Assembly: GCA_035295165.1 (NCBI GenBank)
Contig: DATGJN010000085.1
Span: 34,707-98,706, forward strand
Length of the DNA: 64,000 bases
Reading direction: 5' to 3'
From: a bacterium
Lineage (GTDB): Bacteria > Sysuimicrobiota > Sysuimicrobiia > Sysuimicrobiales > Segetimicrobiaceae
Made by a program: the position numbers and the translations under genes. The notes beneath the pieces were generated by a model. The model had not been told where the DNA came from. It saw nothing but the letters and a program-made list of their open reading frames with translations, and ran no database searches. Position 1 is the first letter of the stretch. The number at the start of each line of letters is the position of its first letter. Positions 1 through 64,000 of the stretch are shown here, piece by piece.

Positions 1-672
1 CACGCGGAGGGCCTCCGGCACCGACCAGCCGCCGTTCGGGTCGATCCGGAGCCGGCACGCGGCCCCAAACCGCGCCCGCAGCAGGCGCAGCGCCTCAACT
101 TCCTCTTCGGGCGACAACACGCCGCCTTTGAGCTTGAGCACGCGGAACCCGTAGCGCCGCACGAACTCCTCGGCCTCGGCGACCATCGCCTCAGGAGTGG
201 CCACGGCGTCGCCCCAGCCGTGCATGCCCAACGGGGCGCGGGGCGTTGGCCTCCCGGCGGGTGTGTCCAACCAGTCGTCCGGGGTGGCGAACTTGAAGAA
301 GAGGTACGCCGACATCGGCACGCGATCCCGGACGGCCCCGCCGAGCAGGTCTGCGACGGGACGTCCCACGGCCCGCGCCGCCAGATCGAGGCAGGGCAAC
401 TCAAAAGCGCTCTGCACTCGCGGGCGACCCGGAAAGAGCGTCCGGAGGTGTTCCCGGCGGAAGGGGTCCATGCCGATCAGATGCGCCGCCGCCTCTTCGA
501 GCTCGACCTGCGCCTGCGTGCCGCCGGGCATCTCCCCCAGCCCGGTCAAGCCGTCGTCGCTGCGCACCTGGATGACGTTGCGAAGCGCATACGGCTGATG
601 GCAGCCGATCACGTTCCGCAGCGGGAGATCCGGCACGGCGACCACGGTTACCTTCACAGCGGTGATGCGCAT
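1..672 (-). CDS. enolase-superfamily protein, glucarate dehydratase-related (GudX-like). It is partial because the 3' end runs off the window
   Basis: An open frame runs from an ATG at 670-672 (minus strand) to nt 1. The translation [15 protein letters not shown]...KLKGGV...RIDPNGGW carries the mandelate racemase/muconate-lactonizing motifs also seen in the divergent neighbour. It is absent from the ORF track because there is no stop inside the window. Confidence 0.75.
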
Positions 673-882
673 GCGTCACCCCTCTCGTGTCGAGGCGGGT
701 GGATCCACCGAGTATTCTACCCGGCCAGCGTCGCGCGCCGCCAGATCGGCAGGTCACCGTCGCGTGTCGACGGAACCTGGCCCCGGGACGAGGTGTGCGG
801 AGTGACCGAGTGGAAGACCTGTACTAGTTCACGTGGGAGCGGGGGCCGGCTCGTTCGGTTGCCGCTTGCGATCGGCAGGAGC

Positions 883-2142
883 ATGAAACCGCCACGAGTC
901 GCGGACATCCGCGCCACCACGGTCACCGTGCCGCTCGAGGCTCCGCTGCTCCACAGCAACGGAGCGCACTGGGGCCGGTTTGTGCGCACCATCGTCGAGG
1001 TCGAATCGGAGAACGGCCTGATCGGCCTTGGAGAACTCGGGGGCGGTGGAGAAAGCGCCGAGCGCGCGCTCGTGGCTCTCAAACCGTATCTCGTCGGCCA
1101 CGACGTGTTCGACCTGGAGGCCCTCCGCTTCAAGATCTGCAATCCGACCGCCAGTCTCTACAACAACCGGACGCAGCTGCATGCCGCGGTCGAATTCGCG
1201 TGCCTCGACATCGCGGGGCAAGCCCTGGACGTGCCCGTCCACGATCTCCTTGGAGGGCGCCTGCGCAACACGATCCCGTTCGCCAGCTACCTGTTCTTCC
1301 GCTATGCGAACCCGGCCATGGGCGTCGGCGAGGTGCGCACCGTCGATCAACTCGTCGCACACGCCCGCGACCTCAGGGACCGACACGGGTTTCGCACGCA
1401 CAAGCTCAAGGGCGGAGTGTATCCGCCGGACTATGAGCTGACGTGTTTCCGCGCCCTGGGGCACGCGTTCCCGGCCGACTCGCTCCGCTATGACCCCAAC
1501 GCCGCCTTGAGCGTCGAAGAGGCCATCCGCTTCGGACTCGCGATCGAGGACCAGCGGAACGATTACTTGGAGGATCCGACCTGGGGCCTGAACGGTCTGC
1601 GCCGCGTCCGCGAGCGCGTCCGCGTGCCGCTTGCGACCAACACCGTGGTGGTCACCTTCGAACAGCTGGCGGCCAACATCCTCCACCCGGCCGTGGACGT
1701 GATCCTGCTCGACACGACGTTTTGGGGAGGCATCCGGCCCTGCATTAAAGCCGCGGGGGTGTGCGAAACGTTCCAGCTCGGGGTCTCGGTGCACTCCTCG
1801 GGGGAGCTCGGCGTCCAGCTCGCCACGATGCTGCACCTCGCCGCGACGATTCCGAACTTTACCTTCGCGGCCGACGCGCACTATCATCACGTCACGGACG
1901 ACATCATCGCCGGAGGCAAGCTCCGGTACCGCGACGGCCACATGACCGTACCGGACGGGCCTGGGCTCGGCGTGCGCCTCGACCGTGAGAAGCTCGGGCG
2001 CTATGCCGCCCTGTACCGAGAGCTCGGCGGCTATCCCTACGATCGCGACCCCGGCAGGCCCGACTGGTATCCCCTCGTCCCGAACACCCGATGGGCGGAT
2101 CCCGGGGTGGCATTGTCTCTCGAGGACCGACCATGCGCCTGA
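883..2142 (+). CDS. gudD: glucarate dehydratase (enolase superfamily)
   Basis: The internal start at 883 ([14 protein letters not shown], preceded by GGCAGGAG) is in frame with ORF 220..2142. The motifs [21 protein letters not shown] and RYDPNAALS match the GudD family. Confidence 0.85.
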
Positions 2143-2168
2143 CCCTGGGAGGCGCGGGCCCGATGCGC

Positions 2169-3365
2169 CTACCGGCGCAGCTCGACGCGGCGTCCTTCCG
2201 CCGCCGATAGATATCCCGCGTAGACGGTTTCCACGACGTCCCGCCCCAGCCGGCCGTCGGCCCGCGGTGTGCGCCCCGTGGCGACGCACTCCACAAAGTC
2301 CTGAAGCGCGTGGACGTGGCCCTGCGCCCAGTCCTCATCCGGTGCCGGGGAGCTCCAGCCGGCCTTCGTCTCAAGCTTCTCCATGAGGTACTCGCGCTCA
2401 AAGACCCCCGGGCTCGGCGCAAACGCCTGCACCAGGCCGGTGTGTTCCATGTTGCACTTGATGTGCGCGTTCGAGAGGAAGATCTGCAGGCTGCTCTCCA
2501 TCCCGCCCAGCACCGACTCCGACGCCCACACGATGCCCCGGCTGCCGTCCTCGAAGGTGATGATCAGCGCCCCCCAACTCTCGACGTCGACCCACCCCTC
2601 GCCGACCCAACGCTGCGGTTGTTCCCGAAATCCGCGCGTCTCGGTCAAATCGCCGACCTCCGCCACGACGGCGCGCGGCCGAATCGCGCCGCCGAAGCGC
2701 CGGATGCCCTCCTGCCGCTTCAAGTACAGCATCGCCCCGACCGGATGCACGCCCAGTTGGAACAACGCCCCGCCCCCGGCGTATCGCCACTCCCGCGAAT
2801 ATGGGGAGTGCGACCCGCTGTGGCACTCGCCGCCGCGCATTTCCAAGATCACGCCGTCCGACGCGGCCATCAACCGATCGGCCTTCACAATCGACGGGGC
2901 GTACACCCAGTTCTCAGCGTACATCAGGTGCACGCGGGCCCGCTCCGCCGCCGCGACCATCGCGTCCGCGCTTTCCACGGCCGCCTGCAGCATCGTGGTG
3001 CGCGACACGCTCCGCGCGTCGGCGTCCGGCGCCAGCTGATCCCCGCTGAACGCGGTCAGCGGCTTCGCGCAGATCACATGCTTGCCGGCCGCCGCGGCCC
3101 GCTCGGCCATCGGCCGGTGCAGATGGTTCGGCACGCACAGGTCCACGACGTCGACGTCGGGCCGCCCAAGCACGTCGTCGTAGTCGTCACACACGTCGGG
3201 AACGCCGTGCTTCCGCGCGTAGCTCACGGCCCGGTCCTTGGATCGGCTCACGACGGCCAGGATGCGCACGTCGTGCCCCGTCACGGACGCGTACGATCGG
3301 GCGCGCGTCTCGGCGAGGAACCCTGCGCCGATCATCGCGACGTTCACCTGGGGTTTCTTGGCCAT
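2169..3365 (-). CDS. Gfo/Idh/MocA family NAD(P)-dependent oxidoreductase
   Basis: A 398-aa ORF. It has the N-terminal Rossmann fold VAMIGAGF and the typical Gfo/Idh/MocA alpha/beta C-terminal domain. Confidence 0.85.
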   Translation of the reverse strand: MAKKPQVNVAMIGAGFLAETRARSYASVTGHDVRILAVVSRSKDRAVSYARKHGVPDVCDDYDDVLGRPDVDVVDLCVPNHLHRPMAERAAAAGKHVICAKPLTAFSGDQLAPDADARSVSRTTMLQAAVESADAMVAAAERARVHLMYAENWVYAPSIVKADRLMAASDGVILEMRGGECHSGSHSPYSREWRYAGGGALFQLGVHPVGAMLYLKRQEGIRRFGGAIRPRAVVAEVGDLTETRGFREQPQRWVGEGWVDVESWGALIITFEDGSRGIVWASESVLGGMESSLQIFLSNAHIKCNMEHTGLVQAFAPSPGVFEREYLMEKLETKAGWSSPAPDEDWAQGHVHALQDFVECVATGRTPRADGRLGRDVVETVYAGYLSAAEGRRVELRR

Positions 3366-3446
3366 CGGTCACCTCGCCCTCTCGACTCGCCGCATCCGGC
3401 GGCCCCCGTCCGCGCGATCGCCTTCGCACCGCCGCCGACCGGACCG

Positions 3447-3929
3447 CTATCGGTCAACGGGGGCAAACGTTTTGATGAAGTTGATGACATGCCACCGGTC
3501 CGCGTCCGCGATCTTGTCCTTGAATCCCGGCATCGGCGTGCCGGGCATGCCGTCCGTAATCCAGAAGTACAGCCGCCCGTCGGGGTGCGTATGTCCCGAA
3601 CCGAAATGCGCCCAGAAGTCGATCGGGCGCGGGAACAATCCGGCGGCGTCCGGTCCGTCTCCGCGGCCGTCCACCCCGTGGCAGACCTGGCAGTACGCAC
3701 GGTAGACCCGCTCGCCGGCCGCCAGCGATGCCGGCGTCGGAGGAAACGGATTACGTCGGGCGTCAATGGCGTCGGGTGCGGGGGGCGCCGACACCAGGGC
3801 CCGTGTAGCCATGATCGCAGCCAGCCCCACGGCCGCGAGTGCGACACCAAGCAGGAGCGTTCTTCGGTCCGGGATGGGCCGCACCTTGACGATCGACCTG
3901 AACTCTTGCGCGCACGCGGTACGCTCCAA
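3447..3929 (-). CDS. class I c-type cytochrome with N-terminal membrane anchor
   Basis: It has the heme-binding motif CQVCH, a downstream Met ligand region (GMPGTPMPGF) and an N-terminal hydrophobic helix. It lies immediately upstream of, and is co-oriented with, the Gfo/Idh gene. Confidence 0.8.
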   Translation of the reverse strand: MERTACAQEFRSIVKVRPIPDRRTLLLGVALAAVGLAAIMATRALVSAPPAPDAIDARRNPFPPTPASLAAGERVYRAYCQVCHGVDGRGDGPDAAGLFPRPIDFWAHFGSGHTHPDGRLYFWITDGMPGTPMPGFKDKIADADRWHVINFIKTFAPVDR

Positions 3930-4113
3930 GCTCTACGACGTCATCCGCACCGTTCCCTCGGGCTTGCACGTCGCGTCGTTCGCCCCCGCGTCCCGCCGGG
4001 CCGCGACAGGTCGTGTAGGAGCCCAGCGTGCGGTATGGAACAGTACGGCTGGACGGTCGCGGTGGCAACGGCGCATGGGTCGACCGCCGACGCGTTGGAA
4101 GGAGGCTCGGGCT

Positions 4114-4497
4114 ATGGGACGGGAGAGCATATCGGTCAGCGGGGTACACAAGACGACCGGATATTCGCACGCGGCCAAGGCCGGCGGCTTTGTCTTTGCC
4201 GCAGGACAGATCGCCCAGGATGTGAACGGAAACCTCGTGGGCAAGGGAGACATCGAGGTGCAGGCCGTCCAGATCTTCGAGAACCTCAAGGCCGTGCTGG
4301 CGTCGGCGGGAGCGACGCTCGATGACGTCGTGAAGCTCACGACGTATACGACGAGCGTCACTTACCGAGCAAAGATCGCGGAGGTGCGGGCGCGGTACTA
4401 CCATACGTACTCCCCGCCCAACACGTTCCTCGTGGTGGCAAGCTTGGCCATGCCAGAGTACCTGTTGGAGATCGAAGCCGTGGCCGCCCTGCGCTGA
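4114..4497 (+). CDS. ridA: RidA/YjgF family reactive-intermediate deaminase
   Basis: Internal ATG at 4114 preceded by GGAAGGAGG; 127 aa. The sequence contains GYSHAAKAGGFVFAAGQIA...VKLTTY...PARSAV-like motifs of the YjgF/RidA fold. Confidence 0.85.
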   Translation: MGRESISVSGVHKTTGYSHAAKAGGFVFAAGQIAQDVNGNLVGKGDIEVQAVQIFENLKAVLASAGATLDDVVKLTTYTTSVTYRAKIAEVRARYYHTYSPPNTFLVVASLAMPEYLLEIEAVAALR

Positions 4498-4609
4498 CGG
4501 CCCGGGTCGGGTGTCGGCGACGTACCGGCATCGGGCGCAGGGACTGCGAGCGCGTCTCTGGCACAACCCACCGGATCCCGTCGGGGCGGCACGCCAGGGG
4601 GGGCCTGGG

Positions 4610-5524
4610 CTAGCGGATGCCGGAGGGGCTGGCCGTGAGTCCCCAGCGAGTCGCCACCGACTCGCCGGGGCGCAGTACACGCACTCCGGTCCCGGTCCGA
4701 AACGCGTCAGGCGGGCACGTCATCGGCTCGACGGCGAGGCCCCGCCGGCGCTCGGCCGGGTCGGGGAGCGGATCGCCCGTGAAGAGCATCACGTGAGTAT
4801 ACCCCTCGTCGACCCACAGGACGGTGTCCTCGAAACGGATGCGCGCCCGTCCATCCGCGTCGCACCCCAGGCCGAAGTAGCAGTCATCGAGCTGCAGATC
4901 GCCGATCAGACGCGAGCGGCGCAAGTCATACGCGGTGCGGTCGACGGCCTCGGTGTCCCCCGTCGGCAGCCCAGGCGGGCCGATCAGCAGCCGCCGCGTC
5001 GCCGGCACGAGCAGGGTCGCCTCGTTCACCCCACCGCAGCGGCCCGCCAGGTAGGGATGGTGCCCCGCCCCATAGGGCCGCGCGCTCGCGCCGTCGTTTC
5101 GGGCGGTCGTCTCTGCCGAGAGCCCCGCGGCGGACAGCTCGTAGGAGACTTGGAGCGTCAACATAAAGGGATATCCCGGCTGGGGATAGATCGTCGTGCC
5201 GAGAACCACCCGCGACGCGGTGTGCGCGATCGCACACCACGGGACCCAGGCGGTGAGCCCGTGGATCGCACTGTGCTCGCTCACGCGATTGATCGGGAGC
5301 TGATGCTCCTCCCCATCGAACCGGTAGCGGCCGTCCCGGATGCGGTTCGGCCAAGGCAGCAGCGGCAGACCCCGGCTCCCGGTGACGACGTCGTGCTCGG
5401 CATATCCATCGAGGATGGAACGCCCGTCGGCGCTGTACTTCCGCAGTCCGCCGCCGAGCTCGACGGCCACGGCTGCGTGGCGGTCAAACCGGTTGCGGTA
5501 CTGCCGTCCGGTGGGAAGCCGCAT
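4610..5524 (-). CDS. aldose 1-epimerase family protein
   Basis: The internal start MRLPTGRQYRNRF is 12 nt downstream of the upstream gene's stop. The translation has galactose-mutarotase-like sequence and conserved His/Glu-containing blocks. Confidence 0.75.
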   Translation of the reverse strand: MRLPTGRQYRNRFDRHAAVAVELGGGLRKYSADGRSILDGYAEHDVVTGSRGLPLLPWPNRIRDGRYRFDGEEHQLPINRVSEHSAIHGLTAWVPWCAIAHTASRVVLGTTIYPQPGYPFMLTLQVSYELSAAGLSAETTARNDGASARPYGAGHHPYLAGRCGGVNEATLLVPATRRLLIGPPGLPTGDTEAVDRTAYDLRRSRLIGDLQLDDCYFGLGCDADGRARIRFEDTVLWVDEGYTHVMLFTGDPLPDPAERRRGLAVEPMTCPPDAFRTGTGVRVLRPGESVATRWGLTASPSGIR

Positions 5525-5535
5525 GTCGCGGGGCG

Positions 5536-6042
5536 CTAGACGAAGGGCTGCTCGAAGCGCCCGCGATGCGCGACCTCCGAGAGCGGCTTGCGCTGCTTCT
5601 TGCCCAGACCGCGGCGCTGCGCCGGGTAGCCAAACGGAACGATCGCCAACACGTCCAGGGCATCGGGGATGCCGAGGAGCGGCTTCACCTCGGTCAACCC
5701 CAGAAAGCCCACCCAGTTGGAACCGACCCCCGCCGCCCATGCCGTGAGGACCATCGATTGAATCGCGCGGCTCCCGTCCGAGACCGCGAATCTCGTCTTC
5801 TCGATCGCCACGACAATCGCGAGCGGCGTCTGTGCGACGTACGGCCCGCTTCGCGCCAATGCGCCCAACTGGCGGAGCACCTCCCGGTCCTCGACGACGA
5901 TGAAGTGCCAGGGCTGCCCGTTCATGCTGCTCGCCGTCAGCCGCCCGGCTTCGACGATCTGCCGGACGATCTCCGGCGGCACCGGCCGGTCTTGGTAGGC
6001 ACGCACGGCCAGCACGGTGCGAACCGCGTCAAAGACGTCCAT
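5536..6042 (-). CDS. nitroreductase family protein
   Basis: From the internal start MDVFDAVRTVLAVRAY, 169 aa, with NADH-oxidase/flavin-reductase-like nitroreductase-fold blocks (PSSMNGQPWHFIVV). Confidence 0.8.
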   Translation of the reverse strand: MDVFDAVRTVLAVRAYQDRPVPPEIVRQIVEAGRLTASSMNGQPWHFIVVEDREVLRQLGALARSGPYVAQTPLAIVVAIEKTRFAVSDGSRAIQSMVLTAWAAGVGSNWVGFLGLTEVKPLLGIPDALDVLAIVPFGYPAQRRGLGKKQRKPLSEVAHRGRFEQPFV

Positions 6043-6113
6043 CGCCCGCCTCCCCCAGAACTTCCGCCACGGGCCATCCGAGCGGTCGGCGGCCCGTTTC
6101 GTTCCTGCGCCTC

Positions 6114-6722
6114 TCAGCCCCCGTGGCGCTCCGCCTTGTCCTGCCTCACCCGCAGCGCCCAATGTCTGCGTTCTTCCCGGACGAAGCCCCACGTCTGTAC
6201 GAGCGCCCATGCCTCGGCTTCCTGGGCCTCGTAGTCGTTCATCCGGCCGACGTGGTGCGCCAGCGCGATGTGCGCGAGCTCATGGGCGACCTCCGCGACG
6301 ACAATCGCGTCGGCTGCACGCTCCAGCATCGGCGACAGGTACAGCATTCGGGCGTGAGGGGCCCGCGGCAACACGATCTCGTCCGGCGGGTGTACGGTGA
6401 CTGGAAACGGCCACAACCCAGCTCGCATCAACGGATGGGGGATGAACCACGAAAACGAGTCTTCGTCGGACGCCGCTTGTTGGAGCAACCGTTCGTACCA
6501 GTCGTCAGGAAGTCGCCGGAGCACCTCTGCGATCGCCCGGCATCGCCGGTTCGCGTCCGGACCGCTGAATCCGCTCTCCGTAGTCGGCCAGAGCGCCGTC
6601 CAAAGGACGGTCTCGAGCGCCCGGTGGTAGGTGGGGCCTGTCCTGGCAACGCGCTCCCGCATCGCGACCCTGCCCTTCTCCGGGTTCCATTCTAGATCGG
6701 ATCGTTCATCCATCGCATTCAC
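6114..6722 (-). CDS. hypothetical protein with HExxH metallopeptidase-like motif
   Basis: A 202-aa ORF containing AEVAHELAHIALAHH (HExxH plus a downstream His), reminiscent of ImmA/IrrE-type zinc peptidases. No other domain was recognised. Confidence 0.5.
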   Translation of the reverse strand: MNAMDERSDLEWNPEKGRVAMRERVARTGPTYHRALETVLWTALWPTTESGFSGPDANRRCRAIAEVLRRLPDDWYERLLQQAASDEDSFSWFIPHPLMRAGLWPFPVTVHPPDEIVLPRAPHARMLYLSPMLERAADAIVVAEVAHELAHIALAHHVGRMNDYEAQEAEAWALVQTWGFVREERRHWALRVRQDKAERHGG

Positions 6723-7035
6723 CTCGCTCCATCACAATCCCCCTCACCCGCCGTCCGCGACCTGGGACGCGCATATCTACTATGCTCAGGGCAATCTATG
6801 GGAGTTTCTCACCCCCTGCGATGCCGATGAGGTCCAGTCTATGACATTCACAGAACGATTCTGCGCCGGTGTGCCCAACCAACCCCCGTTTCGGTCCCCT
6901 CGGATGAAGGATTTCGCATCCTCGGAGTGAGGATTCCGGGCTCGCGGGTGCTGGCAGGGGACGTCTCGGAACACAGCTAAGAGTCCGAGCGATCGCCCGC
7001 CGCCGTCAGGTCACGGCCGGGCAAAAGGGGCCGCC

Positions 7036-8040
7036 ATGGAACAGCGCCTGCTCGGAAAGACAGGCCTCCGCGTCTCCGCCCTCGGCTTCGGTGCCGGCGC
7101 AGTCGGAGGCCTGTTGGTGCGCGGCGAACGCGCAGACCAGACGCGGGCCGTCGCGCGAGCGCTCGATGCGGGCATCACGTACTTCGATACGGCGCCGAGC
7201 TACGGCGACGGACGCTCGGAGGAGAATCTCGGCGCGATCCTCGGCGAACTACGCGCGTGGCGCCGCGTCGCGGTCGGCACAAAAGTCCGCCTGCAGCCGG
7301 CTGACCTCGCCGATCCGGCTGCGGCCATCAGGCGCTCGTGCGAGGCCAGTCTGCGCAGGCTGGGGTGCGATGCCGTCGACCTGCTGCAGCTTCACAATCC
7401 CATCGCCAGCAGCGCCGCCGACAACACGGTCACCGGCAGCAGCCGCCCGGTTCCGCTGGACGTGGTCACCGGTGCCGTTGCCGAGGGGATGCGCGACGTT
7501 GTGGCACAGGGGCTCGCCCGACACGCGGGTTGCACTGGCCTCGGCGACGCGCGCGCCCTGCACGCGCTCGTCGCGAGCGGCGCGTTCGCCACCGTTCAGA
7601 CCTACTTCAACGCGATCAACCCGAGCGCCGGCGTCGCGGGCGCCGCCGGCGGCGAGCAGGACTTCGCGGGACTGATCGGCGCCGCCGCGACCGCGGGCCT
7701 CGGGGTCGTTGCGATCCGCGTCATGGCCGCAGGCGCCCTGCTCGCGCGGCCGCAGCGACACCGAAACGCCGGGGATCCCGGCGCGCTGCTGGTCGACGGC
7801 GCGCGGTACAACCGCGACCTCGAACGTGCCCGCGAGATACAAGCGATCGCCGCTGAGCTCACCTACGACGGCCCGCTCGAACTCGCGCTGCGATTCGTCC
7901 TCGCCGCACCCGGGATCTCGACGGCGTTGGTGGGGTTCTCGAGCCCCGAACAGCTCGACGACGCGCTGCGCTGGACCCGCCGTGGTCCTCTTCCTCGGGC
8001 CGCGATCGACCGTGTTGTAGATCTGGCCCGCCGCCCGTGA
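7036..8040 (+). CDS. aldo/keto reductase
   Basis: The 334-aa ORF begins LGKTGLRVSALGFGAG and has the AKR signatures ITYFDTAPSYGDGRSEENLG. Confidence 0.9.
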   Translation: MEQRLLGKTGLRVSALGFGAGAVGGLLVRGERADQTRAVARALDAGITYFDTAPSYGDGRSEENLGAILGELRAWRRVAVGTKVRLQPADLADPAAAIRRSCEASLRRLGCDAVDLLQLHNPIASSAADNTVTGSSRPVPLDVVTGAVAEGMRDVVAQGLARHAGCTGLGDARALHALVASGAFATVQTYFNAINPSAGVAGAAGGEQDFAGLIGAAATAGLGVVAIRVMAAGALLARPQRHRNAGDPGALLVDGARYNRDLERAREIQAIAAELTYDGPLELALRFVLAAPGISTALVGFSSPEQLDDALRWTRRGPLPRAAIDRVVDLARRP

Positions 8041-8176
8041 AGGCCGGAGAGAACCCTCCCAGATCCGCGCGTTGGAATGCCGGGCCGCAGCGCGCTGCGG
8101 CCCGGCACCTTGTCCTGCGCAGGTGACGAACCGCGCCCGACCCGCGACCGCGGTGCCTGTGCGGTCACCGACGACG

Positions 8177-8627
8177 CCACTTGGACGTTGCCCGTGGTCG
8201 GCTTGGCGCGTTCCGTCTTCGGGTTCGTCACCTCGAGCACGCCGTCCTTGTGGACGGCCTTCGCCCCCTCGCCCTTGACCTCGCTCGGCAGCCTGCGCGT
8301 GAAGGTGCCGGCCCGAACCTCCCGGCGGTGATACGTATCCGTCGGTTCACATTCCGCCCAGCTCGCCGTGGATGGTGATGGTGCCGCTCGTCACTTGATG
8401 TTGAGGTTCTTCGGATCGATGTTCGGGAGTTCGGCTCTGACCACGACGTCGTTCTCCGTCTCGAACACGTCGACCACCGGCTCCCAGATCATCGCCGTCA
8501 TGCCCACGCGCTCCGCCCGAACGCGGCGCGTGGCGTAGAATTCATCGAGGAGCCGGTTCACGGACCACCGCAGCGGGGCCTTCACGGCCGTTGACGGGAT
8601 CCACGGATGCGGGGCTTCCGACCCCAT
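8177..8627 (-). pseudogene. Hsp20/alpha-crystallin small heat-shock protein gene disrupted by an in-frame TGA and a local double frameshift
   Basis: The N-terminal part (WEPVVDVFETENDVVVRAELPNIDPKNLNIK) stops at a TGA. The next block, VTSGTITIHGELGG, is encoded in the -1 frame. The C-terminal block YHRREVRAGTFTRRLPSEV...DGVLEVTNPKTERAKP is back in the original frame. It then continues as a long tail overlapping the AKR gene. Confidence 0.6.
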
Positions 8628-9254
8628 GCTTGGCCGGGCAACACCCGTTGCCCGATCCCTACTTCCCGTGCCCTCCGACGCCAATTCCCCTCCACCGTGG
8701 TGGGCGAGGCGCTCGCGATGATCGTCGGCACGATCGCCGGCGGAGCCGAGGTCAGTTCGCGGGACGAGTGCCAGGAGAGATTCCTCCTGGCTGCGCGGGA
8801 ATCGGAAATCGAGTGGGCGGACGCTCGGGATCGATCCGACCGCGTGCACTAAGAGCGCACCCGCACACCACTGGCTCGACGCGCCGCCGTGTCTGTCGCC
8901 CGCTGCAATCCAATCACCAGTGCCGCGCCGGGAGAAATGGCCGAAGAGCCTAGTCCTTTCGCATGAGTGGTCCGGTGACGACGCACCACCGGCTGGGAAC
9001 TAAATGCTGGGGAGCAGATTCGACGGTGACAGCCGGATGGTGATTGAGACCGATGCGAGGATCGCTCCGAAGCGGTGTTCGATGAGCAGCTCCCCATCTC
9101 TGCGTGGACGTCCGTTCCGCGCTCAACCTGCGGAGCGATCCCCCCCGCTCGAACCTCGCGGCGCCCGGCGCACGCCGGAGACGCCCCATCCCATCAGCTA
9201 GGCTAGGCGCGACAAATCGGCAGCAGGTTCCAGAACCAAAAGGAGGCGATGTAG

Positions 9255-10910
9255 GTGGGCGGCGGTAACAAGACGCGCTCCGTTCTGTATCTCGTCATCA
9301 CGGCACTGCTCGTCCTCGCGATCCCCGGGTGGTATGTGAATGCGACCGCTACGGTGGCTCACGCCCAGACCTCCGGCAACGGTGGCGGCGGCGGCGCGGG
9401 TGGTGGCGCCGGCAACGGCAACGGCTTGCCCGGTAACCCCGGGACCACCGTAGTGGGTGGCGGGACCGGCGGCTCCGGAGGGGCTGCGGGTACGACCGGC
9501 GGTAGCGGCGGGCACGGCGGCGCCGGAGGCGCGGGCGGCAGCAACAACACCAATACCTCCGGCAACGGCGGTAACGGCGGCGCGGGCGGCAGCGGCAGCA
9601 ACAGCAACAGCGACGGTGGCAACGGTGGTAGCGGCGGGGCCAGCTCAGGAGGCAGCGGCGGCACCGGTGGTGCCGGCGGAGCGAACAACGGGAACGGCGG
9701 CGCCGGCGCCGCCGGCGGCGCGGGCGGCAGTTTCAACACCAACAACTCAGGCAACGGCGGCGCGGGTGGCGCCGGCGGAGCCAGTCAGAATAGCACTGGC
9801 AATACCCCGGCCGGTGGCAATGGCAACGGGGGCGCCGGTGGCACCGGCGGCGCGAATTCCGGTGGCAGCGGCGGGACCGGTGGCGGGGGTGGCACCGGGA
9901 ACGGCAACGCCGGCGCGGGTGGCGCCGGCGGCAACGGCGGCAACGTCGGCGGCACTGCCACCGGCGGCAACAGCAATAACTCCGGAGACGGCGGTGCCGG
10001 CGGGGCCGGTGGGACCGGCGGCATCAACAACGGCGACGGTGGAAGCGGCGGGACTGGCGGAGCCGGCGTCGGCGGGAGCAGCGGCGGGACCGGCGGCACC
10101 GGTGGCGCCGGCAATGGGACCGGCGGCGCGGGCGGCACGGGCGGCGCGGGTGGTACGGCCAACAACACCGCCTCCGGCAACGGCGGTGCGGCTGGCGCCG
10201 GCGGAGCCGGCGGCAATACGAACGGCGGCGGCGGCGCGGGCGGTCTCGGCACGACAGTCGCCGGCGGTAACGGAGGAGCGGGTGGTAGCACGAACGGGAC
10301 CGGTGGGGCCGGCGGCGCCGGTGGTGCCGGCGGGAACGCGAACATCGGTCAGACGACCGGGCCAGGGGCGCTGGGCGGCTCTGGGAATGGCGGCGCCGGC
10401 GGCAAGGGCGGTGCCGGTGGAAGCAGCAATGGCATCGGTGGGACCGGTGGGGCTGGCGTAAACGGCGGGGCCGGCGGGAACAGCAACGGTGACGGTGGAA
10501 GCGGCAGCGCCGGCGGCAGCGGCGGCAACAGCAACGCCAACGGCTCCGGCAACGGTGGCGCCGGCGGCAATGCCGGTGGTGGTGGTAGCAACAACGGCAC
10601 AGGTGGTAACGGCGGGGCGAGCGCCGGCGCGGCCGGCGGCAGCAACAACGGCAACGGCGGCGGCGGCGGCGCGGGCGGTGGCGGCGGCAACAGCAACACC
10701 AACGGCTCCGGCAACGGTGGGGCCGGCGGCACGGGAGCGACGGGTGGCAACAGCAACGGCAATGCGTCCGGCTCAGCCGCTGGGACGAACGAGAACGGCA
10801 ACGGCGGCGCGGGCGGTGGCGGTGGTACCGGCGGGAACAATAACGGCGGCAACTCCGGCAACGGCGGCGCGGGCGGTAATGGCGCTCCAGGCGGGAACAA
10901 CAACAACTAA
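9255..10910 (+). CDS. secreted glycine/asparagine-rich (Gly-Gly-X)n repeat protein, PGRS-like
   Basis: GTG start with a perfect AGGAGG 8 nt upstream, and an N-terminal signal peptide (LVLAIPGWYVNATATVAHA-Q). About 500 aa follow of GGAGGxGG / GNGG / NSNGNG repeats with almost no hydrophobic or aromatic residues. A perfect hairpin terminator follows. Confidence 0.75.
   Translation: MGGGNKTRSVLYLVITALLVLAIPGWYVNATATVAHAQTSGNGGGGGAGGGAGNGNGLPGNPGTTVVGGGTGGSGGAAGTTGGSGGHGGAGGAGGSNNTNTSGNGGNGGAGGSGSNSNSDGGNGGSGGASSGGSGGTGGAGGANNGNGGAGAAGGAGGSFNTNNSGNGGAGGAGGASQNSTGNTPAGGNGNGGAGGTGGANSGGSGGTGGGGGTGNGNAGAGGAGGNGGNVGGTATGGNSNNSGDGGAGGAGGTGGINNGDGGSGGTGGAGVGGSSGGTGGTGGAGNGTGGAGGTGGAGGTANNTASGNGGAAGAGGAGGNTNGGGGAGGLGTTVAGGNGGAGGSTNGTGGAGGAGGAGGNANIGQTTGPGALGGSGNGGAGGKGGAGGSSNGIGGTGGAGVNGGAGGNSNGDGGSGSAGGSGGNSNANGSGNGGAGGNAGGGGSNNGTGGNGGASAGAAGGSNNGNGGGGGAGGGGGNSNTNGSGNGGAGGTGATGGNSNGNASGSAAGTNENGNGGAGGGGGTGGNNNGGNSGNGGAGGNGAPGGNNNN
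9370..10900. repeat. degenerate tandem GGC/GGN-rich coding repeats (low-complexity DNA)
   Basis: About 1.5 kb of imperfect ggcggcgccggcgg-type repeats produces long ORFs in most frames on both strands (Gly-rich, Ala-rich and antisense Pro-rich). Confidence 0.8.
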
Positions 10911-10931
10911 CGCCTGAGCACGTCGTAGATC

Positions 10932-10966
10932 GGGGCGGGGCATGCGACTCGTGCATGCCCCGCCCT
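10932..10966 (+). terminator. rho-independent terminator
   Basis: A perfect 13-bp GC stem (gggcggggcatgc / gcatgccccgccc) with a 7-nt loop, followed by tcgtcgttgttgtg, directly after the stop of the Gly-rich gene. Confidence 0.75.
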
Positions 10967-11115
10967 CGTCGTTGTTGTGAACATCCCTACGCGACGCGCG
11001 CCCCGCGCCGACGTCGCGTGGCCGCGCGGAACGTACCGTCTGTCGCCCGACGAACTGGGGCACACACTGCAAGGGCAGGCCGATACACGGTGAGAAACGA
11101 GGCGCGAACGGGCCG

Positions 11116-14100
11116 GTGAAGACTCCTTCGACCGACGACGAGCACAACCCGCGGACACCGCTCTCCATGCTCATCGTCGGAGACCGCCCAACCGACAGTG
11201 CCCTGGTGGTCGACAAACTTCGCCAGCACGGGTTCGACGTCGAGTGGCACCGCGTGGAGCACGAGTCGGACTACCTGGCACGCCTCAGCCCTGAACTGGA
11301 TGTCATCGTGGTCGACGACGGCCTGCTGCAGGTGGACGCCCGCCGCGCGATCGCGCTGGCGAAGGACCGCAACCTCGATGTGCCGATCGTCGTGGCCGTG
11401 GCGGCGCTCGGAGACGAAGCCGAGGCGTTGGTGAGCCGGTGGGGCGCCACCGATTGCGTGGTCAAGCCACACCTGCCGCTGCTTGCGCACGTGGTGGAAC
11501 GAGCGCGGACCCACCGACGCCTGCGACACGAACAGACGCAACTCCGCCGACGCTTGGACGCGTTCGTCGAAAATAGCTACGACGCCCTCGCGTTGATCGG
11601 TGACGATCTGAGAGTTCGGTACGCGAGCCCCTCGATTCGCCGCGTCATGGGCATCGAACTCAACGATTTCGTCGGACACGAAATTCTGGAGTTCGTGCAC
11701 GCCGATGACCACGAGCAGGTCCGCCGCGCCTACGACGCGCTCCGCCGCGATCCGACCCGCACGCAGGCGTCGCTCATCAGGCACCGACACGGAGATGGGT
11801 CCTGGCGCTTGGTGGAGATCACCCGCCGCAACCTCCTCGCCGAACCCAGCGTGCGCGCCATCGTGGTCAACTTCCGGGACGTGACGGAGCGCGAAACGGC
11901 GCAGAACGCGCTGCAACAAAGCGCATCGCGGTATCGAGGTTTGTTCGAGAGGGTGCCCATCGGACTGTACCTGACCCGCACCAACGGGACGTTCGTGGAC
12001 GCCAATCCAGCGTTCCTCGAGATGCTCGGGTATCCGGACCGCGCCACCCTTCGAGGAATCAACGCGACCTCGCTGTACGTCGACCCGGGCGCCCGCGAGC
12101 GGCTCACCGAGGCGCTCGAACGCGACGGTGTCGTGACGGGGTGGGAAAGCGCGCTCCGTCGGCGGGACGGCACGATCCTCTGGGGACGAGCGAACGTGCG
12201 CGCCGTTCACGACCCGACCGGCGAGGGGGACGGCCTCGAAGGCGCCATCATCGATATCACCGACCAACGCGCCGCCGAGACCGCCCTGCGGGACAACGAG
12301 CAGCGTTTCCGCGCATTGATCGAACACGGTTTTGATATCATCCTGCTCCTCGACCGACGCGGCATCATCCAGTACGCCAGCCCCTCCGCCGAGCGCGTCC
12401 TCGGCTACGAGCCCGACGCTCTCCTCGGCCGCGACCGCCTCGAGCTCGTCCACCCCGACGACCGCGCCGAACTGCGGCATCGGTTTGCGAGCCTGGTCGA
12501 GCACCCGGACGGGCAGGCGTTCACGCAAGCTCGGCTGCGGCACCGGGACGGCACGTGGCGCTGGACGGAGTCGGTGGCGACCAACCTGCTTCATGATTCC
12601 AGTGTGCAGGCCGTGGTGGCGAACTACCGCGACATCACCGTGCGAAAGTTGGCAGAGGAAGAGAACCAGCGACGTGCGGCACACCTCGAGACGATCAACG
12701 CGATCGTGGCGGCCGCCGTGTCGGCGCGCGACCTGGGGCAACTGCTGGAGCACACGGTCGACCTGACGCTCCACGCGCTGGGGCATACGATGGGGGGCAT
12801 CTGGATCGGGACGGAACATCGGGGCAGCGGCATGTCGGCGGACGTGGGCCCGTCGATCCTGCGGGCGGCGGCGTCGCTGGGGCAGGTCCTTGACGCCTCG
12901 GAGGCCGTCGCGGACGCGCGTGCGCCCGACGCGCACGGGTTGGCATCCGTAATGAAGGGCCTCGGCATTCTCGCCTGGATCGCCGCGCCTATCCGGGCCG
13001 GGGGACGCGCGATCGGGGGCATCGCCGTGGCGTCACCGGTGCCGTGCGCGTGGCGCCCGGACGAGACTGCGCTCGTGGAGACCGTGGGACGGCAGATCGG
13101 CGAGGCGGCCGAGCGGCTGGATCTGTTGCAACGCGCCGAACGGCGCACGGCGGAGTTGTTGGCGGTCACAGACCTCGGCCGCCGGCTCCGCGAGGCGGCA
13201 AGTGTGACCGACATGTACCCCATCATCGTCGAACACGCCATGCAGGTGCTCGCGAGTGAACACGGAGCCCTCGCGCTCTTGAACGAAGACGAAGAGTCCT
13301 TCACGCGGGTGTACGCGAGGGGGGTCTCAACGGAACCGCCCGGATCGACGTTCCCCGCGGCCGGCAGTCGATCGATGGAGGTTGTGCGAACGGGCATCCC
13401 GCGTGTGGCCAAAGATATCGGCGAGGAGCAGCGTCCGCCGTGGATGGATCACTTCAGCTACCGAGACTTCGGCCCGTACCTCGTGGTGGCGGTGCGATCC
13501 GAAGCGGAGAGCATCGGGACCCTCACGCTGCTCCGACGGAAGACCGGCCAGGATCGATCGTTCAGCGAGGACGACGTGCGCGTGCTGATGGGGATTGCCG
13601 AAATCGCCGGCTCGGCCATCCGGCGAGGACGCCTGCAACAAAGCCTGGAGCAATCGTACATCGAGATGGTGCTCGCGCTAGCCCGGGCCGTGGACGCCCG
13701 GGACAGCTACACCGGCGACCACAGCGAGCGCATCGCCGCACGAGCCGTCGCAACGGCGCGAGCGCTCGGATGCACCGACGATGAGACACAGACCATCCAT
13801 TGGGCCGCGTTGCTGCATGACATCGGCAAGCTCAGCGTGCCCGATCAGATCCTCAAGAAGCCCAGCCCGCTCACGGCGGCCGAGTGGGATGTCATGCGCG
13901 AGCATCCCACGATCGGCGAACAGATCTTGCGGCCGATCGAACGGATGCATGGGGTCGCCGCGATCATTCGCCACCACCACGAACGATGGGATGGTACGGG
14001 CTATCCCGACCGTCTGCAGGGCGACGAGATCCCGCTCGGGGCCCGTATTCTCGCGGTGGCCGACGCCTACAGCGCCATCATCGATACTCGAGCGTACGAC

Positions 14101-15288
14101 GCGGGCAGGCCCAAGAACGAGGCGATCGCGGAGATCCGCCAGTGCGCCAGCACGCAGTTCGATCCCGCCGTCGCCGACGTCTTCTGCCGTGTGATCGAGC
14201 ACGCCGACGCGGCGATCGTCCCGGTCGCGGAGATGGCCTCTGCGGGCAATGAGTCCATCCGATCACTGGCCTCGGCGGTGGTACAGCCGTTTCAGCAAAA
14301 CCGGCACCTCCGCCGCGCCGCCCCGGCGGTGGCGGACGTGGCACAACGACTCCTGCGGCCCCTCGATCTCACGGCCGTGCTCGAGGCGATCCTGAGCCAG
14401 ATCCAGAGTGTGTTCGGGTATCCGATCTGCGGCGTGCTTCTGCTGGATGAGCGGACCCGAGAGCTGCGCGTGGCCGCCCAGCGCGGGTTCGATCCCGATG
14501 TCGTGACCGGACTGCGGCTCCGGGTCGGCGAGCAAGGGATCGCCGGCTGGGTCGCGCAGCGGGGACGGTCCTACTACGCGCCTGACGTTACCCTGGATTC
14601 TCTGTACGTCGCGGGGTCATCGTCCGCGCGGTCGAACGTCGCGTTTCCGCTGATGGTCGACGACCGGACAATCGGTGTCCTGGACGTCGAGAGCCCGAGC
14701 GTCGACGCGTTCCCGAAGGAAACCCGCGAATTCCTCGCGACGTTCGCGGTCCTCGCCGCGCTTGCCATTCTCCGCGCCCAACGGGACGAGAATCTCAGCG
14801 AGCTCGCGCGCACCGACGGGTTGACCGGCCTCGCGAACCATCGGGCGATCCTGCAGGATCTCGAGCGCGAGATCGTACGCGCCCGCCGCAGCGGCCACCC
14901 CGTGTCGGTGGCGCTCGTAGAGATCGATGGGTTCAAGCGGCTCAACGACAAGTTCGGTCACCTGCAGGGCGATCTGGTGCTGCGGGAGGTGGCCGACGTG
15001 CTCCGCCGGCATTCTCGCGCCGGCGATCTCGTCGGGCGGTTCGGCGGCGACGAGTTCGTGCTGGTGCTGCCCCAGGCGACAAAGAACGTGGCCGCACAGA
15101 TCGTGGAGCGAGTGCGGGGGCACGTCGAGGAGATCCGCGTCCCGGGCAACGAGCGCACGTTGAGCGTCAGCATCGGACTGGCCGCCCATCCCGCCGACGG
15201 CGACGATCCGGACGGTCTTCTGGAATCGGCAGATCACGCCATGTATCAGGCGAAGCGCAACGGCGGCAACCGCGTGTGCGTAGCCTAA
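11116..15288 (+). CDS. multidomain c-di-GMP signalling protein: REC-like – 3x PAS – 2x GAF – HD-GYP – GAF – GGDEF
   Basis: A 1390-aa ORF. N-terminal receiver-like fold (LIVGD...DVIVVDDG...CVVKP). Three PAS blocks. GAF domains. An HD-GYP domain (HDIGK ... HHERWDGTGYP). A C-terminal GGDEF domain with intact RxxD I-site and GGDEF motif (RAGDLVGRFGGDEF). Confidence 0.9.
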   Translation: MKTPSTDDEHNPRTPLSMLIVGDRPTDSALVVDKLRQHGFDVEWHRVEHESDYLARLSPELDVIVVDDGLLQVDARRAIALAKDRNLDVPIVVAVAALGDEAEALVSRWGATDCVVKPHLPLLAHVVERARTHRRLRHEQTQLRRRLDAFVENSYDALALIGDDLRVRYASPSIRRVMGIELNDFVGHEILEFVHADDHEQVRRAYDALRRDPTRTQASLIRHRHGDGSWRLVEITRRNLLAEPSVRAIVVNFRDVTERETAQNALQQSASRYRGLFERVPIGLYLTRTNGTFVDANPAFLEMLGYPDRATLRGINATSLYVDPGARERLTEALERDGVVTGWESALRRRDGTILWGRANVRAVHDPTGEGDGLEGAIIDITDQRAAETALRDNEQRFRALIEHGFDIILLLDRRGIIQYASPSAERVLGYEPDALLGRDRLELVHPDDRAELRHRFASLVEHPDGQAFTQARLRHRDGTWRWTESVATNLLHDSSVQAVVANYRDITVRKLAEEENQRRAAHLETINAIVAAAVSARDLGQLLEHTVDLTLHALGHTMGGIWIGTEHRGSGMSADVGPSILRAAASLGQVLDASEAVADARAPDAHGLASVMKGLGILAWIAAPIRAGGRAIGGIAVASPVPCAWRPDETALVETVGRQIGEAAERLDLLQRAERRTAELLAVTDLGRRLREAASVTDMYPIIVEHAMQVLASEHGALALLNEDEESFTRVYARGVSTEPPGSTFPAAGSRSMEVVRTGIPRVAKDIGEEQRPPWMDHFSYRDFGPYLVVAVRSEAESIGTLTLLRRKTGQDRSFSEDDVRVLMGIAEIAGSAIRRGRLQQSLEQSYIEMVLALARAVDARDSYTGDHSERIAARAVATARALGCTDDETQTIHWAALLHDIGKLSVPDQILKKPSPLTAAEWDVMREHPTIGEQILRPIERMHGVAAIIRHHHERWDGTGYPDRLQGDEIPLGARILAVADAYSAIIDTRAYDAGRPKNEAIAEIRQCASTQFDPAVADVFCRVIEHADAAIVPVAEMASAGNESIRSLASAVVQPFQQNRHLRRAAPAVADVAQRLLRPLDLTAVLEAILSQIQSVFGYPICGVLLLDERTRELRVAAQRGFDPDVVTGLRLRVGEQGIAGWVAQRGRSYYAPDVTLDSLYVAGSSSARSNVAFPLMVDDRTIGVLDVESPSVDAFPKETREFLATFAVLAALAILRAQRDENLSELARTDGLTGLANHRAILQDLEREIVRARRSGHPVSVALVEIDGFKRLNDKFGHLQGDLVLREVADVLRRHSRAGDLVGRFGGDEFVLVLPQATKNVAAQIVERVRGHVEEIRVPGNERTLSVSIGLAAHPADGDDPDGLLESADHAMYQAKRNGGNRVCVA

Positions 15289-15438
15289 CGGACTCCCTCG
15301 AGCGCATCGATCGGCGTAACAAGTTCATCACCTCTCGCGTCGACCGACATCCAAACGCCCCGTCCGAGGTTATTCATGCGTGAACCACGACAGAGAGTGC
15401 GCGCCTCTCTGATTCCGCCACACAAGGAGGCACCGCCC

Positions 15439-15645
15439 ATGCGTCAACTGGTTGCAGCGATCCTGGTGGGGGGCGCGCTCTCGACGAGCATGTCCGGAGC
15501 CTTTGCCAACGACATCGCGGAGCGGTCGTTCCCGCGGCACAACGGGTACGTCGCAGCGGAGGACCAGAACCAGGCCGCGCCGATGACCCCGGTCGACAAC
15601 CGGGAACCGCCCAACTACCCGACGTCGACGAGCCAGAACCAGTAG
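15439..15645 (+). CDS. small exported hypothetical protein (68 aa)
   Basis: The internal ATG has AAGGAGG 8 nt upstream. Signal peptide MRQLVAAILVGGALSTSMSGAFA, followed by a hydrophilic tail. Confidence 0.5.
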   Translation: MRQLVAAILVGGALSTSMSGAFANDIAERSFPRHNGYVAAEDQNQAAPMTPVDNREPPNYPTSTSQNQ

Positions 15646-15710
15646 CGCCGGCGCGGCAGACTGCGGCGGCCGTCGCGAGCCAATCGCTGGTCGTCCCTCC
15701 CCCCGTGGTC

Positions 15711-15745
15711 GTGTGACGAAAACGTGACACGATACCTGTGACATT
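15711..15745. promoter_or_regulatory. array of three direct TGTGAC(A) half-sites upstream of the aldehyde oxidoreductase operon
   Basis: TGTGAC at 15712, GTGACA at 15725 and TGTGACA at 15737, spaced 12-13 nt apart, in an AT-richer stretch just before the 2Fe-2S subunit gene. Confidence 0.35.
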
Positions 15746-15837
15746 AGTAGGTGAACTCGGTCTCTCCCGCAGCACCGATTCGCGCGCTCGGAGGTGGCCC
15801 CGCATTGAACGGAGATCCCACGGATCGTCGCCGCCAG

Positions 15838-16341
15838 GTGGCGGTGCTGGCGGCGTCTCCTCTCGCCCCGATCCCCTCGGGCGCTCGCCGTCTCGCCGTC
15901 AACGGAACCGTCCACAGCGTTCGCCTCCCGCCGGATACCCCGCTGCTGTATGTCCTCCGAGACGAATTGCATCTGCACGGACCGCGCTTCGGCTGCGGGC
16001 TCGGTCAGTGCGGGGCGTGTACGGTCCTGCTCGACGGCACCGCGGTGCGGTCATGTACCCTCCCCGTTTCCGCCGTCGGCGACCTGCCGGTCACGACCCT
16101 GGAGGGCCTGGGTACCCCCGATCGGCCGCATGCGGTGCAGCAGGCGTTCATCGAGGAACAGGCGGTGCAGTGCGGGTACTGCATCAACGGCTGGATCATG
16201 ACGACGGTGTCGCTCCTGGCGAAGACGCCCAATCCGAGCGACCCCCAGATTCGGTCCGCCTTGTCGGGCTTGATCTGCCGCTGCGGCGCGCACATGCGGA
16301 TCTTCAGGGCGGTCAGACGCGCCGCTCAACAGCGGAGCTGA
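15838..16341 (+). CDS. (2Fe-2S)-binding subunit of xanthine dehydrogenase-family aldehyde oxidoreductase (IorA/CoxS-like)
   Basis: It has the two cluster motifs CGxGxCGAC (GCGLGQCGACTV) and QCGYCxxG...CRCG. The start is uncertain (GTG at 15751 or 15838). Its stop lies 8 nt before the large subunit. Confidence 0.8.
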   Translation: MAVLAASPLAPIPSGARRLAVNGTVHSVRLPPDTPLLYVLRDELHLHGPRFGCGLGQCGACTVLLDGTAVRSCTLPVSAVGDLPVTTLEGLGTPDRPHAVQQAFIEEQAVQCGYCINGWIMTTVSLLAKTPNPSDPQIRSALSGLICRCGAHMRIFRAVRRAAQQRS

Positions 16342-16348
16342 GGGAGAG

Positions 16349-18634
16349 ATGCGCATGCGGCGCCCATGGGCTCTCTCTCGACGCCGGTTCCTCAAGACCT
16401 CAGGTGCGATCGTCGTCGCCTTCGCGATGCCGCCGGCGGTCCTTGGCTCGCACCCGGACGCCGCCGGGGCCGCGCCGGCTCGAAACGCCTCGGCGGACCC
16501 GGCACAGTTGGATTCGTGGTTGGCGATCGCTGGGAACGGCAGCGTCACGGTGCTCACAGGCAAGGTCGAGCTCGGGATGGGCGTGTCGACAGCCTTTGCG
16601 CAGATCGTGGCCGAGGAACTCGACGTCCCCGTCCGGGCGGTTTCGGTCGTGATGGGAGACACCGCGAGGACACCCGATCAGGGGGGCGTAGGCGGAAGTA
16701 CGTCGATCTCGATCGGCGCCAAGCCGGTCCGGCAGGCGGCCGCGGAGGCCCGGCGGGTGTTGTTGGACCTTGCGTCGGCCCGCCTCGGGGCGCCGGCCGC
16801 CCAGCTCTCCGTCCGCGATGGCGTCGTACGGCGGGTGGACGACCCGACCCGCACCGCGTCGTACGGGGAGCTGATCGGTGGACGACACTTTGATGTCGCG
16901 CTCACAGCCGGCGGTGGAAGCTACACGCTCGGTGTGACGGGGAGCGCCCGGCCGAAATCTCCGGACCAGTACACGATCGTCGGCACCTCGGTGCCGCGCA
17001 TTGACATCCCTGACAAGGCGACCGGCCGGTTTACGTATGTGGTCGACGTGCGTGTCCCCGGTATGGTGCACGGCCGGGTCATCCGTCCTCCGGTCCCCGG
17101 GGCAACACTGCTCCGCGCCGAAGACGCGCCAGGCGTGCCGGGGTTGATCAAGGTCGTGACGAGAGGAAACTTCGCCGGGGTCGTGGCCGAAACCGAGTGG
17201 GGCGCGATTCAGGCGGCGCGAACGCTTACCCTGAAGTGGTCCATCACGACCGCGACCTGGCCAGCCATGGCCGACCTGTACGCTGCGATGTGGGCCATGC
17301 CCGCCCGCACACGCCGGGTGATGGCACAGGTCGGCGATGTGGACGGGGCCTTGGCGTCGGCGGGTCGCACGATTCAGGCCCGCTACGAGTGGCCCTTCCA
17401 AGCGCACGCGATGATGGGCCCCGGTTGCGCGGTGGCCGAGGTTCGTGATCGAGGGGCCACGGTTTGGTCAAGTACGCAGCATCCGCACCAACTCCAGCGG
17501 GGGATAGCCGAACTACTCGGCTTCCCGGCCGACGCCGTGCATGTGATCTGGGTGGAAGGCGCCGGCTCGTACGGCCGCTCCGGGGCCGAAGACGTGGCGG
17601 GTGACGCCGCCCTGCTGTCGCAGGCCGTGGGCCGGCCGGTGCGCGTGCAGTGGATGCGAGCAGACGACACCGCGTGGGACCCCAAGGGACCGCCGGTCGT
17701 CATGGCGGTCCGCGCGGGCTTGGACGAGCGAGGGACCATCGTCGCCTGGGACTACCTGGCGCGCGCGTTCTCCGGCAGCGGGATTCCGCCGAGCCCGGCC
17801 ACCGCGGGGAACCTGCTCGCGGGTCAGTTGACGGGACGGTCGGCGGCAGGCGTCGACGTCCCCACGACCGTGCAAGAAAATTACGCGTTCGCGGCCAAAC
17901 GCAAAGTCGGCGAGATCGTCCCCTGGCCCCAAGACGGCTCGCCGCTGCGCACGTCCAACCTGCGGGCTCCCAGCCAGCCGGCCACCACGTTTGGCGGGGA
18001 GTCGTTCGTGGACGAGATCGCGGCCGCCGTCGGGGTCGATCCGCTGGAGTTCCGCCTGCGCTATCTCCGGAACCCGCGCGACCTCGCGGTGGTGCGAGCG
18101 GCCGCCCAGCGTGCCGGGTGGACCTCGCGACCGTCGCCGCAATCGGGCATCTCGCGCTCGGGCCTGGCCACGGGCCGCGGCATCGCCTACGCGCCGCGCG
18201 GCAACACCTTGGTTGCGACCGTCGCCGAGGTGGAGGTCAACCAGGCGACCGGACAGGTCCACGTGACTCGCCTGGTGATCGCCCACGACTGCGGGTTGAT
18301 CATCAACCCGGATGGCCTCCTCGGGACGATTGAGGCAAACGCGGTGCAGTCGACGAGCCGGTCCCTCAAGGAGGAGGTACACTGGGGTCCGTCCGGCGTG
18401 ACCAGCGTGGATTGGGTCACGTACCCGATTCTTCGGGCGCCGGAGATCCCCGATCACATCGAGGTCGTCCTGATCAACCGCCCGGATCTGCCGCCGTTTG
18501 GAGCCGGGGAACCTGCGTCGGTGACGACGGCGCCGGCCATTGCCAACGCGATCTTCGACGCGACGGGCGCGCGGTTACGCACCGTCCCGTTCACGCCTGC
18601 GCGGGTCAAGACCGCGCTTCAACACCGCGCCTAG
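16349..18634 (+). CDS. molybdopterin-binding subunit of xanthine dehydrogenase-family aldehyde oxidoreductase (IorB-like), TAT-exported
   Basis: 761 aa with a twin-arginine signal (SRRRFLKTSGAIVVAF), GAGGGA upstream, and the aldehyde-oxidase/xanthine-DH a/b hammerhead and MoCo-binding blocks. Confidence 0.9.
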   Translation: MRMRRPWALSRRRFLKTSGAIVVAFAMPPAVLGSHPDAAGAAPARNASADPAQLDSWLAIAGNGSVTVLTGKVELGMGVSTAFAQIVAEELDVPVRAVSVVMGDTARTPDQGGVGGSTSISIGAKPVRQAAAEARRVLLDLASARLGAPAAQLSVRDGVVRRVDDPTRTASYGELIGGRHFDVALTAGGGSYTLGVTGSARPKSPDQYTIVGTSVPRIDIPDKATGRFTYVVDVRVPGMVHGRVIRPPVPGATLLRAEDAPGVPGLIKVVTRGNFAGVVAETEWGAIQAARTLTLKWSITTATWPAMADLYAAMWAMPARTRRVMAQVGDVDGALASAGRTIQARYEWPFQAHAMMGPGCAVAEVRDRGATVWSSTQHPHQLQRGIAELLGFPADAVHVIWVEGAGSYGRSGAEDVAGDAALLSQAVGRPVRVQWMRADDTAWDPKGPPVVMAVRAGLDERGTIVAWDYLARAFSGSGIPPSPATAGNLLAGQLTGRSAAGVDVPTTVQENYAFAAKRKVGEIVPWPQDGSPLRTSNLRAPSQPATTFGGESFVDEIAAAVGVDPLEFRLRYLRNPRDLAVVRAAAQRAGWTSRPSPQSGISRSGLATGRGIAYAPRGNTLVATVAEVEVNQATGQVHVTRLVIAHDCGLIINPDGLLGTIEANAVQSTSRSLKEEVHWGPSGVTSVDWVTYPILRAPEIPDHIEVVLINRPDLPPFGAGEPASVTTAPAIANAIFDATGARLRTVPFTPARVKTALQHRA

Positions 18635-18721
18635 CGGGGTTGGCGCACTCAGCCCCGCGCGGATCCCGGGCTCCAGCGGGTTCGCGGTCAGCCGGAGCCC
18701 ACGCGTTCCATAGTCCTCCGC

Positions 18722-19501
18722 TCAACCCGGCACAGGAGCCAGCACCCGGACCGGGCTCCCGCTCCCGTCCACGATCTTCAGCGGCGCCGCGATGACCACC
18801 GCGCCGGTGGGCGGAACTCGATCGAGATTGCAAAGGCTGGCCAGCCCGAACTTTCCAGCCCCGTGCATGATCGCGTGGTTGGAAAAGGGCGGGTCGAAGG
18901 TACCGGCCTGGCCCGCATCGGTCCCCACCGTCTCGACACCCACCCCGAGGATATCCCGTTCTCTGACCAGGAATTCGGACGCCGACTTGTGAAAACCGGG
19001 GCTGTGTGCGCCGTCGTTACGCACATTGAGGAATTTCTTGGGGTCGCGGCGCTTGCTCCACGCCGTGTACAGTAGCACCCACGACGCGGCGGGGATGCGG
19101 CCGTACCGCGCCTCCCAGGCCGCTATGTGCGCGGGCATCACCAAGTAGTCCTGATTGCGCTCGACCTCGACCGTCACATCGATCACGACCGCCGGGCCGA
19201 CGAAGTTGCGGGCCGGAATCGTGTCGCAGGCGTTGTTGGGTAGGTCCTTGCCTGTGACCCAGTGGATCGGCGCATCGAAGTGCGTTCCGGTGTGCTCCCC
19301 GAGGTGCACCGTGTTCCAGTACCAGGCCGGCCCCCGGTCGTCATAGCGAGAAATCGCGTCCATGGAAAACGGCGGGGATGGACCGAACATGGGCGGCAGA
19401 CCGATGACGGGTGTTCCCGGCTCCAGCGGTTGCGTGAGATCCACGACCTTGACCCGTTGCGCCCTGAGCTCCTCGACCAGCTGCCCCAACACGCTCGCCA
19501 C
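18722..19501 (-). CDS. cyclase family protein (kynurenine formamidase-like)
   Basis: 259 aa with the HxGTHxDxPxH motif (HLGEHTGTHFDAPIH). Confidence 0.85.
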   Translation of the reverse strand: MASVLGQLVEELRAQRVKVVDLTQPLEPGTPVIGLPPMFGPSPPFSMDAISRYDDRGPAWYWNTVHLGEHTGTHFDAPIHWVTGKDLPNNACDTIPARNFVGPAVVIDVTVEVERNQDYLVMPAHIAAWEARYGRIPAASWVLLYTAWSKRRDPKKFLNVRNDGAHSPGFHKSASEFLVRERDILGVGVETVGTDAGQAGTFDPPFSNHAIMHGAGKFGLASLCNLDRVPPTGAVVIAAPLKIVDGSGSPVRVLAPVPG

Positions 19502-19580
19502 GTCACGGCTCCCTTCCGGTCAGTTCTCTCGTTCGTTCCGAACCTTGCGTGACCGACCCATCCGAGTCTCTCAGATGCTG

Positions 19581-20159
19581 TCATTCCTTCGGGGCGCGCC
19601 AACTACGTAGCTGTCGCTGGAATTGAAAGCGGTTCTCCAGCATGGAGAGGTCGGTCAAGTAGACCGGCGGGCCCGTGGCCTCCACTTTCGCCACAAGGGT
19701 CGTCAAGGCATTCGCCCGAAGCGCGTCATCGAACGCAGCCGTGAACTCCGCGACGGTGTGCACCGTCGACGTGCGCGGCACACCGGCGGCGGCGGCGATT
19801 CCGGCGATGTCGCTCCCGGTCGCGGTCGCCGTGGGAAACCCGCCCACGGAAAGGAGACTCTCGTTGTCAAACACGACGTGCACGAGGTTGCGCGGACGAT
19901 AGCGCGCCAAGGTGGTCAGGGCGCCCAGGTTCATCAAGATCGACCCATCCCCGTCCAGCACGACCACCTGCAACTCCGGACGCGCGAGTGCGATCCCCAA
20001 CCCCATGGAGGAGGCGAGCCCCATCGCGTGCAGCAGGTAGAAGAACCCCGGCCGATGTCCGAGCGACTGCAGCTCCGCCGACACGGCTCCCATGATCGTG
20101 ACCACGACACACCGTTCCAGCCTCGGATAGACCGCCCGCAACGCGTCGATCCGGAGCAT
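19581..20159 (-). CDS. comE: sulfopyruvate/phosphonopyruvate decarboxylase beta subunit (ComE-like TPP-binding domain)
   Basis: 192 aa with the TPP-binding GDG...N region (VVLDGDGSILMNLGAL...NES). Confidence 0.75.
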   Translation of the reverse strand: MLRIDALRAVYPRLERCVVVTIMGAVSAELQSLGHRPGFFYLLHAMGLASSMGLGIALARPELQVVVLDGDGSILMNLGALTTLARYRPRNLVHVVFDNESLLSVGGFPTATATGSDIAGIAAAAGVPRTSTVHTVAEFTAAFDDALRANALTTLVAKVEATGPPVYLTDLSMLENRFQFQRQLRSWRAPKE

Positions 20160-20196
20160 CAGTCCGTCACCGTTGGCAGCCGGCGGGTGCGAGCGG

Positions 20197-20709
20197 TTAG
20201 TCTTCCCACATCAGATCCCGGCACAACAGGAGCGCGACCGGCTTGAGCGACGACTCCGCCAACGTTTGCGCTTGTCCGATCCGATGCGCCACGTGGGTGG
20301 GCGCGTCCAACCGTTCGTAGGGGATATCGAGGGCCCGCAACACGGGCTCAGTTGCCCCGCCGCCCTCGGTCTGCCATGGATCTCGCTCGCCGAACTCGCC
20401 GCGGTAGCTGATCAGCATCAGCAGCGGGATCCGGTAGAGGCGCGCCAGCGAGACGATACCGTTCACGCTTGCGAGCAGCCCGTGGTTCTGCAGGAGCATC
20501 GCAGACTTTACTCCCGCCAGGTACGCGCCCGCAGAAATACCGACCCCTTCTTCCTCCTTGGCGAGACGCACGAGAATCATCTCCGGGTCGTCTTCCGCGA
20601 TCTGCAGCAGGTGCACGAGCCACGTCTCCGGGAGGGCAGAAAGCAGTCTGATTCCACAGGATTTCAACGCGTCGTAGACCATTCGCGAGTTCTTTACGGA
20701 AACCGGCAC
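20197..20709 (-). CDS. comD: sulfopyruvate/phosphonopyruvate decarboxylase alpha subunit (ComD-like TPP pyrimidine-binding domain)
   Basis: 170 aa. The N-terminal TPP-enzyme PYR domain lies directly upstream of the ComE-like gene, the split arrangement typical of ComDE. Confidence 0.75.
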   Translation of the reverse strand: MPVSVKNSRMVYDALKSCGIRLLSALPETWLVHLLQIAEDDPEMILVRLAKEEEGVGISAGAYLAGVKSAMLLQNHGLLASVNGIVSLARLYRIPLLMLISYRGEFGERDPWQTEGGGATEPVLRALDIPYERLDAPTHVAHRIGQAQTLAESSLKPVALLLCRDLMWED

Positions 20710-20929
20710 GTTCGCCTCGACGTCTTCATCATTGTCCTCCTCGAACGATGCCCGGCCCTGAAACCGCTACGATATTCACCCGCCGGCGGACGAACGCCTG
20801 CCCTACCCGCGGCCCCGGTCGGGCGGTCCTGCGCGCGCACCGGAGATGCCCTCTCGTTGGATCGCGGGGATCGGCCGAGACGGCGCAGACGGGGCGCCGT
20901 GCCACGGATCAGGCGATGGTTGCGCGTCC

Positions 20930-21826
20930 TCATACGGCGCGCAGCGCCTCGCTGACCCGCCGAATCGCGTCGCGGTGCGCCCGCGGTGAGGAGAGGCCGA
21001 CCCGCATCGTGCTTACGCTGACATGGGTCCCCCCGATCGCCCGCCACTCCGCGACAACACGCGCCCACTCGGCGGGCGACTCCGCATACCCGAGACGGCG
21101 CTCAAGCCCGATGGTCCCGGCATCGCGGCCGGCTTCCTTGGCGTATGCTCGAATCTTCGCGACCATCGCGCGGTAGCCGTCCGTGACCGGGGGAAAGCGG
21201 GACGTGGGTGAGACAATACCTCCCCCGGCCATCCATCCGTCCGCCATCCGCGCCACGCGCCGGAACACGGCATCGCTCTCCCCGCCCATCCAGACCGGAA
21301 TCGGACGCTGCACCGGCAGTGGGTTAATCCCGGCGCGGTCGATGTGGTGCCAGCGGCCATGGAAGGTGACGATCTCCTGCGTCCAGAACGCCCGCAGCAC
21401 CGCGACCTGCTCCTCAATGCGCTGGCCACGAGACTTGAAGTCTGCCCCAACCGCCTCAAACTCCGCGCTGTTCCAGCCGACGCCAACACCGAGGCGGAGC
21501 CGCCCGCCGCTCAGCAGGTCGACTTCGGCGGACTGTTTGGCGACGAGGGCGGTTTGGCGCTGGGGCAGTACCAGGATGCCGTTCGTGAGTTCGATGCGAC
21601 TCGTGACCCCTGCGAGATAGCCGAACAGGACGAACGGCTCGTGGAACATGTCCCGGTGCGTGTATCCGAGCCAGTTGTCCTCGCGCGGTACGACGCCAAG
21701 GATGTGGTCGTACGCGATGAGGTGATCGTACCCGAGATCCTCCGCCGCCCTGGCGAAATCTGCAGCGTCCGAAGGATCCGCCCCGAGCTCCGTCTGAGGG
21801 AATACCACGCCGACCTTCACGAGCAC
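20930..21826 (-). CDS. LLM-class F420-dependent oxidoreductase (luciferase-like monooxygenase family)
   Basis: 298 aa. Sequence blocks are typical of TIGR03619-like F420-dependent LLM oxidoreductases (GVGVGWNSAEFEAVG..., HHIDRAGINP). Confidence 0.8.
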   Translation of the reverse strand: MLVKVGVVFPQTELGADPSDAADFARAAEDLGYDHLIAYDHILGVVPREDNWLGYTHRDMFHEPFVLFGYLAGVTSRIELTNGILVLPQRQTALVAKQSAEVDLLSGGRLRLGVGVGWNSAEFEAVGADFKSRGQRIEEQVAVLRAFWTQEIVTFHGRWHHIDRAGINPLPVQRPIPVWMGGESDAVFRRVARMADGWMAGGGIVSPTSRFPPVTDGYRAMVAKIRAYAKEAGRDAGTIGLERRLGYAESPAEWARVVAEWRAIGGTHVSVSTMRVGLSSPRAHRDAIRRVSEALRAV

Positions 21827-22133
21827 CCTCCGGCAACTCGTTGTCGCTTAGCGGGCCCAGCGGGCATGCGAACGCCGCTGCGCCCCGTCGATGTCGCGAA
21901 CCATTTCTCGTCTCGCCGCTCGCATTCCCGCGGAACGGCCTCCCGACTCGCACGCCCGGGTTGCCCGTGGCTTCTCCGCGGCCGACCCGCGCCGCCATGT
22001 CGTTGGCCGTCGCGCCACTGTCCTCTCCCTTGCACGCTCGACGACAACGTAATCCTGGAAGCCGAGCGAATGGAGTGGCCCCAGATGACGGCGACCGCGC
22101 GGGTAGCGAAGCGTGATCGTGTACCTGTCTGGC

Positions 22134-22946
22134 TCAACGTGATGTCTTGCTCCGAGGTGCCCCGGGATCGGCACGTTCCGTCAACACCACCAAGCCATGA
22201 GGATTGCGCAGCAGCAGTCGCTGGCGGCCGGCGTCGATGAGCCCCTGCAACTGCCACCGGCTGACAATGCGACTTGCGGTGTACAGCGTGGTCCCGGCCA
22301 GTCCGGCCAGATCTCCGCGCGAGAGCGGCATATCGAGCAGAACGCCCCCGTCCACTTTGCGGCCGGCGTGATCGGCCAACCGCAGGACGGCCTGTGCGAG
22401 CCGTTGTTCCGCCCGATCCGCAACCTGCTCGGAGAACCGAGATTGCATCTCGAGCATCCGCGCGGTCACGATGCGAAGGACGTTGACCACAAGCGCAGGG
22501 TACCGTGCGAACAGGGTGGCGATCGTCCGACTGTCCCATACCAGTGCTTCCGCCGGAGCGGTCGCTTCGGCCGACACGGGGTACGTCGTTCCCCTTAACG
22601 CGGCGACGGTGCCAAACGCGTCACCGTGCCCGATCACCTGGATGATCACCTCCTGCCCGTCCTGGTGCACGAGCGTGAGCTTGATCTTGCCGCGGACAAG
22701 CACGTACATCGCGACCGCAGGGTCTCCCTGGCGGAACAACAGCGCCTTGCGGGGCGCCCGCGCCCGACTAGAGACTCGCACGACAGACGCGCGGGCGGCC
22801 GGCGAGAGGCCCCGGAACAGCGCGACAGGCCCAAGAAGATCGTCCGACTGGTCCACGGGCACCCTCACCACCTCCACGTGGAGCCGCGCGGCTCTGTGGT
22901 TCCGCCGGTCCGGGACACGCGCAATGCAAGTCCTCGGCCGCGACAC
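22134..22946 (-). CDS. Crp/Fnr family transcriptional regulator
   Basis: A cNMP-binding fold (LFRGLSPAA...FRQGDPA...YVLVRGKIKL) plus a C-terminal HTH (RGDLAGLAGTTLYTASRIVSRW). The true start is probably downstream of the first ATG. Confidence 0.8.
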   Translation of the reverse strand: MSRPRTCIARVPDRRNHRAARLHVEVVRVPVDQSDDLLGPVALFRGLSPAARASVVRVSSRARAPRKALLFRQGDPAVAMYVLVRGKIKLTLVHQDGQEVIIQVIGHGDAFGTVAALRGTTYPVSAEATAPAEALVWDSRTIATLFARYPALVVNVLRIVTARMLEMQSRFSEQVADRAEQRLAQAVLRLADHAGRKVDGGVLLDMPLSRGDLAGLAGTTLYTASRIVSRWQLQGLIDAGRQRLLLRNPHGLVVLTERADPGAPRSKTSR

Positions 22947-23169
22947 CCGTGGATTCCGAAGACTACCGTTGGGGTTCGATCTCGGGCATGCGGAATCCCG
23001 GCGCCGTCAAGGTGAGGCCACCATGGCGAAGCCACATGCGCATCTCTAATCTCTTCTCTCTCGTTCACTTCAACGATTACGTCGGTCCGCTCGCCGTCCC
23101 ATCACCGATCTGGTTCGACCGCGCCTATCATTCCGACCACGGATCTTGACGCAGCAGACCTCGCCGGCG

Positions 23170-23373
23170 TCATCCGCAGGCGCGGCGCAACGCATCGACC
23201 AGTTCGGTCGGAGAAATATGGTAGGCTTCGGCCACGTCCGCCACCGACTCGAACCGTGCAATCGGGCAGCCCACGCACGCCATACGACGATGGATAAACA
23301 CGCGCGCGGTCCGCGGCCAACGCCGCAACACCTCGGCAACGGGGAGACGGGCAAGCATCGTGGGCGAGAGCAT
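23170..23373 (-). CDS. DUF1858 domain protein (small redox/NO-associated protein)
   Basis: An internal start gives about 67 aa: MLSPTMLARLPVAEVLRRWPRTARVFIHRRMACVGCPIARFESVADVAEAYHISPTELVDAL, which matches the DUF1858 pattern (CxGCP...ETLEEAA). Confidence 0.65.
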   Translation of the reverse strand: MLSPTMLARLPVAEVLRRWPRTARVFIHRRMACVGCPIARFESVADVAEAYHISPTELVDALRRACG

Positions 23374-23688
23374 ACGCCTCGAGGGTATCCAACCCGTGCG
23401 GGGATGTCTTTGCGCTGGAACAAAGCGCCGTACGCACGGAGATCGCATGCACGCTTCCGACGACATTACGCTGGGCAGCGGCCGTCCATCCTGCCGGTGC
23501 CCGGTGCCGCGATCGTGAGCTCCGCGACCACGAAGTCGAAGCCGCTGTACGATCACGTGTGCGGCGAGGCGACGATCGCCGAGCGCTGGAACCCGGTGAG
23601 CGCCTACAGTCGCGCGGGCCGGCGCGGCCCCACGAACCGAGGCCGCCCGGCGGTTACGCAGCGACTAGCGGTCGCGCCGCTGCCGCCA

Positions 23689-24861
23689 TCACCTCGAACC
23701 CACGTTGCCGGCGCCGCCGTCGCTGCCCCCGCCGATGGGGCTGTCGCTCGCGGTGCGCTTGGCGCTCGACCACGAACCGTCGTCGACGTACCCCGCGGGG
23801 CGTGGCGCCAGGTCGTCGGATCGCGTCGACCGCCCTACTCGTGCATACGCTCGGAGGGCCAAGGGGAACTCGGTGCGTGCCTGGATGCGTGGAACGTAGC
23901 CGAGCGCGGTGATCTTGGCGATGTCGAAGTGATAGTCACCCAAGAACACGTCGACGTCTCGCTGCCGCAGCTGTGCTATCTCAGGAATCTGCGCCAACCG
24001 GCCAACAATACGAACCAGAGGCACGGCGCGGCGGGCGACCCACGGAGAAATGGATGGACACCACGGGGACCGATCTAGCGCGTCGGACATCCAGCGGATC
24101 AACTCCCGCAGCTCATAGCGGCAGCCGTCCGTCACGTTGTACGCTTCCCCGTGAAGTCCGGCCTCCATGACCAGCAGATGAGCTGCCGCGACATCATCCG
24201 CATGGACCAGATCTACCACGTGACGCCCGCCGTCCGGGAGGGGGATCACGGGGAGGCGCATCGTAGTCACCGTTTGGGGGATGAAATACCGGTCGCCCGG
24301 GCCGTATACGATGCATGGACGCACGATCATGCAGCGGAGTCCACTTGTCACCGCCTCCCGTATCAGGCGTTCCGCCCGAACTTTCGAGATCCCATAGGCC
24401 GACGACGCATTCACGGGGGTCTGTTCGGTGGTCCCCTGCGCAAGATGGTCACCGTACACTGCGACTGAACTCGTGTACACAAGCTGGGTGACTCCGCTCG
24501 CCTCCGCGGCCTCCAGAAGCCGCCGGGTGCCTTCCACATTGGTCTCGTAGATCTCCGCGCCAGTGCCATTCCGAAACCCCAGTTCTGCCGCGGCGTGGTA
24601 GATCTCCCCGACGCCGTCGCACGCCTTCCGTAAGCTCGCCGCAGCGCTCAGGTCGCCGACGGCAACAGACACCGATGCGCCAAAAAGGACACGGGCCCTC
24701 GCCGGGTCGCGTGCGAGCACGCACACGGAGCGCCCACGGGCCAGCAGCGCGTGCACGATCGCACGCCCCACCATGCCGGTGGCTCCGGTCACCAGGGCGG
24801 ATCGCCGCCTCGTGGACCCGGTGGTGTGGGGCCGCCCGCTCACACCGGCATCGACGGACAT
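23689..24861 (-). CDS. NAD-dependent epimerase/dehydratase family protein (SDR, 3-beta-HSD-like)
   Basis: Rossmann motif ALVTGATGMVGRAIV near the N-terminus. The start was chosen at the internal Met preceding it. Confidence 0.75.
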   Translation of the reverse strand: MSVDAGVSGRPHTTGSTRRRSALVTGATGMVGRAIVHALLARGRSVCVLARDPARARVLFGASVSVAVGDLSAAASLRKACDGVGEIYHAAAELGFRNGTGAEIYETNVEGTRRLLEAAEASGVTQLVYTSSVAVYGDHLAQGTTEQTPVNASSAYGISKVRAERLIREAVTSGLRCMIVRPCIVYGPGDRYFIPQTVTTMRLPVIPLPDGGRHVVDLVHADDVAAAHLLVMEAGLHGEAYNVTDGCRYELRELIRWMSDALDRSPWCPSISPWVARRAVPLVRIVGRLAQIPEIAQLRQRDVDVFLGDYHFDIAKITALGYVPRIQARTEFPLALRAYARVGRSTRSDDLAPRPAGYVDDGSWSSAKRTASDSPIGGGSDGGAGNVGSR

Positions 24862-25307
24862 CCCGTTAGGCACGCTGCTGTACAGGTGCATCGGCTCCTC
24901 CGTTGCTGACGCGGTGCTTGAGACGTCGGCAATCCTGGCGGCGAGATCGGCTTCGAGGACGCCCCGAAAACCTGGCCAGGGCACGCGCGAGCCCGCGAAA
25001 GCCTCGCGCTACCGACCACGCCATCCGCACCTCTGGTGGCTCGGCGCGCACTGACGACGGACACGAAACTCCCCCAAGGAGATGCGTCATCGGACGGGAC
25101 CCTACACAATCGCATGATCGGCCACCTGCCTGACTATTCGACACTCACCCCGGAACGTACTTGTCCTGAGTTTCCGATTTGGCTGGGCACTGGAAACCAG
25201 GGTGATGTGTCGAATGCCCTTATGGATGCAGGCATGCGCGCAATGATGACGCTGGGAGGGCGGTCTCGTCTCTTCGTTCGAACCTTTCGAACGCCGCGTT
25301 TCTGATC

Positions 25308-26102
25308 GTGGACGGAGGTTGGAGCGGTGGCCCCGCGGGCACGACACGCCATTCAGCAGTGTGGGATGACAAAGGGAAACGGGTGGCATCTTACGGGACA
25401 TGGGTTCCATACGCAGGCGTTGCGGCACGATTCTTAGCCGCTGTGCTGCTCGCCGTCGCGGCGGTGTTTTGGTACCTCGGGAACAGATTACGCGGCCCAG
25501 TTGCGGTTGAAAGGCCTGGGGCCGTTGTTAGCGGCTTTATGATCGTTATCTGGGCTCTATCAATATGGACGACGCTCGTCGCGTTCTACGCTTACGGGGT
25601 GCAGCTGTATGAAGTGCATCTGTTTTCGCGACCGCCGGTGGACCGGATTGCTCCCATCACTGTGCTGACCGCCGCGATCACCTTCTTCACAATCCTGTAT
25701 ATGACAAAGACGCACGGATGGAAGGTCGCTCTTGGCAGCGCGTTTGTCGGTGCCGCCGCGGCTCCAATGATCTTTGAGCTGCCATTTGATCTCATCGTCA
25801 TGGCCCGAACCGTCCCTTCCATTCCTCCTGCTCCAACACTGTATAGAGAGCTTTTCTTCTTTCCCTTGTTCATCGCCGAGATTTCGACAATCGCCCTCCT
25901 CACGCTGCTCCCTTCGATGAGGATATCAAGCTACACACTATACTCGCTTGCGGCAATGTTCTTTGTGTTCGCAGTGTGGGCGGTGTTAGGCTTCCACTAT
26001 CCAACCGATCCGATTCCCTACGCACTGAACGCCGTATCCAAGGTGGTGAGTTTCGTCAGCGTGATCACGCTCTTCTTGGATGGAAAGAACGCCAAGACCT
26101 AG
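25308..26102 (+). CDS. hypothetical integral membrane protein (about 6 TM segments)
   Basis: 264 aa with multiple hydrophobic helices. The locus has noticeably lower GC than its surroundings. No recognisable family. Confidence 0.55.
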   Translation: MDGGWSGGPAGTTRHSAVWDDKGKRVASYGTWVPYAGVAARFLAAVLLAVAAVFWYLGNRLRGPVAVERPGAVVSGFMIVIWALSIWTTLVAFYAYGVQLYEVHLFSRPPVDRIAPITVLTAAITFFTILYMTKTHGWKVALGSAFVGAAAAPMIFELPFDLIVMARTVPSIPPAPTLYRELFFFPLFIAEISTIALLTLLPSMRISSYTLYSLAAMFFVFAVWAVLGFHYPTDPIPYALNAVSKVVSFVSVITLFLDGKNAKT

Positions 26103-26282
26103 TAAGCGAACATTGCCCGTTTGGCACGATCTTGGGGGACGATCGGATCCGCTCGGAGACGGAACTCCGCCTCATGCTCCTCGTGGGCACGGCGTGGGTG
26201 CGCGTCCCGAGGAGCGATTTTGCGTGTCGCCGAATCTCGCCGCGCCATCGCGGCTCGTACTCTATACCGCTGGCGCCTGCGA

Positions 26283-27257
26283 CTATCGGAGCGCAGCGAA
26301 TCGATCGGTTGCGCGGATCAGTTCTTGGGTGACGCTCGGATTATCGGGAGAGTGCCCCGCCTGGTCAACGATCACGAGCTCGGCACGTGGCCACGCGTGT
26401 TTGAGCTCCCATGCGTTCGCAATCGGGGCCTGGAAGTCAAAGCGCCCGTTCACGAGGATACCAGGAGTGTCGATCAGCCCATCGGCGCCTCGGAGCAGGC
26501 TACCGTCTTCGATCCACGCATCGTGTCGGACGTAATGGGTAACGAGACGCGCAAACGCCATGGCAAACGCAGGATCGGTGAACCTGCGGGCCAACCCACG
26601 AGTCGGCGGCCACGCGGGTGTCGCGGACTCCCACAGACACCACGCGAGCGCGGCCCGCCGGCGCACCGCAGGGTCTGGATCGTGCAGCAGTCTATGGTAT
26701 GCCTCGACGAGATCGCCGTCTCGCTCGCCAACCGGCACAGCGGTCCGCAGGCGTTCCCACTCCTCGGGAAAGAATGCGGCCACACCGCCACGGAACAACC
26801 AGTCGAACTCCTTGCGGCGTCCAGTTGTGACGCCAAACAGGATCATCTCCGCGACCCGAGCCGGGAACCGCTCGGCGTAGGCGAGCCCCAACGTGCTGCC
26901 CCATGATCCGCCGAACACTAACCACCGCGCGACGCCCAGGTAGTAACGCAACCGCTCGATGTCCGCTATCAGGTTCGACGTGTTGTTGCTCGCCAAGTCG
27001 GTATCGGGTTCGCTTGCGTGCGGCAGACTCCGCCCGCAGCCCCGTTGATCAAACAGCACGACGCGATAGGCGCTGGGATCGAACAACCTGCGGTGCCACT
27101 CCGTACACCCGGAACCCGGCCCGCCGTGCAGAACGACGGCGGTCTTCCCGTGCGGATTGCCACACGCCTCCCAGTAGACGAGGTTGCCGTCACCAACCTC
27201 CAACATGCCGTGCTCGTATGGTCTGATCTCTGGATACAGACCTCGCATGATGGCCAC
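26283..27257 (-). CDS. pip: prolyl aminopeptidase (proline iminopeptidase), alpha/beta hydrolase
   Basis: 324 aa with HGGPGSG...GGSWGSTLGLAYA (nucleophile elbow) and the typical Pip family layout. Confidence 0.9.
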   Translation of the reverse strand: MAIMRGLYPEIRPYEHGMLEVGDGNLVYWEACGNPHGKTAVVLHGGPGSGCTEWHRRLFDPSAYRVVLFDQRGCGRSLPHASEPDTDLASNNTSNLIADIERLRYYLGVARWLVFGGSWGSTLGLAYAERFPARVAEMILFGVTTGRRKEFDWLFRGGVAAFFPEEWERLRTAVPVGERDGDLVEAYHRLLHDPDPAVRRRAALAWCLWESATPAWPPTRGLARRFTDPAFAMAFARLVTHYVRHDAWIEDGSLLRGADGLIDTPGILVNGRFDFQAPIANAWELKHAWPRAELVIVDQAGHSPDNPSVTQELIRATDRFAALR

Positions 27258-27500
27258 GGCTCCTCTTCCGTTCCTGAATTCACCGCCTGGTACGGGACGC
27301 CGGCCACCCGCGCGTCAGCGCTCCGTCGTCCCACCGGCGGGACGGGCAGCGCGTGCGCGGACGCCGGGCGGCATACGTCCATGCCACTCGTTCTGACGCG
27401 AGAGTGGAGCCGAACGACGCGCCCGAAGCACGTTCCTCCAGCGCCCGCGATCGTTCGTGGACACAGTCCCGACCGCAAACGGACGGGTCGCACGTCATCC

Positions 27501-28760
27501 TCACCGCCCGGGATCACCCTGTTCGCGGTCCGGCACGTACACAGATGGCACCGCCCCACTATATGGCCCCGCACCGCTGCGTTGCGGCACGAGCACCATC
27601 TTCCGATGATCGCGTGCAAACCGCCCGGCGAGCGCGTCCCGCAGCCAGTCCGCAAGAAACGGGTAGATTTCCAACCCCGCAATCCCCGCCTTCCCCGAGA
27701 CGCGGTGAAACTCGTTCTCAAACACCCAAAGCTCTTTGGGACCGCCGAGCTCCTCGAACAGCGCGACCGCTTCCTCCAGGTGCGACAGCGGATCGTACTC
27801 GCCCGTGACCAGCAGCGTCGGGCACGTGACGTCCGTGCCGTACCCGGCGGTCGTCATCTGCGCCGCCATCGCGTCGAACGCGTCTTCGTCGGTCATGCCC
27901 GCCATGTACATGAACATCTGCTTGAACCGCGGCGAGGCTTCCTCGAAGATCGACACCTTCGGCCCGTACACCGCGTGGGTGGTGGCGAGGGCGCGCACGC
28001 GCCGATCCATCGCGGCGACGCGAGGCCCCCAGTGCGATCCGAAGCTCACACCACACACGCCGATGCGCTCCCCGTCGACCTCGGGGCGCCCCGTCAAGTA
28101 GTCAACAGCCGCCTTCGCCGCTCGTTCGTAGTTGTCGACGGTCACCCAGAGCTTCCGGAGATTGCTCACGCCCTGACCAGGGCCGTCGATCACCAGAACA
28201 TGCATCCCCCGTGCGGCGAATGCGTTGTCGAGCGGATTCGGGGCCGCTTCCTTCGTCATATCCATGCCAGGCAGCAAGAGGATGGTCGCCGCTTTCCCGC
28301 GTTCTCCGCCGAGGTGCAAGAGCGCGCTGATCGTCCGCCCCTCCCACGGGATCTCAACCTTCTCGATCGCGTAGTCGGCCAGCGCGATCACGTGATCGAA
28401 GCACTCCAGAAGCTTCCCGTGGAAGTACCGCTTTTCGGGTTGGTCATCCTCGAAGATCGCGTGCTGCGCCTCCCGGTACGTCTGCGCCGCCCGCCAAAAC
28501 AGCGACCGGGCGGTCTCCCGGTGCCCTGCTGCAAGCGCCGCCCGCGCGATCGCTTCCGCATGCTTCGCGTCCCGGTAGAGTGTCCGTGGAATCATCCGGT
28601 AGCTCTTCACCTCGGCCGGCACGTCCCGCTCGTCGTTCGCGAAGTTCTGCACGCGACCCGTCTGCTTCACCGCCAGATCCAAGATCCACTGCTGGCCGTC
28701 CCGCCGCCGTTTCAATTGCGGCCCACCATCCTGCGCGCTGGTCCGGTCCCTCGTCACGCT
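27501..28760 (-). CDS. alpha/beta hydrolase (dienelactone-hydrolase / dihydropseudooxynicotine-hydrolase-like)
   Basis: GVSFGSHWG nucleophile motif with a long N-terminal cap region. The start was set at a GTG preceded by GGAGGGG, so the 5' end is uncertain. Confidence 0.7.
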   Translation of the reverse strand, partial: SVTRDRTSAQDGGPQLKRRRDGQQWILDLAVKQTGRVQNFANDERDVPAEVKSYRMIPRTLYRDAKHAEAIARAALAAGHRETARSLFWRAAQTYREAQHAIFEDDQPEKRYFHGKLLECFDHVIALADYAIEKVEIPWEGRTISALLHLGGERGKAATILLLPGMDMTKEAAPNPLDNAFAARGMHVLVIDGPGQGVSNLRKLWVTVDNYERAAKAAVDYLTGRPEVDGERIGVCGVSFGSHWGPRVAAMDRRVRALATTHAVYGPKVSIFEEASPRFKQMFMYMAGMTDEDAFDAMAAQMTTAGYGTDVTCPTLLVTGEYDPLSHLEEAVALFEELGGPKELWVFENEFHRVSGKAGIAGLEIYPFLADWLRDALAGRFARDHRKMVLVPQRSGAGPYSGAVPSVYVPDREQGDPGR

Positions 28761-29142
28761 CGTCACCCCTCCGATCTGATCCGCGTCGCGGGACTTCCCG
28801 CGCCGGTGCCGCTCACGTCCGCGCCACCAGCACCGCGAGCGTCGCCGCCATCGCAACGACGACTCCTCGAGGCAGCGTCTTCGTCGGCGTTGTCCCGCCT
28901 CCTTGAACCGCCGCGCGGACGGTACGTCCAGCGCCACGGCATCGCTCGCGCTGGAAGTGTGGGGCACGATGAACCAGTAGGCACCCGATCTCCTCGATGG
29001 CTGAGCCAAACTGGATGGGCTACTGACGTCGCGCCGACTCGATCACCGCACGGGCGTTTGGCGGCCGGCTCGCAATTCGATCACTTCCTTTCCTCTTGGA
29101 ACCAGCCGGCGGATGAAGCAGTGTCACCGCAGCGGCGCGTCT

Positions 29143-29172
29143 TGTGAATCTTCACATTGTGAACGTGTGAAG
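29143..29172. promoter_or_regulatory. operator-like array of four TGTGAA half-sites including two overlapping perfect palindromes
   Basis: TGTGAAtcTTCACAtTGTGAAcgTGTGAAg lies in an AT-rich stretch 70-100 nt upstream of the ATG at 29241. The TGTGA half-site is the one recognised by Crp-family regulators. Confidence 0.5.
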
Positions 29173-29240
29173 CCCATGAAATATGAAGGCGACTCTGCCG
29201 GGTAACATCCTAGAAGACTAGAGATAAGGAGGAGATCCCG

Positions 29241-29597
29241 ATGCTGGTCAGACAGGCGGGCGTAGGCGTGTTGATTCTGGCGCTCGCGTTCGCAGGCATG
29301 AACACCCTGCCCGCGGCGCTGCCACAAGCACACGCGCAAAGCTACGGCGTCGCCGGCACGATCTTGGGGCTCGCCATCATCGCGGGCGTCGTCTACCTCG
29401 TTTCCCGAGATCGGGACGGCGTGTACCATCGCTACTACTACGGGAGGTATAACGGGCCGCATTACCGGTACGAAGGAGCCTACTACAACGCGTACCCGCG
29501 GTATCACGATCGATACTATCGCGGTCCCTTGCCGGGCCGGTGGCGTAGCAACGAGGGGTGTGTGGGCGGACCGCCCTGGGTTGCGGAGTGCCGCTAG
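29241..29597 (+). CDS. small secreted/membrane-anchored Tyr/Arg-rich protein
   Basis: ATG with AAGGAGG upstream. N-terminal hydrophobic segments are followed by YHRYYYGRYNGPHYRYEGAYYNAYPRYHDRYYRGP and a CxxxxxxxxC C-terminus. Confidence 0.6.
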   Translation: MLVRQAGVGVLILALAFAGMNTLPAALPQAHAQSYGVAGTILGLAIIAGVVYLVSRDRDGVYHRYYYGRYNGPHYRYEGAYYNAYPRYHDRYYRGPLPGRWRSNEGCVGGPPWVAECR

Positions 29598-29617
29598 CGC
29601 GCACGAACGGTCCTACA

Positions 29618-29659
29618 CGAGGGGGCCCGGAGCCGCGATCGTGGCTTCGGGCCCCCTCG
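29618..29659 (+). terminator. GC-rich hairpin, probable terminator
   Basis: cgagggggcccg ... cgggccccctcg forms a 12-bp stem 20 nt after the stop of the Tyr-rich gene. There is no T-tract. Confidence 0.4.
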
Positions 29660-29824
29660 TACACGGCTCCGGAGCTGACGCCGGCCCGGCACCAGATCCG
29701 GCCGCGCGTACGTCCGTACGTCCCCGCTGGATCAGTCGGCGGGCGAACACAGAGATACGAGCGTGTCGATGCTTGGGGGGCAGAGCTTGCTTCCGCCACA
29801 TCTGCGCGATGGTGACAATTGATC

Positions 29825-29973
29825 ATGCGAACCATCACTCTGGAAGAACACTACGCAAGCCCCGCGTTTCTGGAAGGCCCTGGGCGAAAGCTGATCAACT
29901 GCCAGTCAGCTCCACCGACAGGGAACGGATCGCCCATGGCAATGCCGAACGCCTCCTTCGATTCTTTGCGTGA
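29825..29973 (+). pseudogene. relic of an amidohydrolase-2 (COG2159) gene retaining only the N- and C-terminal ends
   Basis: MRTITLEEHYASPAFLEGPGRKL (the typical N-terminus) is joined out of frame to ...TDRERIAHGNAERLLRFFA* (the typical C-terminus). The roughly 850 bp expected between them are missing. Confidence 0.55.
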
Positions 29974-30086
29974 GGTGGCAATCTAGCGCCTCAGTATCGC
30001 CAAGCGCTGACCGGGAATGCTCCGCGCCCCGACGTCACCCGCGCTGACGTCGTAAGCGAGCAAGGGATCCGCCAAAACGGGTGCGA

Positions 30087-32147
30087 TCATCCCTCCTCCC
30101 CGGCGGGAGGCGGCGTATCCCGCATCACTTCCACCATGGCGTCGAATGCGGCTTGACCGGCGGAAAAGTCGAACGTGTCCACGGCTTCATCGGGGATCGC
30201 CGATACTCCTGATGTGAGACGGTTCAGGCCCGCCCAGCCGTCGCGCATCCATACCGTCCCGGGCAGAATTCGATCGGTGACGTGCGCGCGAGCGTGGAAC
30301 TCTCCCCGACCGTTGAAGATGCGGATCGGTGCGCCGTCCTCCAAACCCCGCGCCGCGGCATCGTCCGGCGAGATCCACAGGTTCGGCTCCGGGTCGAGCC
30401 GCGCGAGCGTTGGAAGCGCCTGGCCGTGGTCGTAGAAACTGTGAAACCTGGTGAGCGTCCGTCCCTGGCGAAAGATCAATGGATAGCGGTCGGAGGCGGC
30501 CAGCGGCGTGTAGACTGGGAGGGCTGGGAGCCCAAGCGCCTTCGCTCGCGCCGAATAGAACTCGATCTTGCGCGATGGGGTCGGGAAGGAAAGATCAGGG
30601 TGGGCGACGTGGGAGATGCGCAGAGCCCGCATCCCTCCCTCGGCACGCAGCGCAGCAACGGTGGCGCGGCCCGTGGCCGGATGATCGAGAAGCGCGTCGA
30701 TCGGCCCTTCGTCTGTGTCCCACGGGAAGAAGTCCGCGAGACCCAGGCGACGTCCCAGCTCCCGAAGGATCCAGGTGATCGACCGCGCCTCGCCGGGCGG
30801 GTCGAGGACCTGCGGCATCAGGTAGAGATGGGTGTTGGTGCTCTTGCAGCCCAGCTCCTCAAGCCACGCCGTGGCGGGGAGGACCACGTCGGCGAAGCGT
30901 CTCGCCGTATCGTTCATGAAGAGGTCGTGGCTAACAACCAGGTCGGCACGCGCGAGGCCCTCGGCCAGGCGCTCGGCGTCCGCGAAGGAGGAGAGCATAT
31001 CTGTCCCGAGGAGGAAGAGCACGCGGACGCGGCCGTCCAGCAGGGCCTCCGTGATCCGGGCCATCTGGTTCGGGATGTAGCGTCCGGCCGTCCGCCGTTC
31101 CATGGCGGTGATGTTCCCAAGCGCCTGGCCGTGGCTTGCGGCGCCGTGGCGCGGACCGAAGCCGCCACCGGGTATGCCGAGGTTTCCCGTGAGCGCGGGC
31201 AGGCATGCGACGGCCCGTGCGCCCTGCCACCCGTTCGCGCCCTTATGCATCGAACTGCCGCCGAGCAGGATCATCGAGGGCCGCGTCGCGCCGTAGCGGC
31301 GCGCGAGCGCCACGATCCGATCGGCGTCAAGCCCGGTCTCGCGCGCCGCCCACTCGGGGGTATAGGCTTTGACGTGCTCCCTCAGCTGGTCGAACCCGAC
31401 CGTGTGCGCTTCCACAAACTCACGATGATGGAGCCCCTCGCCGACGAGCACGTGCATCATCGCCAAGGCGAGCGCCGCATCAGTTCCCGGACGGATCACG
31501 AACACCTCGTTCGATTGCGCCGCCGCCTCCGTGTGGCGAACGTCGACGGTCACCACCCAGGCCCCGCGGCGCTTCGCCGCCGCGAGATGGCGCCCGGTAT
31601 TCGGCTGGCTCGCCAGGTTCGCCCCCCACAGCAGGATCAGGTCGGCATGTGCGCCCATGTCCTCCTTCGTGTTCGTCTCGATGGGGCCGGTGAGTCCGAT
31701 CCCGAAGCCCCCGAGCCCCCAGCAGATCATCGCCGGGTGCCACCACTGGCAGCCGTAGAAGTTGGCAAACCGTCGCAACAGCTGAGAAGCGATGCGTGTC
31801 CCGTAGTTGTTGGCGAAGTGGCCGTGGCCCTGCCACAGCCCCACCGCCTCTCGCCCCGCCGATTGCATGCGTCTCGCGATGAGGTCGAGCGCCTCGTCCC
31901 AGCTCACCGGCCGCCAGCCGGTGTCTCTCCGGTCGCGGACCAGCGGCGCGAGTAGCCGCTTCGGGTTGTCGATGATCTCCCCCGAAGCGTGCCCGCGGAT
32001 GCACAGGAACCCACGGCTGTCCGGGTTCTCAGGATCGCCCTTGACGCCGATGAGTCGCCCGTCCTCCACCTCCACGAGCATCCCGCAGAGTGTGGGATGG
32101 CAGTTCATGGGGCACATCGTTCGGATCGTCCGGCGCATCGAACCCAT
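30087..32147 (-). CDS. molybdopterin-dependent oxidoreductase (formate dehydrogenase / DMSO reductase superfamily, cytoplasmic)
   Basis: N-terminal 4Fe-4S motif CPMNCHPTLCGM...C, the molybdopterin oxidoreductase blocks, and a C-terminal MGD-binding beta-barrel domain. Start chosen at the internal Met just before the Cys motif. Confidence 0.85.
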   Translation of the reverse strand: MGSMRRTIRTMCPMNCHPTLCGMLVEVEDGRLIGVKGDPENPDSRGFLCIRGHASGEIIDNPKRLLAPLVRDRRDTGWRPVSWDEALDLIARRMQSAGREAVGLWQGHGHFANNYGTRIASQLLRRFANFYGCQWWHPAMICWGLGGFGIGLTGPIETNTKEDMGAHADLILLWGANLASQPNTGRHLAAAKRRGAWVVTVDVRHTEAAAQSNEVFVIRPGTDAALALAMMHVLVGEGLHHREFVEAHTVGFDQLREHVKAYTPEWAARETGLDADRIVALARRYGATRPSMILLGGSSMHKGANGWQGARAVACLPALTGNLGIPGGGFGPRHGAASHGQALGNITAMERRTAGRYIPNQMARITEALLDGRVRVLFLLGTDMLSSFADAERLAEGLARADLVVSHDLFMNDTARRFADVVLPATAWLEELGCKSTNTHLYLMPQVLDPPGEARSITWILRELGRRLGLADFFPWDTDEGPIDALLDHPATGRATVAALRAEGGMRALRISHVAHPDLSFPTPSRKIEFYSARAKALGLPALPVYTPLAASDRYPLIFRQGRTLTRFHSFYDHGQALPTLARLDPEPNLWISPDDAAARGLEDGAPIRIFNGRGEFHARAHVTDRILPGTVWMRDGWAGLNRLTSGVSAIPDEAVDTFDFSAGQAAFDAMVEVMRDTPPPAGEEG

Positions 32148-32511
32148 GGACTTCCTCCTGGTTCCCGTCTCGGCCGGTGACGCCGAGCGACGTGACGGGT
32201 CGCTGCGGACACCACCGATGATTCGAGCAATCCGGCTGGCGCGCCCTCCTTCGTCCGGGCCACATGTGTTCGTGGGAACAACGAGACGCACAATACGAGC
32301 TCAAGAGCAGCCGGAATCGTCGACTAATTCAGCCTATGCATGCCGATGTCCCGCGTGCTCGGCGGCCCGATATGGATCGCGGCATACGAATTTGCAACGT
32401 CGGCCGAATCCGCGCGAGGAGGGGCTCTGTTCGGCACACTAAAGTTGGGGCACGCACCAGACTCCGTGTTCGATGGATCGCTCCGGAACGAAGGACGTAA
32501 AGCCCAGACGG

Positions 32512-32565
32512 TCATGTCGATTTCGAGCTAACGCGTTCGACTAAGTAGTGAACGAAGCACCGGCA
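32512..32565. repeat. copy A of a ~50-nt conserved intergenic element
   Basis: gtcgatttcgagctaacgcgttcgactaagtagtgaacgaagcaccggc is about 80% identical to a second copy at 37052-37107. Confidence 0.5.
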
Positions 32566-32589
32566 GCCAACTGAGAATCGGAGGGGCAC

Positions 32590-33372
32590 ATGACAACGAG
32601 AACGGAGTATGCACACGGCGAGTTTTCCTGGGTCAACCTCGGCACGACTGATCCCGCGTCCGCGAAGCGCTTCTACGGCAGCCTGTTCGGGTGGGAATGT
32701 GACGACATGCCCGCCGGACCGGAAATGACGTACACGATGTGCCGGTTGAAGAGCCACTACGTGGCGGGGTTGTATGGCTTGGATACGAGAACGTTGTCGC
32801 AAGGCGTCCCGCCGCACTGGCTTCCGTTCATCAATGTGAGGAGTGCGGACGACGTCGCGACGAAAGCGTCGCAGAGTGGCGGGAGGGTCCTGTTCGGTCC
32901 GAACGATGTCCTCGACGTCGGCCGGAGTGTGGCGATGCAGGATCCCACCGGCGCCCACTTCGCGGTATGGCAGGCGAAGAAGCATGTCGGCGCCGGGGTC
33001 ATCAACGAACCCGGTGCGATGTGCTGGAATGAACTGATGACCCCTGACGTCGGCCTCGCACGGCAATTCTACTCCACGACATTCGGCTGGACCGCCGAGC
33101 TGGTCGATATGAGCGCGGATAGCACGTATACGATCTTCAAGGCTGGCACGACACAGGTCGGAGGCATGATGGCGCGACCGCCGCAGATGAAAGATATTCC
33201 CCCGCACTGGCTCACCTATTTTGGCGTTGCCGACTGCGACGGTACCGCCGCGAACGTCGGGGAGCTCGGCGGGACGGTACTCAGGCCGCCGACGGACATC
33301 CCGAACATCGGCCGCTTCGCGGTATGCAGGGATGGGCAGGGCGCGGTGTTCGCGGTCTTCAAGGGCGCCTGA
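32590..33372 (+). CDS. VOC family protein (two tandem glyoxalase/bleomycin-resistance/dioxygenase domains)
   Basis: GGAGGGG before the ATG. 260 aa with two repeated VOC-fold halves (FSWVNL...HFAVW / WNELMT...VFAVF). Confidence 0.85.
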   Translation: MTTRTEYAHGEFSWVNLGTTDPASAKRFYGSLFGWECDDMPAGPEMTYTMCRLKSHYVAGLYGLDTRTLSQGVPPHWLPFINVRSADDVATKASQSGGRVLFGPNDVLDVGRSVAMQDPTGAHFAVWQAKKHVGAGVINEPGAMCWNELMTPDVGLARQFYSTTFGWTAELVDMSADSTYTIFKAGTTQVGGMMARPPQMKDIPPHWLTYFGVADCDGTAANVGELGGTVLRPPTDIPNIGRFAVCRDGQGAVFAVFKGA

Positions 33373-33387
33373 ACACCACTGCGGGCC

Positions 33388-33427
33388 GGGCGGCGGGGGT
33401 GATCGATGCGGTCTCACGCCCGCCGCC
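33388..33427. terminator. GC-rich hairpin between convergent genes
   Basis: gggcggcggg ... cccgccgccc forms a 10-bp stem with a 20-nt loop between the VOC gene and the convergent hydrolase gene. Confidence 0.3.
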
Positions 33428-33556
33428 CTCGAGGCAAGGAAGACGGTTCCTGAATTCAACAGTTCGGCTGGACGCGATGACGGGAACCGCGGTTTGCGCT
33501 TTTGCCTCGCTCCCCCGTGTCGCGGCGTCGGTCGGGCCCGGGGCCGGCATCCGGCG

Positions 33557-34261
33557 TCACGTACTGACGAGCTCGCGGATGAACTCCCCTGCGATGCGGC
33601 CAATGGCTCGCCCGAGGTCCTCCTGAGACCGCGGTTCCCGAGGGGCGCGGAACGAGTGGTCGGCCCCCGGCACCACGTGCAGGCGCGCCAGCGGGCGAAG
33701 CCGGTCGACTACGGCCTCGATGAGGTCGATCCTCGCGAGGGCGTCCCGGCTGCCCTGGATGAAGAGCATCGGGCGACGGATGTGCGGGAGATGGGCGTCC
33801 CGCAGTTGTCCGGGCTTGCCCGCCGGATGCAGCGGATATCCGAAGAACACCAACCCCGCCGCAGCGAACGCGTCCGTTTCCTGGGCGGCCAGCATCGACG
33901 CCACCCGACCGCCCATCGATTTCCCGGCGGCAACTACCGGCCGGTTTCCATCCTGCGCGACATGGGCGAGCACGGCGCGCCAGGGCTCGACCAGCGACGC
34001 GGCGGATCCGGGAAGGCGCCGTCGGGACTCCATGTACGGAAAGTTGAAGCGCAGCACCGAGATACCGGCACCGGCCATCTCGTGAGCAGCCCCCATTAGA
34101 AACGGATGCGTCATTCCAGCGCCGGCACCATGGGCAAGAACGCAATCGGCACATGGCCGGCGCGCGCGAGTCCACACAGCGGACACGGGATGGGCCAGGG
34201 CCTCGAGCTGGAGCTGACACGGATCGTCGCGCACGCTCGGCGGGATGACCTGGTCAGCCAT
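33557..34261 (-). CDS. alpha/beta hydrolase family protein (dienelactone hydrolase-like)
   Basis: 234 aa with the GKSMGGRVAS nucleophile elbow and a C-terminal His region. Confidence 0.8.
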   Translation of the reverse strand: MADQVIPPSVRDDPCQLQLEALAHPVSAVWTRARRPCADCVLAHGAGAGMTHPFLMGAAHEMAGAGISVLRFNFPYMESRRRLPGSAASLVEPWRAVLAHVAQDGNRPVVAAGKSMGGRVASMLAAQETDAFAAAGLVFFGYPLHPAGKPGQLRDAHLPHIRRPMLFIQGSRDALARIDLIEAVVDRLRPLARLHVVPGADHSFRAPREPRSQEDLGRAIGRIAGEFIRELVST

Positions 34262-34572
34262 CGACGCGCCTCCTCCGCTCCCACGGCTTTGGAGCAGCCA
34301 GTTCCGCGCGGGATTTGCATCTCCTACCCAATGCGGCGTTCATTGCCCCGCTGAATGACGGAGCGGCGTCGCGGCGATCCGCTGACTAGGGACAGGCGCG
34401 GCACGCGGGAGATACCGAGCCGTGGAATGAGGAGGCATCCTGTCCGAGCACGCGGAAGACACGCACGATTGTGCCGAGGCTGTCCCGACCGGGCAGGCGG
34501 CGCGTTTTCACAGTCGTAGTTGCCCGGCCGCAGAAGCCATGAGCCGTGTCTGGAAGGGGTGCACTGAGCCAT

Positions 34573-35418
34573 ATGCCGTCCGTTGCCGACAAACGCCGCG
34601 TGTTTCGCCGGCTCCATGAGTCCGGATGCTTTGTCATTCCCAACCCCTGGGACGTCGGGACGACGCGCTACCTCCAGCATCTCGGGTTCAAGGCGCTTGC
34701 GACCACGAGCGCGGGGGCGGCGTTCTCGATGGGGCTGCCCGATGCGGACTGGGCACTGACGCGAGATCCGATGCTTGCCCACATCCGCTCGATCGTGGAC
34801 GCGGCTGATGTACCCGTGAACGCGGACTTCGAGTCGGGGTATGCAGACGAGCCCGCGGAACTTGCCCAAAACGTGCTGCGGTGCGTCGAGACAGGCGTTG
34901 CAGGGCTGTCAATTGAGGATTCGACCGGCGACGCATCGAGGCCGCTGTATCCGTTCGACCTTGCCGTGGCCCGCATCCGCGCGGCGCGCGCCGCGATCGA
35001 TCAGGTTGGTGGCGATGTGTTGCTCGTCGGCCGGACTGAAGGGTTCATCGCCGGGGCACCCGACCTTGACGAAACGCTGCGGAGGTTGAAGGCGTATGCG
35101 ACGGCTGGTGCCGATTGTCTGTACGCGCCCGGGATTCACACGCGCGAGCAGATCCGGGCGGTGGTCGAGGCAGTGGCGCCGAAGCCGGTCAATCTCCTGA
35201 TCGGCGGCGCGATCGGGCTGACGGTCAACGACGCGGCAGATCTCGGAGTTCGTCGGATCAGCGTTGGCGGTGCGCTTGCGCGGACCGCCTGGCGCGGGTT
35301 CATGCGCGCGGCGCGGGATCTCGCCGCCGGGAAGTTCGACAGTTTTTCGGACGCAGCGTCGGGAGCCGATCTTAACCGCCTGTTTACCGACGACGCAAAA
35401 CGCCGCTTGCCATCCTAG
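34573..35418 (+). CDS. isocitrate lyase / PEP mutase family protein (methylisocitrate lyase / oxaloacetate decarboxylase-like)
   Basis: TIM-barrel ICL/PEPM blocks (GCFVIPNPWDVG, ADFESGY, GLSIEDS). The KxCGH motif of true PEP mutases was not seen. Confidence 0.8.
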   Translation: MPSVADKRRVFRRLHESGCFVIPNPWDVGTTRYLQHLGFKALATTSAGAAFSMGLPDADWALTRDPMLAHIRSIVDAADVPVNADFESGYADEPAELAQNVLRCVETGVAGLSIEDSTGDASRPLYPFDLAVARIRAARAAIDQVGGDVLLVGRTEGFIAGAPDLDETLRRLKAYATAGADCLYAPGIHTREQIRAVVEAVAPKPVNLLIGGAIGLTVNDAADLGVRRISVGGALARTAWRGFMRAARDLAAGKFDSFSDAASGADLNRLFTDDAKRRLPS

Positions 35419-35615
35419 GCGTGCTCCATGCGACGCGCCACCCCGGTAGGCCGGCACGTTGGGTTCCGCCAGCGAGCAACTAGAGGCTGAGGGACCCATG
35501 ACTCGGACGGAGACCACGGTGAGGTCGACACACGGCATGAGGAACGACCGTCACGCCAGGCGGTGGCGCGAACAGGTCAACCGTCACGCTGGCAAGCAAT
35601 GCCGGTGAACGGGCC

Positions 35616-36092
35616 ATGCGACTGTACTTGGTTCACCATGCCGAGGCGAAACGAGAAGACGAAGACCCTGCCCGGCCTCTCACAGCGCTGGGCGTGCAGG
35701 ACGCCCGCAGGGTCGCCCGCTATGCTACGAAGCAGGGACGTGTGCGCGTCGGCCGGATCTTCCACAGCGGCAAGACTCGTGCGGAGCAAACGGCCAGGGT
35801 CTGGGCGGAATCTCTGCTCGATGCCCAGGTTGTCCACGTCGATGATCTCGGCCCGCAGGCTGACCCGACGATCTGGGCAGAGCGCCTGGCCACGGAGACC
35901 AGCGATGTGATGCTCGTCGGCCACTTCCCCCATCTGGCGAGGCTCGCGGCGCGACTCCTGTGTGCGCACGATGGCGAGGTATTGACGCCGTTCAACGGCG
36001 GGATCACCTGCTTGGAACGGACCGGTTTGGGTCGCTGGGCGATCCACTGGATGCTCGCTCCCGACGTCATTGACGATGAATCAGGCCGGTGA
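35616..36092 (+). CDS. sixA: phosphohistidine phosphatase SixA (histidine phosphatase family)
   Basis: N-terminal RHG-type motif (LYLVHHAEA) and C-terminal His (LVGHFPHL). 158 aa. Confidence 0.8.
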   Translation: MRLYLVHHAEAKREDEDPARPLTALGVQDARRVARYATKQGRVRVGRIFHSGKTRAEQTARVWAESLLDAQVVHVDDLGPQADPTIWAERLATETSDVMLVGHFPHLARLAARLLCAHDGEVLTPFNGGITCLERTGLGRWAIHWMLAPDVIDDESGR

Positions 36093-36283
36093 AGATTCGC
36101 GCCGGGATTCCCAAACCATTGACCGACCAATCTGGGACGCAACCACACGGCCCAGTCGCCACAACCGGCGCATCACAAGATGACCGCAACCACCATCGTT
36201 CTGCGCCTCTCGCCTCTACGGGCGGTGGATGGGGCGATGTTGCCGAGCGCCTTGCCCGTAGTTGATCGCAGGACTGGCGCCAA

Positions 36284-36793
36284 TCACCGGAATGTCGAGT
36301 CCGCCGCCGCGAGGGGGGCGTAGTCCACTTGCCAGTCTTGCCCATTGTATCGTAGCCGTGCCTGTATCTGTCTCGTGATCGCCGCCGCCCCGGGGTGCGG
36401 TACCACGCTCGCCGTGAACGCCGCAGTTGCCACATCACCGCCGACGGTGATACGCATCCCGGAAAGATCGAACGCGACGAGCTGGACGCGATGCAAGGAC
36501 GCGGGCCACTCGGCGGGGCGATCGTACGTGAATCGTTCCACCCATGCCTGCGAACCGGCCTCCGCGGCGTGAAGGAACCCGTCGTACACCTGTGTGACTG
36601 CGTTCGCGATCAGCTCCGCGGGAGTCGATGGGTAGCCAATCACCAGACCGGCTGCCTGATCCGCCGCGACGGCCGCAGCGGCCCAATGCCACGGAGGTAC
36701 GTCCGGAAACGGGGCTGCGGCCCACGCGGGCGCGGCGCCGACGCATAGACAGATCGTGACCGCGGCGACCCACCTTCCGACTCCTGCCTTCAC
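36284..36793 (-). CDS. secreted hypothetical protein (signal peptide, NTF2-like tail)
   Basis: Signal peptide VAAVTICLCVGAAPAWA followed by a 140-aa soluble domain. Confidence 0.55.
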   Translation of the reverse strand: MKAGVGRWVAAVTICLCVGAAPAWAAAPFPDVPPWHWAAAAVAADQAAGLVIGYPSTPAELIANAVTQVYDGFLHAAEAGSQAWVERFTYDRPAEWPASLHRVQLVAFDLSGMRITVGGDVATAAFTASVVPHPGAAAITRQIQARLRYNGQDWQVDYAPLAAADSTFR

Positions 36794-37051
36794 GGGGATC
36801 GATCTCCTCTCCCTGGCTCCCTACCCTTATATTCCGAGGGTACCGTGCCCGTTTCCACTTCCGAAAGCAACGCGGGACGCGGCCGCACTCGAATCGGTCG
36901 TCACGGCTTCACACGACATGATCACGCCGGGGATCGGCGTCGAGGCCCGGATCAGCGCGGTTTTGATGTCACTGGCCTGGGAAAGATAACGAGCTCGCCT
37001 CAACCCGCTTCGCGCCGGACCGAAGCCACAGTTCGTCCACACGCGCGCGGA

Positions 37052-37107
37052 TCGTTGTCGATTTCGAGCCGGCGCGTTCGACTATCCAGTGAAACGAGAA
37101 GCGCCGG
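37052..37107. repeat. copy B of the ~50-nt conserved intergenic element
   Basis: gtcgatttcgagccggcgcgttcgactatccagtgaaacgagaagcgccggc, in the divergent intergenic region before the DoxX gene. Confidence 0.5.
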
Positions 37108-37191
37108 CGTCCCGCATGGTCCACATGCGGGTGCGTCGCGCGGGCCACGCCGAGCGAGAACGGCGATCAGGCAGGACGGAGGACCCTAATT

Positions 37192-37629
37192 ATGAGCTAC
37201 GCACTGTGGATCGACCAGGGGCTACTCGCGCTCCTGTTTCTGTTCACCGGCGGAATCAAGTTGATACTTCCGCTTGATCTGTTGACGAAGCAGATGCCGC
37301 TCCCGGGTCTGTTCGTGCGATTCGTTGGGGTGGCCGAGGTGTTTGGCGCGCTCGGCCTGATTCTTCCGGGCGTGCTGCGCATTCGACCGAGCCTAACACC
37401 GCTGGCGGCGGCGGGGTTGGTGGTCGTCATGGTTGGTGCGACCGGGTTCACGCTGGCCACGGGAGGTGGGGCGTTGGCGGTAATTCCGCTGGTGGTTGGG
37501 CTCGGCGCGGCGTTCGTCGGCTACGGCCGCTGGCGACTCGTGCCGCACGTCGCTGGCGGCGGATTTGCCTCCACGGGTACGAGGGTTGCGGCCAGGCCGG
37601 CCACTACAGGATCAACGCCAGACTGCTGA
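37192..37629 (+). CDS. DoxX family membrane protein
   Basis: Four hydrophobic helices with a DoxX-like pattern (LLFLFTGGIKL..., FVGVAEVFGALGLILP). Confidence 0.75.
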   Translation: MSYALWIDQGLLALLFLFTGGIKLILPLDLLTKQMPLPGLFVRFVGVAEVFGALGLILPGVLRIRPSLTPLAAAGLVVVMVGATGFTLATGGGALAVIPLVVGLGAAFVGYGRWRLVPHVAGGGFASTGTRVAARPATTGSTPDC

Positions 37630-37761
37630 GGGCACGGCGCGGCTTGATGCGATACGATTCGCCGGGAATGTCGCGCGCGACAGTCTGAAGGCGCCGCGAT
37701 ACGCGCTACGCGGAGCCTCGGAGGAGCACGGGGCGGCGGGAAGGGGTGGAGGTGGCACACG

Positions 37762-38247
37762 ATGACACGTGACGTAAGCAAGGGGCGCGTTCGAGACTGG
37801 ATGGCGGCTCCCCGGCCAGCGATCACGCCGCGGACCACGATCGCAACGGCGCTCCGGTTGCTCCGGGAGCACGGCAGCGCAGCGCTCCCCGTGCTCGACG
37901 GCGCGGGGGTGGTCGGGTTGGTGAACGAGACGGCGCTGCTCCGGTTTACTCCATCCGAGGCGGTCACGGTTGACGCGTACGAACTGCGGGAACTGCTCGA
38001 CCACGTGACGGTGTCACGCGCCACCACGCCGGTGTCCGCGGCTGTGGCGCCGGACACACCGCTCTCCGCGGCCGCCGCGGCGATGCGCCTCGCGTGTGCA
38101 CCGGTGTTGCCGGTGATGGACGGCGATCGTCTCGTCGGGTTACTGCCGTGGACGCAACTGCTCGCGGCGGCGGCCGAAGACGCTCTGCGAGGCAATCGCC
38201 CGTCGGGCACGGCCGAACGCGGAGCATCCGCACCGTTTCATCTGTGA
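37762..38247 (+). CDS. CBS domain pair protein
   Basis: Two CBS-like repeats (WMAAPRPAITPRTTIATALRLLREHGSAALPVLD... / ...VAPDTPLSAAAAAMRLACAPVLPVMDGDRLVGLL). Confidence 0.8.
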   Translation: MTRDVSKGRVRDWMAAPRPAITPRTTIATALRLLREHGSAALPVLDGAGVVGLVNETALLRFTPSEAVTVDAYELRELLDHVTVSRATTPVSAAVAPDTPLSAAAAAMRLACAPVLPVMDGDRLVGLLPWTQLLAAAAEDALRGNRPSGTAERGASAPFHL

Positions 38248-38293
38248 CGTCGGCGACGGAGTAGCGCAGCACCGCATGGACGGTGCACGGGGC

Positions 38294-39922
38294 TCATGCC
38301 CGACTCCCCGCCGCCTCCTTGGCGGAGGTCACATGACGGCACTTGCGCCATAGGGGATCCGCGGAGACGACCCGTCCGTCCGGCGACGCCGCGGGCGTCC
38401 GGATCCCCACGGCGTTGATCGCGGCACCAACAAAGAACAACACGCACCCAACCAGCATGGCGAGATGAAATGCGTGCGTCGATGCAACACGGGCGGCGCT
38501 CTCAACCTCTCCGGGGACACCCGGTGCCACGGGATTGAGCGGGGCAACGTGCTGGCGAACGCTGGCGGACGATGTAGGGAGGTCCGGGACCAGGGTCGCC
38601 AGCGTGGTGTAGAAACTGGCCGTGACCGCGATGAAGATCAGGGCCACGGCAAGTTGTGGTCCGACATCGGAGATCGCCGTGTTGATCGCGGACGCGACCC
38701 CCGCGTGCTCGGCCGGGATCGAGGCCATAAGCGTTGCGGTGAGCGGAGCCACCATCATCATGGCACCGAGGCCGAGGAAGAGGAAACCGGGAAGGAGATC
38801 GATGACATACGCGCCCGGGGGAACAAACGTGGCGATTTGCCCAGGGCGCATGACCCAGCCGGCGCTCTGCGGAGGGACCCGGGTGAGCCAGGCCGCGCCA
38901 AGGCCCATGAGGAGCGGCCCCGCCGTCATAAACCACCGCGCTCCGTAGCGCGAGGCGAGCACGCCGAACCTCGTTGAGAAGAGCGCCATGAAGATGGCGC
39001 CGGGGACGGTGGCGACGCCGGCGGCCGCGGCGGTATACCCGAGGGTCCCCTGCACGAAGAGTCCGGAATAGTAGAACGTCACGGCGAGCGCCGCATAGAT
39101 CACCAGGGTCGACAGGTTCGTGACCGTGAAGTTGCGGGAGCGGAAGAGCGCGGGCGGGACGAGCGGATGGGACGCTCGGAGCATTCGCAGCGGCAGCAGC
39201 ACGGCGGCCGTCCCGCCGATGCCGAGCGCCAGAAACGCCTCCGGGCCATGCCACCCGCGCTGCTGGCCAGAGATCGTTCCGGAGACCAGTCCCCCTACCG
39301 CCAGGGCCGACAAGATGGTGCCGGGCACGTCGAACTGCCTCGACGCCGTTTCGTCGCGGCTTTCCCGTACAAACCGCTGCACCATCCACCAGGTGAACAC
39401 AACGACCGGGACGTTGACCAAGAACACCGCCCGCCACGACACCGTATCGACGAGCACCCCCCCGATGAAGGGCGCCAGGATTGTCAGTCCGGCCGAGGCG
39501 CCCGACCAAAGGCCAAAGGCACGGCCCTGCTCCTCGCCCGTGAACGTGGTGGTGATAAGCGCCAGCGACCCTGGCACGATAAATGCGCCGGCCACGCCCT
39601 GCAGGACGCGGAACACGACCAGCCACTCCATAGTAGGCGCCAGGCCGCTAAGGACCGACGCCACGCCGAACCCCAGTACGCCGAACGAAAACATCCGGCG
39701 CCGCCCGTACACGTCAGTGAGTCCTCCGGCCAGGATGAGCAGCGCGCTCTCTGCGAGCAGGTACCCATTGTAGACATAGGACTGCCCTTCCAGCACACCA
39801 AAGAAATGGGCGGGCAGGTCGCGCCCGATTCGAGGCAGGGCCACGGTCACGACGCTTGAGTCCAGAAACACCACGCACGACCCGAGGATCGCGGCGAGCA
39901 GCGTGCCGGTCTGATACCTCAC
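38294..39922 (-). CDS. MFS transporter, DHA2 (14-TMS drug:H+ antiporter) family
   Basis: 542 aa with MFS motif A (GGLTDVYGRRRMF) and 14 predicted helices. Confidence 0.9.
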   Translation of the reverse strand: MRYQTGTLLAAILGSCVVFLDSSVVTVALPRIGRDLPAHFFGVLEGQSYVYNGYLLAESALLILAGGLTDVYGRRRMFSFGVLGFGVASVLSGLAPTMEWLVVFRVLQGVAGAFIVPGSLALITTTFTGEEQGRAFGLWSGASAGLTILAPFIGGVLVDTVSWRAVFLVNVPVVVFTWWMVQRFVRESRDETASRQFDVPGTILSALAVGGLVSGTISGQQRGWHGPEAFLALGIGGTAAVLLPLRMLRASHPLVPPALFRSRNFTVTNLSTLVIYAALAVTFYYSGLFVQGTLGYTAAAAGVATVPGAIFMALFSTRFGVLASRYGARWFMTAGPLLMGLGAAWLTRVPPQSAGWVMRPGQIATFVPPGAYVIDLLPGFLFLGLGAMMMVAPLTATLMASIPAEHAGVASAINTAISDVGPQLAVALIFIAVTASFYTTLATLVPDLPTSSASVRQHVAPLNPVAPGVPGEVESAARVASTHAFHLAMLVGCVLFFVGAAINAVGIRTPAASPDGRVVSADPLWRKCRHVTSAKEAAGSRA

Positions 39923-40042
39923 GGCGCGGAATCCGCCCGCGGTCGGAAGCAGCCGGGAATCACCAAACGGACGCGTGTCACCTGCCGGCTGCGCGATCCC
40001 ACCGCAGCGACCCGACGGTGGCGGGCGGGTGGACGTCTCGCC

Positions 40043-40351
40043 TCAATCAAGCGCCACGAATACATCATTTCCCCGAACCCGCACCGCGTAGGTGGCGACG
40101 GGTCGGCGGGCCGGTCCCTTCGTCACCTGGCCCGACGTCACGTCAAACTGGCTGCCGTGCCAGGGGCATGTGACGGTGGCTCCTTCGAGATGCCCCTTGC
40201 CTAAAGGACCTCCCACATGCGTGCACTCGTTCGCGACCGCGTAGAACGTTCCGCCGACATTGAACAGGGCGATCGCTTTCCCTTCTACCGACACGACCGT
40301 CCCCGTCCCGGGCGCCACCTCGCCAGCGTGGGCCACCTTGACCTCTGCCAC
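40043..40351 (-). CDS. Rieske (2Fe-2S) ferredoxin
   Basis: CTHVGGPL...CPWHG Rieske motifs; 102 aa. Confidence 0.85.
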   Translation of the reverse strand: MAEVKVAHAGEVAPGTGTVVSVEGKAIALFNVGGTFYAVANECTHVGGPLGKGHLEGATVTCPWHGSQFDVTSGQVTKGPARRPVATYAVRVRGNDVFVALD

Positions 40352-40550
40352 GTGCGCACCTCCTCCCGGTCAGCGGCATGGGATCGGCACATCGTCTGCG
40401 ACGGTGCCTGCGCCGCCCGACCTCATCCGTGTACTCTTAGCGATCATCTCAAACGGCACGTCCGCCGCCACCTGTCGGCGGCGGCCCGAGGGTTCCTGCC
40501 ACGGGACGCTCATGTGTCCCGCCGGCATCAGACCGCCTGCTCCAGGTGGC

Positions 40551-41480
40551 CTACGTGCGTTCCAGATTCTCGCGATCCCACTGTCCCAACGTCGCGGCCG
40601 CCGCGTACGTGCTCTGCAGGAAGTCCAGCACCATCTCACGCGGATCCGTCGCGGCTCTCACGTCGTCGTACAAGAGCAGGAAGTTGGAGAATTCGGCGCT
40701 GTAGAACGCCGACGCGGGGCGGATGTGCGCGTCCTTGAAACCGAAGGGTTCGGGCGCCGCGTACGAGTAGAATGCCGGGCCGGCGAGGCTGCCGCTGCCC
40801 GGCCAAAAACCGCAACTGCTCACTTCGTGGGAGTACCCTTCGCGGGTGACCGGGTCGGCGTCTTCGCGCACCGGCGCGCGGAGGCCGGAAAACCGAGTCA
40901 CGGCTAGGTCGAAGGTCCCCCAAAAGAAGTGCACCGGGCTCGCCTTCCCAATGAAGCGGGTCCGGAACTCCTTGAGGATGGCATCCGCCTTAAGCAGGAT
41001 GTGCCAGAATCGATGCGCATATGCCGCATCGTACGATGCGTGTTGACTGTCAAGTTCGAAGCGAATCGGATGCGGGACTTCAACTGGCATGGTCCAGATT
41101 TTGACGTTGATGCCGAGTTTCCGGAGCGTCGCCATTGCCTCGCGGTAGAAACCCGCAACCGACTGGGACCGTAACGGGATCGCTTCGGTACGTCCGTCGC
41201 TCGTTTGGAAGACCAGCGCATGGTCGATGAAGTCGAACGTCGCGTCAAACGTGCGTCCACCGGCCGGGATGGGCGTGGTGGTCAGTCCGCGCGACGTCAG
41301 GTAGAACGGAACCTGCCACCAGTGGTTGAGGTGGGGCGTGAGTTTCAGCCTGACCTTCCCGATGATCTGCGTCCACATATGGAGCGTGTGGTAAGTACCC
41401 GACCACGCCTCTAGCGGCAAAGCTGACCACGCCTCCGCGTCGCGTTGCATCTTGGAACTCCTTTCGTGTGCATCGGTCAC
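40551..41480 (-). CDS. conserved hypothetical protein (DUF5996-like, Ava_C0101 family)
   Basis: 309 aa, non-repetitive, with balanced composition and conserved blocks (HLNHWWQVPFYLTSRG, FFWGTFDL). Confidence 0.65.
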   Translation of the reverse strand: MTDAHERSSKMQRDAEAWSALPLEAWSGTYHTLHMWTQIIGKVRLKLTPHLNHWWQVPFYLTSRGLTTTPIPAGGRTFDATFDFIDHALVFQTSDGRTEAIPLRSQSVAGFYREAMATLRKLGINVKIWTMPVEVPHPIRFELDSQHASYDAAYAHRFWHILLKADAILKEFRTRFIGKASPVHFFWGTFDLAVTRFSGLRAPVREDADPVTREGYSHEVSSCGFWPGSGSLAGPAFYSYAAPEPFGFKDAHIRPASAFYSAEFSNFLLLYDDVRAATDPREMVLDFLQSTYAAAATLGQWDRENLERT

Positions 41481-41614
41481 ACGCAGCCAGGTCGCGCGAG
41501 ATACTGGCCGTGCCCGGACGGCCCTTCGACCGGTAGCCTCACTCCATCCTGCACCGCGGTGACGAGGGAACGCACCGCATTTCCTCTTGCTTGCGAGCGC
41601 AAAGACGCTCCCAC

Positions 41615-42052
41615 TTAGCGACGCCGGCAGGCATGACCGCGCGACCTGTGGTTCTTGTACCTCGGGTAGCGCCGCCTCCTCGACGAAATCAACCCGCGTC
41701 TCAGGATGTGAGCACCCGTCGGGAACGATCCGGCCCGCGTCACAGGAGTTCTCCAGGGACTGCGTCGTCTCTTTCGGATGTTCCTCCTCCGGAACCGCGA
41801 CAAGATTCGTTCAACCCGCCCGCGTACGGCCTCAGGAATCGAGCGCGTCTTGTCCGCGGCGAGTCGTTCCGGCCGTGGCAGCGCAAATGCCAGCTGTCCG
41901 GACGATTGCATACGTCCTCCCATCCGCCTACACTCGGGAGGAACGCATCCATCTCCACCTCCGGCGAACAGCGCGGCGTGCGCGTAGGCGACCATCAGTC
42001 CGATGTCGTGGGCGAGGAGTTTCGCGTGCGCGACACCGAGCGGCATCGCCAA
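41615..42052 (-). CDS. possible gene fragment / hypothetical protein
   Basis: The N-terminal 35 aa look protein-like (MPLGVAHAKLLAHDIGLMVAYAHAALFAGGGDG). The rest is Arg-rich, GC-skewed junk, so it is probably a remnant. Confidence 0.25.
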   Translation of the reverse strand: MAMPLGVAHAKLLAHDIGLMVAYAHAALFAGGGDGCVPPECRRMGGRMQSSGQLAFALPRPERLAADKTRSIPEAVRGRVERILSRFRRRNIRKRRRSPWRTPVTRAGSFPTGAHILRRGLISSRRRRYPRYKNHRSRGHACRRR

Positions 42053-42225
42053 CGCTTAGAGGTGCATGGCCGCGGGTTTAGCGGACCACCGTTTGCGCTC
42101 TGAGCTGCCGGTTGCGGAGTTACCGGTTGCCGCTATGCCGTCGGTGTTTCTTCATACGGGGTGCGGCTCGCGCGCGGGAGGCCGCTGAGATCGTCCCTGG
42201 CGGCTCAGGGCGCACCCGAGTGCGA

Positions 42226-43074
42226 TCATTCCGGCGCACCGTGGCCGGATGCGACCCGCACGACACCTCGGACGATGTCGCGAAACGCCTCGTCGAAATT
42301 CACGCCGTGAATACCCCAGGCGTAGTCGATCCCGTGGTAACGCATTCTCCACGAGCCGGCCCACCCTGGCACCGCCCGTTTGAACGCCAACGTGCCTGCG
42401 ACCACCGCCTCGTCCGCCGAGGGTGCAACCTGCGGCGAAGGAAACTGTCCCACCGTGACGCCCCACGCGGCAAAATCAGCGTCGGTCGGAAAGCGCACCT
42501 GCATGCCCAAATCCCGGGCCACGTCGGCGAATGCCACACGCTGATCGGCGCCGGCGGGGCTCTCGGCGCTCAGCAAGTAGGCCGCGGTGTACCCACGCAC
42601 CATGAGCACCGGCATGATCACCGGCCGTTGCCCCCGCCAGGGCTGTTCGCCCAGATCCGCCAGCGCCTTGTCGATCAGCGCGGGGACGAAATGCACGGTG
42701 AGGTTGAACGGTCGATCGTACGTCCCCTGGTCGTCGTGATGGTGATACGCGGCCAGTTGGTCCACATAGTCAAAGGATGCGACGAAAAGGTCCGCCTCCG
42801 CAGCCAATCTGTCGACCCGCGGATCGTGGGATAGCCGCGGCTCCCCGGAGACCTTCACGAGCACCTCGCGCAGGCATCGCGCGAATCCGGTCGGACGGCT
42901 GCGCCGGTCCGACCCTGTCACCACGGCGGTCGCCTGATACCGATTGCTCATGTCCTGGGCCCCGCTCGATCGGGCGACGGTCACAACGGGCGCGACGGAG
43001 ATCATGACGAGGAATAGCGCGAACGTACGCGACCGGCGCCGTGCTTGCCAATCCGTCATCGTCTGTCTCCTCAT
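42226..43074 (-). CDS. exported hypothetical protein
   Basis: N-terminal RR-containing signal (RRRSRTFALFLVMISVAPVVTVA) followed by a non-repetitive soluble domain. Confidence 0.65.
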   Translation of the reverse strand: MRRQTMTDWQARRRSRTFALFLVMISVAPVVTVARSSGAQDMSNRYQATAVVTGSDRRSRPTGFARCLREVLVKVSGEPRLSHDPRVDRLAAEADLFVASFDYVDQLAAYHHHDDQGTYDRPFNLTVHFVPALIDKALADLGEQPWRGQRPVIMPVLMVRGYTAAYLLSAESPAGADQRVAFADVARDLGMQVRFPTDADFAAWGVTVGQFPSPQVAPSADEAVVAGTLAFKRAVPGWAGSWRMRYHGIDYAWGIHGVNFDEAFRDIVRGVVRVASGHGAPE

Positions 43075-43196
43075 CGGTAATAACCATCTATATCGCATTA
43101 TAGGTTATTGCGATCTGTCACGGAACCCTCCCCCAGTCAAACTCCCATTGGCCGGCAACATGCTACGATGGTTGGCGACGGACATGGAGGCGAAGA

Positions 43197-43820
43197 TTGG
43201 AGCCGGGGCGACGCGAGCAGGCACCGGGGACCCTGCGCCTGCTTCAACAATTCGTCAACACGTACAACATCGAGCGAGAGCAGATCGGGTTGCGAACAGA
43301 GGAGTTCGCCTCCCCTGCCGACCTCCGCCGCTGGCTGGTGAGTCATGCGTTGCTGCCTCGAGACGCTCGGGTCCGTACACTCGAGCTCAAGCGTACCTTA
43401 GAGGTCCGTGAGGCGTTGCGCCGGCTCTTACTCGCACACAACGGATGGCCGATGGATTCGACCACCGTAGCGGTCCTGAACCGCCTTGCGCGGGATGCAC
43501 GGCTGGTGGTCCGCCTCCAACGCGATGGCCAGATGCGGCTCGAACCGGACGCGGCCGGCCTCACCGGCGCGCTCGGCCGCCTCCTGTCAGTGGCGTTTAT
43601 GGCGGAGATCGAGGGAACGTGGCAACGACTGAAGGCGTGCCGAAGATGCCACTGGGCCTTCTACGACCACTCGAGGAATCGGTCTGGAAGGTGGTGCGCC
43701 ATGTCAATCTGCGGGAACCGGACGAAGGCTCAAGCCTATCGGTCGCGTCATCGCGTGAAAACAAGGCCACGACCCCGGCTCGCATCGGCAATACTCCATG
43801 GGCGGGCACGAAGCCGGTAG
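43197..43820 (+). CDS. CGNR zinc-finger (ABATE domain) putative stress-responsive regulator
   Basis: C-terminal CRRCHWAFYDHSRNRSGRWCAMSICGNRTKAQAYRSRHR matches the CGNR zinc finger. Confidence 0.85.
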   Translation: MEPGRREQAPGTLRLLQQFVNTYNIEREQIGLRTEEFASPADLRRWLVSHALLPRDARVRTLELKRTLEVREALRRLLLAHNGWPMDSTTVAVLNRLARDARLVVRLQRDGQMRLEPDAAGLTGALGRLLSVAFMAEIEGTWQRLKACRRCHWAFYDHSRNRSGRWCAMSICGNRTKAQAYRSRHRVKTRPRPRLASAILHGRARSR

Positions 43821-44033
43821 ACGCGCAGGTTCTTTGCTGGGCGTGCTCTCCGTCATCACGCAACCACCATCCATCACCGCCTCGCGCCGCCAGGCTGAAT
43901 CGGCCCCCCCGCCGAGCACCCTTGTCGGCATAGGGGTCCGCGCGTTGGCGGGGAAGACTCCGACGGTACGGCTTGTCGGTCGTTGGGCCGACGGAGCGTC
44001 GGAGGAATGGGGAAGAAGGAGGGATCAGATAGG

Positions 44034-44495
44034 ATGCCCCGCGGCATCGTAGCGCACCGCGTGAGACGACGTGCAAACGAAGCACGCCCGACGACCATTC
44101 GGCTTAATCCCATCGGCATTATCCGATCGACCCTGAAGACGCGCGCCAACGCGCCCAAACAGGGTGCCGAGGGCGCGCCTGACGCGTGGCTCGAGGTAAA
44201 GGCGTCCGTCGTGCAAGCGCTCGACGGCATCGTCGTCGGCGACGAAATCATTGTCGTCACGTGGTTGCATCAGGCCCGGCGCAATGTGCTTAAAGTCCAT
44301 CCGCGCTCGGACAAGCGCCGTCCCCTGATCGGCGTCTTCGCGACACGATCCCCGGATCGACCCAATCCGCTGGGGCTCCACCGGGTCACCGTAAAGGCTG
44401 TTGCCAAGACTCGAGTGCTTCTCGGACCAATCGAGGCGATCGATGGCACTCCGGTCGTGGACATTAAACCGGTTCGCGTCGGCGTGCAGGACTAA
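44034..44495 (+). CDS. tsaA: tRNA (t6A37) methyltransferase TsaA/TrmO-like (YaeB family N-terminal domain)
   Basis: ATG with GAAGGAGGG upstream. The translation carries the RPNPLGLH motif and the TsaA beta-barrel blocks. Confidence 0.8.
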   Translation: MPRGIVAHRVRRRANEARPTTIRLNPIGIIRSTLKTRANAPKQGAEGAPDAWLEVKASVVQALDGIVVGDEIIVVTWLHQARRNVLKVHPRSDKRRPLIGVFATRSPDRPNPLGLHRVTVKAVAKTRVLLGPIEAIDGTPVVDIKPVRVGVQD

Positions 44496-44722
44496 TGTGG
44501 CGACGGCCATCTAGATGGGAAGTCTGCCTACCCTTCTACTGCGGGAGCGCGCGCATCAAGGGTATCGGCCTGCAAGGCGGTTGAACCATGCCGCGGGCAT
44601 CGGTAAGCGTGCCAGAGTGCCACCCCCTCGTCCACGCTCGACACCCCAGTCATGGCTTGCGCCTGGCTGTTCAGTCGCCAAGCGCCACGTCACCGGCTCA
44701 GAGGCACGACCGGCCGCTTGGG

Positions 44723-45490
44723 TCAGAAGTAGTTCGACGTGATCCCGCCGTCCGCGACCATCACGCTGCCGTTCACCCAGGTGGATTCATCCGACGCGAG
44801 ATAGAGGGCCAAGTTGACGATGTCCTCCGGCCGCCCGAAACGTCCCATCGGAATGCGGTTGAGACGGAGCTGTTTGGCCTCGGGGTTGTTGAGCAGCCAA
44901 GACGTGAGCAGAGGCGTTTCGATCGGGCCGGGCGCGATCGCGTTCGTGCGGATCTGCTTGGGGCCGAACTGGACCGCAAGTGATTTCGTGAGCGCGATGA
45001 CCGCGCCCTTGCTCGCCGTGTAGGCGTCCTGCGGCACGCTGCAGCCGACCAATGCGACGAACGACGCGATGTTGATGATCGACCCGCCCCCGGCACGCAG
45101 CAGTTCCGGAATTCCGTGTTTGCAGCAGAAGTAAATACCTTTGAGGTTGACGGCCATGACCTGGTCCCATACGGCCTCCTCGACGTCCACGACCGAGCCG
45201 TCGCGCTCGGGGAAGATCCCGGCGTTGTTGTACAGGACGTCCAGGCGGCCGAATGCCTTGACGCCTGTCCGCACCGCGTCCCGGACCTGCGCCTCCCGTG
45301 AGACGTCGACCGCAACGGCGATCGCGCGCCCGCCGCTGCGGCCGATCTCCGCGGCGGTATCCTGTACCGCCTGCGCGGAGACGTCGGCGGCGACGATTTG
45401 CGCGCCCTCTCGCGCGAAGGTCAGGGCCGCCAGCCGGCCCATCCCCCCTCCCGCGCCGGTGATCAACGCGACCTTGTCACGTAGCCTCAT
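44723..45490 (-). CDS. SDR family oxidoreductase
   Basis: TGAGGGMG cofactor motif, NNAG, and the catalytic YxxxK (YTASK). Confidence 0.9.
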   Translation of the reverse strand: MRLRDKVALITGAGGGMGRLAALTFAREGAQIVAADVSAQAVQDTAAEIGRSGGRAIAVAVDVSREAQVRDAVRTGVKAFGRLDVLYNNAGIFPERDGSVVDVEEAVWDQVMAVNLKGIYFCCKHGIPELLRAGGGSIINIASFVALVGCSVPQDAYTASKGAVIALTKSLAVQFGPKQIRTNAIAPGPIETPLLTSWLLNNPEAKQLRLNRIPMGRFGRPEDIVNLALYLASDESTWVNGSVMVADGGITSNYF

Positions 45491-45571
45491 GTCTCTCTCC
45501 TCTCCTGACCCCGTTGGGAGCGTACCTAAGCCCGCGCCGAGCGGGAAACGAACAGTGGGCCCTCCGCCGCC

Positions 45572-46933
45572 TCAGGTGCGCTCAAGGTAGCGCTCCCGCT
45601 CCCAGCACGTGACGACGCGGTCGAACTCGCCCTGCTCAACCTCGGCCGCGTGTGCGTAGTGATCCACCACCACTTCGCCGAGCGCCTTCGTGGCGACGGC
45701 GCTGCTCCGGGCCGCCCGCGCAGCCTCGAGCAAGCCCCTCGGCATTCTCGGCAGGTCGGTCGCCTCGTACGCGTTGCCACGATACTCGGCCGGCGGTTCG
45801 ATCTGTTCGCGGACGCCGTGCAGGCCGGCCGCCAACATCGCGGTGTACGCGAGGTACGGGTTGACGTCGGCGCCCGGGATTCGGCTTTCGATCCGCAGCG
45901 AATTGCCCGACCCCACGAGCCGGAACCCGCACGTCCGGTTGTCCCACGACCACGCCATGTTGACGGGGGCCCAGCTGCCCGCGGCGTACCGCTTGTACGA
46001 GTTCACGGTGGGTGCGAGGAAGACGGCGAAGTCCGCCACGTGGGCGACGAGGCCCCCGAGGAAGTGGCGCATCATTGGCGACCAATCGCGGCCGCCCGAC
46101 CCCGCCTGGAACTGATTGTGCGTCCCGGCGGGGTCCCACAGGCTCACGTGCAGGTGGCAGCTGCTCCCGGTCCAGCGGTGATCCGGCTTCGCCATGAACG
46201 TCAGGGCCAGGTCTCGCGCCATCGCCATTTCCTTGGCGCCCTCCTTGAAGAGGACGTGTTGGTCCGCGGCCTCGACCGGGTCCCCGTACCGAATGTTGAT
46301 CTCGTGTTGCCCAGCGCCGGCCTCGCCCTTGCTGAACTCTACCGGAATGCCCGCCCCAAGCATGCGGTTGCGGATCTCGCGGTACAACGGTTCCGCCTTC
46401 GCGCCCTGGAGGACGTGGTAGTCTTCGAAGTACCAGCCGAACGGCTCGATGTCGTGGAACTGCTTCCGGTGGGCCGACTCGTACGTCTCGCGAAGTAGAT
46501 AGAACTCGAGCTCCGAGGCCATCTTGGCTCGAACGCCCAGCGCGCGGGCGGCGGCCACCTGCTGCTTCAACAGCGTCCGCGGGGACACCGACACAGCCTG
46601 TCCCTCCTCGTCGAGCACGTCGCACAGGACGAACGCGGTGCCCTCGCGCCACGGAGTCACGCGCAGCGTGCCGAGGTCCGGCACGGCCAGCCAGTCGCCG
46701 TACCCCTGCGCCCAACTCATGAGGCGGAAGCCGGGGGGGCACGTCATTTCCATCTCGGTCCCGAGCAGATAGTTGCAGCAGTGGATGCCGTGATCGGCGA
46801 CCTCGTCGCAGAAGAACTCGCCGGTCACGGCTTTGCCCATCAACCGTCCCTGCATGTCGGTGAAGGCCGTGATCACGGTATCGATCTGTCCGCCACGCAC
46901 CCGCTGCCGCAGTTCGTCAAGGGAAACTGACAT
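45572..46933 (-). CDS. glutamine synthetase family protein (GlnA3 / gamma-glutamyl-amine synthetase-like)
   Basis: 453 aa with the GS catalytic-domain blocks (EFY..., NSYKRY-like VNSYKRYAAGSWAP, RIPGAD). Confidence 0.85.
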   Translation of the reverse strand: MSVSLDELRQRVRGGQIDTVITAFTDMQGRLMGKAVTGEFFCDEVADHGIHCCNYLLGTEMEMTCPPGFRLMSWAQGYGDWLAVPDLGTLRVTPWREGTAFVLCDVLDEEGQAVSVSPRTLLKQQVAAARALGVRAKMASELEFYLLRETYESAHRKQFHDIEPFGWYFEDYHVLQGAKAEPLYREIRNRMLGAGIPVEFSKGEAGAGQHEINIRYGDPVEAADQHVLFKEGAKEMAMARDLALTFMAKPDHRWTGSSCHLHVSLWDPAGTHNQFQAGSGGRDWSPMMRHFLGGLVAHVADFAVFLAPTVNSYKRYAAGSWAPVNMAWSWDNRTCGFRLVGSGNSLRIESRIPGADVNPYLAYTAMLAAGLHGVREQIEPPAEYRGNAYEATDLPRMPRGLLEAARAARSSAVATKALGEVVVDHYAHAAEVEQGEFDRVVTCWERERYLERT

Positions 46934-47004
46934 GACGACATGCCTCCTGTGTCGATCGAGTCGCGCGATCGCGCATCGCGCTTCCCTAGCGCCGCACCAT
47001 CACG

Positions 47005-47304
47005 ATGGCCGCCCCCGGGTCAAACGGCGGCCTCGCCCGTTGCCGCGTCGGATGCGACCGCCGTGAGGCGCCCGGCCGCGTCCACGTTCGGACATTCCCC
47101 GTCCGCCTGGATCACAATCACGTTCGACCGCGGCGCGGTCGCGCGCGCATTCATGTCGATGGAAGGGACTGGGAACCACACGTCGGCAGCGCTCTAACAC
47201 TCACCCCGGGCACGGTTCACCGCGTCGGGGCCATGGACGATCTCACGCTCTCCCAAGTATCGACGCCGGATCCACGTGACGTCGTGCGAGTCGGGAGATT
47301 GTAG
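47005..47304 (+). CDS. possible small cupin-domain protein
   Basis: The 99-aa ORF has cupin-like motif 2 (GSALTLTPGTVHRVGAMDDLTL) and an HNH motif-1 remnant. No SD is visible, so it could be a decayed gene. Confidence 0.35.
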   Translation: MAAPGSNGGLARCRVGCDRREAPGRVHVRTFPVRLDHNHVRPRRGRARIHVDGRDWEPHVGSALTLTPGTVHRVGAMDDLTLSQVSTPDPRDVVRVGRL

Positions 47305-47558
47305 AACCGCTGGGGTGGCAGCCGGTCTCCTCGCGACTCGCCTCCTCGGCCGACCACGCAGTCGTCAGTCTCCGCGACATAACATCGCTACCGTAGCGGT
47401 CGGGTTCGGCAGGTCAGGGGTGTGGACCTCCGGGTCCCTACAGACTGATCCGAGTCACGTCCGACGGGTCCCGAGGCATCAGAGAGACAGGAGGTGTTTA
47501 GCCCGTCCCCAAGCTCGCGTGGGCATAGGCTTCGCTTCACGGAGCTCATGTCATCGGC

Positions 47559-47822
47559 TTACCGCCCTTCGCTGACCTGCAGGACCCGCACGCCACGCAT
47601 ATCCACCCAATAGCGCCCGTTCACATGCGCGAGGCGAATCAGGGCGGTGTCGCAAGAACGACAGCGCACCACCATCCCCATGGCGTGCGTGTACGCTGCA
47701 GATGCGCCAATCGGCTCGGTCGCTCCACACCCATCACAGGTTGCCAGGGGACTGGTCATTTCGAAGGGGAAGATCTCGCCGAGGACCCCTCCGGCAACAT
47801 TACCATCCAGCCTCGTTTCCAT
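47559..47822 (-). CDS. DUF6510-like small Cys-rich protein
   Basis: The internal start METRLDGNVAGGVLGEIF...CDGCG...VVRCRSC overlaps the upstream stop (ATGA). It is the usual small partner of an FAD reductase plus a molybdoenzyme. Confidence 0.7.
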   Translation of the reverse strand: METRLDGNVAGGVLGEIFPFEMTSPLATCDGCGATEPIGASAAYTHAMGMVVRCRSCDTALIRLAHVNGRYWVDMRGVRVLQVSEGR

Positions 47823-48580
47823 TACTCGCCTCCTGTCGGCCCGAAGCGCTCGGTTTTGATGAGGGTTGGATCGTACCCCAGCGCCGCAAGGCCCGTAGCA
47901 GCCGTCTCGACGAACTGCGTGGGGCCGCAGATGTAGGCGAGCGGACGGTCTTGGGCGGGCCATGCCACGTCCCGCAAAAGATCGCTGTCGATACGGCGCC
48001 CATACCCTGTCCACCCCGAGGGCTGTCGCCGGGTCAGCGTGTAGATCACCTTGAGCCCCGTCTCGCGCGCCGCTACGTCATCGAACTCGTTGTGGTAGAT
48101 CACCTCGTCTTGCGACCGCGAGGAGTACAGCAATCGGGTCGGCACGGTGCTAGCGCGCGCCCGCCGGTGCCGGAGCATGGCCATGAGCGGCACAATCCCC
48201 GACCCCCCGCCGACGAGCAACAGCGGCCCGCCCATGCTCGCCTCCCAGACGAAGTACCCTCCGATGGGACCCCGAAGCTCCAGGCGGTCGCCGCCGTGCA
48301 CCTCGTCAACCAAATAGGGCGACACCTCTCCATCGTCCAGCCGCTCGACCGTGATGGTCACCCTCGGGTTCTCCTCGGGAGGTGAGGCGATGGAATAGCT
48401 TCGCTCCGCCCGGTAGCCGTCTTCCGCGGTGAGCCGGACGTCCACGTGCTGGCCCGGGCGGTGCCCGGGCCAGTCCGGCACCATCAGTGTCAGGCTTCTC
48501 GCCCGCGGGGTCTCCATCCGTGTCTCTACGACCTCGCCGAGCTGCCAGGTCAGTCGCCGGCGTACCGCTGTTCCTTCCAT
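47822..48580 (-). CDS. ferredoxin-reductase-type FAD/NAD(P)-binding oxidoreductase
   Basis: RxYS FAD motif (AERSYSIAS) and GGSGIVP NAD motif; 252 aa. Confidence 0.85.
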   Translation of the reverse strand: MEGTAVRRRLTWQLGEVVETRMETPRARSLTLMVPDWPGHRPGQHVDVRLTAEDGYRAERSYSIASPPEENPRVTITVERLDDGEVSPYLVDEVHGGDRLELRGPIGGYFVWEASMGGPLLLVGGGSGIVPLMAMLRHRRARASTVPTRLLYSSRSQDEVIYHNEFDDVAARETGLKVIYTLTRRQPSGWTGYGRRIDSDLLRDVAWPAQDRPLAYICGPTQFVETAATGLAALGYDPTLIKTERFGPTGGE

Positions 48581-49224
48581 GGATCACCAAGATTGTGATA
48601 GCCGAGGGTCTCCCAGAAACCTGGCTCATCCGTATCGACCAGGCGCAGCCCCCGGACCCACTTTGCGCTCTTCCAAAAATACAGGCGAGGCACCAGCAGC
48701 CGTGCCGGGCCCCCGTGCTCAGGCGGGAGCGGCTCGCCATCGTACGCATACGCGATCCACGCCTTGCCTCCCGTCACTTCATCACGTGGCAGGTTCGTGG
48801 TGTAGCCGCCGTCGCAGAAGGCGATGACGTAGTCGGCTTCGGATTCGATCTGCGCCAGCAACGTGTCGACGGAAACCCCCTCCCAGTGCGTGTCCAGTTT
48901 CGACCACTTGGTCACGCAGTGGATGTCGACCGTGATCGACTCGTGCGGCAGGGCGCGCAGTTCGTTCCAGGTCCAGCGCTTGGGCTGCGCCACACTGCCC
49001 AGAATTGAAAAATCCCACCGCTCCAGCGGCGTATGAGGAGTCGGACCGGCCGACAGCACGGGAAACCCACGTTCCAGATACTGTCCAGGAGGGAGGCGCG
49101 CCGACACGTCGTTGCTCTGCCGACGTCCATGGAACGCGCGTGAGATGAAACTCTCTGGCACCTTGCCACCTCCCAGCAAACCGCTGCGTTCCTGTTCCAG
49201 CGGGACGCCGTCAGTCTGGTCCAC
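48550..49224 (-). CDS. sulfite-oxidase-family molybdopterin-binding oxidoreductase (cytoplasmic, YuiH-like)
   Basis: LPPGQ...FPVL and HCVTKWS Moco-binding blocks; 224 aa. Confidence 0.85.
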   Translation of the reverse strand: MDQTDGVPLEQERSGLLGGGKVPESFISRAFHGRRQSNDVSARLPPGQYLERGFPVLSAGPTPHTPLERWDFSILGSVAQPKRWTWNELRALPHESITVDIHCVTKWSKLDTHWEGVSVDTLLAQIESEADYVIAFCDGGYTTNLPRDEVTGGKAWIAYAYDGEPLPPEHGGPARLLVPRLYFWKSAKWVRGLRLVDTDEPGFWETLGYHNLGDPWKEQRYAGD

Positions 49225-49450
49225 GAGTCGCTACGTGGTTCCAGCAGTCCCTGGGGATTCCTGCGGCCAGTGTTCGGACAGGCGGACGGTCGACTGGATG
49301 CACGGCGAAGACGGGCACGGGGCGGCGCAGCGATCGCCCGTACCCAGGATCGCGCGTGCGGGATTCTTGTCCACGATGGCGGCGAACGTGCACCTCAGGC
49401 ATCTTGATTGGACCGCCGATCGGCGAGGAAGTGTTCGCGGGGATCTTCAG

Positions 49451-50689
49451 TCACGACGGTCGTCGGAGGACGAGGACGGCGTTGTGTCCCCCGAATCCGA
49501 ACGCGTTGGTCATCGCCACGTCAACCCGAGCCGGCCGTGCCGTGTTGGGGATGCAATCGAGGTCACACTCTGGGTCCGGGGTCTCATAGTTGATCGTCGG
49601 CGGCAGCACCGCGCGTTCGATAGCCAACGCACACACCGCGACCTCGACAGCCCCGGCGGCGCCAAAGAGATGCGCGGTCATGGATTTCGTCGAACTCACC
49701 GCAAGCTGAGCGGCGTGGTCACCAAACACGCGCTTGATCGCCACCGTCTCTAGGCGATCGTTCAGGATCGTGCTCGTCCCGTGAGCGTTGATGTAACCGA
49801 CCTGCGCCGGGTCCAGCGACGCGTCGCGAAGCGCTAGCCGCATCGCTCGCGCGGCTCCGTCCCCCTCCGGATCCGGCTGGGTGATATGGTGCGCATCCGC
49901 GCTCCTCCCGTACCCCGCAACCTCGGCGTAGATGCGCGCGCCGCGCCGCTCGGCGTGTTGCCATTCCTCGAGCAATACAATCCCGGCGCCTTCGCCCAAC
50001 ACGAACCCATCCCGGTGGGCGTCAAAGGGCCTCATCGCCTTCTCGGGAGCGTCGTTTCTCGTGCTCATCGCCCTCATGGCGCACAGCCCTGCGAGACTGA
50101 GGGGGGTGATGGCGGCTTCTGTGCCACCGCAGACCATCGCATCGGCCTCGCCGTGCTGGATCGCCCGCAGCGCGTCACCCACGGCGTGTCCACCAGTCGC
50201 GCAGGCCGACACAGCCGACGCATTCGGTCCGCGCGCGCCCGTGTCGATGCTCACCATGCCGGCCGCCCCGTTGATCATGAGACTGGGGACGAAAAACGGG
50301 CTCACACGACCAGGGCCGCGTTCCAACATGAGCCGGTGCTGTTCCTCCCAGGTCTGCGCTCCGCCGATCCCAGACCCAATGATCACCCCGACGCGTTCCG
50401 CGTTGTGGAGCGTGATGGCGAACCCGGCGTCCTCTAACGCGAGCCGTGCGGCGGCGAGCGCAAACTGCGCGAACCGGTCACTGCGACGGATCTCCTTCTT
50501 GCCCATGAAGTCACCCGGGTCGAAATCCAAGACCTCCCCGGCGATCTGTGTGTCGTACGGGCGAGCATCAAACGATGAGATCCGGCGAACCCCCGACCGG
50601 CCTTCGATGAGGCCACTCCAAAAGGCCGTCTTGCCGACCCCGACCGGAGTAACAACGCCCAAGCCCGTAAGCGCGACACGGTTGCCCAT
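49451..50689 (-). CDS. fabF: beta-ketoacyl-ACP synthase II
   Basis: The internal start ([13 protein letters not shown]) is preceded by GGAAGGGA. The Cys-His-His triad blocks are present (SACATG, HGTST, GHNAV). Confidence 0.9.
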
Positions 50690-51247
50690 AGTCGTCCCTT
50701 CCTCAGCACGGCCTTGACGCGCGACAGCGAGTCCTTCACCGCACAACGCCGGAGGCCTGCCCGGCAGTCCCCAACACAGCTCACTCACGAGGGTTCGGTG
50801 GGGGGAGCTGCCGGCGTGAGCGCCGGCCCGACGTCCGATTCAGTCACCCGGAGGGGAGAACCGCCGGCAGCCGATCACAGCGGGGCCGTACCGGACGACC
50901 CGGGCAACGGGGGCCGCATGAAGAGACTGCGCGCGCTGCGCCCAGCACGGCGCCCTGAGTGTCGCGCGCCACCTCAAACCGCGGCACGTACGGGCTGACC
51001 GACGAGCATCGGAACGATACGCGTTCGGGATGCACCGGTCGGTCCCGCATCGTCTCGCGGGGCCCCGCCGGTGCCAGGGCGCGAAAGAGACCTCAGGAGG
51101 CGGATCAGCGGGCGTCGCTTCGCGCCAGTGCGGCCCGACGATTGCGCAGGCACCTTCCGTCCTCGGCTCCCGGTACCGGTCGATCGACGCCGCAGCCGAC
51201 AGGGTCGTGCTGCACCGTCGGACGGTGGGTCGCCAATCACCACTCCG

Positions 51248-52006
51248 TCAGTCCGCTGCCCCACCGGGCTTGGGACGGCTCCGCGACTCAATCTCCGACA
51301 GAGGAAGCACGCTGTCGTCCTCCGCCAGTCCGCCTTGCTTGTACAGGGCACGCCGCTTCTGTCGGTCGCCCTCGGCGACCTCCCGGGCGTACGTCGCCAC
51401 CTGGTCCGCGAAGTCGCGCGGCACGACCACGACGCCGTCACCGTCCGCGACCACCACGTCCTCCGGTTTGACCAGCACACCTCCGCAGTTGATCGGCACC
51501 TGCTCCGCGTTGAACTCAAGGCGGGCCGGCCGGATGGTCTTCTCGATACGCGCGCAGTACACGCGGCATCCTTGTCGGATCAGCTCGTCGGTGTCTCGTG
51601 CTCCCCCGTTCGTCACCACGCCAACCGCGCCGCGAAGAATCCAGCTGAGCGTGTTGTTGGATCCCGCGAAGCCGACGCGAGTGTCGGCGCCATCGATGAC
51701 GACGACATCGCCAGCGTGGATTTCCATCTGCGGCCCCGAAGCCAACTGTCGGTACCAATCGCGGATGAACGCCCGCATCTCATCCGGGGTGCGTGCCGTG
51801 ACCGGGTGATTCGTCGGCACAAACCGAAGCGTGTGCGCGAACCCCACGAAACGGTGTGTGAGATTCACGACGTCCCGCACCAGTGGACGGATCGCCGGAT
51901 CCATGAGTCCGATATCCTGATAGCCGAGCATGTCCAATCCGTCCGCAACATCCGTCACGCGGAGTTCCCGATACAGGTCGAGCAACCGCTGCCGTTCCGG
52001 ATCCAT
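51248..52006 (-). CDS. RraA family protein (HMG/CHA aldolase / oxaloacetate decarboxylase-like), paralog 1
   Basis: GDVVVIDG...GxxDxxE-like blocks (RGAVGVVTNGGARDTDE); 252 aa. Confidence 0.8.
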   Translation of the reverse strand: MDPERQRLLDLYRELRVTDVADGLDMLGYQDIGLMDPAIRPLVRDVVNLTHRFVGFAHTLRFVPTNHPVTARTPDEMRAFIRDWYRQLASGPQMEIHAGDVVVIDGADTRVGFAGSNNTLSWILRGAVGVVTNGGARDTDELIRQGCRVYCARIEKTIRPARLEFNAEQVPINCGGVLVKPEDVVVADGDGVVVVPRDFADQVATYAREVAEGDRQKRRALYKQGGLAEDDSVLPLSEIESRSRPKPGGAAD

Positions 52007-52153
52007 GTGGCGCTCCCTCCCACTGTTGTGAGCGTCTCTCGCTGTTCGACTACCGTTGAGACACGTGTGCGGTTGGTGAGGTTTCACTTGGCGGCATCGC
52101 GGTCAGCGGCTCGATCACGAGCGCGGAACGCCTCAACGCCAGCTGCCTCTTGT

Positions 52154-53017
52154 TCACTTGATCCCTGTCGTCGCGATGCCCTCGGTCAGCAACCTCTCGA
52201 AGAACAGGAAGATCACGAAGATCGGAACGAGGCTGAGCGCCGACATCGCGAAGAGCGGGCCCCATTGGGATGCCTCGTTGAGGTCGAGGAACAAGTTCAA
52301 ACCCAGGGGAACCGTATACATCACCGGTTTGGTCAAGTAGAGCAACGGCCCCAGGAAATCGTTCCACGAGTTGATGAACGTGAAGATCCCCGTCGTCGCC
52401 ATCGCCGGCATGGACAGCGGGACGACAATGCGCAAGAACACCTGCCAATGGCCGCAGCCGTCGATGATGGCGGCCTCGTCGATTTCCCTCGGCAGCCCGC
52501 GGATGAACTGAACCATCAAGAAGACGAAGAACCCGTCGACCGCAAGCAAGCGGGGCACCACCAGCGGCAGATAGGTATTCAACCATCCGAAACGGAGGAA
52601 GAGGATGTACTGGGGAATGATCAGCACCTGGTAGGGTAGCATGATGGTCAACAGCATAATGGCGAAGAGGGTACCTCGAAGCCGGAACTGCAGCCGCGCG
52701 AAGGCATACGCCGCCATCGTGCACGAGCACACGTTCCCGAGCACCGCGACGCAGGCGATGATCAGGGAGTTCGCGAACAAGCGGCTGAACGACAGGTTCT
52801 GCATCGGATACCAGCCGCGTTGATAGTTGGCAAACGTCCACACCTTCGGCAGCAGCCCGACGTTCACGAAGATCTGAGCGCTCGGTTCGAACGACGCGCC
52901 CACCATCCACAGCACCGGGTAGAGCGTCGCCACCAGCAGGGCGATGAGCAGCACGTGGCGGGCCCCTCCGCCCAGGGTGGCGGTGAGGTGTCTCCGAGGG
53001 ATCGCGGCGGTATCCAT
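52154..53017 (-). CDS. carbohydrate ABC transporter permease (MalG-like)
   Basis: EAA loop region (IDEAAIIDGCGHWQVFLRIVVPL); 6 TM helices. Confidence 0.9.
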   Translation of the reverse strand: MDTAAIPRRHLTATLGGGARHVLLIALLVATLYPVLWMVGASFEPSAQIFVNVGLLPKVWTFANYQRGWYPMQNLSFSRLFANSLIIACVAVLGNVCSCTMAAYAFARLQFRLRGTLFAIMLLTIMLPYQVLIIPQYILFLRFGWLNTYLPLVVPRLLAVDGFFVFLMVQFIRGLPREIDEAAIIDGCGHWQVFLRIVVPLSMPAMATTGIFTFINSWNDFLGPLLYLTKPVMYTVPLGLNLFLDLNEASQWGPLFAMSALSLVPIFVIFLFFERLLTEGIATTGIK

Positions 53018-53023
53018 CCTGCC

Positions 53024-54031
53024 TCAGTCCGCGTAGTGCACCCAGAAACGCGCGCTCAGGAATGCCGCCCCAGTCAACACCGCGATCATGACCACCAGTA
53101 CCCATGCCATGGCCGCCGCATACCCCATGTCGTAGTTCACGAAACCCTGCTGATAGAGATAGAGGGCGTAGAGAAGCATCGAATCGGCGGGGCCGCCGGT
53201 GCCATTGCTGATCACGTAGGCGGAGGTGAAGACCTGAAATGCTCGGATCAGACCCAAAACCGTGTTGAAGAAGATCACCGGCGACAGCATGGGGATCGTG
53301 ATCTGGAGAAGCTGTCGCCACCGTCGCGCGCCGTCCACCGCAGCGGCCTCATAGAGGTCCTGGGGAATTTGACGAAGGCCGGCCAGGAAGATGATCATTG
53401 TCGCCCCGAACTGCCAGACATTCAGCAACACCAACGTATAGAGCGCGGTGCCCGGGCTCCCGATCCAACTCTGTCCCGTGATGTGAACCAGGGCGAGTAC
53501 ATGGTTCAGCATGCCGTCGATGCCGAACACCTGGCGCCACAGGACGGCAAGTGCAACGCTTCCGCCCAGCAGGGAAGGAAGATAGAACAGCCCCCGATAC
53601 AGGGTCAGGCCGCGGAGGCCGCGGTTCAGCACCAGCGCCAAGGCCAACGAGATCACGAGCACGGAGGGCACTGAGATCGCGACGTAGAGGACCGTCACGA
53701 CCAGCGACTGCAGGAAGCTGGGGTCCCCTGCTATCATCCGCCGATAGTTCGTGAGTCCCGTCCATGAGGGGGCGGACAACAGGTCGTAGTGCGTGAACGA
53801 GAGCCCGAGGGACGCCAGGAGCGGGCCGACCGTGATCCCGACGAGCCCGAGTAACCACGGAGCCAAGAAGAGATACGCGATACGGTCATCCCGACGGCGG
53901 GGCTTCGCCCCCGGGTGGCGCGGCCCCGCCGGCATCATCGCCGACTCGTGCCCGACCGACATGTTCGCATCTCGGCGAATGGGGGCCATGCGTCCCACCC
54001 GGGCGTGCGATGGATCACCCATCTCCGCCAT
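53024..54031 (-). CDS. carbohydrate ABC transporter permease (MalF-like)
   Basis: EAA loop (LYEAAAVDGARRWRQLLQITIPM); 6 TM helices. The start is uncertain. Confidence 0.85.
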   Translation of the reverse strand: MAEMGDPSHARVGRMAPIRRDANMSVGHESAMMPAGPRHPGAKPRRRDDRIAYLFLAPWLLGLVGITVGPLLASLGLSFTHYDLLSAPSWTGLTNYRRMIAGDPSFLQSLVVTVLYVAISVPSVLVISLALALVLNRGLRGLTLYRGLFYLPSLLGGSVALAVLWRQVFGIDGMLNHVLALVHITGQSWIGSPGTALYTLVLLNVWQFGATMIIFLAGLRQIPQDLYEAAAVDGARRWRQLLQITIPMLSPVIFFNTVLGLIRAFQVFTSAYVISNGTGGPADSMLLYALYLYQQGFVNYDMGYAAAMAWVLVVMIAVLTGAAFLSARFWVHYAD

Positions 54032-54035
54032 ATAC

Positions 54036-55442
54036 CTAGCGTATGGCCGCGTTGGTCTCGGAGAAAAAGGCCTTCACCGCTGACTCGACGCTCGCTTTCC
54101 CGAAGGCCACATTCGAATAGTTCCTCGCCAGGGCCTGGACCGCCGCGCTGTAGTTGGCCGGAAAGTCGACGATGGTGGGCTTGCCGGTGATGACCCCCCT
54201 GATGAACTGGAGGTAGTCCTTTGTCGCCGGCAACGCAGCACCCGCCTCGGCGATTTGCGCGTCCAACAACTTCGTCCCGGTCACAGCCCCGTTGTCCGAG
54301 GCGTACGCCTTCGCTCCGTCGGGGTCGTTGGTGAAGAAATTGATCCATGCCGCGGCGGTGGAGACGTTGGTACAGTTGGCCGCGATGGACAACCCGTTGT
54401 TCACGAGCACCTGACCGTTCCCGCTCGGACGCCTGGGGAAAGCGGCCAACTTCAACGTCCCCTTGCCGCTCGCCGTGAGCGGGGCCTGGATTGCGGCCAA
54501 CTGGTTCGCCGGCCGCTCGTCGAACATTGCTCTTCCGAGCGTGAGGTACCCCTGCTGGTTATCGCTCGGCTCCTCCTGCATCATGGCCGCCGTCACCGTG
54601 GCCCCCGCCTTGCGGAGGGTCTCCCACCAGTTCCAGTACTGCACCATGAGCTGTTCGGGAAAGCCCAGCTGCCCGCTCTTGGTGAAGACAGGTTGGCCAT
54701 GAGATGCGACCCACGCCCACAACAGGGAGTCGTCGCTGCCGCGCAGGTCGCTGGCGTACACACCGGACGGCAGCCTGTCCTTGGCGGCCAACAGCCACTG
54801 CTGCAGCTGGTCCCAGGTCATGTCCGCTGGCAACGGCGCGAGCCCTGCCTTCTCGGCCATCGTGGCGTTGTACATCCAGTTGTTGGTCGCCGACCCCGTC
54901 GGCACCATGTACAGCTTCCCGTCCCGGCCCCGACCGGAGTCTACGATTACCTTGGGAATTCCGGACACGTCAATCGCCCCTGACTGAACCAGGTCATCCA
55001 GCGGGCGCAGGGCTTGCCGGGTGTCGTACACGGTGAGGTACCGGACCTGCATTTGCGGCACGTCCGGAAGGTTATGCGCCGCGGCCTCGACCGTGAGCTT
55101 CTCCCAGTAGGTGTTGAAATCACCCACCGGCTGCCCGTCCAGCTTCGCCTTGGGGAACTTCTGCTGAAACAGCGCCATCACCGCCTGGGTTTTCCGGCTC
55201 CGCTCCCCGGTCCCCCACCAGGAGAACCCGATCTCGCCTTCGACCGGCCCTTTCCCGGGCGCCGGCGCGGCGTACCCGCTCTGCTCACCCTGAACTTCCT
55301 GGAGCAGGGCCGTCAGCCCGCCACTCGCTCCCAGCATGATGACCCCTTGACGCGCCAGAGCGAGAAAATCACGACGGCTTCGGACGGTACGGACCGCAGG
55401 ACGGCTCACATCGGTGGAGATTGATCGATCCATCGCGGGCAC
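54036..55442 (-). CDS. sugar ABC transporter substrate-binding protein (family 1), TAT/lipoprotein-type signal
   Basis: SRRDFLALARQGVIMLGASGG signal peptide; 468 aa with a solute-binding fold. Confidence 0.85.
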   Translation of the reverse strand: MPAMDRSISTDVSRPAVRTVRSRRDFLALARQGVIMLGASGGLTALLQEVQGEQSGYAAPAPGKGPVEGEIGFSWWGTGERSRKTQAVMALFQQKFPKAKLDGQPVGDFNTYWEKLTVEAAAHNLPDVPQMQVRYLTVYDTRQALRPLDDLVQSGAIDVSGIPKVIVDSGRGRDGKLYMVPTGSATNNWMYNATMAEKAGLAPLPADMTWDQLQQWLLAAKDRLPSGVYASDLRGSDDSLLWAWVASHGQPVFTKSGQLGFPEQLMVQYWNWWETLRKAGATVTAAMMQEEPSDNQQGYLTLGRAMFDERPANQLAAIQAPLTASGKGTLKLAAFPRRPSGNGQVLVNNGLSIAANCTNVSTAAAWINFFTNDPDGAKAYASDNGAVTGTKLLDAQIAEAGAALPATKDYLQFIRGVITGKPTIVDFPANYSAAVQALARNYSNVAFGKASVESAVKAFFSETNAAIR

Positions 55443-55568
55443 CTCCCGAAGAATCTTCGCTGATCCTACCCCTGAGCTCCCATCGCACCCGCACGTCGCC
55501 GCTGATCGAGTCCGGCGATTCCGCCGGCCTCTCCGGCCGCCTCCTCAGCGGCCGTACGCGGCGCCGCC

Positions 55569-56294
55569 TCACAAGCCTGCGTAGAAGGCTTCCATTTCTT
55601 CCACCGCGACGGTCTCGTCCAATGGCATCCCCAACTGCTGATAGAGCTCACGCCGCTTCACGGCGTCGTCGATCAAGATGCCTTTGGCGATCCGGACCAC
55701 GTCAAGTGCGACCTCCGCAGGGACGACGATGCACCCGTCGCCGTCACATCCGATGATGTCGCCCGGACGGACCAGGGCCCCGCCGCAGGCGACCGGCTCG
55801 TTCACCCCGGCAAACGTCACGCGCCCCGGGATGATGGTTCGACCTCGCCCGCGACACGCGACCGGGGTCTTCTGCAAGATCAGTTCATCGGTATCCCGTG
55901 CATATCCGTCCGTAACCACCCCGACCGCGCCCTTGGCGATCAGTCCAAGCGAGTTGTTCGACCCCCAGATGCCGGTCTCGGGGCATCCATCCGTTGCCGT
56001 GACCACCACGCAGCCTCGTCGCACGACACTGCCGATTTCGTTGCGTCCGTGCTCGGCAAACCACGTTGCGTGCGACCGGATCGCTCCCTCGGCCGAAAGC
56101 TTTGGCATGCGCACATTGGCCGGGAGCGCCCTCACCGTCACAGCCGGCCCCCAGAATCGCATGCCCTGCCAGAGCGGCCTGATGCGTTCGTCCATCAGTG
56201 TCAAATCCTGTCTGTCCACGGCGTCCAGGGCATCGACCACGTCGGTGATTCGGAGGTACTTGAACTTGCTGGCCAGTTCATACATGTCGGTCAC
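55569..56294 (-). CDS. RraA family protein, paralog 2
   Basis: RraA fold blocks (GAVGVVTDGYARDTDE); 241 aa. Confidence 0.8.
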   Translation of the reverse strand: MTDMYELASKFKYLRITDVVDALDAVDRQDLTLMDERIRPLWQGMRFWGPAVTVRALPANVRMPKLSAEGAIRSHATWFAEHGRNEIGSVVRRGCVVVTATDGCPETGIWGSNNSLGLIAKGAVGVVTDGYARDTDELILQKTPVACRGRGRTIIPGRVTFAGVNEPVACGGALVRPGDIIGCDGDGCIVVPAEVALDVVRIAKGILIDDAVKRRELYQQLGMPLDETVAVEEMEAFYAGL

Positions 56295-56469
56295 GCTCTG
56301 CTACACCCCCTGTCTGCTCCGAGTAGGTAGCGCTACACCCGTGATGCGGCGTCGATCGATGAACGCACCTGCCTCCGTTAGAAGCGCCACGGCCACGATC
56401 CGCAGTCATCGTTGCTCAGGGCCGACGTGCCGTACATGTCGACCTGCCTCGTTGTGAGTGGCGTCCACG

Positions 56470-56934
56470 CTATGCACCCGTGTTGCCGAAGCCGTTTCGC
56501 TCCATTTGGCGAATCTTCTCCACGCGCCTCGCGGCATCTTCGTCCCCGCTGAATCGGGCCTGCAAGTACGTGCTGACCAGATCAACCGCCAGCCACGATC
56601 CCACGATCTTTGCTCCGATGCACATGACGTTGGCATCGTCATGTTCGACGCACTGGTGGGCGGTATGACCATCGTGGCAGATCGACGCACGAATTCCCCG
56701 AATCTTGTTTGCCGCGATCACCACACCGGCTCCCGTCCCCGCCACCAGGACCGCGCGGTCGGCGTTCCCGTCGAGGACGTCCGCGCAGACCCTCCGAGTG
56801 ACGTCGGGAAAGTCCACCGGCGTCTCATCGTAGCTTCCATGGTCGGTCACATCATGACCGAGATCCTTGACGGCCTGGATGATCACCGTCTTCAGCCGAA
56901 AGCCTGCGTGATCACCGCCGATCGCGACTCTCAT
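56470..56934 (-). CDS. rpiB: ribose-5-phosphate isomerase B / LacAB-type sugar-phosphate isomerase
   Basis: MRVAIGGDHAGF...GTGAGVVIAANK...CHD motifs; 154 aa. Confidence 0.85.
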   Translation of the reverse strand: MRVAIGGDHAGFRLKTVIIQAVKDLGHDVTDHGSYDETPVDFPDVTRRVCADVLDGNADRAVLVAGTGAGVVIAANKIRGIRASICHDGHTAHQCVEHDDANVMCIGAKIVGSWLAVDLVSTYLQARFSGDEDAARRVEKIRQMERNGFGNTGA

Positions 56935-57024
56935 GCCGGGCTCCTTTCCTGAGTCCCGCCGCGGACCACCGGATTCACCGCCATCCGTTGCGGTGCCCTC
57001 ACCGCGTTCCGCTGCCCTGGGGTG

Positions 57025-57750
57025 TCAGCGTTCCGCGCGGCGCGGTTCGCCGCCTCCATCGAGCCCGTACGACAGGATGTCCTCCAGGGCGCTGGATATG
57101 TGCTGATGCATGAGCTGCCCGGCATCGGCGCCGTCGCGCGCTGCAATCAGTTCGATGAGCCGGTGATGTTCCTCGATCGCGCGCACCGGCCGTCCAATGA
57201 TACGGATGGTTCGCGCCACCAGCATCTCGCTCTGCGATTGAAGCTGGCCCATCACGGCGGCCAGGTACGAGTTCCGAGCCGCGCGCATGATGGCCGCGTG
57301 CAGGTCACGGTTATAGACTCGGTAGGCGTCCATGTCGCCGGCGGCCAGCGCGGCTTCCCCCACGGACTGGTGTTCTCGCAGCCACGTGATCTCGTCTTCC
57401 GTGATGCGCGCGCACGCCAGGCGGACGCTGAGACTTTCGAGCGCGGCCCGAATCTCGTAGAGCTCCTTGATCTCCTGCTTGGTATGCTCCCGCACAAACC
57501 AGCCCTGGTTCGGTCTCTTGATCGCCAGTCCATCGCTCTCGAGGCGCTGCATCGCTTCCCGAACCGGCGTCGTGCTCACTTCAAGCTGCCGCGCAATGGC
57601 TTCCGGGCGCAGCGGCGCTCCAGGCTCGATCCGCCTGCTGACGATACTGTTCAGCAGCGCCTGGTAGACTCGTGCGCCCAGCGGCAGGCTGTTCGACAAC
57701 GGCTCAAGCGCCTGGGACTGGCTGCCGTTGGCGGGCTTACCACTTGGCAT
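57025..57750 (-). CDS. GntR family transcriptional regulator (FadR/FCD subfamily)
   Basis: N-terminal winged HTH (LRPEAIARQLEVSTTPVREAMQRLESDGL) plus an FCD C-terminal domain. Confidence 0.85.
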   Translation of the reverse strand: MPSGKPANGSQSQALEPLSNSLPLGARVYQALLNSIVSRRIEPGAPLRPEAIARQLEVSTTPVREAMQRLESDGLAIKRPNQGWFVREHTKQEIKELYEIRAALESLSVRLACARITEDEITWLREHQSVGEAALAAGDMDAYRVYNRDLHAAIMRAARNSYLAAVMGQLQSQSEMLVARTIRIIGRPVRAIEEHHRLIELIAARDGADAGQLMHQHISSALEDILSYGLDGGGEPRRAER

Positions 57751-58591
57751 AGACGGCCTTTACGTCAGTGAAGACGTCTCTCGCGGTGGGGCCGATGGAG
57801 AACGCTCCCTGTCCAGATTCCCTTCGGCCGCCGAACGGCACGCACGCCTGGCTTGCCGTTCCGTGGCTCAGGTGGATGATCCCAGCGTCGATTCCCGCAG
57901 CGAACTTGTGTGTCAACTCCGTGCGCGAGGTGAACGCCGCCGCCAGACCGTACCGCGTGTCGTTCGCAACCGCGATGGCTTCATCCGCGTCCCGTACGCG
58001 GATCACCGGCAGGATGGGCCCGAAGATCTCCTCGCGCGCCAGGGCAGACATGACGAACACGGCGGAGCGGGGTGTCAGCGACGCCGGCTTGAACACCACG
58101 GTATTGCCGTACGCGATGGCCGGCGCGATCTTCCGCACGGGGGTGATGACCGGAACATTCCAGGGGTTGATGGTTGCGACCACCCCGAGCGGCTCCAGGA
58201 CGGTGTGGCAGGAAACGCTCGTGCGCTCACTCGGAAATGTCTGTCCCAAGGGACATCTGGCCTGGCCGGCCATGTACCGCGCCACCACCACGGCCCGGGA
58301 CACCTTGCCCACGGATTCGCTGAGCGCTTTTCCCTGTTCCAGCATGACGACCTCGGCAAGATCGCTCTTCGAATCCTCCAGGAGCTGCGCGGACCGGTAG
58401 AGTGGCGCACCCCGCTGCGGTCCTAGCGTTCCCGCCCAACCAGGGAATGCGGCAGCGTCGACGTGAGCCGGTCCGGATTGGGGGAACTGGCCCAATTCCT
58501 GTTCGGGATGGGCGGGGCTATGGGTCGCATAGTCGCTCCCCGTCCCGGGTGGCACCCAGTCTCCGGCAATAAAATTAGCGTACGGCTGCAT
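57737..58591 (-). CDS. aldehyde dehydrogenase family protein carrying a ~200-aa in-frame internal deletion (probably non-catalytic or a pseudogene)
   Basis: The ALDH N-terminal half (EPLGVVATINPWNVP, GNTVVFKPASLTP) joins directly to the C-terminal EEIFGPIL...YGLAAAFTS...PFGG. The catalytic ELGGKSP / Cys region and the Rossmann GxTxxG are missing. 284 aa versus the usual 480-500. Confidence 0.7.
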   Translation of the reverse strand: MQPYANFIAGDWVPPGTGSDYATHSPAHPEQELGQFPQSGPAHVDAAAFPGWAGTLGPQRGAPLYRSAQLLEDSKSDLAEVVMLEQGKALSESVGKVSRAVVVARYMAGQARCPLGQTFPSERTSVSCHTVLEPLGVVATINPWNVPVITPVRKIAPAIAYGNTVVFKPASLTPRSAVFVMSALAREEIFGPILPVIRVRDADEAIAVANDTRYGLAAAFTSRTELTHKFAAGIDAGIIHLSHGTASQACVPFGGRRESGQGAFSIGPTARDVFTDVKAVYAKW

Positions 58592-58600
58592 GCGCGTCTC

Positions 58601-59764
58601 TCACTGCAGCGTCTGCCGGAGGATCCGCGTCATGTCGTCGACGCCCGTGCGGCGCGGGTTCACCGGGACGTTGCCGCTCGTCATGGCCTCTTCAACCACC
58701 GGGCGGACATGCTCCGCGCGCACTCCGTAGCCCGACAGGTCCTTCGGCATGCCGATATCGCGCGCCAACTCCCGCACGGCGCTGACCGCGCGGGCGGCCG
58801 CCTCCACACGCGAAAGATGCTCGACCCGTTCGCCGAGCGCGCGCGCCACATCCACGAACCGGTCCGGCGCAGCCACATAGTTGAACTCCATGACCGCCGG
58901 CAGTGTAACCGCCAGCACAATGCCGTGCGGCACGTGGAGGTCCCAGCTTCCGAGCGGCATCGCCAGGGCGTGCGCCAGCCCGAGACGCGTCGGGTTCATG
59001 GCGATGCCGGCCATGGTGGCGGCCAGCATCATGGCGTAGCGCGACTCGCACTTGCGCCCGTTGAGGGTGGCGCTGCGCAGGTGCCGGCCGATCAGCTCGA
59101 TGGCCCGCAGCGCAAGCGACGCCGAAATCGGTTGGCAGGCGTTGTTGGTGTAGCACTCAACGGCATGGGCGAGCGCGTCCATACCGGTGGCCGCGGTCAG
59201 CGTCGGCGGCAGTCCCAACGTCAGGTCGGGATCGCAGAGAGCCACCGCCGGATAGATGAGTGTGCTGCCGATCGCCACTTTTGTGCCGCTGCCCTCGTCC
59301 GTGAACACCGCCCACAGCGTGACCTCGCTCCCCGTGCCGGCCGTTGTGGGGATGGCGATCATCGGAAGCGGCCGGTTACGGATCTTGTGGAGGCCGATGT
59401 ACGACAGCGCGGGTCCTGGGTTCGTGGCGAGCGCCGCCACCGCCTTGGCCGTGTCGAGCGAGCTGCCACCGCCGACGCCGATCACGACATCGGCGGCGCG
59501 TCGCTTGAACTCGGCGGTGGTCTCGTCGATCAGGACCGACCCCGAATCCGGCTTCACGCGGTCGCACACATCGAATCCGATGGCGGCGTCTTTGAGGATG
59601 CGCATGACGTCTTCAAGAATCCCGGCCGCCGCGAGCCCCGGATCGGTCACCACGAAGGCGCGGGTGCCGCCCAAGGCTTTGATCCGCTCCGGAAGCGTCC
59701 GCAGCATGCCGCAGCCGAAATGTATGTCGGTGGGCACCGGGAAGAAATTAACCGGGATTTCCAT
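58601..59764 (-). CDS. iron-containing alcohol dehydrogenase
   Basis: The internal start is MEIPVNFFPVPTDIHFGCG. Motifs GGGSSLDTAKA and the His-rich metal site (LAHAVECY, HGIVLA) are present. Confidence 0.85.
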   Translation of the reverse strand: MEIPVNFFPVPTDIHFGCGMLRTLPERIKALGGTRAFVVTDPGLAAAGILEDVMRILKDAAIGFDVCDRVKPDSGSVLIDETTAEFKRRAADVVIGVGGGSSLDTAKAVAALATNPGPALSYIGLHKIRNRPLPMIAIPTTAGTGSEVTLWAVFTDEGSGTKVAIGSTLIYPAVALCDPDLTLGLPPTLTAATGMDALAHAVECYTNNACQPISASLALRAIELIGRHLRSATLNGRKCESRYAMMLAATMAGIAMNPTRLGLAHALAMPLGSWDLHVPHGIVLAVTLPAVMEFNYVAAPDRFVDVARALGERVEHLSRVEAAARAVSAVRELARDIGMPKDLSGYGVRAEHVRPVVEEAMTSGNVPVNPRRTGVDDMTRILRQTLQ

Positions 59765-59879
59765 TATCCGTGTCTGAACACCTTGTGTTGAAGGAGTCCA
59801 TCTGGCTCTTCGGGGACGAGTGTGACCGACGGCCCCATGAAAGGCTGTTCGGGCCCGTCCGAAACCCCCAATCCCGGGC

Positions 59880-61410
59880 ATGGTCGCGCTGGCCACCGAT
59901 TTCTCAGACACGTCCCCCTCGGCCTCCTTCTCGTCCTTGTTGGCCGCGACGATCGCCGGCTGCTACCCTGCGGGCCCCGGCAGCATCCCAAGCCGCCGCA
60001 CGATCGCCCCGAACAGCTGCGGTGTCAGGTGCCCCTCCGCCAACAGCAACCAGTAGTATCGCGCGTGTTTCACGAGCCGGCCACCCGTCTTCATCAGACG
60101 CTGCTGCAGACTCGTCAGCGACCACGTATCAATCCGTTTCGGCAGCCCGAACCGCCGCCACAAGTTGCCCAAGTTGTACGCGATCACGCTCAGCCACAGC
60201 CGCACCTCGTTCGCCCGGAACCGGTGGCAGCTCAGCCGCGTCATCTTCACCGCCTGCTTGCCTTCCTTGATCCACTGCTCCGCAGTCCCGCGCTTATTGT
60301 AGAACCGCACCACCGCGCGGCTGTCCGCCTCCAGAGTCGTCACGATGAACCCTACTCGCGGGAACAGTTCCTCGCAGTGGAACTCGATCTTCGCCACCAC
60401 TCGCCGCGCGATCTTCCAACTCGCGGCCTGGTACCGGAAGCTCTTGTACCGGACCACCGGCTTGTGACTGGGGCGTCCGACCGGCCGCGTGAGCAACTCC
60501 GCGATGGCCCGCTCCAATGTGTCGTTCGAGGGGATGCGAATAGCGTACTTTGCGTTCCGAGTCTCCAGGGCTTCGTAGAGCTCCGGCTTGGCAAAACCGG
60601 CATCGGCCCGGACGACCACGTCCTTGCCCTCCCGCTGCTGCCGCTCGAGCTCGGGCAGCAACACCTGGTCCCACTCCTCGGCGCTATGAACGTTGCCCGG
60701 CCGCAACTTCGCCGCCAGACAGTCGCCCTCCCGATTGAACAGCAGCAGCGGATGATAGCAGGTCGACTCAAAGTGCCCGTTATAGGCGCTCTGCTCCTGT
60801 TGGCCGTAGACGGGGATCTCGGTACTATCGATATCGAGCACCACCCGCTGCGGGGTGTCCATAGGATCCACCTTCGCGATCAACTCCCGGTTGATCGCAG
60901 CCAGCCCAGCGAGGTTCTCATCTTGGGTCAGCAGCTCTGTCTCGAAGGAGTGCGCCCGGGACGTCAGAGCGGCCCCGCGCTCCCAGAGCTGCTCGGCCCC
61001 GATCAGCCGGAAAGTTGGATCCTGGGAGAGGCGTTCAGCATCGTTCACGTCCTCGTACCCCGCCAATCGGCGGTAGACCGATTGCCGGACCAAGTCGGCG
61101 AGCGGGAACTGCGTGTTCGTGCCCCTCGGATCGGTCAAATGCTGCGCGATGAGTTCACTGAAGCCCAACCGCTCGTCCAGTTCGCGCACGAGGATGAGCC
61201 CGCCGTCGGAGGTGACCCGCGAGCCTTGGAATTCGATGCGGAGTCTGGGGTTAAACGAGAGCTGAAAGGGCTGATTTTGTGCTTCACCCATAGGATGCAG
61301 ACCTCTGCGGCGTCGCCATCGCGCTCAAACCCGCACAGATCAAGACGTTCGACGCATCTCCACAGTTTCCGTTCCGTCGTCACATCGGAAATCCGGGATT
61401 AAAGGACTGC
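59880..61410 (-). mobile_element. IS1380-family insertion sequence (ends approximate)
   Basis: The transposase gene is flanked by about 100 nt of non-coding DNA, wedged between the ADH promoter and the Ldh_2 gene. Clear terminal inverted repeats could not be defined by eye (weak AATCCCGG / CCGGGATT match near 59870 and 61391). Confidence 0.5.
59963..61291 (-). CDS. IS1380-family transposase (DDE)
   Basis: 442 aa. Blocks are colinear with ISEcp1/IS1380 transposases (VTSDGGLILVRELD, LDIDSTEIPVYGQQE, RADAGFAKPELYE, FYNKRGTAEQWIKEGK). Confidence 0.85.
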   Translation of the reverse strand: MGEAQNQPFQLSFNPRLRIEFQGSRVTSDGGLILVRELDERLGFSELIAQHLTDPRGTNTQFPLADLVRQSVYRRLAGYEDVNDAERLSQDPTFRLIGAEQLWERGAALTSRAHSFETELLTQDENLAGLAAINRELIAKVDPMDTPQRVVLDIDSTEIPVYGQQEQSAYNGHFESTCYHPLLLFNREGDCLAAKLRPGNVHSAEEWDQVLLPELERQQREGKDVVVRADAGFAKPELYEALETRNAKYAIRIPSNDTLERAIAELLTRPVGRPSHKPVVRYKSFRYQAASWKIARRVVAKIEFHCEELFPRVGFIVTTLEADSRAVVRFYNKRGTAEQWIKEGKQAVKMTRLSCHRFRANEVRLWLSVIAYNLGNLWRRFGLPKRIDTWSLTSLQQRLMKTGGRLVKHARYYWLLLAEGHLTPQLFGAIVRRLGMLPGPAG

Positions 61411-61426
61411 CCGGCGTCGATGGTCA

Positions 61427-62515
61427 TCAGGAGTAGCTCTCCTGTTCCAGGCAAGCGGGAAACTCGACATCCACGCGGCGGCCGAGATCCACCAGTTGCC
61501 GCACCACTTCGTCCGCGAGCGGCAGCCCGGACTCGCGGAAGCGGGCCTCCGTGTCGAACTCCACCTCCCCCGGAGCGAGTACGCGCGGAACGCCCGCGGC
61601 GGGCGGCGAGTTCTTGAGCATGCGCAGGATCGTGTCCATGCGCCGCGCGAACTCCGGCGCGGGCAGGAACAGATCCGTCCGCAGCGCGATGAACGCGTGG
61701 CCGAGGCCTTGCACCGCCTTCACGTTTTCGAGCGTGTTCAAATAGAGCGCAAAGGACGCGCCCGTCAGCACGCCGGACAGGATGTCGATGATAAACGAAA
61801 TGGCCGACCCCTTAGGACCGCCGAACGGCAGCACCACGCCGGCCAGCGCGGCTCGCGCGTCCGTGGTGGGTCGCCCTTCCGCGTCGATGGCCCACCCTTC
61901 CGGGATCGGCAGGTTGCGCTCGGCGGCGATGATGATCTTGCCCCGCGCCACCACGCTCGAGGACGCATCGAAGAGCAGCGGCCGTTCCTCGCCCGCGGGA
62001 ATGCCGACGGCCAACGGGTTGGTTCCGAGAATCCGCCCTCGTCCGCCGAAGGCCGCCATGTTGGGCGGGGCGTTGGACACCGCGCAGCCAATGTACCCTC
62101 GCCGGATCGCCTTGTCCACGTAGAACGCGGCGGCCCCGAAATGGTTGCTGCCGCGGACGCCCACGTAACCGATGCCGCTGGTTGCAGCAAGACGGAGCGC
62201 CTCGTCCATCGCGCGCGAACCGACCACCGGACCCAGGCCGTTGTCACCATCCACCAGCGCCACGGCCGCGTAGCGTGACTCCACACGGATCACCGGCCTG
62301 GCCTTCACGACCTTTGCCTCGAGCCGCCGCACGTAGACCGGCAGACGGATCAAGCCGTGCGAATCCACACCGCGCAGTTGGGCCATGACCAGACATTCCG
62401 CTACTTCGCGGGCGTCGTGCGCGGAAACATCGAGCCGCTCCAAGACGGCGCGCGAATAGGTGACCAGATCGTCCGACCGGAACCGCTGGGGCTTGTCGCC
62501 GGCGGTGTCGCTCAC
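61427..62515 (-). CDS. Ldh family oxidoreductase (malate/L-lactate dehydrogenase family 2)
   Basis: 362 aa with the Ldh_2 blocks (HGLIRLPVY, NHFGAAAFY, GTNPLAVG). Confidence 0.85.
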   Translation of the reverse strand: MSDTAGDKPQRFRSDDLVTYSRAVLERLDVSAHDAREVAECLVMAQLRGVDSHGLIRLPVYVRRLEAKVVKARPVIRVESRYAAVALVDGDNGLGPVVGSRAMDEALRLAATSGIGYVGVRGSNHFGAAAFYVDKAIRRGYIGCAVSNAPPNMAAFGGRGRILGTNPLAVGIPAGEERPLLFDASSSVVARGKIIIAAERNLPIPEGWAIDAEGRPTTDARAALAGVVLPFGGPKGSAISFIIDILSGVLTGASFALYLNTLENVKAVQGLGHAFIALRTDLFLPAPEFARRMDTILRMLKNSPPAAGVPRVLAPGEVEFDTEARFRESGLPLADEVVRQLVDLGRRVDVEFPACLEQESYS

Positions 62516-63159
62516 GTTCCGGAAACTCCGGGCTTGGCCAGGGGCGGCAGGTGCAGCAGTTCGATGGTGGTCTTGCCCTTGTTCAATTCCGCCATGATCT
62601 CCGCCTCGCGCAGGCGACGCCGCGCGGCGGCCTCCAGGATCTGTTCCGCCCGCTCCTTCGCCACGATCACGATGCCATCCGAATCGCCGAGCACGATATC
62701 ACCGGGACGTACGATCAGACCACCGAACTCAATCGGGATGTCGAGCGAGCCGAAACGCTCCTTCGTGCACGAACCGATCGCGAGGCCGCGGGCAAAAACG
62801 GGAAACCGACGCTCGGCGATGGCCTCGATATCCCGAGCCGCGCCGTCGATCGCCAGGCCCGCGACGCCTCTCGCCTGCGCGGCCACGGTGAGGACTTCCC
62901 CCCACGCGCCGGTTCGCAGATACCCGCCCAGAGTGGCTACGATGATCATTCCCGGCCCGGCCGCCGCCACGGCATGGTGCAGCATCAGGTTGTCCCCGGG
63001 CGGGCATACCACCGTGCACGCGATCCCGCACATGCGCGCGCCCGGCCACGCAGGGCGGATCGCGGGATCCACCATACCCTGGTGGTCCGCAGCCTCATAC
63101 AGTGTGGCCGGATCGAATCCGATAAACTGGTCGACGACGCGTTCTGCGCCGATCGTCAT
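62512..63159 (-). CDS. RraA family protein, paralog 3
   Basis: 215 aa; its start overlaps the upstream gene by 4 nt; RraA fold blocks are present. Confidence 0.8.
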   Translation of the reverse strand: MTIGAERVVDQFIGFDPATLYEAADHQGMVDPAIRPAWPGARMCGIACTVVCPPGDNLMLHHAVAAAGPGMIIVATLGGYLRTGAWGEVLTVAAQARGVAGLAIDGAARDIEAIAERRFPVFARGLAIGSCTKERFGSLDIPIEFGGLIVRPGDIVLGDSDGIVIVAKERAEQILEAAARRRLREAEIMAELNKGKTTIELLHLPPLAKPGVSGT

Positions 63160-64000
63160 TTGTGTGCTCCGCGGGTCGACGGTCCTCGCCTGCTTTCGGG
63201 GTGATGCAACTCGACACCGGCTAGCCCGGCCAGGTACTGCGCCGCGGCAGCAAAGTCCGCGTCGCCCTTTCCCGCGCCGCTCGCGGCCGAAAACACCTGG
63301 CCCACGATCGACGTCAGCAACAGCGGAACCCCCTGGGCACGAGCCGAATCGAGCGCGAGATTCACATCCTTCTTCATCAGGTCGAGTTTGAACCCCGGCT
63401 GGAACGACCCTTCCAGAAGAAAGCCAGGCAGCCGCGCATCCATCATCCTAGAATAGCCTGACGAGTCTTTGATGACGTTATAGAGAGTCGCTGGATCGGC
63501 GCCGCACCTGACCCCTAGCGCAAACGCTTCCCCGATCATGGCCAGATGAACCGCGGCCATCATCTGGTTGACGATCTTGACCACTTTGCCCTGACCTACC
63601 GGTCCGACATGCACGATCCGGCTCCCCATAGTTGCCAACAGCGGGCGGCAGTATTCTAGGAGGTCGGGATCGCCACCAACCATGATCGTGAGTGTTCCGG
63701 TCGCGGCACCCGGCGTCCCGCCGCTCACAGGCGCGTCGAGAACGCGACCGCCGACCGACGTGAGCGCGCGTTCGACGTCCTGCAACGTGAGCGCGGTACA
63801 AGTGGTCATATCGATCAGGATCTTCCCCTTGGAGAAGCCCCTCAACAAGCCATCGGAGCCGAAAACCGTCTCTCGGAGCTCGGCATCCGCGGGCAGAATG
63901 GTGACAATCGTATCCGTTGCGCGGGCTATTTCGGCGGGCGAGTGGAGAATGGTAGCGCCCAACTGGGCGAGTACGTCTGCGGGTGCGCGGCGCTTATGGA
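63156..64000 (-). CDS. 3-hydroxyisobutyrate / tartronate-semialdehyde dehydrogenase family NAD(P)-oxidoreductase (5' end beyond window)
   Basis: The frame stays open to nt 64000. The visible part aligns from the TILP region through the catalytic Lys block (GQGKVVKIVNQ) to the C-terminus. The N-terminal Rossmann motif lies outside the window. Confidence 0.8.
   Translation of the reverse strand, partial: HKRRAPADVLAQLGATILHSPAEIARATDTIVTILPADAELRETVFGSDGLLRGFSKGKILIDMTTCTALTLQDVERALTSVGGRVLDAPVSGGTPGAATGTLTIMVGGDPDLLEYCRPLLATMGSRIVHVGPVGQGKVVKIVNQMMAAVHLAMIGEAFALGVRCGADPATLYNVIKDSSGYSRMMDARLPGFLLEGSFQPGFKLDLMKKDVNLALDSARAQGVPLLLTSIVGQVFSAASGAGKGDADFAAAAQYLAGLAGVELHHPESRRGPSTRGAHK

What the first reader, a model, noticed from the sequence alone, without database searches (positions are those of the whole stretch)
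18722..21826. Split ComD/ComE-type TPP decarboxylase clustered with an F420-dependent LLM oxidoreductase and a cyclase
Separate alpha and beta subunits (comD, comE) are the hallmark of the sulfopyruvate decarboxylase of coenzyme M biosynthesis. The bacterial phosphonopyruvate decarboxylases of phosphonate pathways usually sit beside a PEP mutase. The only PEP-mutase-family gene here lies 14 kb away and lacks the KxCGH motif. Neighbours are a cofactor F420-dependent luciferase-like oxidoreductase and a kynurenine-formamidase-like cyclase, an uncharacterised combination. This may be a sulfonate (sulfolactate/sulfoacetaldehyde) or a novel 2-oxoacid pathway.
Basis: partly seen in the sequence, partly recalled or inferred. 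Interest (0 to 1): 0.6.

Follow-up and report, generated by a model that had tools for sequence, protein, structure and literature searches.

The report
Split thiamine decarboxylase with isatin hydrolase
A three-gene unit found in many uncultured soil bacteria, and often mislabelled as a coenzyme-M/sulfonate enzyme, most likely opens isatin-like ring compounds and then removes CO2 from the resulting aromatic keto-acid, a step in bacterial indole/auxin breakdown for which I found no assigned enzyme.

Summary
The four genes are real and sit at the stated coordinates, all on the minus strand: an F420-type LLM oxidoreductase, TPP alpha, TPP beta and a PF04199 "cyclase". Comparison with other genomes changes the interpretation.

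- **Conserved unit.** It is TPPalpha-TPPbeta-cyclase. This order holds in 66 of 80 species-level genomes from at least 8 phyla. The LLM gene is not conserved.
- **The cyclase.** It is about 57% identical to solved isatin hydrolases (E 6e-93) and far from kynurenine formamidase (E 1e-6). It forms a subfamily in which Mn-ligand Gln219 is Ala and Tyr204 is Phe.
- **The TPP pair.** It forms a clade of its own (bootstrap 100). It is 60-87% identical within the clade but only 26-41% identical to ComDE, phosphonopyruvate decarboxylases and other split pairs. It scores below all their curated cut-offs. Polar residues shared by ComE and AepY are replaced by Leu, Val and Phe.
- **Members without the hydrolase.** Five of the ten head aromatic catabolic operons.
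- **No sulfonate or phosphonate genes.** No pepM, xsc or comABC lies in the window or in the 7-8 kb checked on each side.

Best model (inferred, confidence about 0.45): isatin-like lactam → aryl 2-oxoacid (isatinate) → 2-aminobenzaldehyde + CO2. The sulfonate and phosphonate readings are rejected. "Novel 2-oxoacid pathway" is supported.

The parts
20197..20709 (-). TPP alpha subunit (PYR domain, 170 aa) of a two-subunit thiamine-diphosphate decarboxylase. Starts at GTG 20709. Family-invariant motifs: LPETWLVH, KEEEG (presumed catalytic Glu), QNHGFLA, DPWQT.
   Evidence: (TIGR03845 131 bits, below cut-off 148)
19581..20159 (-). TPP beta subunit (PP domain, 192 aa). Has GDG-X25-DN for Mg/diphosphate binding, followed by the family-specific DNESLLSVGGFPT.
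   Evidence: (Ppd 129 bits and ComE 127 bits, both below cut-off)
18722..19501 (-). Isatin-hydrolase-like metal amidohydrolase (PF04199, 259 aa). Belongs to a subfamily with Phe at LaIHA Tyr204 and Ala at the Mn-ligand Gln219. All other catalytic and Trp-cage residues are kept.
   Evidence: (5NNA E 6e-93)
20930..21826 (-). F420-type luciferase-like oxidoreductase (TIGR03619 family, 298 aa), 220 bp upstream of TPP alpha. A local accessory or an unrelated neighbour, not part of the conserved unit.
   Evidence: 271 bits, above cut-off 167; no orthologue in 80 related loci
15751..18634 (+). Two-subunit molybdenum hydroxylase / aldehyde oxidoreductase: a [2Fe-2S] subunit at 15751-16341 and a MoCo-binding subunit at 16349-18634. 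Convergent with the operon. A possible but weakly supported partner, either oxidising the aldehyde or hydroxylating an N-heterocycle.
   Evidence: A homologous pair (43-59% identity) lies directly upstream of TPP alpha in L030 only.

Best explanation
The conserved unit is a three-gene operon, TPPalpha-TPPbeta-hydrolase.

**Step 1 (inferred from about 57% identity to solved isatin hydrolases).** The PF04199 enzyme is a metal-dependent amidohydrolase. It opens isatin, or a close flat aromatic alpha-keto-lactam or amide, to an aryl 2-oxoacid. From isatin the product is isatinate (2-aminophenylglyoxylate).

**Step 2 (inferred).** The alpha and beta subunits form a heteromeric thiamine-diphosphate enzyme of the ComDE/Ppd/LumKL type, with a pocket that has been made hydrophobic. 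It decarboxylates that aryl 2-oxoacid to the aldehyde (2-aminobenzaldehyde) and CO2.

**Step 3 (weakly inferred, not encoded in the conserved unit).** The aldehyde is oxidised to anthranilate by a host aldehyde oxidoreductase. In this window the convergent Mo enzyme is a candidate.

The F420 LLM gene is a contig-specific neighbour. At most it supplies an accessory carbonyl/alcohol redox step.

What is shown: gene content, conservation, clade separation and residue patterns. The substrates and the order of steps are inferred.
For: 1. **Hydrolase identity.** The hydrolase matches isatin hydrolase A (5NNA/5NNB) at E 6e-93, RsIHA at 2e-89 and IHB at 4e-71. Kynurenine formamidases match at only 1e-5 to 1e-6. 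TIGR03035 scores 36 bits against a cut-off of 223.
2. **Catalytic residues.** H69, H73, D75, H79, D193 and H207 are invariant in all 55 members aligned. Each of the cage Trp residues W59, W61 and W80 is kept in 54 of 55 (residue roles from PMC6117287).
3. **Chemical fit.** The product of isatin hydrolase is an alpha-keto acid, the substrate class of TPP decarboxylases. The two enzymes would therefore catalyse consecutive steps, which explains a stand-alone operon.
4. **Conserved adjacency.** It holds in 66 of 80 GTDB species genomes from Chloroflexota, Acidobacteriota, Gemmatimonadota, Planctomycetota and others. Seen from the hydrolase side, 38 of 51 JGI loci carry it. The same five genes occur in two different orders.
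5. **Separate TPP clade.** Bootstrap support is 100. Identity within the clade is at least 60%, against 26-41% to ComDE, AepY and other split pairs.
6. **Hydrophobic pocket.** After the Mg motif, the Tyr, Thr and Gln residues shared by ComE and AepY become Leu, Val and Phe. In alpha, VPC(K/S) becomes LPETW.
7. **Aromatic context.** Members without the hydrolase have the same motifs. They head aromatic operons: HpaB plus catechol 2,3-dioxygenase in 4 loci, pcaHGBD plus a PobA-like gene in 1, and PaaABCD lies upstream in L003.
8. **Precedent.** LumK/LumL is a two-subunit TPP decarboxylase. It acts on an aromatic 2-oxo-type acid made by amidohydrolases and is followed by a Mo hydroxylase (PMC12746152).
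9. **Open step in the literature.** Isatin → isatinic acid → anthranilate is documented from metabolites, but I found no enzyme assigned to the second step (PMC8383072, PMC6221969).
Against: - The Gln219 Mn ligand, described as conserved in isatin hydrolases, is Ala here, and Tyr204 is Phe. The true substrate may therefore differ from isatin.
- No aldehyde dehydrogenase and no indole- or IAA-oxidising genes are conserved beside the unit. The source of isatin and the fate of the aldehyde are not encoded.
- Canonical (Tyr/Gln) isatin hydrolases in Proteobacteria sit in indole- or IAA-type clusters without this TPP pair.
- Nine of 51 Phe/Ala-type hydrolase loci have no TPP gene. Two of them (the same arrangement) sit beside a TDO-like gene and a kynureninase-like gene, where a formamidase would be expected.
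- Characterised members of the superfamily use 3-substituted pyruvates or a heterocyclic acid, not arylglyoxylates.
- Nothing here is biochemical.
Confidence: 0.45

Rival explanations
1. Same module, different substrate: a tryptophan- or kynurenine-derived route. The hydrolase acts as an arylformamidase or deacylase on an N-acyl aromatic amine. A class-V PLP enzyme (aminotransferase-like or kynureninase-like) makes a 2-oxoacid. The TPP pair then decarboxylates an aryl- or aroyl-pyruvate, that is, a 3-substituted pyruvate like the known ComDE and Ppd substrates.
For: - A class-V PLP gene and an SNF-family amino-acid/amine transporter travel with the unit in 11 GTDB loci. They also do so in at least 5 JGI loci (plus 4 truncated ones), in two gene orders.
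- The hydrolase subfamily lies beside a TDO-like gene and a kynureninase-like gene in L138/L143. It lies beside an amino-acid permease plus an M20 peptidase in L160/L165.
- The loss of Gln219 and Tyr204 suggests altered specificity.
- The HpaB context would also fit 4-hydroxyphenylpyruvate → 4-hydroxyphenylacetate.
Against: - The hydrolase is about 90 orders of magnitude closer in E-value to isatin hydrolases than to KynB. It keeps the closed Trp cage suited to a small flat ligand.
- The minimal and commonest form has no PLP enzyme and no TDO, so the two enzymes would not be consecutive.
- The window has no AT5 or SNF homologue.
Confidence: 0.25
2. A heterocycle-carboxylate decarboxylase of the LumK/LumL kind. 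The hydrolase opens or trims a fused N-heterocycle (an alloxazine, quinoxaline, pteridine or oxindole derivative). The TPP pair removes the carboxyl group next to a C=N or C=O in the ring. A Mo hydroxylase then re-oxidises that carbon.
For: - LumK/LumL does exactly this after three amidohydrolases and before xanthine-oxidase-type LumJ (PMC12746152).
- This window and L030 have a Mo hydroxylase next to the unit.
- L012 has a P450 directly upstream. L025 has an amidase and an amidohydrolase upstream.
Against: - None of the other Lum marker genes (Rieske dioxygenase, LumU-type P450, large XO with an FAD domain) recurs in the 80 loci.
- In N. simplex the letter order of the lum genes (lumH to lumM) suggests that the gene after lumL is lumM, a 52 kDa hydrolase, not a 28 kDa PF04199 protein.
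- LumK/LumL sequences could not be retrieved, so relatedness is untested.
Confidence: 0.12
3. One reading: a sulfopyruvate decarboxylase (sulfolactate, cysteate or coenzyme M metabolism) or a phosphonopyruvate decarboxylase.
For: - Best NCBIfam hits are ComD (131 bits), Ppd (129 bits) and ComE (127 bits).
- JGI names the clade 'sulfopyruvate decarboxylase subunit beta'.
- One related locus has an NMT1-type ABC transporter and an LLM gene nearby.
Against: - All scores are below the curated cut-offs: 148 for ComD, 221.5 for ComE and 312.5 for Ppd.
- Identity to bacterial ComDE and AepY is 26-38%.
- The pair forms a separate clade at bootstrap 100, and ComDE and AepY cluster elsewhere.
- The polar Tyr/Thr/Gln set shared by ComE and AepY is replaced.
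- Genuine ComDE and AepY loci show DHPS-type or aepX/aepZ contexts. None of these appears here or in the 80 relatives.
- The PEP_mutase-family gene lacks EDKxxxxxNS.
Confidence: 0.03

Closest known systems
Sulfopyruvate decarboxylase ComD/ComE (M. jannaschii; bacterial ComDE in Roseobacter-group DHPS/sulfolactate clusters)
   Same: Two small subunits carry the PYR and PP domains without a middle domain. Subunit sizes are similar. The TPP/Mg motif is present. Same superfamily.
   Different: 29-38% identity. Below the TIGR03845/03846 cut-offs. Separate clade. Residues after the Mg motif are hydrophobic (L, V, F) instead of Y, T, Q. No sulfonate-pathway neighbours.
Phosphonopyruvate decarboxylase (AepY/Fom2, single chain; RhiEF, split, PDB 9IZ3/9IZ4)
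   Same: Same superfamily. RhiEF shows that a split architecture also occurs outside CoM metabolism. It is the best PDB hit for both subunits, at E 3e-21 and 2e-15.
   Different: 26-33% identity to AepY. The two subunits score 129 and 76 bits on TIGR03297, whose whole-protein cut-off is 312.5. No PEP mutase with EDKxxxxxNS and no AEP transaminase nearby.
LumK/LumL quinoxaline-carboxylate decarboxylase of Nocardioides simplex (riboflavin/lumichrome catabolism, PMC12746152)
   Same: A two-subunit TPP decarboxylase with an aromatic 2-oxo-type acid substrate. The substrate is generated by amidohydrolases, and the next step is a Mo hydroxylase. This is the closest functional precedent.
   Different: Sequences could not be obtained, so homology is untested. 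The Lum cluster markers are absent around this unit. The partner hydrolase family differs or is unknown.
Isatin hydrolase (LaIHA 5NNA/5NNB, RsIHA 5NMP, LaIHB 4J0N)
   Same: About 57% identity over the full length. The HxGTHxDxPxH metal motif, the Asp193-His207 dyad and the Trp59/61/80 cage are all kept.
   Different: Mn-ligand Gln219 is Ala (Thr in a few members) and Tyr204 is Phe throughout the subfamily. Canonical enzymes sit in indole-monooxygenase or iad-type IAA clusters next to SDRs, not next to a TPP pair.
Benzoylformate decarboxylase (mandelate pathway)
   Same: The proposed reaction type is the same: arylglyoxylate → aryl aldehyde + CO2. The Phe in DNESLLSVGGF lines up by hand with BFDC Phe464 (my alignment). 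There is weak PP-domain similarity at about E 1e-7.
   Different: BFDC is a single chain of about 528 aa with a middle domain and belongs to another branch of TPP enzymes. The resemblance is functional analogy only.
Kynurenine formamidase KynB
   Same: Same Pfam family (PF04199) and the same metal motif.
   Different: E-values of only 1e-5 to 1e-6. TIGR03035 scores 36 bits against a cut-off of 223. KynB has a binuclear Zn site and is about 210 aa.

Membership tests
Sulfopyruvate decarboxylase ComDE | Score at or above the curated equivalog cut-offs (TIGR03845 alpha 147.95; TIGR03846 beta 221.5) | tested here: not met
   131.3 and 127.0 bits
Sulfopyruvate decarboxylase ComDE | Separate PYR (alpha) and PP (beta) subunits | tested here: met
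   Adjacent genes of 170 aa and 192 aa. Not specific to ComDE: RhiEF and LumKL are also split.
Sulfopyruvate decarboxylase ComDE | Groups with known ComE in a phylogeny | tested here: not met
   NJ tree of beta subunits. The window's clade has bootstrap 100. ComDE (bootstrap 100) lies in another part of the tree. Identity is 29-38%.
Sulfopyruvate decarboxylase ComDE | Context of CoM biosynthesis (comA/B/C) or sulfolactate/DHPS degradation (xsc, suyAB, hpsN-type genes) | tested here: not met
   None in the window or in the 7-8 kb checked on each side. None among the recurrent neighbours in 80 loci. Genuine bacterial comDE loci do show this context.
Phosphonopyruvate decarboxylase | TIGR03297 score at or above 312.5 | tested here: not met
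   128.8 bits (beta) and 75.9 bits (alpha)
Phosphonopyruvate decarboxylase | Adjacent PEP mutase carrying EDKxxxxxNS | tested here: not met
   The only PEP_mutase-family gene (34546-35418) is 12.7 kb away and has 'EDS'. It has neither motif. Real aepY loci have aepX next door.
Isatin hydrolase | PF04199 fold with the HxGTHxDxPxH metal motif and the Asp193-His207 dyad | tested here: met
   Invariant in 55 of 55 family members
Isatin hydrolase | Gln219 as fourth Mn ligand ('additionally conserved glutamine', PMC6117287) | tested here: not met
   Ala in the window. Ala in 50 of 55 and Thr in 4 of 55 GTDB members. Ala in 78 of 79 JGI members.
Isatin hydrolase | Aromatic cage Trp59/Trp61/Trp80/Tyr204 | tested here: inconclusive
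   The three Trp residues are kept in 54 of 55. Tyr204 is Phe in all members where the position is present: 54 of 55 in GTDB (one gap) and 79 of 79 in JGI.
Isatin hydrolase | Mn-dependent hydrolysis of isatin to isatinate | not testable with these tools
   Needs an enzyme assay (A368 of isatinate)
Kynurenine formamidase (KynB) | TIGR03035 score at or above 223 | tested here: not met
   36.3 bits. PDB KynB hits at only E 1e-5 to 1e-6.
F420-dependent LLM oxidoreductase, TIGR03619 (Rv2161c) family | Score at or above 166.9 | tested here: met
   271.1 bits
F420-dependent LLM oxidoreductase, TIGR03619 (Rv2161c) family | Host makes F420 (fbi/cof genes), and the enzyme binds F420 | not testable with these tools
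   Only about 79 kb of a 110 kb contig was inspected. No fbi/cof domain was seen.
LumK/LumL heterocycle decarboxylase | Sequence orthology to N. simplex LumK/LumL | not tested
   Sequences are not given in the paper or its SI and were not retrievable here

The most novel reading that the evidence does not exclude
The TPP pair is an isatinate (2-aminophenylglyoxylate) decarboxylase. This would be a fourth substrate class, and the first arylglyoxylate one, for two-subunit ComDE-type TPP enzymes. Together with a Gln-less isatin hydrolase it would form a widespread, horizontally mobile module. At least 238 GTDB species genomes encode a relative of the beta subunit, and the 80 inspected span at least 8 phyla. 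The module would fill the enzyme gap between isatinic acid and anthranilate in indole/IAA/tryptophan breakdown. It is currently annotated as coenzyme-M or sulfonate metabolism.
Probability: 0.4. Interest if true: 0.7.

Novelty: new variant of a known kind. Interest (0 to 1): 0.55.

Why it matters
1. **A testable candidate.** It gives a concrete two-enzyme candidate for the isatinic acid → anthranilate segment of bacterial indole/auxin catabolism. This segment has been known from metabolites since 1995, and I found no enzyme assigned to it.
2. **Wider chemistry.** It would extend the chemistry of the rare two-subunit TPP decarboxylases (ComDE, RhiEF, LumKL) to aromatic 2-oxoacids.
3. **A probable annotation error.** JGI pipelines call this clade 'sulfopyruvate decarboxylase beta'. 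Soil metagenome surveys that count comDE as organosulfonate or CoM metabolism in Acidobacteriota, Gemmatimonadota and Chloroflexota may be counting this unit instead.
4. **A natural experiment.** The Gln219Ala / Tyr204Phe hydrolase subfamily tests the published metal-ligand model of isatin hydrolase.

Tried and rejected
- **Promoter/terminator scan of 18400-23200.** It found no promoter-like site and only one terminator-like site, inside the beta gene and below the number expected by chance. It says nothing about whether the LLM gene is co-transcribed.
- **LLM and Mo-enzyme links.** The LLM, Crp, SDR and GFO neighbours have no orthologues next to the unit in 80 GTDB or 80 JGI loci. The Fer2/MoCoBD pair recurs only in L030.
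- **Literature searches.** Searches for 'isatinate decarboxylase', isatinate + decarboxylase, isatin + 2-aminobenzaldehyde + decarboxylase, and sulfopyruvate decarboxylase + isatin found nothing relevant. The 2014 JBC isatin hydrolase paper is not held.
- **PDB 9U8Q-9U8S.** I suspected these were LumK/LumL. They turned out to be a Streptomyces/Kitasatospora/Micromonospora family only weakly similar to ours (E 5e-10 and 2e-12), with no function found.
- **LumK/LumL sequences.** They are not in the paper, its SI or the cluster look-ups.
- **Specificity changes in hydrolase-less members.** I looked for pocket-motif differences between TPP pairs with and without the hydrolase. There are none in the motifs.
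- **Bootstrap.** A Biopython bootstrap timed out. I replaced it with a numpy-based NJ bootstrap.
- **Plasmid collection.** It holds no member of this clade. The best beta hit is Deinococcus at 45%.

Full report
**Observation.** The window is 64-70% G+C. It corresponds to positions 34707-98706 of a 110.6 kb metagenomic contig, ENA ERZ27279680 k141_1870033 (offset derived). Codon-position GC bias picks out four consecutive minus-strand genes exactly at 18722-21826.
- 20930-21826: a luciferase-like oxidoreductase of 298 aa. PF00296 gives E 8e-50. TIGR03619 'F420_Rv2161c' scores 271 bits against a cut-off of 167.
- 20197-20709: a 170 aa PYR-domain protein. TIGR03845 gives E 3e-38.
- 19581-20159: a 192 aa PP-domain protein. 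TPP_enzyme_C gives E 2e-18.
- 18722-19501: a 259 aa PF04199 'cyclase' at E 8e-40.

It has neither the lyase motif K[KR]CGH nor the PepM motif EDKxxxxxNS.

**What is conserved.** The beta subunit has thousands of relatives. The best 120 clusters are 82-100% identical, and JGI names many of them 'sulfopyruvate decarboxylase subunit beta'. Contigs carrying close relatives show TPPalpha-TPPbeta-cyclase, but the other neighbours vary.

A scan of one genome per GTDB species found 238 genomes with a relative of the beta subunit. The best 80 are all MAGs. By my count from the record titles they comprise 31 Acidobacteriota, 19 Chloroflexota, 18 Gemmatimonadota, 2 each of Planctomycetota, 'Bacillota' and Actinomycetes, and single Entotheonella, Nitrospinota and betaproteobacterial bins.

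In these 80 loci, alpha lies directly upstream of beta in 78, with a median gap of 9 nt. The cyclase lies directly downstream on the same strand in 66. That is 63 of the 73 loci with at least 900 nt of downstream sequence, with a median gap of 49 nt.

The LLM gene has no orthologue in any of these loci, not even in the three closest relatives. Distant LLM paralogues (26-35% identity) occur in four loci. The neighbouring [2Fe-2S]/MoCo pair recurs only in L030.

**The 'cyclase'.** Against the PDB it matches isatin hydrolase A of Labrenzia aggregata (5NNA/5NNB) at E 6e-93, with 314 bits over the full length. It matches the Ralstonia enzyme (5NMP) at 2e-89 and isatin hydrolase B (4J0N) at 4e-71. 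Kynurenine formamidases match at only 1e-5 to 1e-6. The arylformamidase model TIGR03035 gives 36 bits against a cut-off of 223.

I used the residue roles given in PMC6117287.
- The metal ligands His69, His73 and Asp75, the catalytic His79 and the Asp193-His207 dyad are invariant in all 55 family members aligned.
- Each of the cage Trp residues Trp59, Trp61 and Trp80 is kept in 54 of 55.
- Tyr204 is Phe in 54 of 55.
- The fourth Mn ligand, Gln219, is Ala in 50 and Thr in 4.

Eighty further homologues from JGI metagenomes show the same pattern: Phe in 79 of 79 and Ala in 78 of 79.

Proteobacterial homologues behave differently. The Azospirillum thermophilum homologue keeps Tyr and Gln. It sits in an indole-monooxygenase cluster, and the Roseibium aggregatum homologue sits in an iad-like IAA cluster. 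Neither has a TPP pair nearby. The window's protein therefore belongs to a distinct, Gln-less subfamily of isatin-hydrolase-like enzymes. I do not file it as an isatin hydrolase in the strict sense.

**The TPP pair.** It has the expected cofactor features: a presumed catalytic Glu in KEEEG, and GDG-X25-DN. It fails every curated equivalog cut-off.
- ComD: 131 bits against 148.
- ComE: 127 bits against 221.5.
- Ppd: 129 and 76 bits for the two subunits, against a whole-protein cut-off of 312.5.

Concatenated alpha+beta identity is at least 60% (median 73%) within the family across phyla. To reference enzymes taken from annotated plasmids it is much lower:
- 29-38% to bacterial ComDE;
- 26-33% to AepY;
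- 26-30% to a Priestia split pair in a cluster with ATP-grasp genes;
- 35-41% to a Deinococcus split pair.

In the library of 50%-identity representatives, full-length hits drop from at least 53% to at most 48% identity. There are 4448 relatives at E ≤ 0.001.

A neighbour-joining tree of beta subunits gives 100% bootstrap support for the family plus two near representatives. ComDE (100%) and AepY (99%) cluster elsewhere, and the family's nearest neighbours are uncharacterised clades.

The family-invariant motifs differ from those of all references. In alpha, LPETWLVH replaces VPC(K/S/T). Directly after the Mg-binding DN in beta, ComE has DNGSYGSTGDQPT and the family has DNESLLSVGGFPT. That is Tyr→Leu, Thr→Val and Gln→Phe. 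By my own hand alignment this stretch corresponds to the Ala460/Leu461/Phe464 pocket helix of benzoylformate decarboxylase. That correspondence is inference, not a computed result.

**Context of members without the hydrolase.** Ten loci with enough downstream sequence lack the hydrolase. Their pocket motifs are the same as in the rest.
- Four Chloroflexota loci read TPPa-TPPb-HpaB-(CMD-like)-catechol 2,3-dioxygenase. TIGR03211 scores 350 bits against a cut-off of 320.
- One Gemmatimonadota locus reads TPPa-TPPb-PcaH-PcaG-PcaB-PcaD, then a gene not annotated here, then a PobA-like flavoprotein.
- One ENA contig has PaaABCD directly upstream.

This points to an aromatic 2-oxoacid as substrate.

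**A five-gene variant.** A class-V PLP enzyme travels with the unit. It gives weak hits to SufS, and a weak hit to kynureninase that spans the full length. An SNF-family Na+ transporter also travels with the unit. The five genes occur in two different orders. AT5-SNF-TPPa-TPPb-hydrolase is seen in 11 GTDB loci. TPPa-TPPb-AT5-SNF-hydrolase is seen in 5 complete and 4 truncated JGI loci. The shuffled order of the same genes argues for functional coupling. It suggests that in those lineages the substrate is made from an imported amino acid.

Seen from the hydrolase side, 51 JGI loci have at least 700 nt upstream.
- 38 have the TPP pair.
- 4 are cut too short to tell.
- 9 have other partners.

The other partners include a TDO-like gene plus a kynureninase-like gene plus an O-methyltransferase. 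They also include an M20 peptidase plus an amino-acid permease, and an acyl-CoA dehydrogenase, CoA-transferase and MaoC set.

**Mechanism.** The simplest model that makes the two enzymes of the minimal operon consecutive has two steps. The hydrolase opens isatin, or a close analogue, to isatinate, which is an aryl alpha-keto acid. The alpha/beta TPP enzyme then decarboxylates isatinate to 2-aminobenzaldehyde. Oxidation to anthranilate would need an aldehyde oxidoreductase that is not part of the conserved unit.

In this window the convergent two-subunit Mo enzyme (15751-18634) is a candidate for that role. It could equally be an N-heterocycle hydroxylase, or unrelated. F420-type LLMs characteristically do alcohol/carbonyl redox (my knowledge of FGD, Adf and fHMAD). 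The LLM here could interconvert dioxindole and isatin, as the SDR next to canonical isatin hydrolases might. That is speculation, and the gene is not conserved.

All substrate assignments are inferred. Residues, conservation and phylogeny are shown.

**Literature.** Isatin → isatinic acid → anthranilate is documented from metabolites in Bradyrhizobium, Pseudomonas sp. LY1, Alcaligenes and Cupriavidus (PMC8383072, PMC6221969, PMC6117287). Four full-text searches found no isatinate decarboxylase and no link between isatin and ComDE-type enzymes.

Two-subunit TPP decarboxylases are described as rare. The characterised ones are ComDE, RhiEF (9IZ3) and, since 2025, LumK/LumL. LumK/LumL decarboxylates a 3-oxo-3,4-dihydroquinoxaline-2-carboxylate produced by amidohydrolases and is followed by a xanthine-oxidase-type hydroxylase (PMC12141560, PMC12746152). 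This is the closest functional precedent. I could not obtain the LumK/LumL sequences, so relatedness is untested.

**Rivals and verdict.**
- A tryptophan/kynurenine-type route, with a formamidase-like role for the hydrolase and an aryl- or aroyl-pyruvate substrate, is the main rival (0.25).
- A Lum-like heterocycle decarboxylation is possible (0.12).
- Sulfopyruvate or phosphonopyruvate decarboxylation is effectively excluded by cut-offs, phylogeny, residues and context (0.03).
- No pepM, xsc or comABC genes occur in the window or in the 7.8 kb to the left and 7.3 kb to the right of it.

The finding is a real, widespread and apparently uncharacterised variant of a known enzyme kind, with a specific, testable function proposal. 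I score it of moderate interest.

Noticed in passing
Related proteins P0004-P0120: JGI annotation calls this clade 'sulfopyruvate decarboxylase subunit beta', although the window's member scores 127 bits against the TIGR03846 cut-off of 221.5. This looks like a systematic mis-annotation in soil metagenomes.
   Followed up: partly
L009 (Deinococcus taeanensis plasmid NZ_CP083457.1) 4997-14269: A sister split TPP pair (35-41% identity) sits in a PrpD-TPPa-TPPb-PxpA-ACAD-CaiB-MaoC-ALDH-PxpBC-like cluster. This is another pairing of a lactam-opening enzyme with a split TPP decarboxylase and an aldehyde dehydrogenase. Its function is unknown.
   Followed up: no
L072 9484-11821: Two tandem copies of TPPalpha-TPPbeta lie ahead of the HpaB / catechol 2,3-dioxygenase genes in a Chloroflexia MAG.
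   Followed up: no
L138/L143 1977-5780; L160/L165 1994-5780; L116/L126: The Phe204/Ala219 hydrolase subfamily also occurs without a TPP pair. It is found next to a TDO-like gene, a kynureninase-like PLP gene and an O-methyltransferase. It is also found next to an M20 peptidase plus an amino-acid permease, and next to an acyl-CoA dehydrogenase, CoA-transferase III and MaoC.
   Followed up: partly
PDB 9U8Q/9U8R/9U8S; P0301-P0331: A solved two-subunit TPP enzyme of unknown function belongs to a Streptomyces/Kitasatospora/Micromonospora family. It has DTDG instead of GDG. It is only weakly similar to the window's pair (E 5e-10 and 2e-12).
   Followed up: partly
window 34546-35418 (+): An ICL/PEP-mutase-family protein (PF13714, 250 bits) lacks both K[KR]CGH and EDKxxxxxNS, having SIEDSTGD instead. 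It is an uncharacterised branch of the superfamily.
   Followed up: partly
window 11116-15288 (+): A 1390 aa signalling protein with three PAS domains, three GAF domains, an HD-GYP-type HD domain and a GGDEF domain. A second GAF/HD and GAF/GGDEF pair lies just beyond the right end of the window.
   Followed up: no
window 59963-61291 (-): A DDE transposase (DDE_Tnp_1_4) sits among minus-strand catabolic genes. On one side are genes for a NAD-binding dehydrogenase, an RraA-like protein and an Ldh_2 protein. On the other are genes for Fe-ADH, ALDH, GntR, RpiB, further RraA-like proteins and an ABC transporter.
   Followed up: no
P0121 (270 aa): This representative has an N-terminal stretch that, by eye, resembles a class-III aminotransferase, fused to a full beta subunit. 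It is probably a chimeric or frameshifted gene call.
   Followed up: no
L006-L008 1995-7077: Next to one triad lie three DUF3830 genes, an LLM gene and an NMT1-type (SsuA/TauA-like) ABC transporter on the opposite strand. This is the only sulfonate-flavoured context seen.
   Followed up: no

Follow-up and report, generated by a model that had tools for sequence, protein, structure and literature searches.

The analysed stretch of DNA, 64,000 nucleotides in length and hereafter called the window, carries four TGTGAA/TTCACA hexamers within positions 29143-29171, upstream of a gene for a 118-amino-acid protein. The best explanation of this array, to which we give about an even chance of being right, is that it is a selected operator beside the promoter of a monocistronic gene for a small membrane protein, bound by a putative regulator that recognises short repeats. 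The sequence TGTGAAtcTTCACAtTGTGAAcgTGTGAAg at 29143-29172 is the array exactly as quoted in the first-pass annotation of this DNA. Its elements, together with the degenerate units that follow it (from a MAFFT alignment of upstream regions and direct reading), are:

29143-29148, plus strand: hexamer 1, TGTGAA
29151-29156, inverted: hexamer 2, TTCACA
29158-29163, plus strand: hexamer 3, TGTGAA
29166-29171, plus strand: hexamer 4, TGTGAA, a direct repeat of hexamer 3 in an 8-bp register
29143-29156: hexamers 1 and 2 as a 14-bp palindrome, TGTGAA-tc-TTCACA (6-2-6), with 8 bp between half-site centres
29151-29163: hexamers 2 and 3 as a 13-bp palindrome, TTCACA-t-TGTGAA (6-1-6), with 7 bp between centres
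29175-29189, plus strand: degenerate TGAA units, cATGAAAtATGAAGG

The units start 8, 7 and 8 bp apart in mixed orientation. Counting both strands, the 64 kb contain 21 copies of TGTGAA/TTCACA, 4 of them in the array, and no other hexamer of the window has four non-overlapping copies within 29 nt. The largest cluster within that length was two when the whole window was simulated 150 times with a first-order Markov model, and again two in 50,000 shuffles of 29040-29240. Tandem Repeats Finder, at a score of at least 30, reported nothing for the array, whose arms of only 6 nt are missed by a general repeat search. The AT-rich island in which the array had been said to lie is indeed present: the GC minimum over 100 nt (0.46, from 29137) is the lowest in the window, whose mean is 0.665 (sd 0.053), and this stretch belongs to the lowest 0.01% of 100-nt windows by GC. 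The background, put at 70% GC in the earlier description, measures 66.5%.

The case for selection comes from the closest orthologous locus, L008 (JGI 3300027826), whose product shares 72% amino acid identity with that of the window. Synonymous divergence between the two genes is saturated (dS = 2.06, third-position identity 44%, dN/dS 0.10), and a perfect TTCACAnTGTGAA palindrome lies upstream of the gene in both. In the window this common element is the 13-bp palindrome; in L008 it is TTCACAaTGTGAA at 1432-1444, inside a perfect 17-bp 8-1-8 palindrome, CCTTCACAaTGTGAAGG, which is outward-facing and consists of two inverted units. At saturated dS, a neutral palindrome of 12 specified bases should not survive in both lineages, and the estimated chance of one in a 200-nt upstream region is about 4e-6 (A or T each at 0.2, G or C each at 0.3). 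The same figures weigh against the proposal that slippage during replication, or duplication, left the array behind in an AT-rich intergenic spacer without any function. Its units are short and roughly tandem and its neighbourhood is rearranged, with an amidohydrolase remnant downstream of the small gene in the window and transposase genes flanking both L008 and a second locus, L003; however, such a by-product would not be expected to persist in both lineages, and the L008 copy is a perfect 17-mer. We consider this origin unlikely.

A genome-wide motif search had been suggested in the first-pass annotation; in the part of it that covers the 64-kb window, neither palindrome has another copy. 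Across 104 kb of related loci a palindrome was found only at the orthologous position, and the 14-bp form had no exact match. In the 168 kb made up of the window and 24 loci, at least two hexamers within 40 nt occur only upstream of the small gene, in the window and L008 lineages. The 12 family loci that are more distant lack the array, which is therefore lineage-specific and not family-wide. The operator-like character first ascribed to the array is upheld by clustering beyond that of the simulations and by retention of the hexamer palindrome upstream of the L008 orthologue, and it is conserved under saturated divergence and exclusive to this gene in the loci examined. From these comparisons the array appears to be a selected operator.

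The remaining parts of the unit are:

29179-29205, plus strand: putative non-sigma-70 core promoter, AAATA at 29179-29183, 16 nt, GGGTAA at 29200-29205
29209-29213, plus strand: conserved CCTAG, after the GGGTAA box
29226-29232, plus strand: Shine-Dalgarno site AAGGAGG, 8 nt before the ATG; the L008 equivalent is TAAGGAGG
29241-29597, plus strand: gene for the 118-aa protein, with a signal-like segment, a second hydrophobic helix and a Tyr/Arg tail
29617-29660, plus strand: G+C-rich hairpin with a perfect 20-bp stem, likely to terminate a monocistronic transcript

That the small open reading frame is a real gene is supported by 15 metagenomic homologues (52-72% identity), the low dN/dS, the AAGGAGG site and the 20-bp hairpin. 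Its GC content by codon position (0.66/0.50/0.79) is like that of other genes of the window. The hairpin, which a simple terminator scan missed because it has no T tract, has a folding energy of -54.7 kcal/mol (z = -4.9), a value that none of 200 shuffles reached.

Neither the window nor L008 yielded a sigma-70 consensus. Both loci have in common CGGGTAA..CCTAG and the Shine-Dalgarno site. The pattern (N)HATR-N14-17-GGG[GT]A, which was defined post hoc and counted among related loci, occurs in 6 of the 14 loci of the family, as a GGGTAA/GGGGAT box with (N)HATR 14-16 nt upstream, against 0.36 expected from shuffles; GGGTAA/GGGGAT boxes upstream of other window genes were not informative. Promoters of the group-3 (sigmaB/sigmaF-like) type have a GGGTAT-like -10 element and a -35 element about 12-17 nt upstream. 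The GGGTAA box suggests, by likeness of sequence, an alternative, stress-type sigma factor.

Another explanation does without a dedicated regulator and takes the hexamers for repeated copies of a -35-like or upstream promoter element, used by the alpha subunit of RNA polymerase or by an alternative sigma factor, that would have arisen by local duplication of TGTGAAGG/TATGAAGG at the -35 position. T(G/A)TGAAGG does lie 10 nt from GGGTAA in the window and L008 alike, the window holds a decaying series of units of about 8 nt (TGTGAAcg, TGTGAAgc, ccATGAAa, tATGAAgg), and no sigma-70 promoter was detected. Promoter elements are directional, however, and the perfect inverted repeats (17 bp in L008; 13 and 14 bp in the window) would be unexpected and very unlikely by chance; moreover, other family members have GCATA as the -35-like element and no hexamer repeats. 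This account is improbable, although a little less so than slippage.

An RNA-level role in the 5' leader, as alternative hairpins or as sites for an RNA-binding protein, is the least probable reading of all. The overlapping inverted repeats could fold into 6-bp hairpins that exclude one another, but such stems are short and A/U-rich, the leader folds no better than shuffles (z = -0.27), Rfam gave no match at the gathering score or even at E <= 1, and the conserved promoter-like GGGTAA box comes only downstream of the array. An upstream open reading frame, ATGAAATATGAAGGCGACTCTGCCGGGTAA (29176-29205, 9 aa), was set aside: it has no Shine-Dalgarno site, and its L008 equivalent is ATG-TGA. A DNA cruciform was likewise rejected, the potential being weak (-4.9 kcal/mol, z = -1.1).

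If the array is an operator, the putative regulator would recognise the TGTGAA hexamer as its unit, and the minimal site would be the TTCACA-N-TGTGAA palindrome. The centre of the L008 palindrome (1438) falls inside the -35-like CAATG (1436-1440), 16 nt ahead of GGGTAA; from this position we infer that a bound protein would occlude RNA polymerase and hence repress. The distance from palindrome to GGGTAA is unequal in the two loci, 43 nt in the window and 19 nt in L008, and the place of the L008 palindrome, at equal distance from the GGGTAA box, is taken in the window by the degenerate units at 29175-29189 (9 of 15 bases identical). The array of the window stops 8 nt short of AAATA, the equivalent of the -35-like element, and four perfect hexamers in the 8/7/8-bp register followed by two decayed TGAA units would abut that element from upstream, an arrangement that would allow cooperative binding of several copies. 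By analogy, centres 7-8 bp apart fit binders that place one dimer on each short repeat, such as the ribbon-helix-helix (RHH) proteins omega or MetJ, or Fur-like hexamer arrays, and do not fit helix-turn-helix dimers that span one helical turn, such as CRP or Rex. Against the operator reading stands the 8/7/8-bp register, which is not a strict contiguous repeat. No candidate regulator gene adjoins the locus in the window or in L008, where neither Pfam scans nor the listing of open reading frames around the locus turned up a gene for a small DNA-binding protein, RHH proteins included. Among the homologous loci fetched, gene neighbourhood is not conserved, and no functional link was found in the window.

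The first-pass annotation had pointed to a Crp/Fnr regulator encoded at 22134-22946 as the likely binder. Such a gene exists (22137-22946) on the minus strand, with its likely true start at 22862 (242 aa, P0030):

22137-22862, minus strand: Crp/Fnr-family regulator with Pfam cNMP_binding and HTH_Crp_2 domains, not linked to the array

The proposed link to the array is not supported, in view of the geometry, the recognition helix, the absence of a second site from the window and the unconserved neighbourhood, no Crp/Fnr gene adjoining the small gene in the homologous loci fetched. That this protein binds the array through an unusual dimer geometry is, in our estimation, very unlikely. In its favour, TGTGA is the half-site of CRP and GlxR (PMC8465061), the regulator gene lies 6 kb from the array, and its TTLYTASR helix could have a specificity of its own. 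However, the half-site spacings, read correctly from the start as 4 nt and 1 nt and as non-classical for CRP, are TGTGA-N4-TCACA and TCACA-N1-TGTGA rather than N6, which puts the centres 7-8 bp apart as against 11 bp in sites of CRP or Rex; in vitro, TTHA1359, a member of the Crp family, no longer bound once its spacer was altered by +/-1 bp (PMC8465061). The canonical pattern TGTGA-N6-TCACA with at most two mismatches is not enriched in the window (11 found, 15 expected), and its sole match in the array region has two mismatches. The recognition helix SRETVGR or SRETVNK (Arg-Glu...Arg/Lys) reads GTGA in proteins of this family. TTLYTASR of the window regulator aligns with SRETV of GlxR (PDB 4byy/4cyd) and of E. 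coli CRP, the GlxR alignment being independent of the CRP sequence used; the Arg-Glu pair is missing here and in 34 of the 34 homologues aligned. The protein falls below the cutoff of every named NCBIfam regulator model, and its nearest named homologues come from metagenome-assembled genomes (MAGs) labelled 'bacterium', Armatimonadota and Rokubacteria, at no more than 48% identity.

A variant Rex operator, which would make the gene responsive to the NADH/NAD+ ratio, shares more of the half-site with the array. The Rex consensus is TTGTGAA-W4-TTCACAA (PMC2883068), and the full 7-nt half-site TTGTGAA occurs twice (29142-29148 and 29157-29163), with TTCACAt matching 6 of 7 positions of the other half. 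The spacer, on the other hand, is 2 nt (1 nt in the outward-facing palindrome) and not 4, bringing the centres closer than the 11 bp of Rex sites, and the L008 palindrome is oppositely arranged, outward-facing. Pfam scans of most window genes found no Rex-type domain, and the target gene is neither respiratory nor fermentative. A Rex site is unlikely, if somewhat less so than binding by the Crp/Fnr protein. Judged informally by eye, the consensus sequences of several other operators do not fit either: the LexA Cheo box (GAAC-N4-GTTC), Zur/Fur and ARG boxes, the DnaA and Spo0A boxes, and PhoP direct repeats.

The product of the gene downstream of the candidate operator is, as first translated from 29241-29597, a 118-aa protein with two hydrophobic segments and a Tyr/Arg-rich tail. 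The first, signal-like segment ends ..LPQAHAQ, of which ..AHAQ is conserved, and the second hydrophobic helix lies at residues 35-54 (Kyte-Doolittle 2.29 for the 19-mer at residues 36-54). The 64-residue tail has a net charge of +5 and contains 20% Tyr, 17% Arg, 14% Gly and 9% Pro. It had been described as ending in two Cys; both are present (Cys107 and Cys117), but the last residues of the protein are CR. AlphaFold2 predicts helices at 2-22 and 32-58 and a disordered tail, at a mean pLDDT of 55. The description of the product as secreted is probably wrong, given the second 19-residue hydrophobic stretch after the signal-like segment and the positively charged tail beyond it, which together predict a membrane anchor with the tail in the cytoplasm. 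The product is thus predicted to be probably membrane-anchored rather than secreted, a topology that we infer from this arrangement; the conserved Cys pair would suit an outside location of the tail better. Metal-binding, cell-wall or redox roles of the tail are speculation.

A module of about 60 residues can be recognised in this protein, comprising a hydrophobic segment, RDxDG, YRYPYYG and the Tyr/Arg tail. In the form GxVLGx5Gx2YLVxRDxDGxxYRYPYYG...YRPY with a C-terminal Cys pair, it is found only in a handful of soil metagenome lineages, and it is duplicated in larger proteins that have a signal-like N-terminus and an N-terminal domain. The small protein has no family match in Pfam, NCBIfam or PHROGs, and its best match among PDB sequences has E = 1. 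A scan of genome contigs found one distant relative only, in an unclassified MAG, and a literature search with the palindrome strings and peptide motifs found nothing relevant.

Neighbours of the relatives include hsp20 and CBS/BON genes in one locus and a CsbD-like open reading frame in another, and the possible link to stress is drawn from them. A bolder scenario, which we regard as a long shot, about as improbable as the reiterated promoter elements, is that the array is the operator of an undescribed regulator of 7-8-bp register, possibly RHH- or Fur-like, that switches on or off a new class of membrane-tethered, disordered Tyr/Arg-rich proteins with the YRYPYYG...YRPY module. In this scenario the tail would come into play during stress, on the inner side of the membrane, where it might bind polyanions or RNA, for instance, or self-associate through cation-pi contacts.

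If the operator reading is true, the locus provides an operator with phylogenetic-footprint support whose half-site is common to CRP, Rex and ResD and whose geometry matches none of them; half-site identity does not identify the regulator. It would also give the first description of a small-protein module (hydrophobic segment, RDxDG, Tyr/Arg/Pro-rich tail, C-terminal Cys pair) found in uncultured soil bacteria only and absent from all curated libraries. The locus answers no long-standing question. Its practical value lies in a corrected annotation, with the Crp site rejected and the product probably not secreted, and in a defined promoter-operator-gene unit in a poorly known lineage.

Among known systems, the protein is akin to other small uncharacterised bacterial membrane proteins in being short, with a predicted membrane anchor, a disordered tail and an independently transcribed gene. 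The Tyr and Arg enrichment of its tail resembles the 'sticker' composition of eukaryotic FUS-family domains. It differs from these in that it has no match in curated libraries and its module comes from soil metagenomes. The array has in common with CRP/GlxR sites the identical TGTGA/TCACA pentamer, the inverted repeat and the position next to a promoter; it differs in having four hexamers of mixed orientation in place of one N6 site with centres 11 bp apart, and the only Crp/Fnr protein of the window is without SRETV-type recognition residues. Rex operators (ROP) offer the exact TTGTGAA, present twice here, and also overlap promoters and repress, but the 18-bp TTGTGAA-N4-TTCACAA differs from the array in spacer, and the conserved palindrome here, TTCACA-N-TGTGAA, faces outward. 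Sites of the OmpR-family regulators ResD/SrrA with a TTGTGAA half-site, upstream of the -35 element of activated promoters, were reportedly described by Geng et al. in J Bacteriol in 2007. The direct repeats bound by ResD-type regulators are spaced by about one helical turn, whereas in the array direct copies of TTGTGAA recur at 15 bp and those of TGTGAA at 8 bp, and what is conserved is an inverted repeat. A parallel in architecture is the omega repressor (an RHH ParB) of pSM19035, whose promoter-overlapping sites are runs of 7-10 contiguous 7-bp WATCACW units, both direct and inverted; each unit takes one RHH dimer, and high affinity requires two neighbouring units (PMC9499535). Both arrays consist of short units (TGTGATT there, TGTGAAn here) in mixed orientation and a 7-8-bp register on a promoter. 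The omega units, however, are strictly contiguous at 7 bp, against 8/7/8 bp in the window, with a GTGAT rather than a GTGAA core, and the present array lies in a chromosome and has neither a ParA nor an RHH gene close by, so that the analogy is one of architecture only.

The small gene of the window is fronted by an array that, on sequence grounds, appears to be a real, selected, operator-like element, and its product is an uncharacterised small, probably membrane-anchored protein. The array (cTTGTGAAtcTTCACAtTGTGAAcgTGTGAAgccc, read directly from the window) holds four TGTGAA/TTCACA hexamers that give two perfect palindromes overlapping each other: TGTGAA-tc-TTCACA (6-2-6), then TTCACA-t-TGTGAA (6-1-6).

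29143-29148, hexamer 1, read from the sequence
29151-29156, hexamer 2, inverted
29158-29163, hexamer 3
29166-29171, hexamer 4
29241-29597, plus strand, small-gene ORF, AAGGAGG Shine-Dalgarno sequence 8 nt upstream
29617-29660, perfect 20-bp hairpin 3' of the small gene (z = -4.9)

Both strands of the 64 kb carry 21 copies of TGTGAA/TTCACA against 13.6 expected, and four of these sit in the array. Neither Markov simulation of the full window (150 runs) nor shuffling of the 200 nt around the array (50,000 times) placed more than two hexamers within 29 nt, and this hexamer is alone in the window in having four non-overlapping copies in that length. The array described in the first-pass annotation is thus confirmed by direct reading and by clustering beyond all simulations and shuffles. 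The AT-rich island reported around it also stands, as the surrounding 100 nt have a GC content of 46% (the lowest 0.01% of 100-nt windows), although the window mean is 66.5% and not the 70% given for the background. RNA-level and DNA-structure explanations of the array were tested and are unsupported. The other lowest-GC spot (0.46), at 43010-43179 and especially 43084-43112, lies between a DUF2066 gene (minus strand) and an ABATE/zf-CGNR regulator gene (plus strand) and includes the inverted repeat AATAACC-N13-GGTTATT, a possible operator for that regulator. GC is also unusually low, with 100-nt windows falling to 0.47, at 25308-26102 (plus strand), which encodes a 264-aa, apparently multi-pass membrane protein with no Pfam match.

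Comparison of upstream regions across 14 independent loci of the small-gene family reveals that the array is lineage-specific: the hexamers recur only in the closest orthologous locus, L008, and 12 more distant loci do not have the array. Together they make up a perfect palindrome of 17 bp there (CCTTCACAaTGTGAAGG, L008 1430-1446). We estimate the chance of a 12-specified-base element in a 200-nt upstream region at about 4e-6, and because synonymous sites between the window and L008 are saturated, a neutral element of this kind would not be expected to persist. The main evidence comes from position. Across 168 kb scanned, stretches of 40 nt holding at least two hexamers occur solely upstream of the small gene, in the window and the L008 group; because the pairs are confined to that place, the array is read as a probable functional element specific to the small gene.

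The homologue search proposed in the first-pass annotation returned 15 homologues, 52-72% identical, every one from a soil or forest metagenome or an unclassified MAG. Against the closest, in L008 (72% amino acid identity), dN/dS is 0.10 and dS 2.06, with synonymous sites saturated, and its three codon positions have GC contents (0.66/0.50/0.79) typical of the genome; by these measures the small gene is evidently real and under purifying selection. Its neighbours differ in almost every homologous locus, so that it behaves as a self-contained unit, and the transposase genes beside it in two relatives are consistent with a place in rearrangement-prone regions.

L008 2300-3109, transposase gene (HTH_38 + rve) beside the homologue
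L003 1862-3162, transposase gene (rve + HTH_Tnp_1) beside the homologue

Downstream of the small gene lies what seems to be a decayed amidohydrolase gene, at 29819-29986 and, in another frame, 29560-29973 (both plus strand). One frame gives an N-terminal-like MRTITLEEHYASPAFLE; a different frame gives a C-terminal DRERIAHGNAERLLRF that matches the final 30 positions of Amidohydro_2 in Pfam (E = 0.002, below cutoff). The gene lacks its middle part.

Two loci only give thin hints that the family may be linked to stress. In L022 (232-1909) a gap of 37 nt separates the homologue from an hsp20 gene before it and a CBS/BON gene follows, the three appearing to form one operon, while in L006 (3768-4528) it follows a 55-aa ORF that is CsbD-like by eye. 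L006 also carries Gram-positive-type LexA (Cheo) boxes, CGAACGTATGTTCG and CGAACGAACG, at about 3600-3650; they head a divergent minus-strand block of 243-aa, 475-aa IMS-domain and >800-aa genes, which by eye looks like an imuA-imuB-dnaE2 mutagenesis cassette, with Pfam support for the IMS domain alone. A PAS-GGDEF gene lies just downstream of the L006 homologue; the window encodes, at 11116-15288 (plus strand), a 1390-aa signalling protein with three PAS domains, one HD (HD_5) domain, GAF domains and one GGDEF domain.

No sigma-70 consensus was found in the window locus or in L008. CGGGTAA..CCTAG is common to both, as is the Shine-Dalgarno site, and several of the less closely related loci carry GCATA-N14/15-GGGGAT in much the same place. 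The combined pattern (N)HATR-N14-17-GGG[GT]A is present in 6 of the 14 loci versus 0.36 in shuffles, but because it was drawn up with the data already in view and from related loci, this shared promoter-like pattern is suggestive only. We take its GGG(T/G)A box to resemble the -10 of sigmaB/sigmaF-type sigma factors. In the putative promoter model, the L008 palindrome would be centred on a -35-like CAATG and the window array would end 8 nt upstream of the equivalent AAATA (29179-29183); cATGAAAtATGAAGG in the window is a decayed, positionally equivalent copy of the L008 palindrome. Regulatory logic of this kind, with an operator next to the promoter of a monocistronic gene, is ordinary.

The N-terminal hydrophobic segment of the 118-aa protein closes with a conserved LPQAHAQ. 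It is followed by a second segment of very high hydrophobicity (residues 36-54, KD 2.29), then by SRDRDG and a 64-residue tail (20% Tyr, 17% Arg, 14% Gly, 9% Pro, no Lys, net charge +5) with Cys107 and Cys117 near its end and a C-terminal -CR. The AlphaFold2 model (mean pLDDT 55) shows two helices, with the tail disordered. The positive-inside rule predicts a cytoplasmic tail, be the first segment cleaved or retained; this is at odds with the conserved Cys pair, which would be more natural on the cell exterior. Searching 1.84 billion cluster representatives with a profile gave only 16 matches, the weaker being larger proteins with two copies of a module of about 60 aa (GxVLGx5Gx2YLVxRDxDGxxYRYPYYGxY...YYRPEYRPYxGxY).

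P0018-P0027 and P0107-P0111, metagenomic two-copy proteins of 130-430 aa
L024 5001-5315, two-copy protein

The two-copy proteins end with a Cys-x7-10-Cys loop, and in several the module is preceded by a signal-like N-terminus and an N-terminal domain that contains cysteine. Because the hydrophobic part of some copies contains Asp, Glu or Asn, a purely transmembrane role is questionable. No relatives of the protein were found in Pfam, NCBIfam, PHROGs or PDB sequences, and the literature search found nothing relevant; the module is undescribed, and the two-copy proteins appear to be an undescribed repeat family. Elsewhere in the window, a 551-aa ORF (9255-10910, plus strand), with no Pfam match and absent from the GC3-based gene call, has a signal-like N-terminus and then a low-complexity stretch, about 500 residues long, of Gly/Asn/Ala/Ser/Thr repeats (GNGGAGG...).

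The TTGTGAA heptamer serves at least three regulator families that are unrelated to one another, so half-site identity is not diagnostic of the regulator. The array had been tentatively linked to the Crp/Fnr regulator, whose gene is indeed present at 22.1-22.9 kb, on the minus strand. This protein (P0030) aligns full-length with GlxR; TTLYTASR, retained in 34 of 34 homologues examined, stands where GlxR and CRP have SRETV, and it is the equivalog of no named regulator. Its subfamily (22137-22862, minus strand; P0030-P0063), mostly in unclassified soil MAGs, has a conserved GTTLYT(A/V)SR helix, not the SRETV or E--SR types. The gene lies 6 kb from the array, and in no homologous locus examined is the small gene next to a Crp/Fnr gene. 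No ribbon-helix-helix or Fur-type gene adjoining the locus was found by ORF listing and domain scans.

The centres of the array half-sites are 8, 7 and 8 bp apart, a geometry that no known TGTGAA-reading regulator matches. Those of CRP (TGTGA-N6-TCACA) are 11 bp apart, as are those of the Rex operator, TTGTGAA-W4-TTCACAA (PMC2883068), and a Crp-family protein lost binding in vitro with a 5- or 7-bp spacer (PMC8465061). Because of spacing, helix, distance and locus context, the Crp/Fnr attribution should be dropped; Rex is rated as unlikely. Fur-type hexamer arrays are comparable by analogy, with no claim of membership. The packed, mixed-orientation 7-8-bp register would be best matched in architecture by ribbon-helix-helix repressors, of which omega of pSM19035 binds 7-bp WATCACW units arrayed direct and inverted on promoters, one dimer per unit (PMC9499535); the likeness is one of architecture only, an analogy that implies no membership.

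Follow-up and report, generated by a model that had tools for sequence, protein, structure and literature searches.

Do three RraA-family paralogs, gathered around a sugar transporter without its ATPase gene and interrupted by an insertion sequence, belong to one pathway, and which substrate would such a pathway consume? The question is raised by positions 51248 to 64000 of the 64,000-nucleotide stretch of DNA analysed here (hereafter the window), for which the original prediction proposed a linked sugar-acid catabolic island. Our analysis favours, with a probability of roughly 0.6, the reading that the locus is a partly inactivated copy of a conserved, uncharacterised gene cluster that imports and degrades an acidic sugar, or a small glycan bearing such a sugar, without phosphorylation. 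Pfam and NCBIfam scans recovered every gene that had been listed, all on the minus strand, including the three RraA-family genes:

51248 to 52087 (start at 52006 in the part entry), minus strand: RraA1, RraA-like (PF03737, E 1e-22, 81 bits)
52154 to 53017, minus strand: ABC permease (BPD_transp_1)
53024 to 54031 (54022 in the part entry), minus strand: ABC permease (BPD_transp_1)
54036 to 55442 (55433 in the part entry), minus strand: family-1 (CUT1-type) solute-binding protein (solved relatives, orthologues)
55569 to 56294 (56285 in the part entry), minus strand: RraA2, RraA-like (PF03737, E 5e-25, 89 bits)
56470 to 56934, minus strand: RpiB/LacAB-family isomerase (PF02502, E 5e-46)
57025 to 57750, minus strand: GntR/FCD transcriptional regulator, last gene of the core operon (GntR and FCD domains)
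57737 to 58591, minus strand: ALDH remnant, alpha-ketoglutarate-semialdehyde-dehydrogenase-like (BLASTP against the orthologue in locus L090)
58601 to 59911 by scan, minus strand: Fe-ADH (Fe-ADH and ADH_Fe_C domains), its body from codon 11 onward at 58601 to 59764
59752 to 61397, minus strand: IS1380-family insertion sequence, 1646 bp (transposase, inverted repeats, target duplication)
59963 to 61291, minus strand: IS1380-type transposase (DDE_Tnp_1_4, 400 bits)
61398 to 61427, minus strand: original first 10 codons of Fe-ADH, MTIDAGQSFN (sequence compared with the L090 orthologue)
61427 to 62515, minus strand: Ldh_2-family 2-hydroxyacid dehydrogenase (PF02615, E 2e-115)
62512 to 63159, minus strand: RraA3, LigK/HMG-CHA-aldolase-like (PF03737, E 2e-40, 139 bits)
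63156 to 64000 and beyond, minus strand: HIBADH-like beta-hydroxyacid dehydrogenase, first gene of the core operon (NAD_binding_2 and NAD_binding_11)

The HIBADH-like gene is truncated by the window edge; in the parent contig (L001) it runs in full from 9072 to 10004 and encodes 310 aa. Its 5' end, its promoter and a putative operator all lie past the window end. Its top NCBIfam model is tartronate-semialdehyde reductase (256 bits vs a cut-off of 397), while Ldh_2 misses all NCBIfam equivalog cut-offs, with L-sulfolactate dehydrogenase as its top model (272 vs 500). All three RraA-like proteins exceed the gathering threshold of PF03737 (24.5 bits). As they share the fold of E. coli RraA and have S. 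coelicolor RraAS2 (5X15) among their solved relatives, one might take them for regulators of RNase E and not for enzymes, a reading to which we give next to no weight: they reach only 23-67 bits against the RraA equivalog models (cut-offs 136 for NF006875 and 241 for TIGR02998), measure 215-253 aa vs ~160 aa for RraA and retain the catalytic Arg-Asp dyad, and many of their relatives have Tat/Sec export signals or fusions with carbohydrate-binding-like domains. The placement check likewise set the paralogs outside the non-enzymatic RraA clade.

The further claim that the paralogs are 4-hydroxy-2-oxoacid aldolases gained sequence support for one of them, as RraA3 alone groups with the HMG/CHA aldolases. 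In the Pseudomonas putida HMG/CHA aldolase, Arg123 is catalytic, Asp124 is a metal ligand, and Asp102 and Glu199' are water-mediated metal ligands (PMC5065237). RraA3 is 37% identical to this protein (3NOJ, E 3e-35) and, in the alignment with it, retains N71, H75, G101, R123, D124, K147, R195 and E199, with D102 changed to E. We read RraA3 as a predicted LigK-like class II 2-oxoacid C-C lyase, either aldolase or beta-decarboxylase. But, could it be the true LigK/GalC aldolase of the protocatechuate 4,5-cleavage/gallate pathway, with the dehydrogenases processing lignin-derived acids? The retained catalytic residues and a score just under the NCBIfam LigK cut-off (NF006731, 172.7 vs 179) would suit this idea, which we nevertheless regard as very improbable: the score against TIGR02798 is 154 with a cut-off of 304.5, genes of that pathway are absent among the recurrent families of 51 related loci, its ring-cleavage dioxygenase, hydratase and hydrolase occurring in 0 of the 51, and the contexts found instead are those of carbohydrates (GH140, GH2, TonB receptors and sugar binding proteins).

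RraA1 and RraA2, 39% identical to each other, form a clade apart from RraA3 that is marked by the Arg-Asp dyad and a GSNN motif, the signature of the RraA2 clade being GSNN ... ARDTDE. A profile alignment of RraA2 with the RraA3 family retains N, H, G, R and D; both proteins keep R-D and carry Ser at the Asp102 position, the equivalent of Glu199 being aligned only uncertainly, and both score 66-77 against the HMG/CHA aldolase (LigK/ProA) models, under the cut-offs. RraA2 of the window has no signal peptide, whereas Tat signals are found on 38 of its 80 genomic relatives; in double-membraned phyla, relatives of RraA1 and RraA2 bear export signals of the Tat or Sec kind, and fusions with CBM9-like or DUF1080-like, carbohydrate-binding-like domains occur among them. 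In a neighbour-joining tree, the RraA copies associated with RraA3 clusters group with RraA1; these RraA1-type copies carry Sec signals, and their type is the most frequent companion of the RraA3 core operon elsewhere. Given the separate clade and the exported or fused relatives, the label of 4-hydroxy-2-oxoacid aldolase is unproven for RraA1 and RraA2, and the Ser replacing Asp102 means that their chemistry may differ from that of every known member.

Is the neighbourhood more than a coincidence? We compared 51 loci, each spanning 4 kb or more around an RraA3 homologue, and found the order HIBADH–RraA3–Ldh_2–FeADH–ALDH–GntR/FCD repeated in dozens of independent contigs from soil and sediment, with an uninterrupted operon in L090. 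Across all 51 loci we counted Fe-ADH in 38, HIBADH in 37, ALDH in 34, Ldh_2 in 31, an MFS transporter in 29, an RraA1-like gene in 26, GntR in 24, a TonB receptor in 18, and RpiB and GH140 in 12 and ~12, respectively. Where enough flanking DNA was present, Fe-ADH and ALDH occurred in 18/18 loci each, ALDH always two genes downstream of RraA3, together with orthologues of GntR/FCD (15/18), of Ldh_2 (14/18 with sufficient downstream DNA), and of HIBADH (15/17) and RraA1 (12/17) with sufficient upstream DNA, and with RpiB (9/17) and GH140 (8/17). As a rule the core comes with an RraA1-type gene and one for an RpiB-like isomerase as well as a transporter, which is either an MFS of the anion type together with a TonB receptor or, as in the window, an ABC system. 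Often GH140, the apiosidase family of plant-cell-wall glycosidases, is present too; its domains were verified in related loci, and it is missing from the window. Since many independent contigs show the same genes in the same order, the grouping exceeds chance, and the proposal of a linked catabolic island holds. A transketolase-like gene was seen in two near-identical loci only. For the proposed connection with the dehydratases of the enolase superfamily near the start of the window, on the other hand, we found no support: these genes lie 50 kb away, are absent from the conserved cluster and share only 24-30% identity with the dehydratases beside RraA2 homologues.

The same survey bears on the idea that the RraA3 operon, the ABC/RraA cassette and RpiB represent two or three modules with no relation to each other that were merely juxtaposed here, perhaps by IS activity. 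Ldh_2, HIBADH, Fe-ADH and ALDH are found near almost none of 80 RraA2-centred loci, RpiB, RraA2 and RraA1 are separated from their neighbours by spacers of 66-175 nt, and no clear copy of the putative operator (see below) precedes the ABC block. Nevertheless, the RraA3 operon occurs with RraA1-type genes and RpiB at the frequencies given above, the insertion lies within Fe-ADH and not at a module boundary, and two independent loci combine ABC, RraA1/2-type and RraA3-type genes with Ldh_2 or GH140: an Anaerolineales locus (L086) holds RraA-RraA-SBP-permease-permease-GH140-GH2-RraA3-like in one stretch, and in the cultured Tenggerimyces flavus RraA-Ldh_2-GntR adjoins SBP-RraA1-permeases. We therefore judge a chance juxtaposition quite unlikely. 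The RraA2 cassette with ABC transporter and RpiB is itself repeated (L008, L006, L015, L083 and others) and in other genomes mostly stands apart from the RraA3 operon, so that the two may serve different substrates and share the enzyme type only.

The transporter, predicted as a family-1 binding protein with two permeases and no ATPase gene, was borne out. Although the binding protein has no Pfam match even at E 0.1, its best solved relatives belong to family 1 (4OVJ, 1e-27; Bacillus subtilis YesO, 2e-24), and its orthologues (64-77% identity in L008, L009, L010, L020 and L023) bear PF01547; its N-terminus carries a twin-arginine signal (SRRDFLAL). The missing ATPase was searched for across all 64 kb and for a further 10 kb past the window end (L001), and neither LSGGQ nor a Walker A motif within a long ORF turned up. 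The parts seen, a family-1 binding protein and two BPD_transp_1 permeases, would suit a CUT1 importer; such importers also need an ATPase, which in this family is commonly unlinked.

A degraded ALDH and an IS1380 insertion in the middle of the island had both been predicted, and both are present; the exact site of the insertion proved to be within Fe-ADH and not between genes. In this operon the ATG of Fe-ADH overlaps the stop codon of Ldh_2 (TGATG), and the element interrupts Fe-ADH after codon 10, as seen from a comparison of the detached first 10 codons with the uninterrupted L090 orthologue (MNIDFGQSFNFFPVP). Its ends, read directly, show terminal inverted repeats (CCCGGATTTCC and CCGGGATTTCC, matching at 10/11 positions) and a 5-bp target duplication, TTAAT, at 61398-61402 and 59747-59751, which together with the DDE_Tnp_1_4 transposase place it in the IS1380 family. 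The body of Fe-ADH is fused to an in-frame ATG (59764) within the IS end and was called as a gene of 387 aa in the parent contig; a promoter-like hexamer pair at 59791-59763 scores no better than chance, and the body is probably inactive or reliant on the IS for its expression. ALDH has lost ~185 central residues in frame: aligned by BLASTP with the 481-aa L090 orthologue, it matches residues 1-192 (74%) and 378-481 (81%) while the stretch between them stays unaligned, and the deletion (orthologue residues ~193-377) includes the catalytic core. In RpiB, which belongs to a subtype specific to the cluster (HQCVEHDDVN) and scores 172 bits vs a subfamily-model cut-off of 135, Ala replaces the catalytic Cys (VAGTGAG), while all 19 other cluster-associated homologues read [VI]CG[TS]GVG. 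Judged from these lesions, the island in the window is decaying, and its host has probably lost the Fe-ADH, ALDH and RpiB steps. Neither this decay nor the GH140 association of related clusters was part of the original prediction.

The regulator gene overlaps the end of ALDH by 14 nt, as in its orthologues. As a putative operator, we located a palindrome, ATATC-N-GATAT, in promoter regions of related clusters, with 21 exact matches in 0.61 Mb of cluster loci vs 0 in 1.39 Mb of other loci; every match that was checked lies in a promoter region, but no clear copy was found upstream of the ABC block of the window.

What, then, might the cluster degrade? An acidic substrate, as originally suggested, appears likely given the MFS of orthologous clusters (D-galactonate/ACS anion-transporter type), the FCD-type regulator and enzymes that all act on acids or aldehydes. 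The CUT1-type importer, powered by an ATPase encoded elsewhere, would take up the substrate. RraA1 and RraA2, with their enolate-stabilising Arg-Asp dyad, would catalyse an early metal-dependent lyase- or hydratase-like step, with a sugar residue of 2-oxoacid or enol type as substrate; this step would need no nucleotide cofactor because homologues in double-membraned bacteria would act outside the cytoplasm. The RpiB-like isomerase would interconvert aldose and ketose forms of an anionic intermediate, and the GntR/FCD-controlled core operon would complete the pathway: Ldh_2 would yield a 2-oxoacid, RraA3 would cleave or decarboxylate it at C3-C4 to pyruvate or a pyruvate-like product, and HIBADH, Fe-ADH and ALDH would convert the aldehyde fragments. 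A conserved periplasmic oxidase or kinase that explains the whole route was not found in the cluster.

An alternative is an oxidative uronate pathway of the FlDet/FlDeg type, in which unsaturated uronates pass via 4-deoxy-5-hexosulose uronate and oxidation to a 2-keto-3-deoxy-aldarate, which an RraA-family dehydratase/decarboxylase converts to alpha-ketoglutarate semialdehyde (KGSA) and an ALDH to 2-oxoglutarate. In the known example, RraA-family FlDet is encoded beside a KGSA dehydrogenase. The cluster ALDH has its best matches among KGSA dehydrogenases; the binding protein resembles YesO, whose ligand is unsaturated galacturonyl-rhamnose, the MFS comes from the uronate/aldarate transporter family, and a heparinase II/III-like lyase gene flanks L088. 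However, the three paralogs share only ~30% identity with FlDet and all lie apart from it in the tree, the full-length ALDH orthologue stays far under the cut-off of its top model, the KGSA dehydrogenase GucD (497 vs 770 bits), Ldh_2 and HIBADH would be left without a role, and no polysaccharide lyase, GH88 or GH105 is recurrent near the clusters, the sole recurrent glycosidase being GH140. We consider this route unlikely.

We return to the cluster as a widespread, previously unstudied system that probably breaks down an acidic sugar via an undescribed route. Apiose-bearing pectin, either RG-II or apiogalacturonan, is the likeliest origin of the substrate, and our leading guess for the substrate is an acidic rare sugar derived from pectin, with aceric acid, Dha/Kdo or apionate as candidates. 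Against this reading speak the neutral charge of apiose, where the MFS type suggests an anion, and the patchy occurrence of GH140, which the window lacks and which only about half of the sufficiently long loci contain. A bolder, less probable possibility is that RraA1/RraA2-type proteins are a new class of extracytoplasmic metal-dependent carbohydrate-active enzymes and encode, with the RraA3 operon, the missing route for a rare pectic sugar, namely aceric acid, Dha/Kdo or apiose/apionate, for which we know of no pathway, or of none of this kind. If true, they would be lyases, hydratases or aldolases, and their targets would be acidic sugar residues of a keto-deoxy, enol-ether or branched nature.

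Among known systems, the HMG/CHA aldolases-oxaloacetate decarboxylases LigK/ProA/GalC (P. putida F1, 3NOJ) share with RraA3 the RraA-like fold, the residues listed above and probably the Mg-dependent pyruvate-enolate chemistry. RraA3 differs in falling below the curated cut-offs, in its Glu for Asp102 and in its place in a carbohydrate/acid-sugar cluster that never adjoins aromatic ring-cleavage genes; RraA1 and RraA2 are ~30% identical to these aldolases and have GSNN for GD and an insertion of ~20 residues. The insertion sequence has the DDE_Tnp_1_4 transposase, the length (~1.65 kb), the short inverted repeats starting with CC and the 5-bp duplication of the IS1380 family, and is notable only for the in-frame ATG given to the truncated Fe-ADH. 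B. subtilis YesOPQ, a CUT1 importer for a rhamnogalacturonan-derived disaccharide powered by the unlinked ATPase MsmX, resembles the transporter in its two permeases, the lack of a linked ATPase gene and a recognisably related binding protein, although identity is low and the binding protein of the window bears a Tat-type signal. D-apiose routes are defined by apiose dehydrogenase with a lactonase, apionate oxidoisomerase, a DUF1537 kinase and RuBisCO-like proteins, or by apulose kinase with transketolase. The cluster shares with these pathways, reportedly described by Carter et al. (2018, Nat Chem Biol), the link to apiose-releasing GH140 and an RpiB-family isomerase, present in one known route (DerI), but it conserves none of their defining enzymes and has no kinase: ApsD, ApnL, ApnO, OiaK and the RuBisCO-like protein, or apulose kinase and transketolase, are not among its recurrent families. 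To our knowledge, FlDet is the sole characterised RraA-family enzyme of sugar-acid catabolism. In Flavobacterium sp. UMI-01, the FlDet/FlDeg pair combines an RraA-family 2-keto-3-deoxy-glucarate dehydratase/decarboxylase with a KGSA dehydrogenase (PMC8563752), and RraA3 in intact clusters is likewise encoded beside a KGSA-dehydrogenase-type ALDH. Beyond this shared arrangement, our paralogs are 30-34% identical to FlDet (E 1e-14 to 5e-8), which sits on a separate branch of the tree. A lyase context, for alginate or otherwise, is missing here, and Ldh_2, HIBADH, Fe-ADH, RpiB and exported RraA paralogs come in addition.

The window lies on a 110.6-kb metagenome contig (ENA ERZ27279680, k141_1870033) with approximately 66% G+C; open reading frames were picked with GC3 guidance and scanned against Pfam and NCBIfam. 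All genes named in the original prediction of a sugar-acid catabolic island were recovered at the positions given there, and they form a single array on the minus strand, listed here in transcription order.

63156 to beyond 64000, minus strand, HIBADH-like dehydrogenase (first in transcription order)
62512-63159, minus strand, RraA3
61427-62515, minus strand, Ldh_2
59752-61397, minus strand, IS1380-type element, between Ldh_2 and Fe-ADH
58601-59764, minus strand, Fe-ADH
57737-58591, minus strand, ALDH remnant
57025-57750, minus strand, GntR/FCD regulator
56470-56934, minus strand, RpiB-like protein
55569-56285, minus strand, RraA2
54036-55433, minus strand, solute-binding protein
53024-54022, minus strand, permease
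52154-53017, minus strand, permease
51248-52006, minus strand, RraA1 (last in transcription order)

The genes located 3' of RraA1 (ketoacyl synthase, molybdopterin oxidoreductase and glutamine synthetase) are unrelated. A motif search for the missing ABC ATPase gene was negative in the window and in 10 kb beyond it, as had been noticed for the window. The binding protein gave no Pfam match even at E 0.1 and was assigned to its family by a sequence search of the PDB; it bears a Tat signal, while RraA1 and RraA2 on either side of its transporter block have no signal peptides. An ORF screen of the window also turned up a very long reading frame of 1436 aa with high GC3 (10981-15288).

Phylogenetic placement splits the three paralogs, all of which had been taken for aldolases, into two kinds. 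RraA3 shares 37% identity (E 3e-35) with the HMG/CHA aldolase of P. putida (3NOJ), to which its clade is sister in a neighbour-joining tree. Of the residues described for that enzyme (PMC5065237), it retains Arg123, Asp124, Glu199', Asn71, His75, Lys147 and Arg195, with Asp102 replaced by Glu. Its NCBIfam LigK-type score of 172.7 falls narrowly below the cut-off of 179, and RraA3 is the LigK-like member of the three. RraA1 and RraA2 are 39% identical to each other and approximately 30% identical to RraA3, 3NOJ and FlDet, a characterised RraA-family enzyme; they branch as clades of their own, and FlDet stands apart from all three. Both keep the Arg-Asp dyad within an ARDTDE motif, carry GSNN in place of the aldolase GD and contain an extra insertion of about 20 residues. 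The aldolase assignment thus holds for the grouping of RraA3 and not for RraA1 and RraA2, which belong to an unstudied clade, exported in many relatives, for which aldolase activity is not to be assumed. All three score far from the RNase E regulator models of NCBIfam, so that a role as RNase E regulators can be dismissed. An AlphaFold model of RraA2, built on a 13-sequence alignment, was too poor for use (mean pLDDT 44.8). All three proteins also match PDB 5IR2 (E 2e-13 to 3e-6), a 222-residue chain labelled 'Cellulase' that may be relevant to whether the RraA fold has a carbohydrate-active role; a literature search for this entry ('cellulase', RraA-like sequence) returned nothing.

How far the gene set holds together elsewhere was assessed with the window proteins in loci carrying RraA3 relatives at 58-88% identity, collected by a metagenome scan and supplemented with three contigs found by exact look-up. 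Among the 51 loci of at least 4 kb, we found Fe-ADH in 38, HIBADH in 37, ALDH in 34, Ldh_2 in 31, an MFS transporter in 29, an RraA1-like gene in 26, GntR in 24, a TonB-dependent receptor in 18, RpiB in 12 and GH140, an apiosidase-family glycosidase, in about 12. Where enough DNA was available 3' of RraA3, Fe-ADH and ALDH were always present (18/18 each), followed by GntR (15/18) and Ldh_2 (14/18). On the upstream side (n = 17), HIBADH occurred in 15 loci, the TonB receptor in 13, RraA1-like genes in 12, MFS in 11, RpiB in nine and GH140 in eight. The usual layout is [GH140-RpiB-MFS] divergent from [RraA1-like (one or two copies)-TonB receptor-HIBADH-RraA3-Ldh_2-FeADH-ALDH-GntR]. The linked island of the original prediction is hence conserved as a unit. 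GH140 was assigned from PF13204, DUF5060 and Collagen_bind_2 domains, and the MFS transporter is of the D-galactonate/ACS anion-transporter type; the rest of the window contains neither of these two genes and no TonB receptor.

When all neighbouring ORFs were clustered against one another, the only further recurrent family was a secreted protein of some 410 aa (L148 6881-8131, plus nine other loci). It is encoded directly upstream of RraA1-like or HIBADH genes in clusters lacking the TonB receptor; it matches CBM_4_9 weakly, and no solved relative was found. In one locus (L089 12326-14065), a single 579-aa gene call combines GntR, FCD and RraA-like domains, which may be a true fusion or two merged adjacent genes. 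In two near-identical clusters (L101 12187-14772 and L102 15053-17632), GntR is followed by a gene for a divergent transketolase-like protein of about 860 aa, noteworthy in that a transketolase takes part in one known apiose route.

The conserved set also appears to share a regulatory element. Promoter regions in which HIBADH starts the operon contain repeated GATAT motifs, and 16 loci of the RraA3-type set (0.61 Mb) together contain 21 exact copies of the palindrome ATATC-N-GATAT (chance expectation <1), compared with none in 1.39 Mb of other loci. The sites (L088 4504-4514 and 11987-11997, L089 7068-7078, L118 4553-4563, L126 3443-3453 and those in 12 further loci) are confined to promoter regions and fall in the space shared by divergent operons; L088, L118 and L126, for example, have GH140 on one side and the TonB receptor on the other, and in L089 the flanking genes are RpiB and HIBADH. 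The palindrome is likely the binding site of the GntR/FCD regulator, and its position would place GH140, RpiB and MFS in the regulon of the core operon. On the parent contig (L001), just past the window end and about 60 nt upstream of HIBADH, a degenerate copy, AATGTCGGATAT (9003-9014), is enclosed by a near-consensus promoter, TTGACA-17 nt-TATACT (8989-9017). Within the window, the palindrome search gave chance-level matches only, with none above chance upstream of the ABC block, and a scan for promoters and terminators found nothing exceeding shuffled controls.

The transporter genes with RraA1 and RraA2 form a second module, which recurs in the following arrangements.

L008 (81% identity): RraA1-RraA2-SBP-permease-permease-RpiB
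L006 and L019: RraA2-SBP-permease-permease-RraA1
L083: LacI-RraA2-SBP-permease-permease-RpiB
L015 and L021: RpiB-permease-permease-SBP divergent from RraA2
L034, L062 and L067: RraA2 adjoining RpiB

Most of these RraA2-family cassette loci are missing the RraA3 operon. Two cases bring the modules together. An Anaerolineales MAG (L086) has the order RraA-RraA-SBP-permease-permease-GH140-GH2-2-hydroxyacid dehydrogenase-RraA3-like, its GH140 being devoid of a signal peptide. In the cultured actinomycete Tenggerimyces flavus (GCA_016907715.1; L172 6123-16514), RraA-Ldh_2-GntR/FCD is divergent from SBP-RraA1-like-permease-permease, followed by genes for an aldo-keto reductase, a UDP-sugar dehydrogenase-like protein and a carboxylesterase. 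As these two genomes join both parts independently and RraA1-like genes occur in RraA3 clusters, the gene neighbourhoods support a single functional system whose uptake components can be exchanged.

A genome scan for the RraA2 family returned 257 relatives, and signals and layouts were surveyed in the best 80 of these, all from MAGs (Chloroflexota, Dormibacterota, Bacteroidales, Acidobacteriota, Planctomycetota, Verrucomicrobiota and Spirochaetota). A canonical twin-arginine signal (SRRDFLK) was present in 38 of these 80 genes (loci L008-L087), nearly all from Bacteroidales, Acidobacteriota, Planctomycetota and Verrucomicrobiota, and RraA1-like genes adjoining TonB receptors carry Sec-type signals. 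In a Bacteroidales MAG (L034 9797-11471), the RpiB-like neighbour (211 aa) has an N-terminal signal too, so that the pair is apparently periplasmic. A full-library search gave 46 representatives of the RraA1/2-type domain at E 1e-30 or better, among them tandem RraA-RraA proteins and fusions to a CBM9-like module (P0415, above the Pfam cut-off) or to a DUF1080-like '3-keto-disaccharide hydrolase' domain (P0393 and P0372, below the cut-off); P0428 and P0483 are further fused or tandem cases. These signals place the clade outside the cytoplasm in bacteria with two membranes. On the simplest reading, its members would take an early step on the sugar or glycan being imported, either in the diderm periplasm or, in the present case, in the cytoplasm after ABC import. 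Twelve RraA2-family loci additionally encode Gfo/Idh/MocA oxidoreductases with Tat signals, and several loci from Bacteroidales and Acidobacteriota contain sulfatases, a BD-FAE esterase and an aldo-keto reductase with a Tat signal.

The window copy of the cluster is eroding. The IS1380-type element, placed by the original prediction in the middle of the island, is indeed there, but more precisely it lies inside Fe-ADH, inserted after codon 10 as judged from the uninterrupted orthologue in L090; its inverted repeats agree at 10 of 11 positions and the target duplication is TTAAT. The original Fe-ADH ATG overlaps the Ldh_2 stop codon. At the IS end (59752-59791), an in-frame ATG at 59764 gives back a full-length Fe-ADH reading frame, and outward-facing promoter-like hexamers (TCAACA-17-GATAAT) are not statistically meaningful. 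The ALDH remnant matches only residues 1-192 and 378-481 of its orthologue, the catalytic core having been lost in frame. RpiB reads VAGTGAG, whereas all 19 other cluster-associated homologues, including the closest (72% identity), have [VI]CG[TS]GVG. By comparison with orthologues, the other genes of the array retain their full length, namely HIBADH, RraA3, Ldh_2, GntR, RraA2, RraA1 and those of the transporter.

What could the substrate be? A connection to the dehydratases at the window start, proposed earlier, is rejected. Positions 1-8040 hold a separate sugar-acid-like group (two enolase-superfamily genes, of which one is truncated at the window edge, Gfo/Idh/MocA, RidA, aldose 1-epimerase and aldo-keto reductase), and its dehydratases share only 24-30% identity with the MR_MLE enzymes beside RraA2-family genes in nine loci (L002, L009, L010, L051, L054, L067, L071, L075 and L085). 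A sulfo-sugar or C3-sulfonate pathway is suggested by the best match of Ldh_2, a sulfolactate dehydrogenase, and by matches of Fe-ADH and the HIBADH-like protein to sulfo-enzyme models; it is unlikely, as every score falls far short of its cut-off and neither a sulfoquinovosidase nor a desulfonating enzyme recurs. RpiB may be a DhuI-like isomerase of 4-deoxy-hexosulose uronate, but this idea is unsupported: the protein scores like any typical RpiB subfamily member, and its match to the 211-aa PRK09273 model is weak. The clusters have neither a lyase nor an unsaturated-uronyl hydrolase as a recurrent neighbour.

GH140 is the only recurrent glycosidase, the MFS transporter is of an anion type, a kinase is absent from the cluster and its enzymes all act on acids or aldehydes, from which we infer that an acidic sugar is degraded by an oxidative, non-phosphorylative route; apiose-bearing pectin is the most likely source of this sugar. 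In such a scheme, a 2-oxoacid produced by Ldh_2 would be cleaved or decarboxylated by RraA3, and the resulting fragments would be further converted by HIBADH, Fe-ADH and ALDH. Since known LigK-type enzymes break bonds beside tertiary, carboxylated carbinols, aceric acid, oxidised apiose or another branched sugar would fit; Dha and Kdo, both 2-keto-3-deoxy acids, are plausible substrates as well. The island of the original prediction is thus real, conserved, enzymatic and probably devoted to an acidic sugar, but two of its three paralogs cannot be assumed to be aldolases.

To our knowledge, apart from four apiose routes little is known of how bacteria use the rare sugars of the most complex pectins in plants. 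A cluster recurring in soil and sediment, with apiosidase-family glycosidases, three RraA-like proteins and no kinase, is a concrete, testable candidate for a new route. The known chemistry of the RraA fold is represented, as far as we know, by a regulator of RNase, a single aldolase of an aromatic pathway and a single dehydratase acting on sugar acids, and the cluster would broaden it by Tat- or Sec-exported members and carbohydrate-binding-like fusions. With its predicted operator, experiments become feasible, for which the cultured T. flavus is a possible model. Our literature searches found nothing pairing RraA with an ABC transporter or aldolase, and nothing tying RraA-like proteins to apiose or to the present cluster; the one RraA-family enzyme characterised in sugar-acid metabolism that they yielded was FlDet. 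FlDet turns a 2-keto-3-deoxy-glucarate into alpha-ketoglutarate semialdehyde (KGSA), and its gene adjoins that of a KGSA dehydrogenase (PMC8563752). This pair parallels RraA3 and the KGSA-dehydrogenase-like ALDH of the present cluster, although FlDet is only about 30% identical to the RraA proteins. By gene content, the clusters form a family tied to GH140 glycosidases, with a predicted operator of its own. As a substrate-specific catabolic or glycan-utilisation locus it belongs to an already known kind, while its pathway and the activities of its RraA-fold proteins are likely new.
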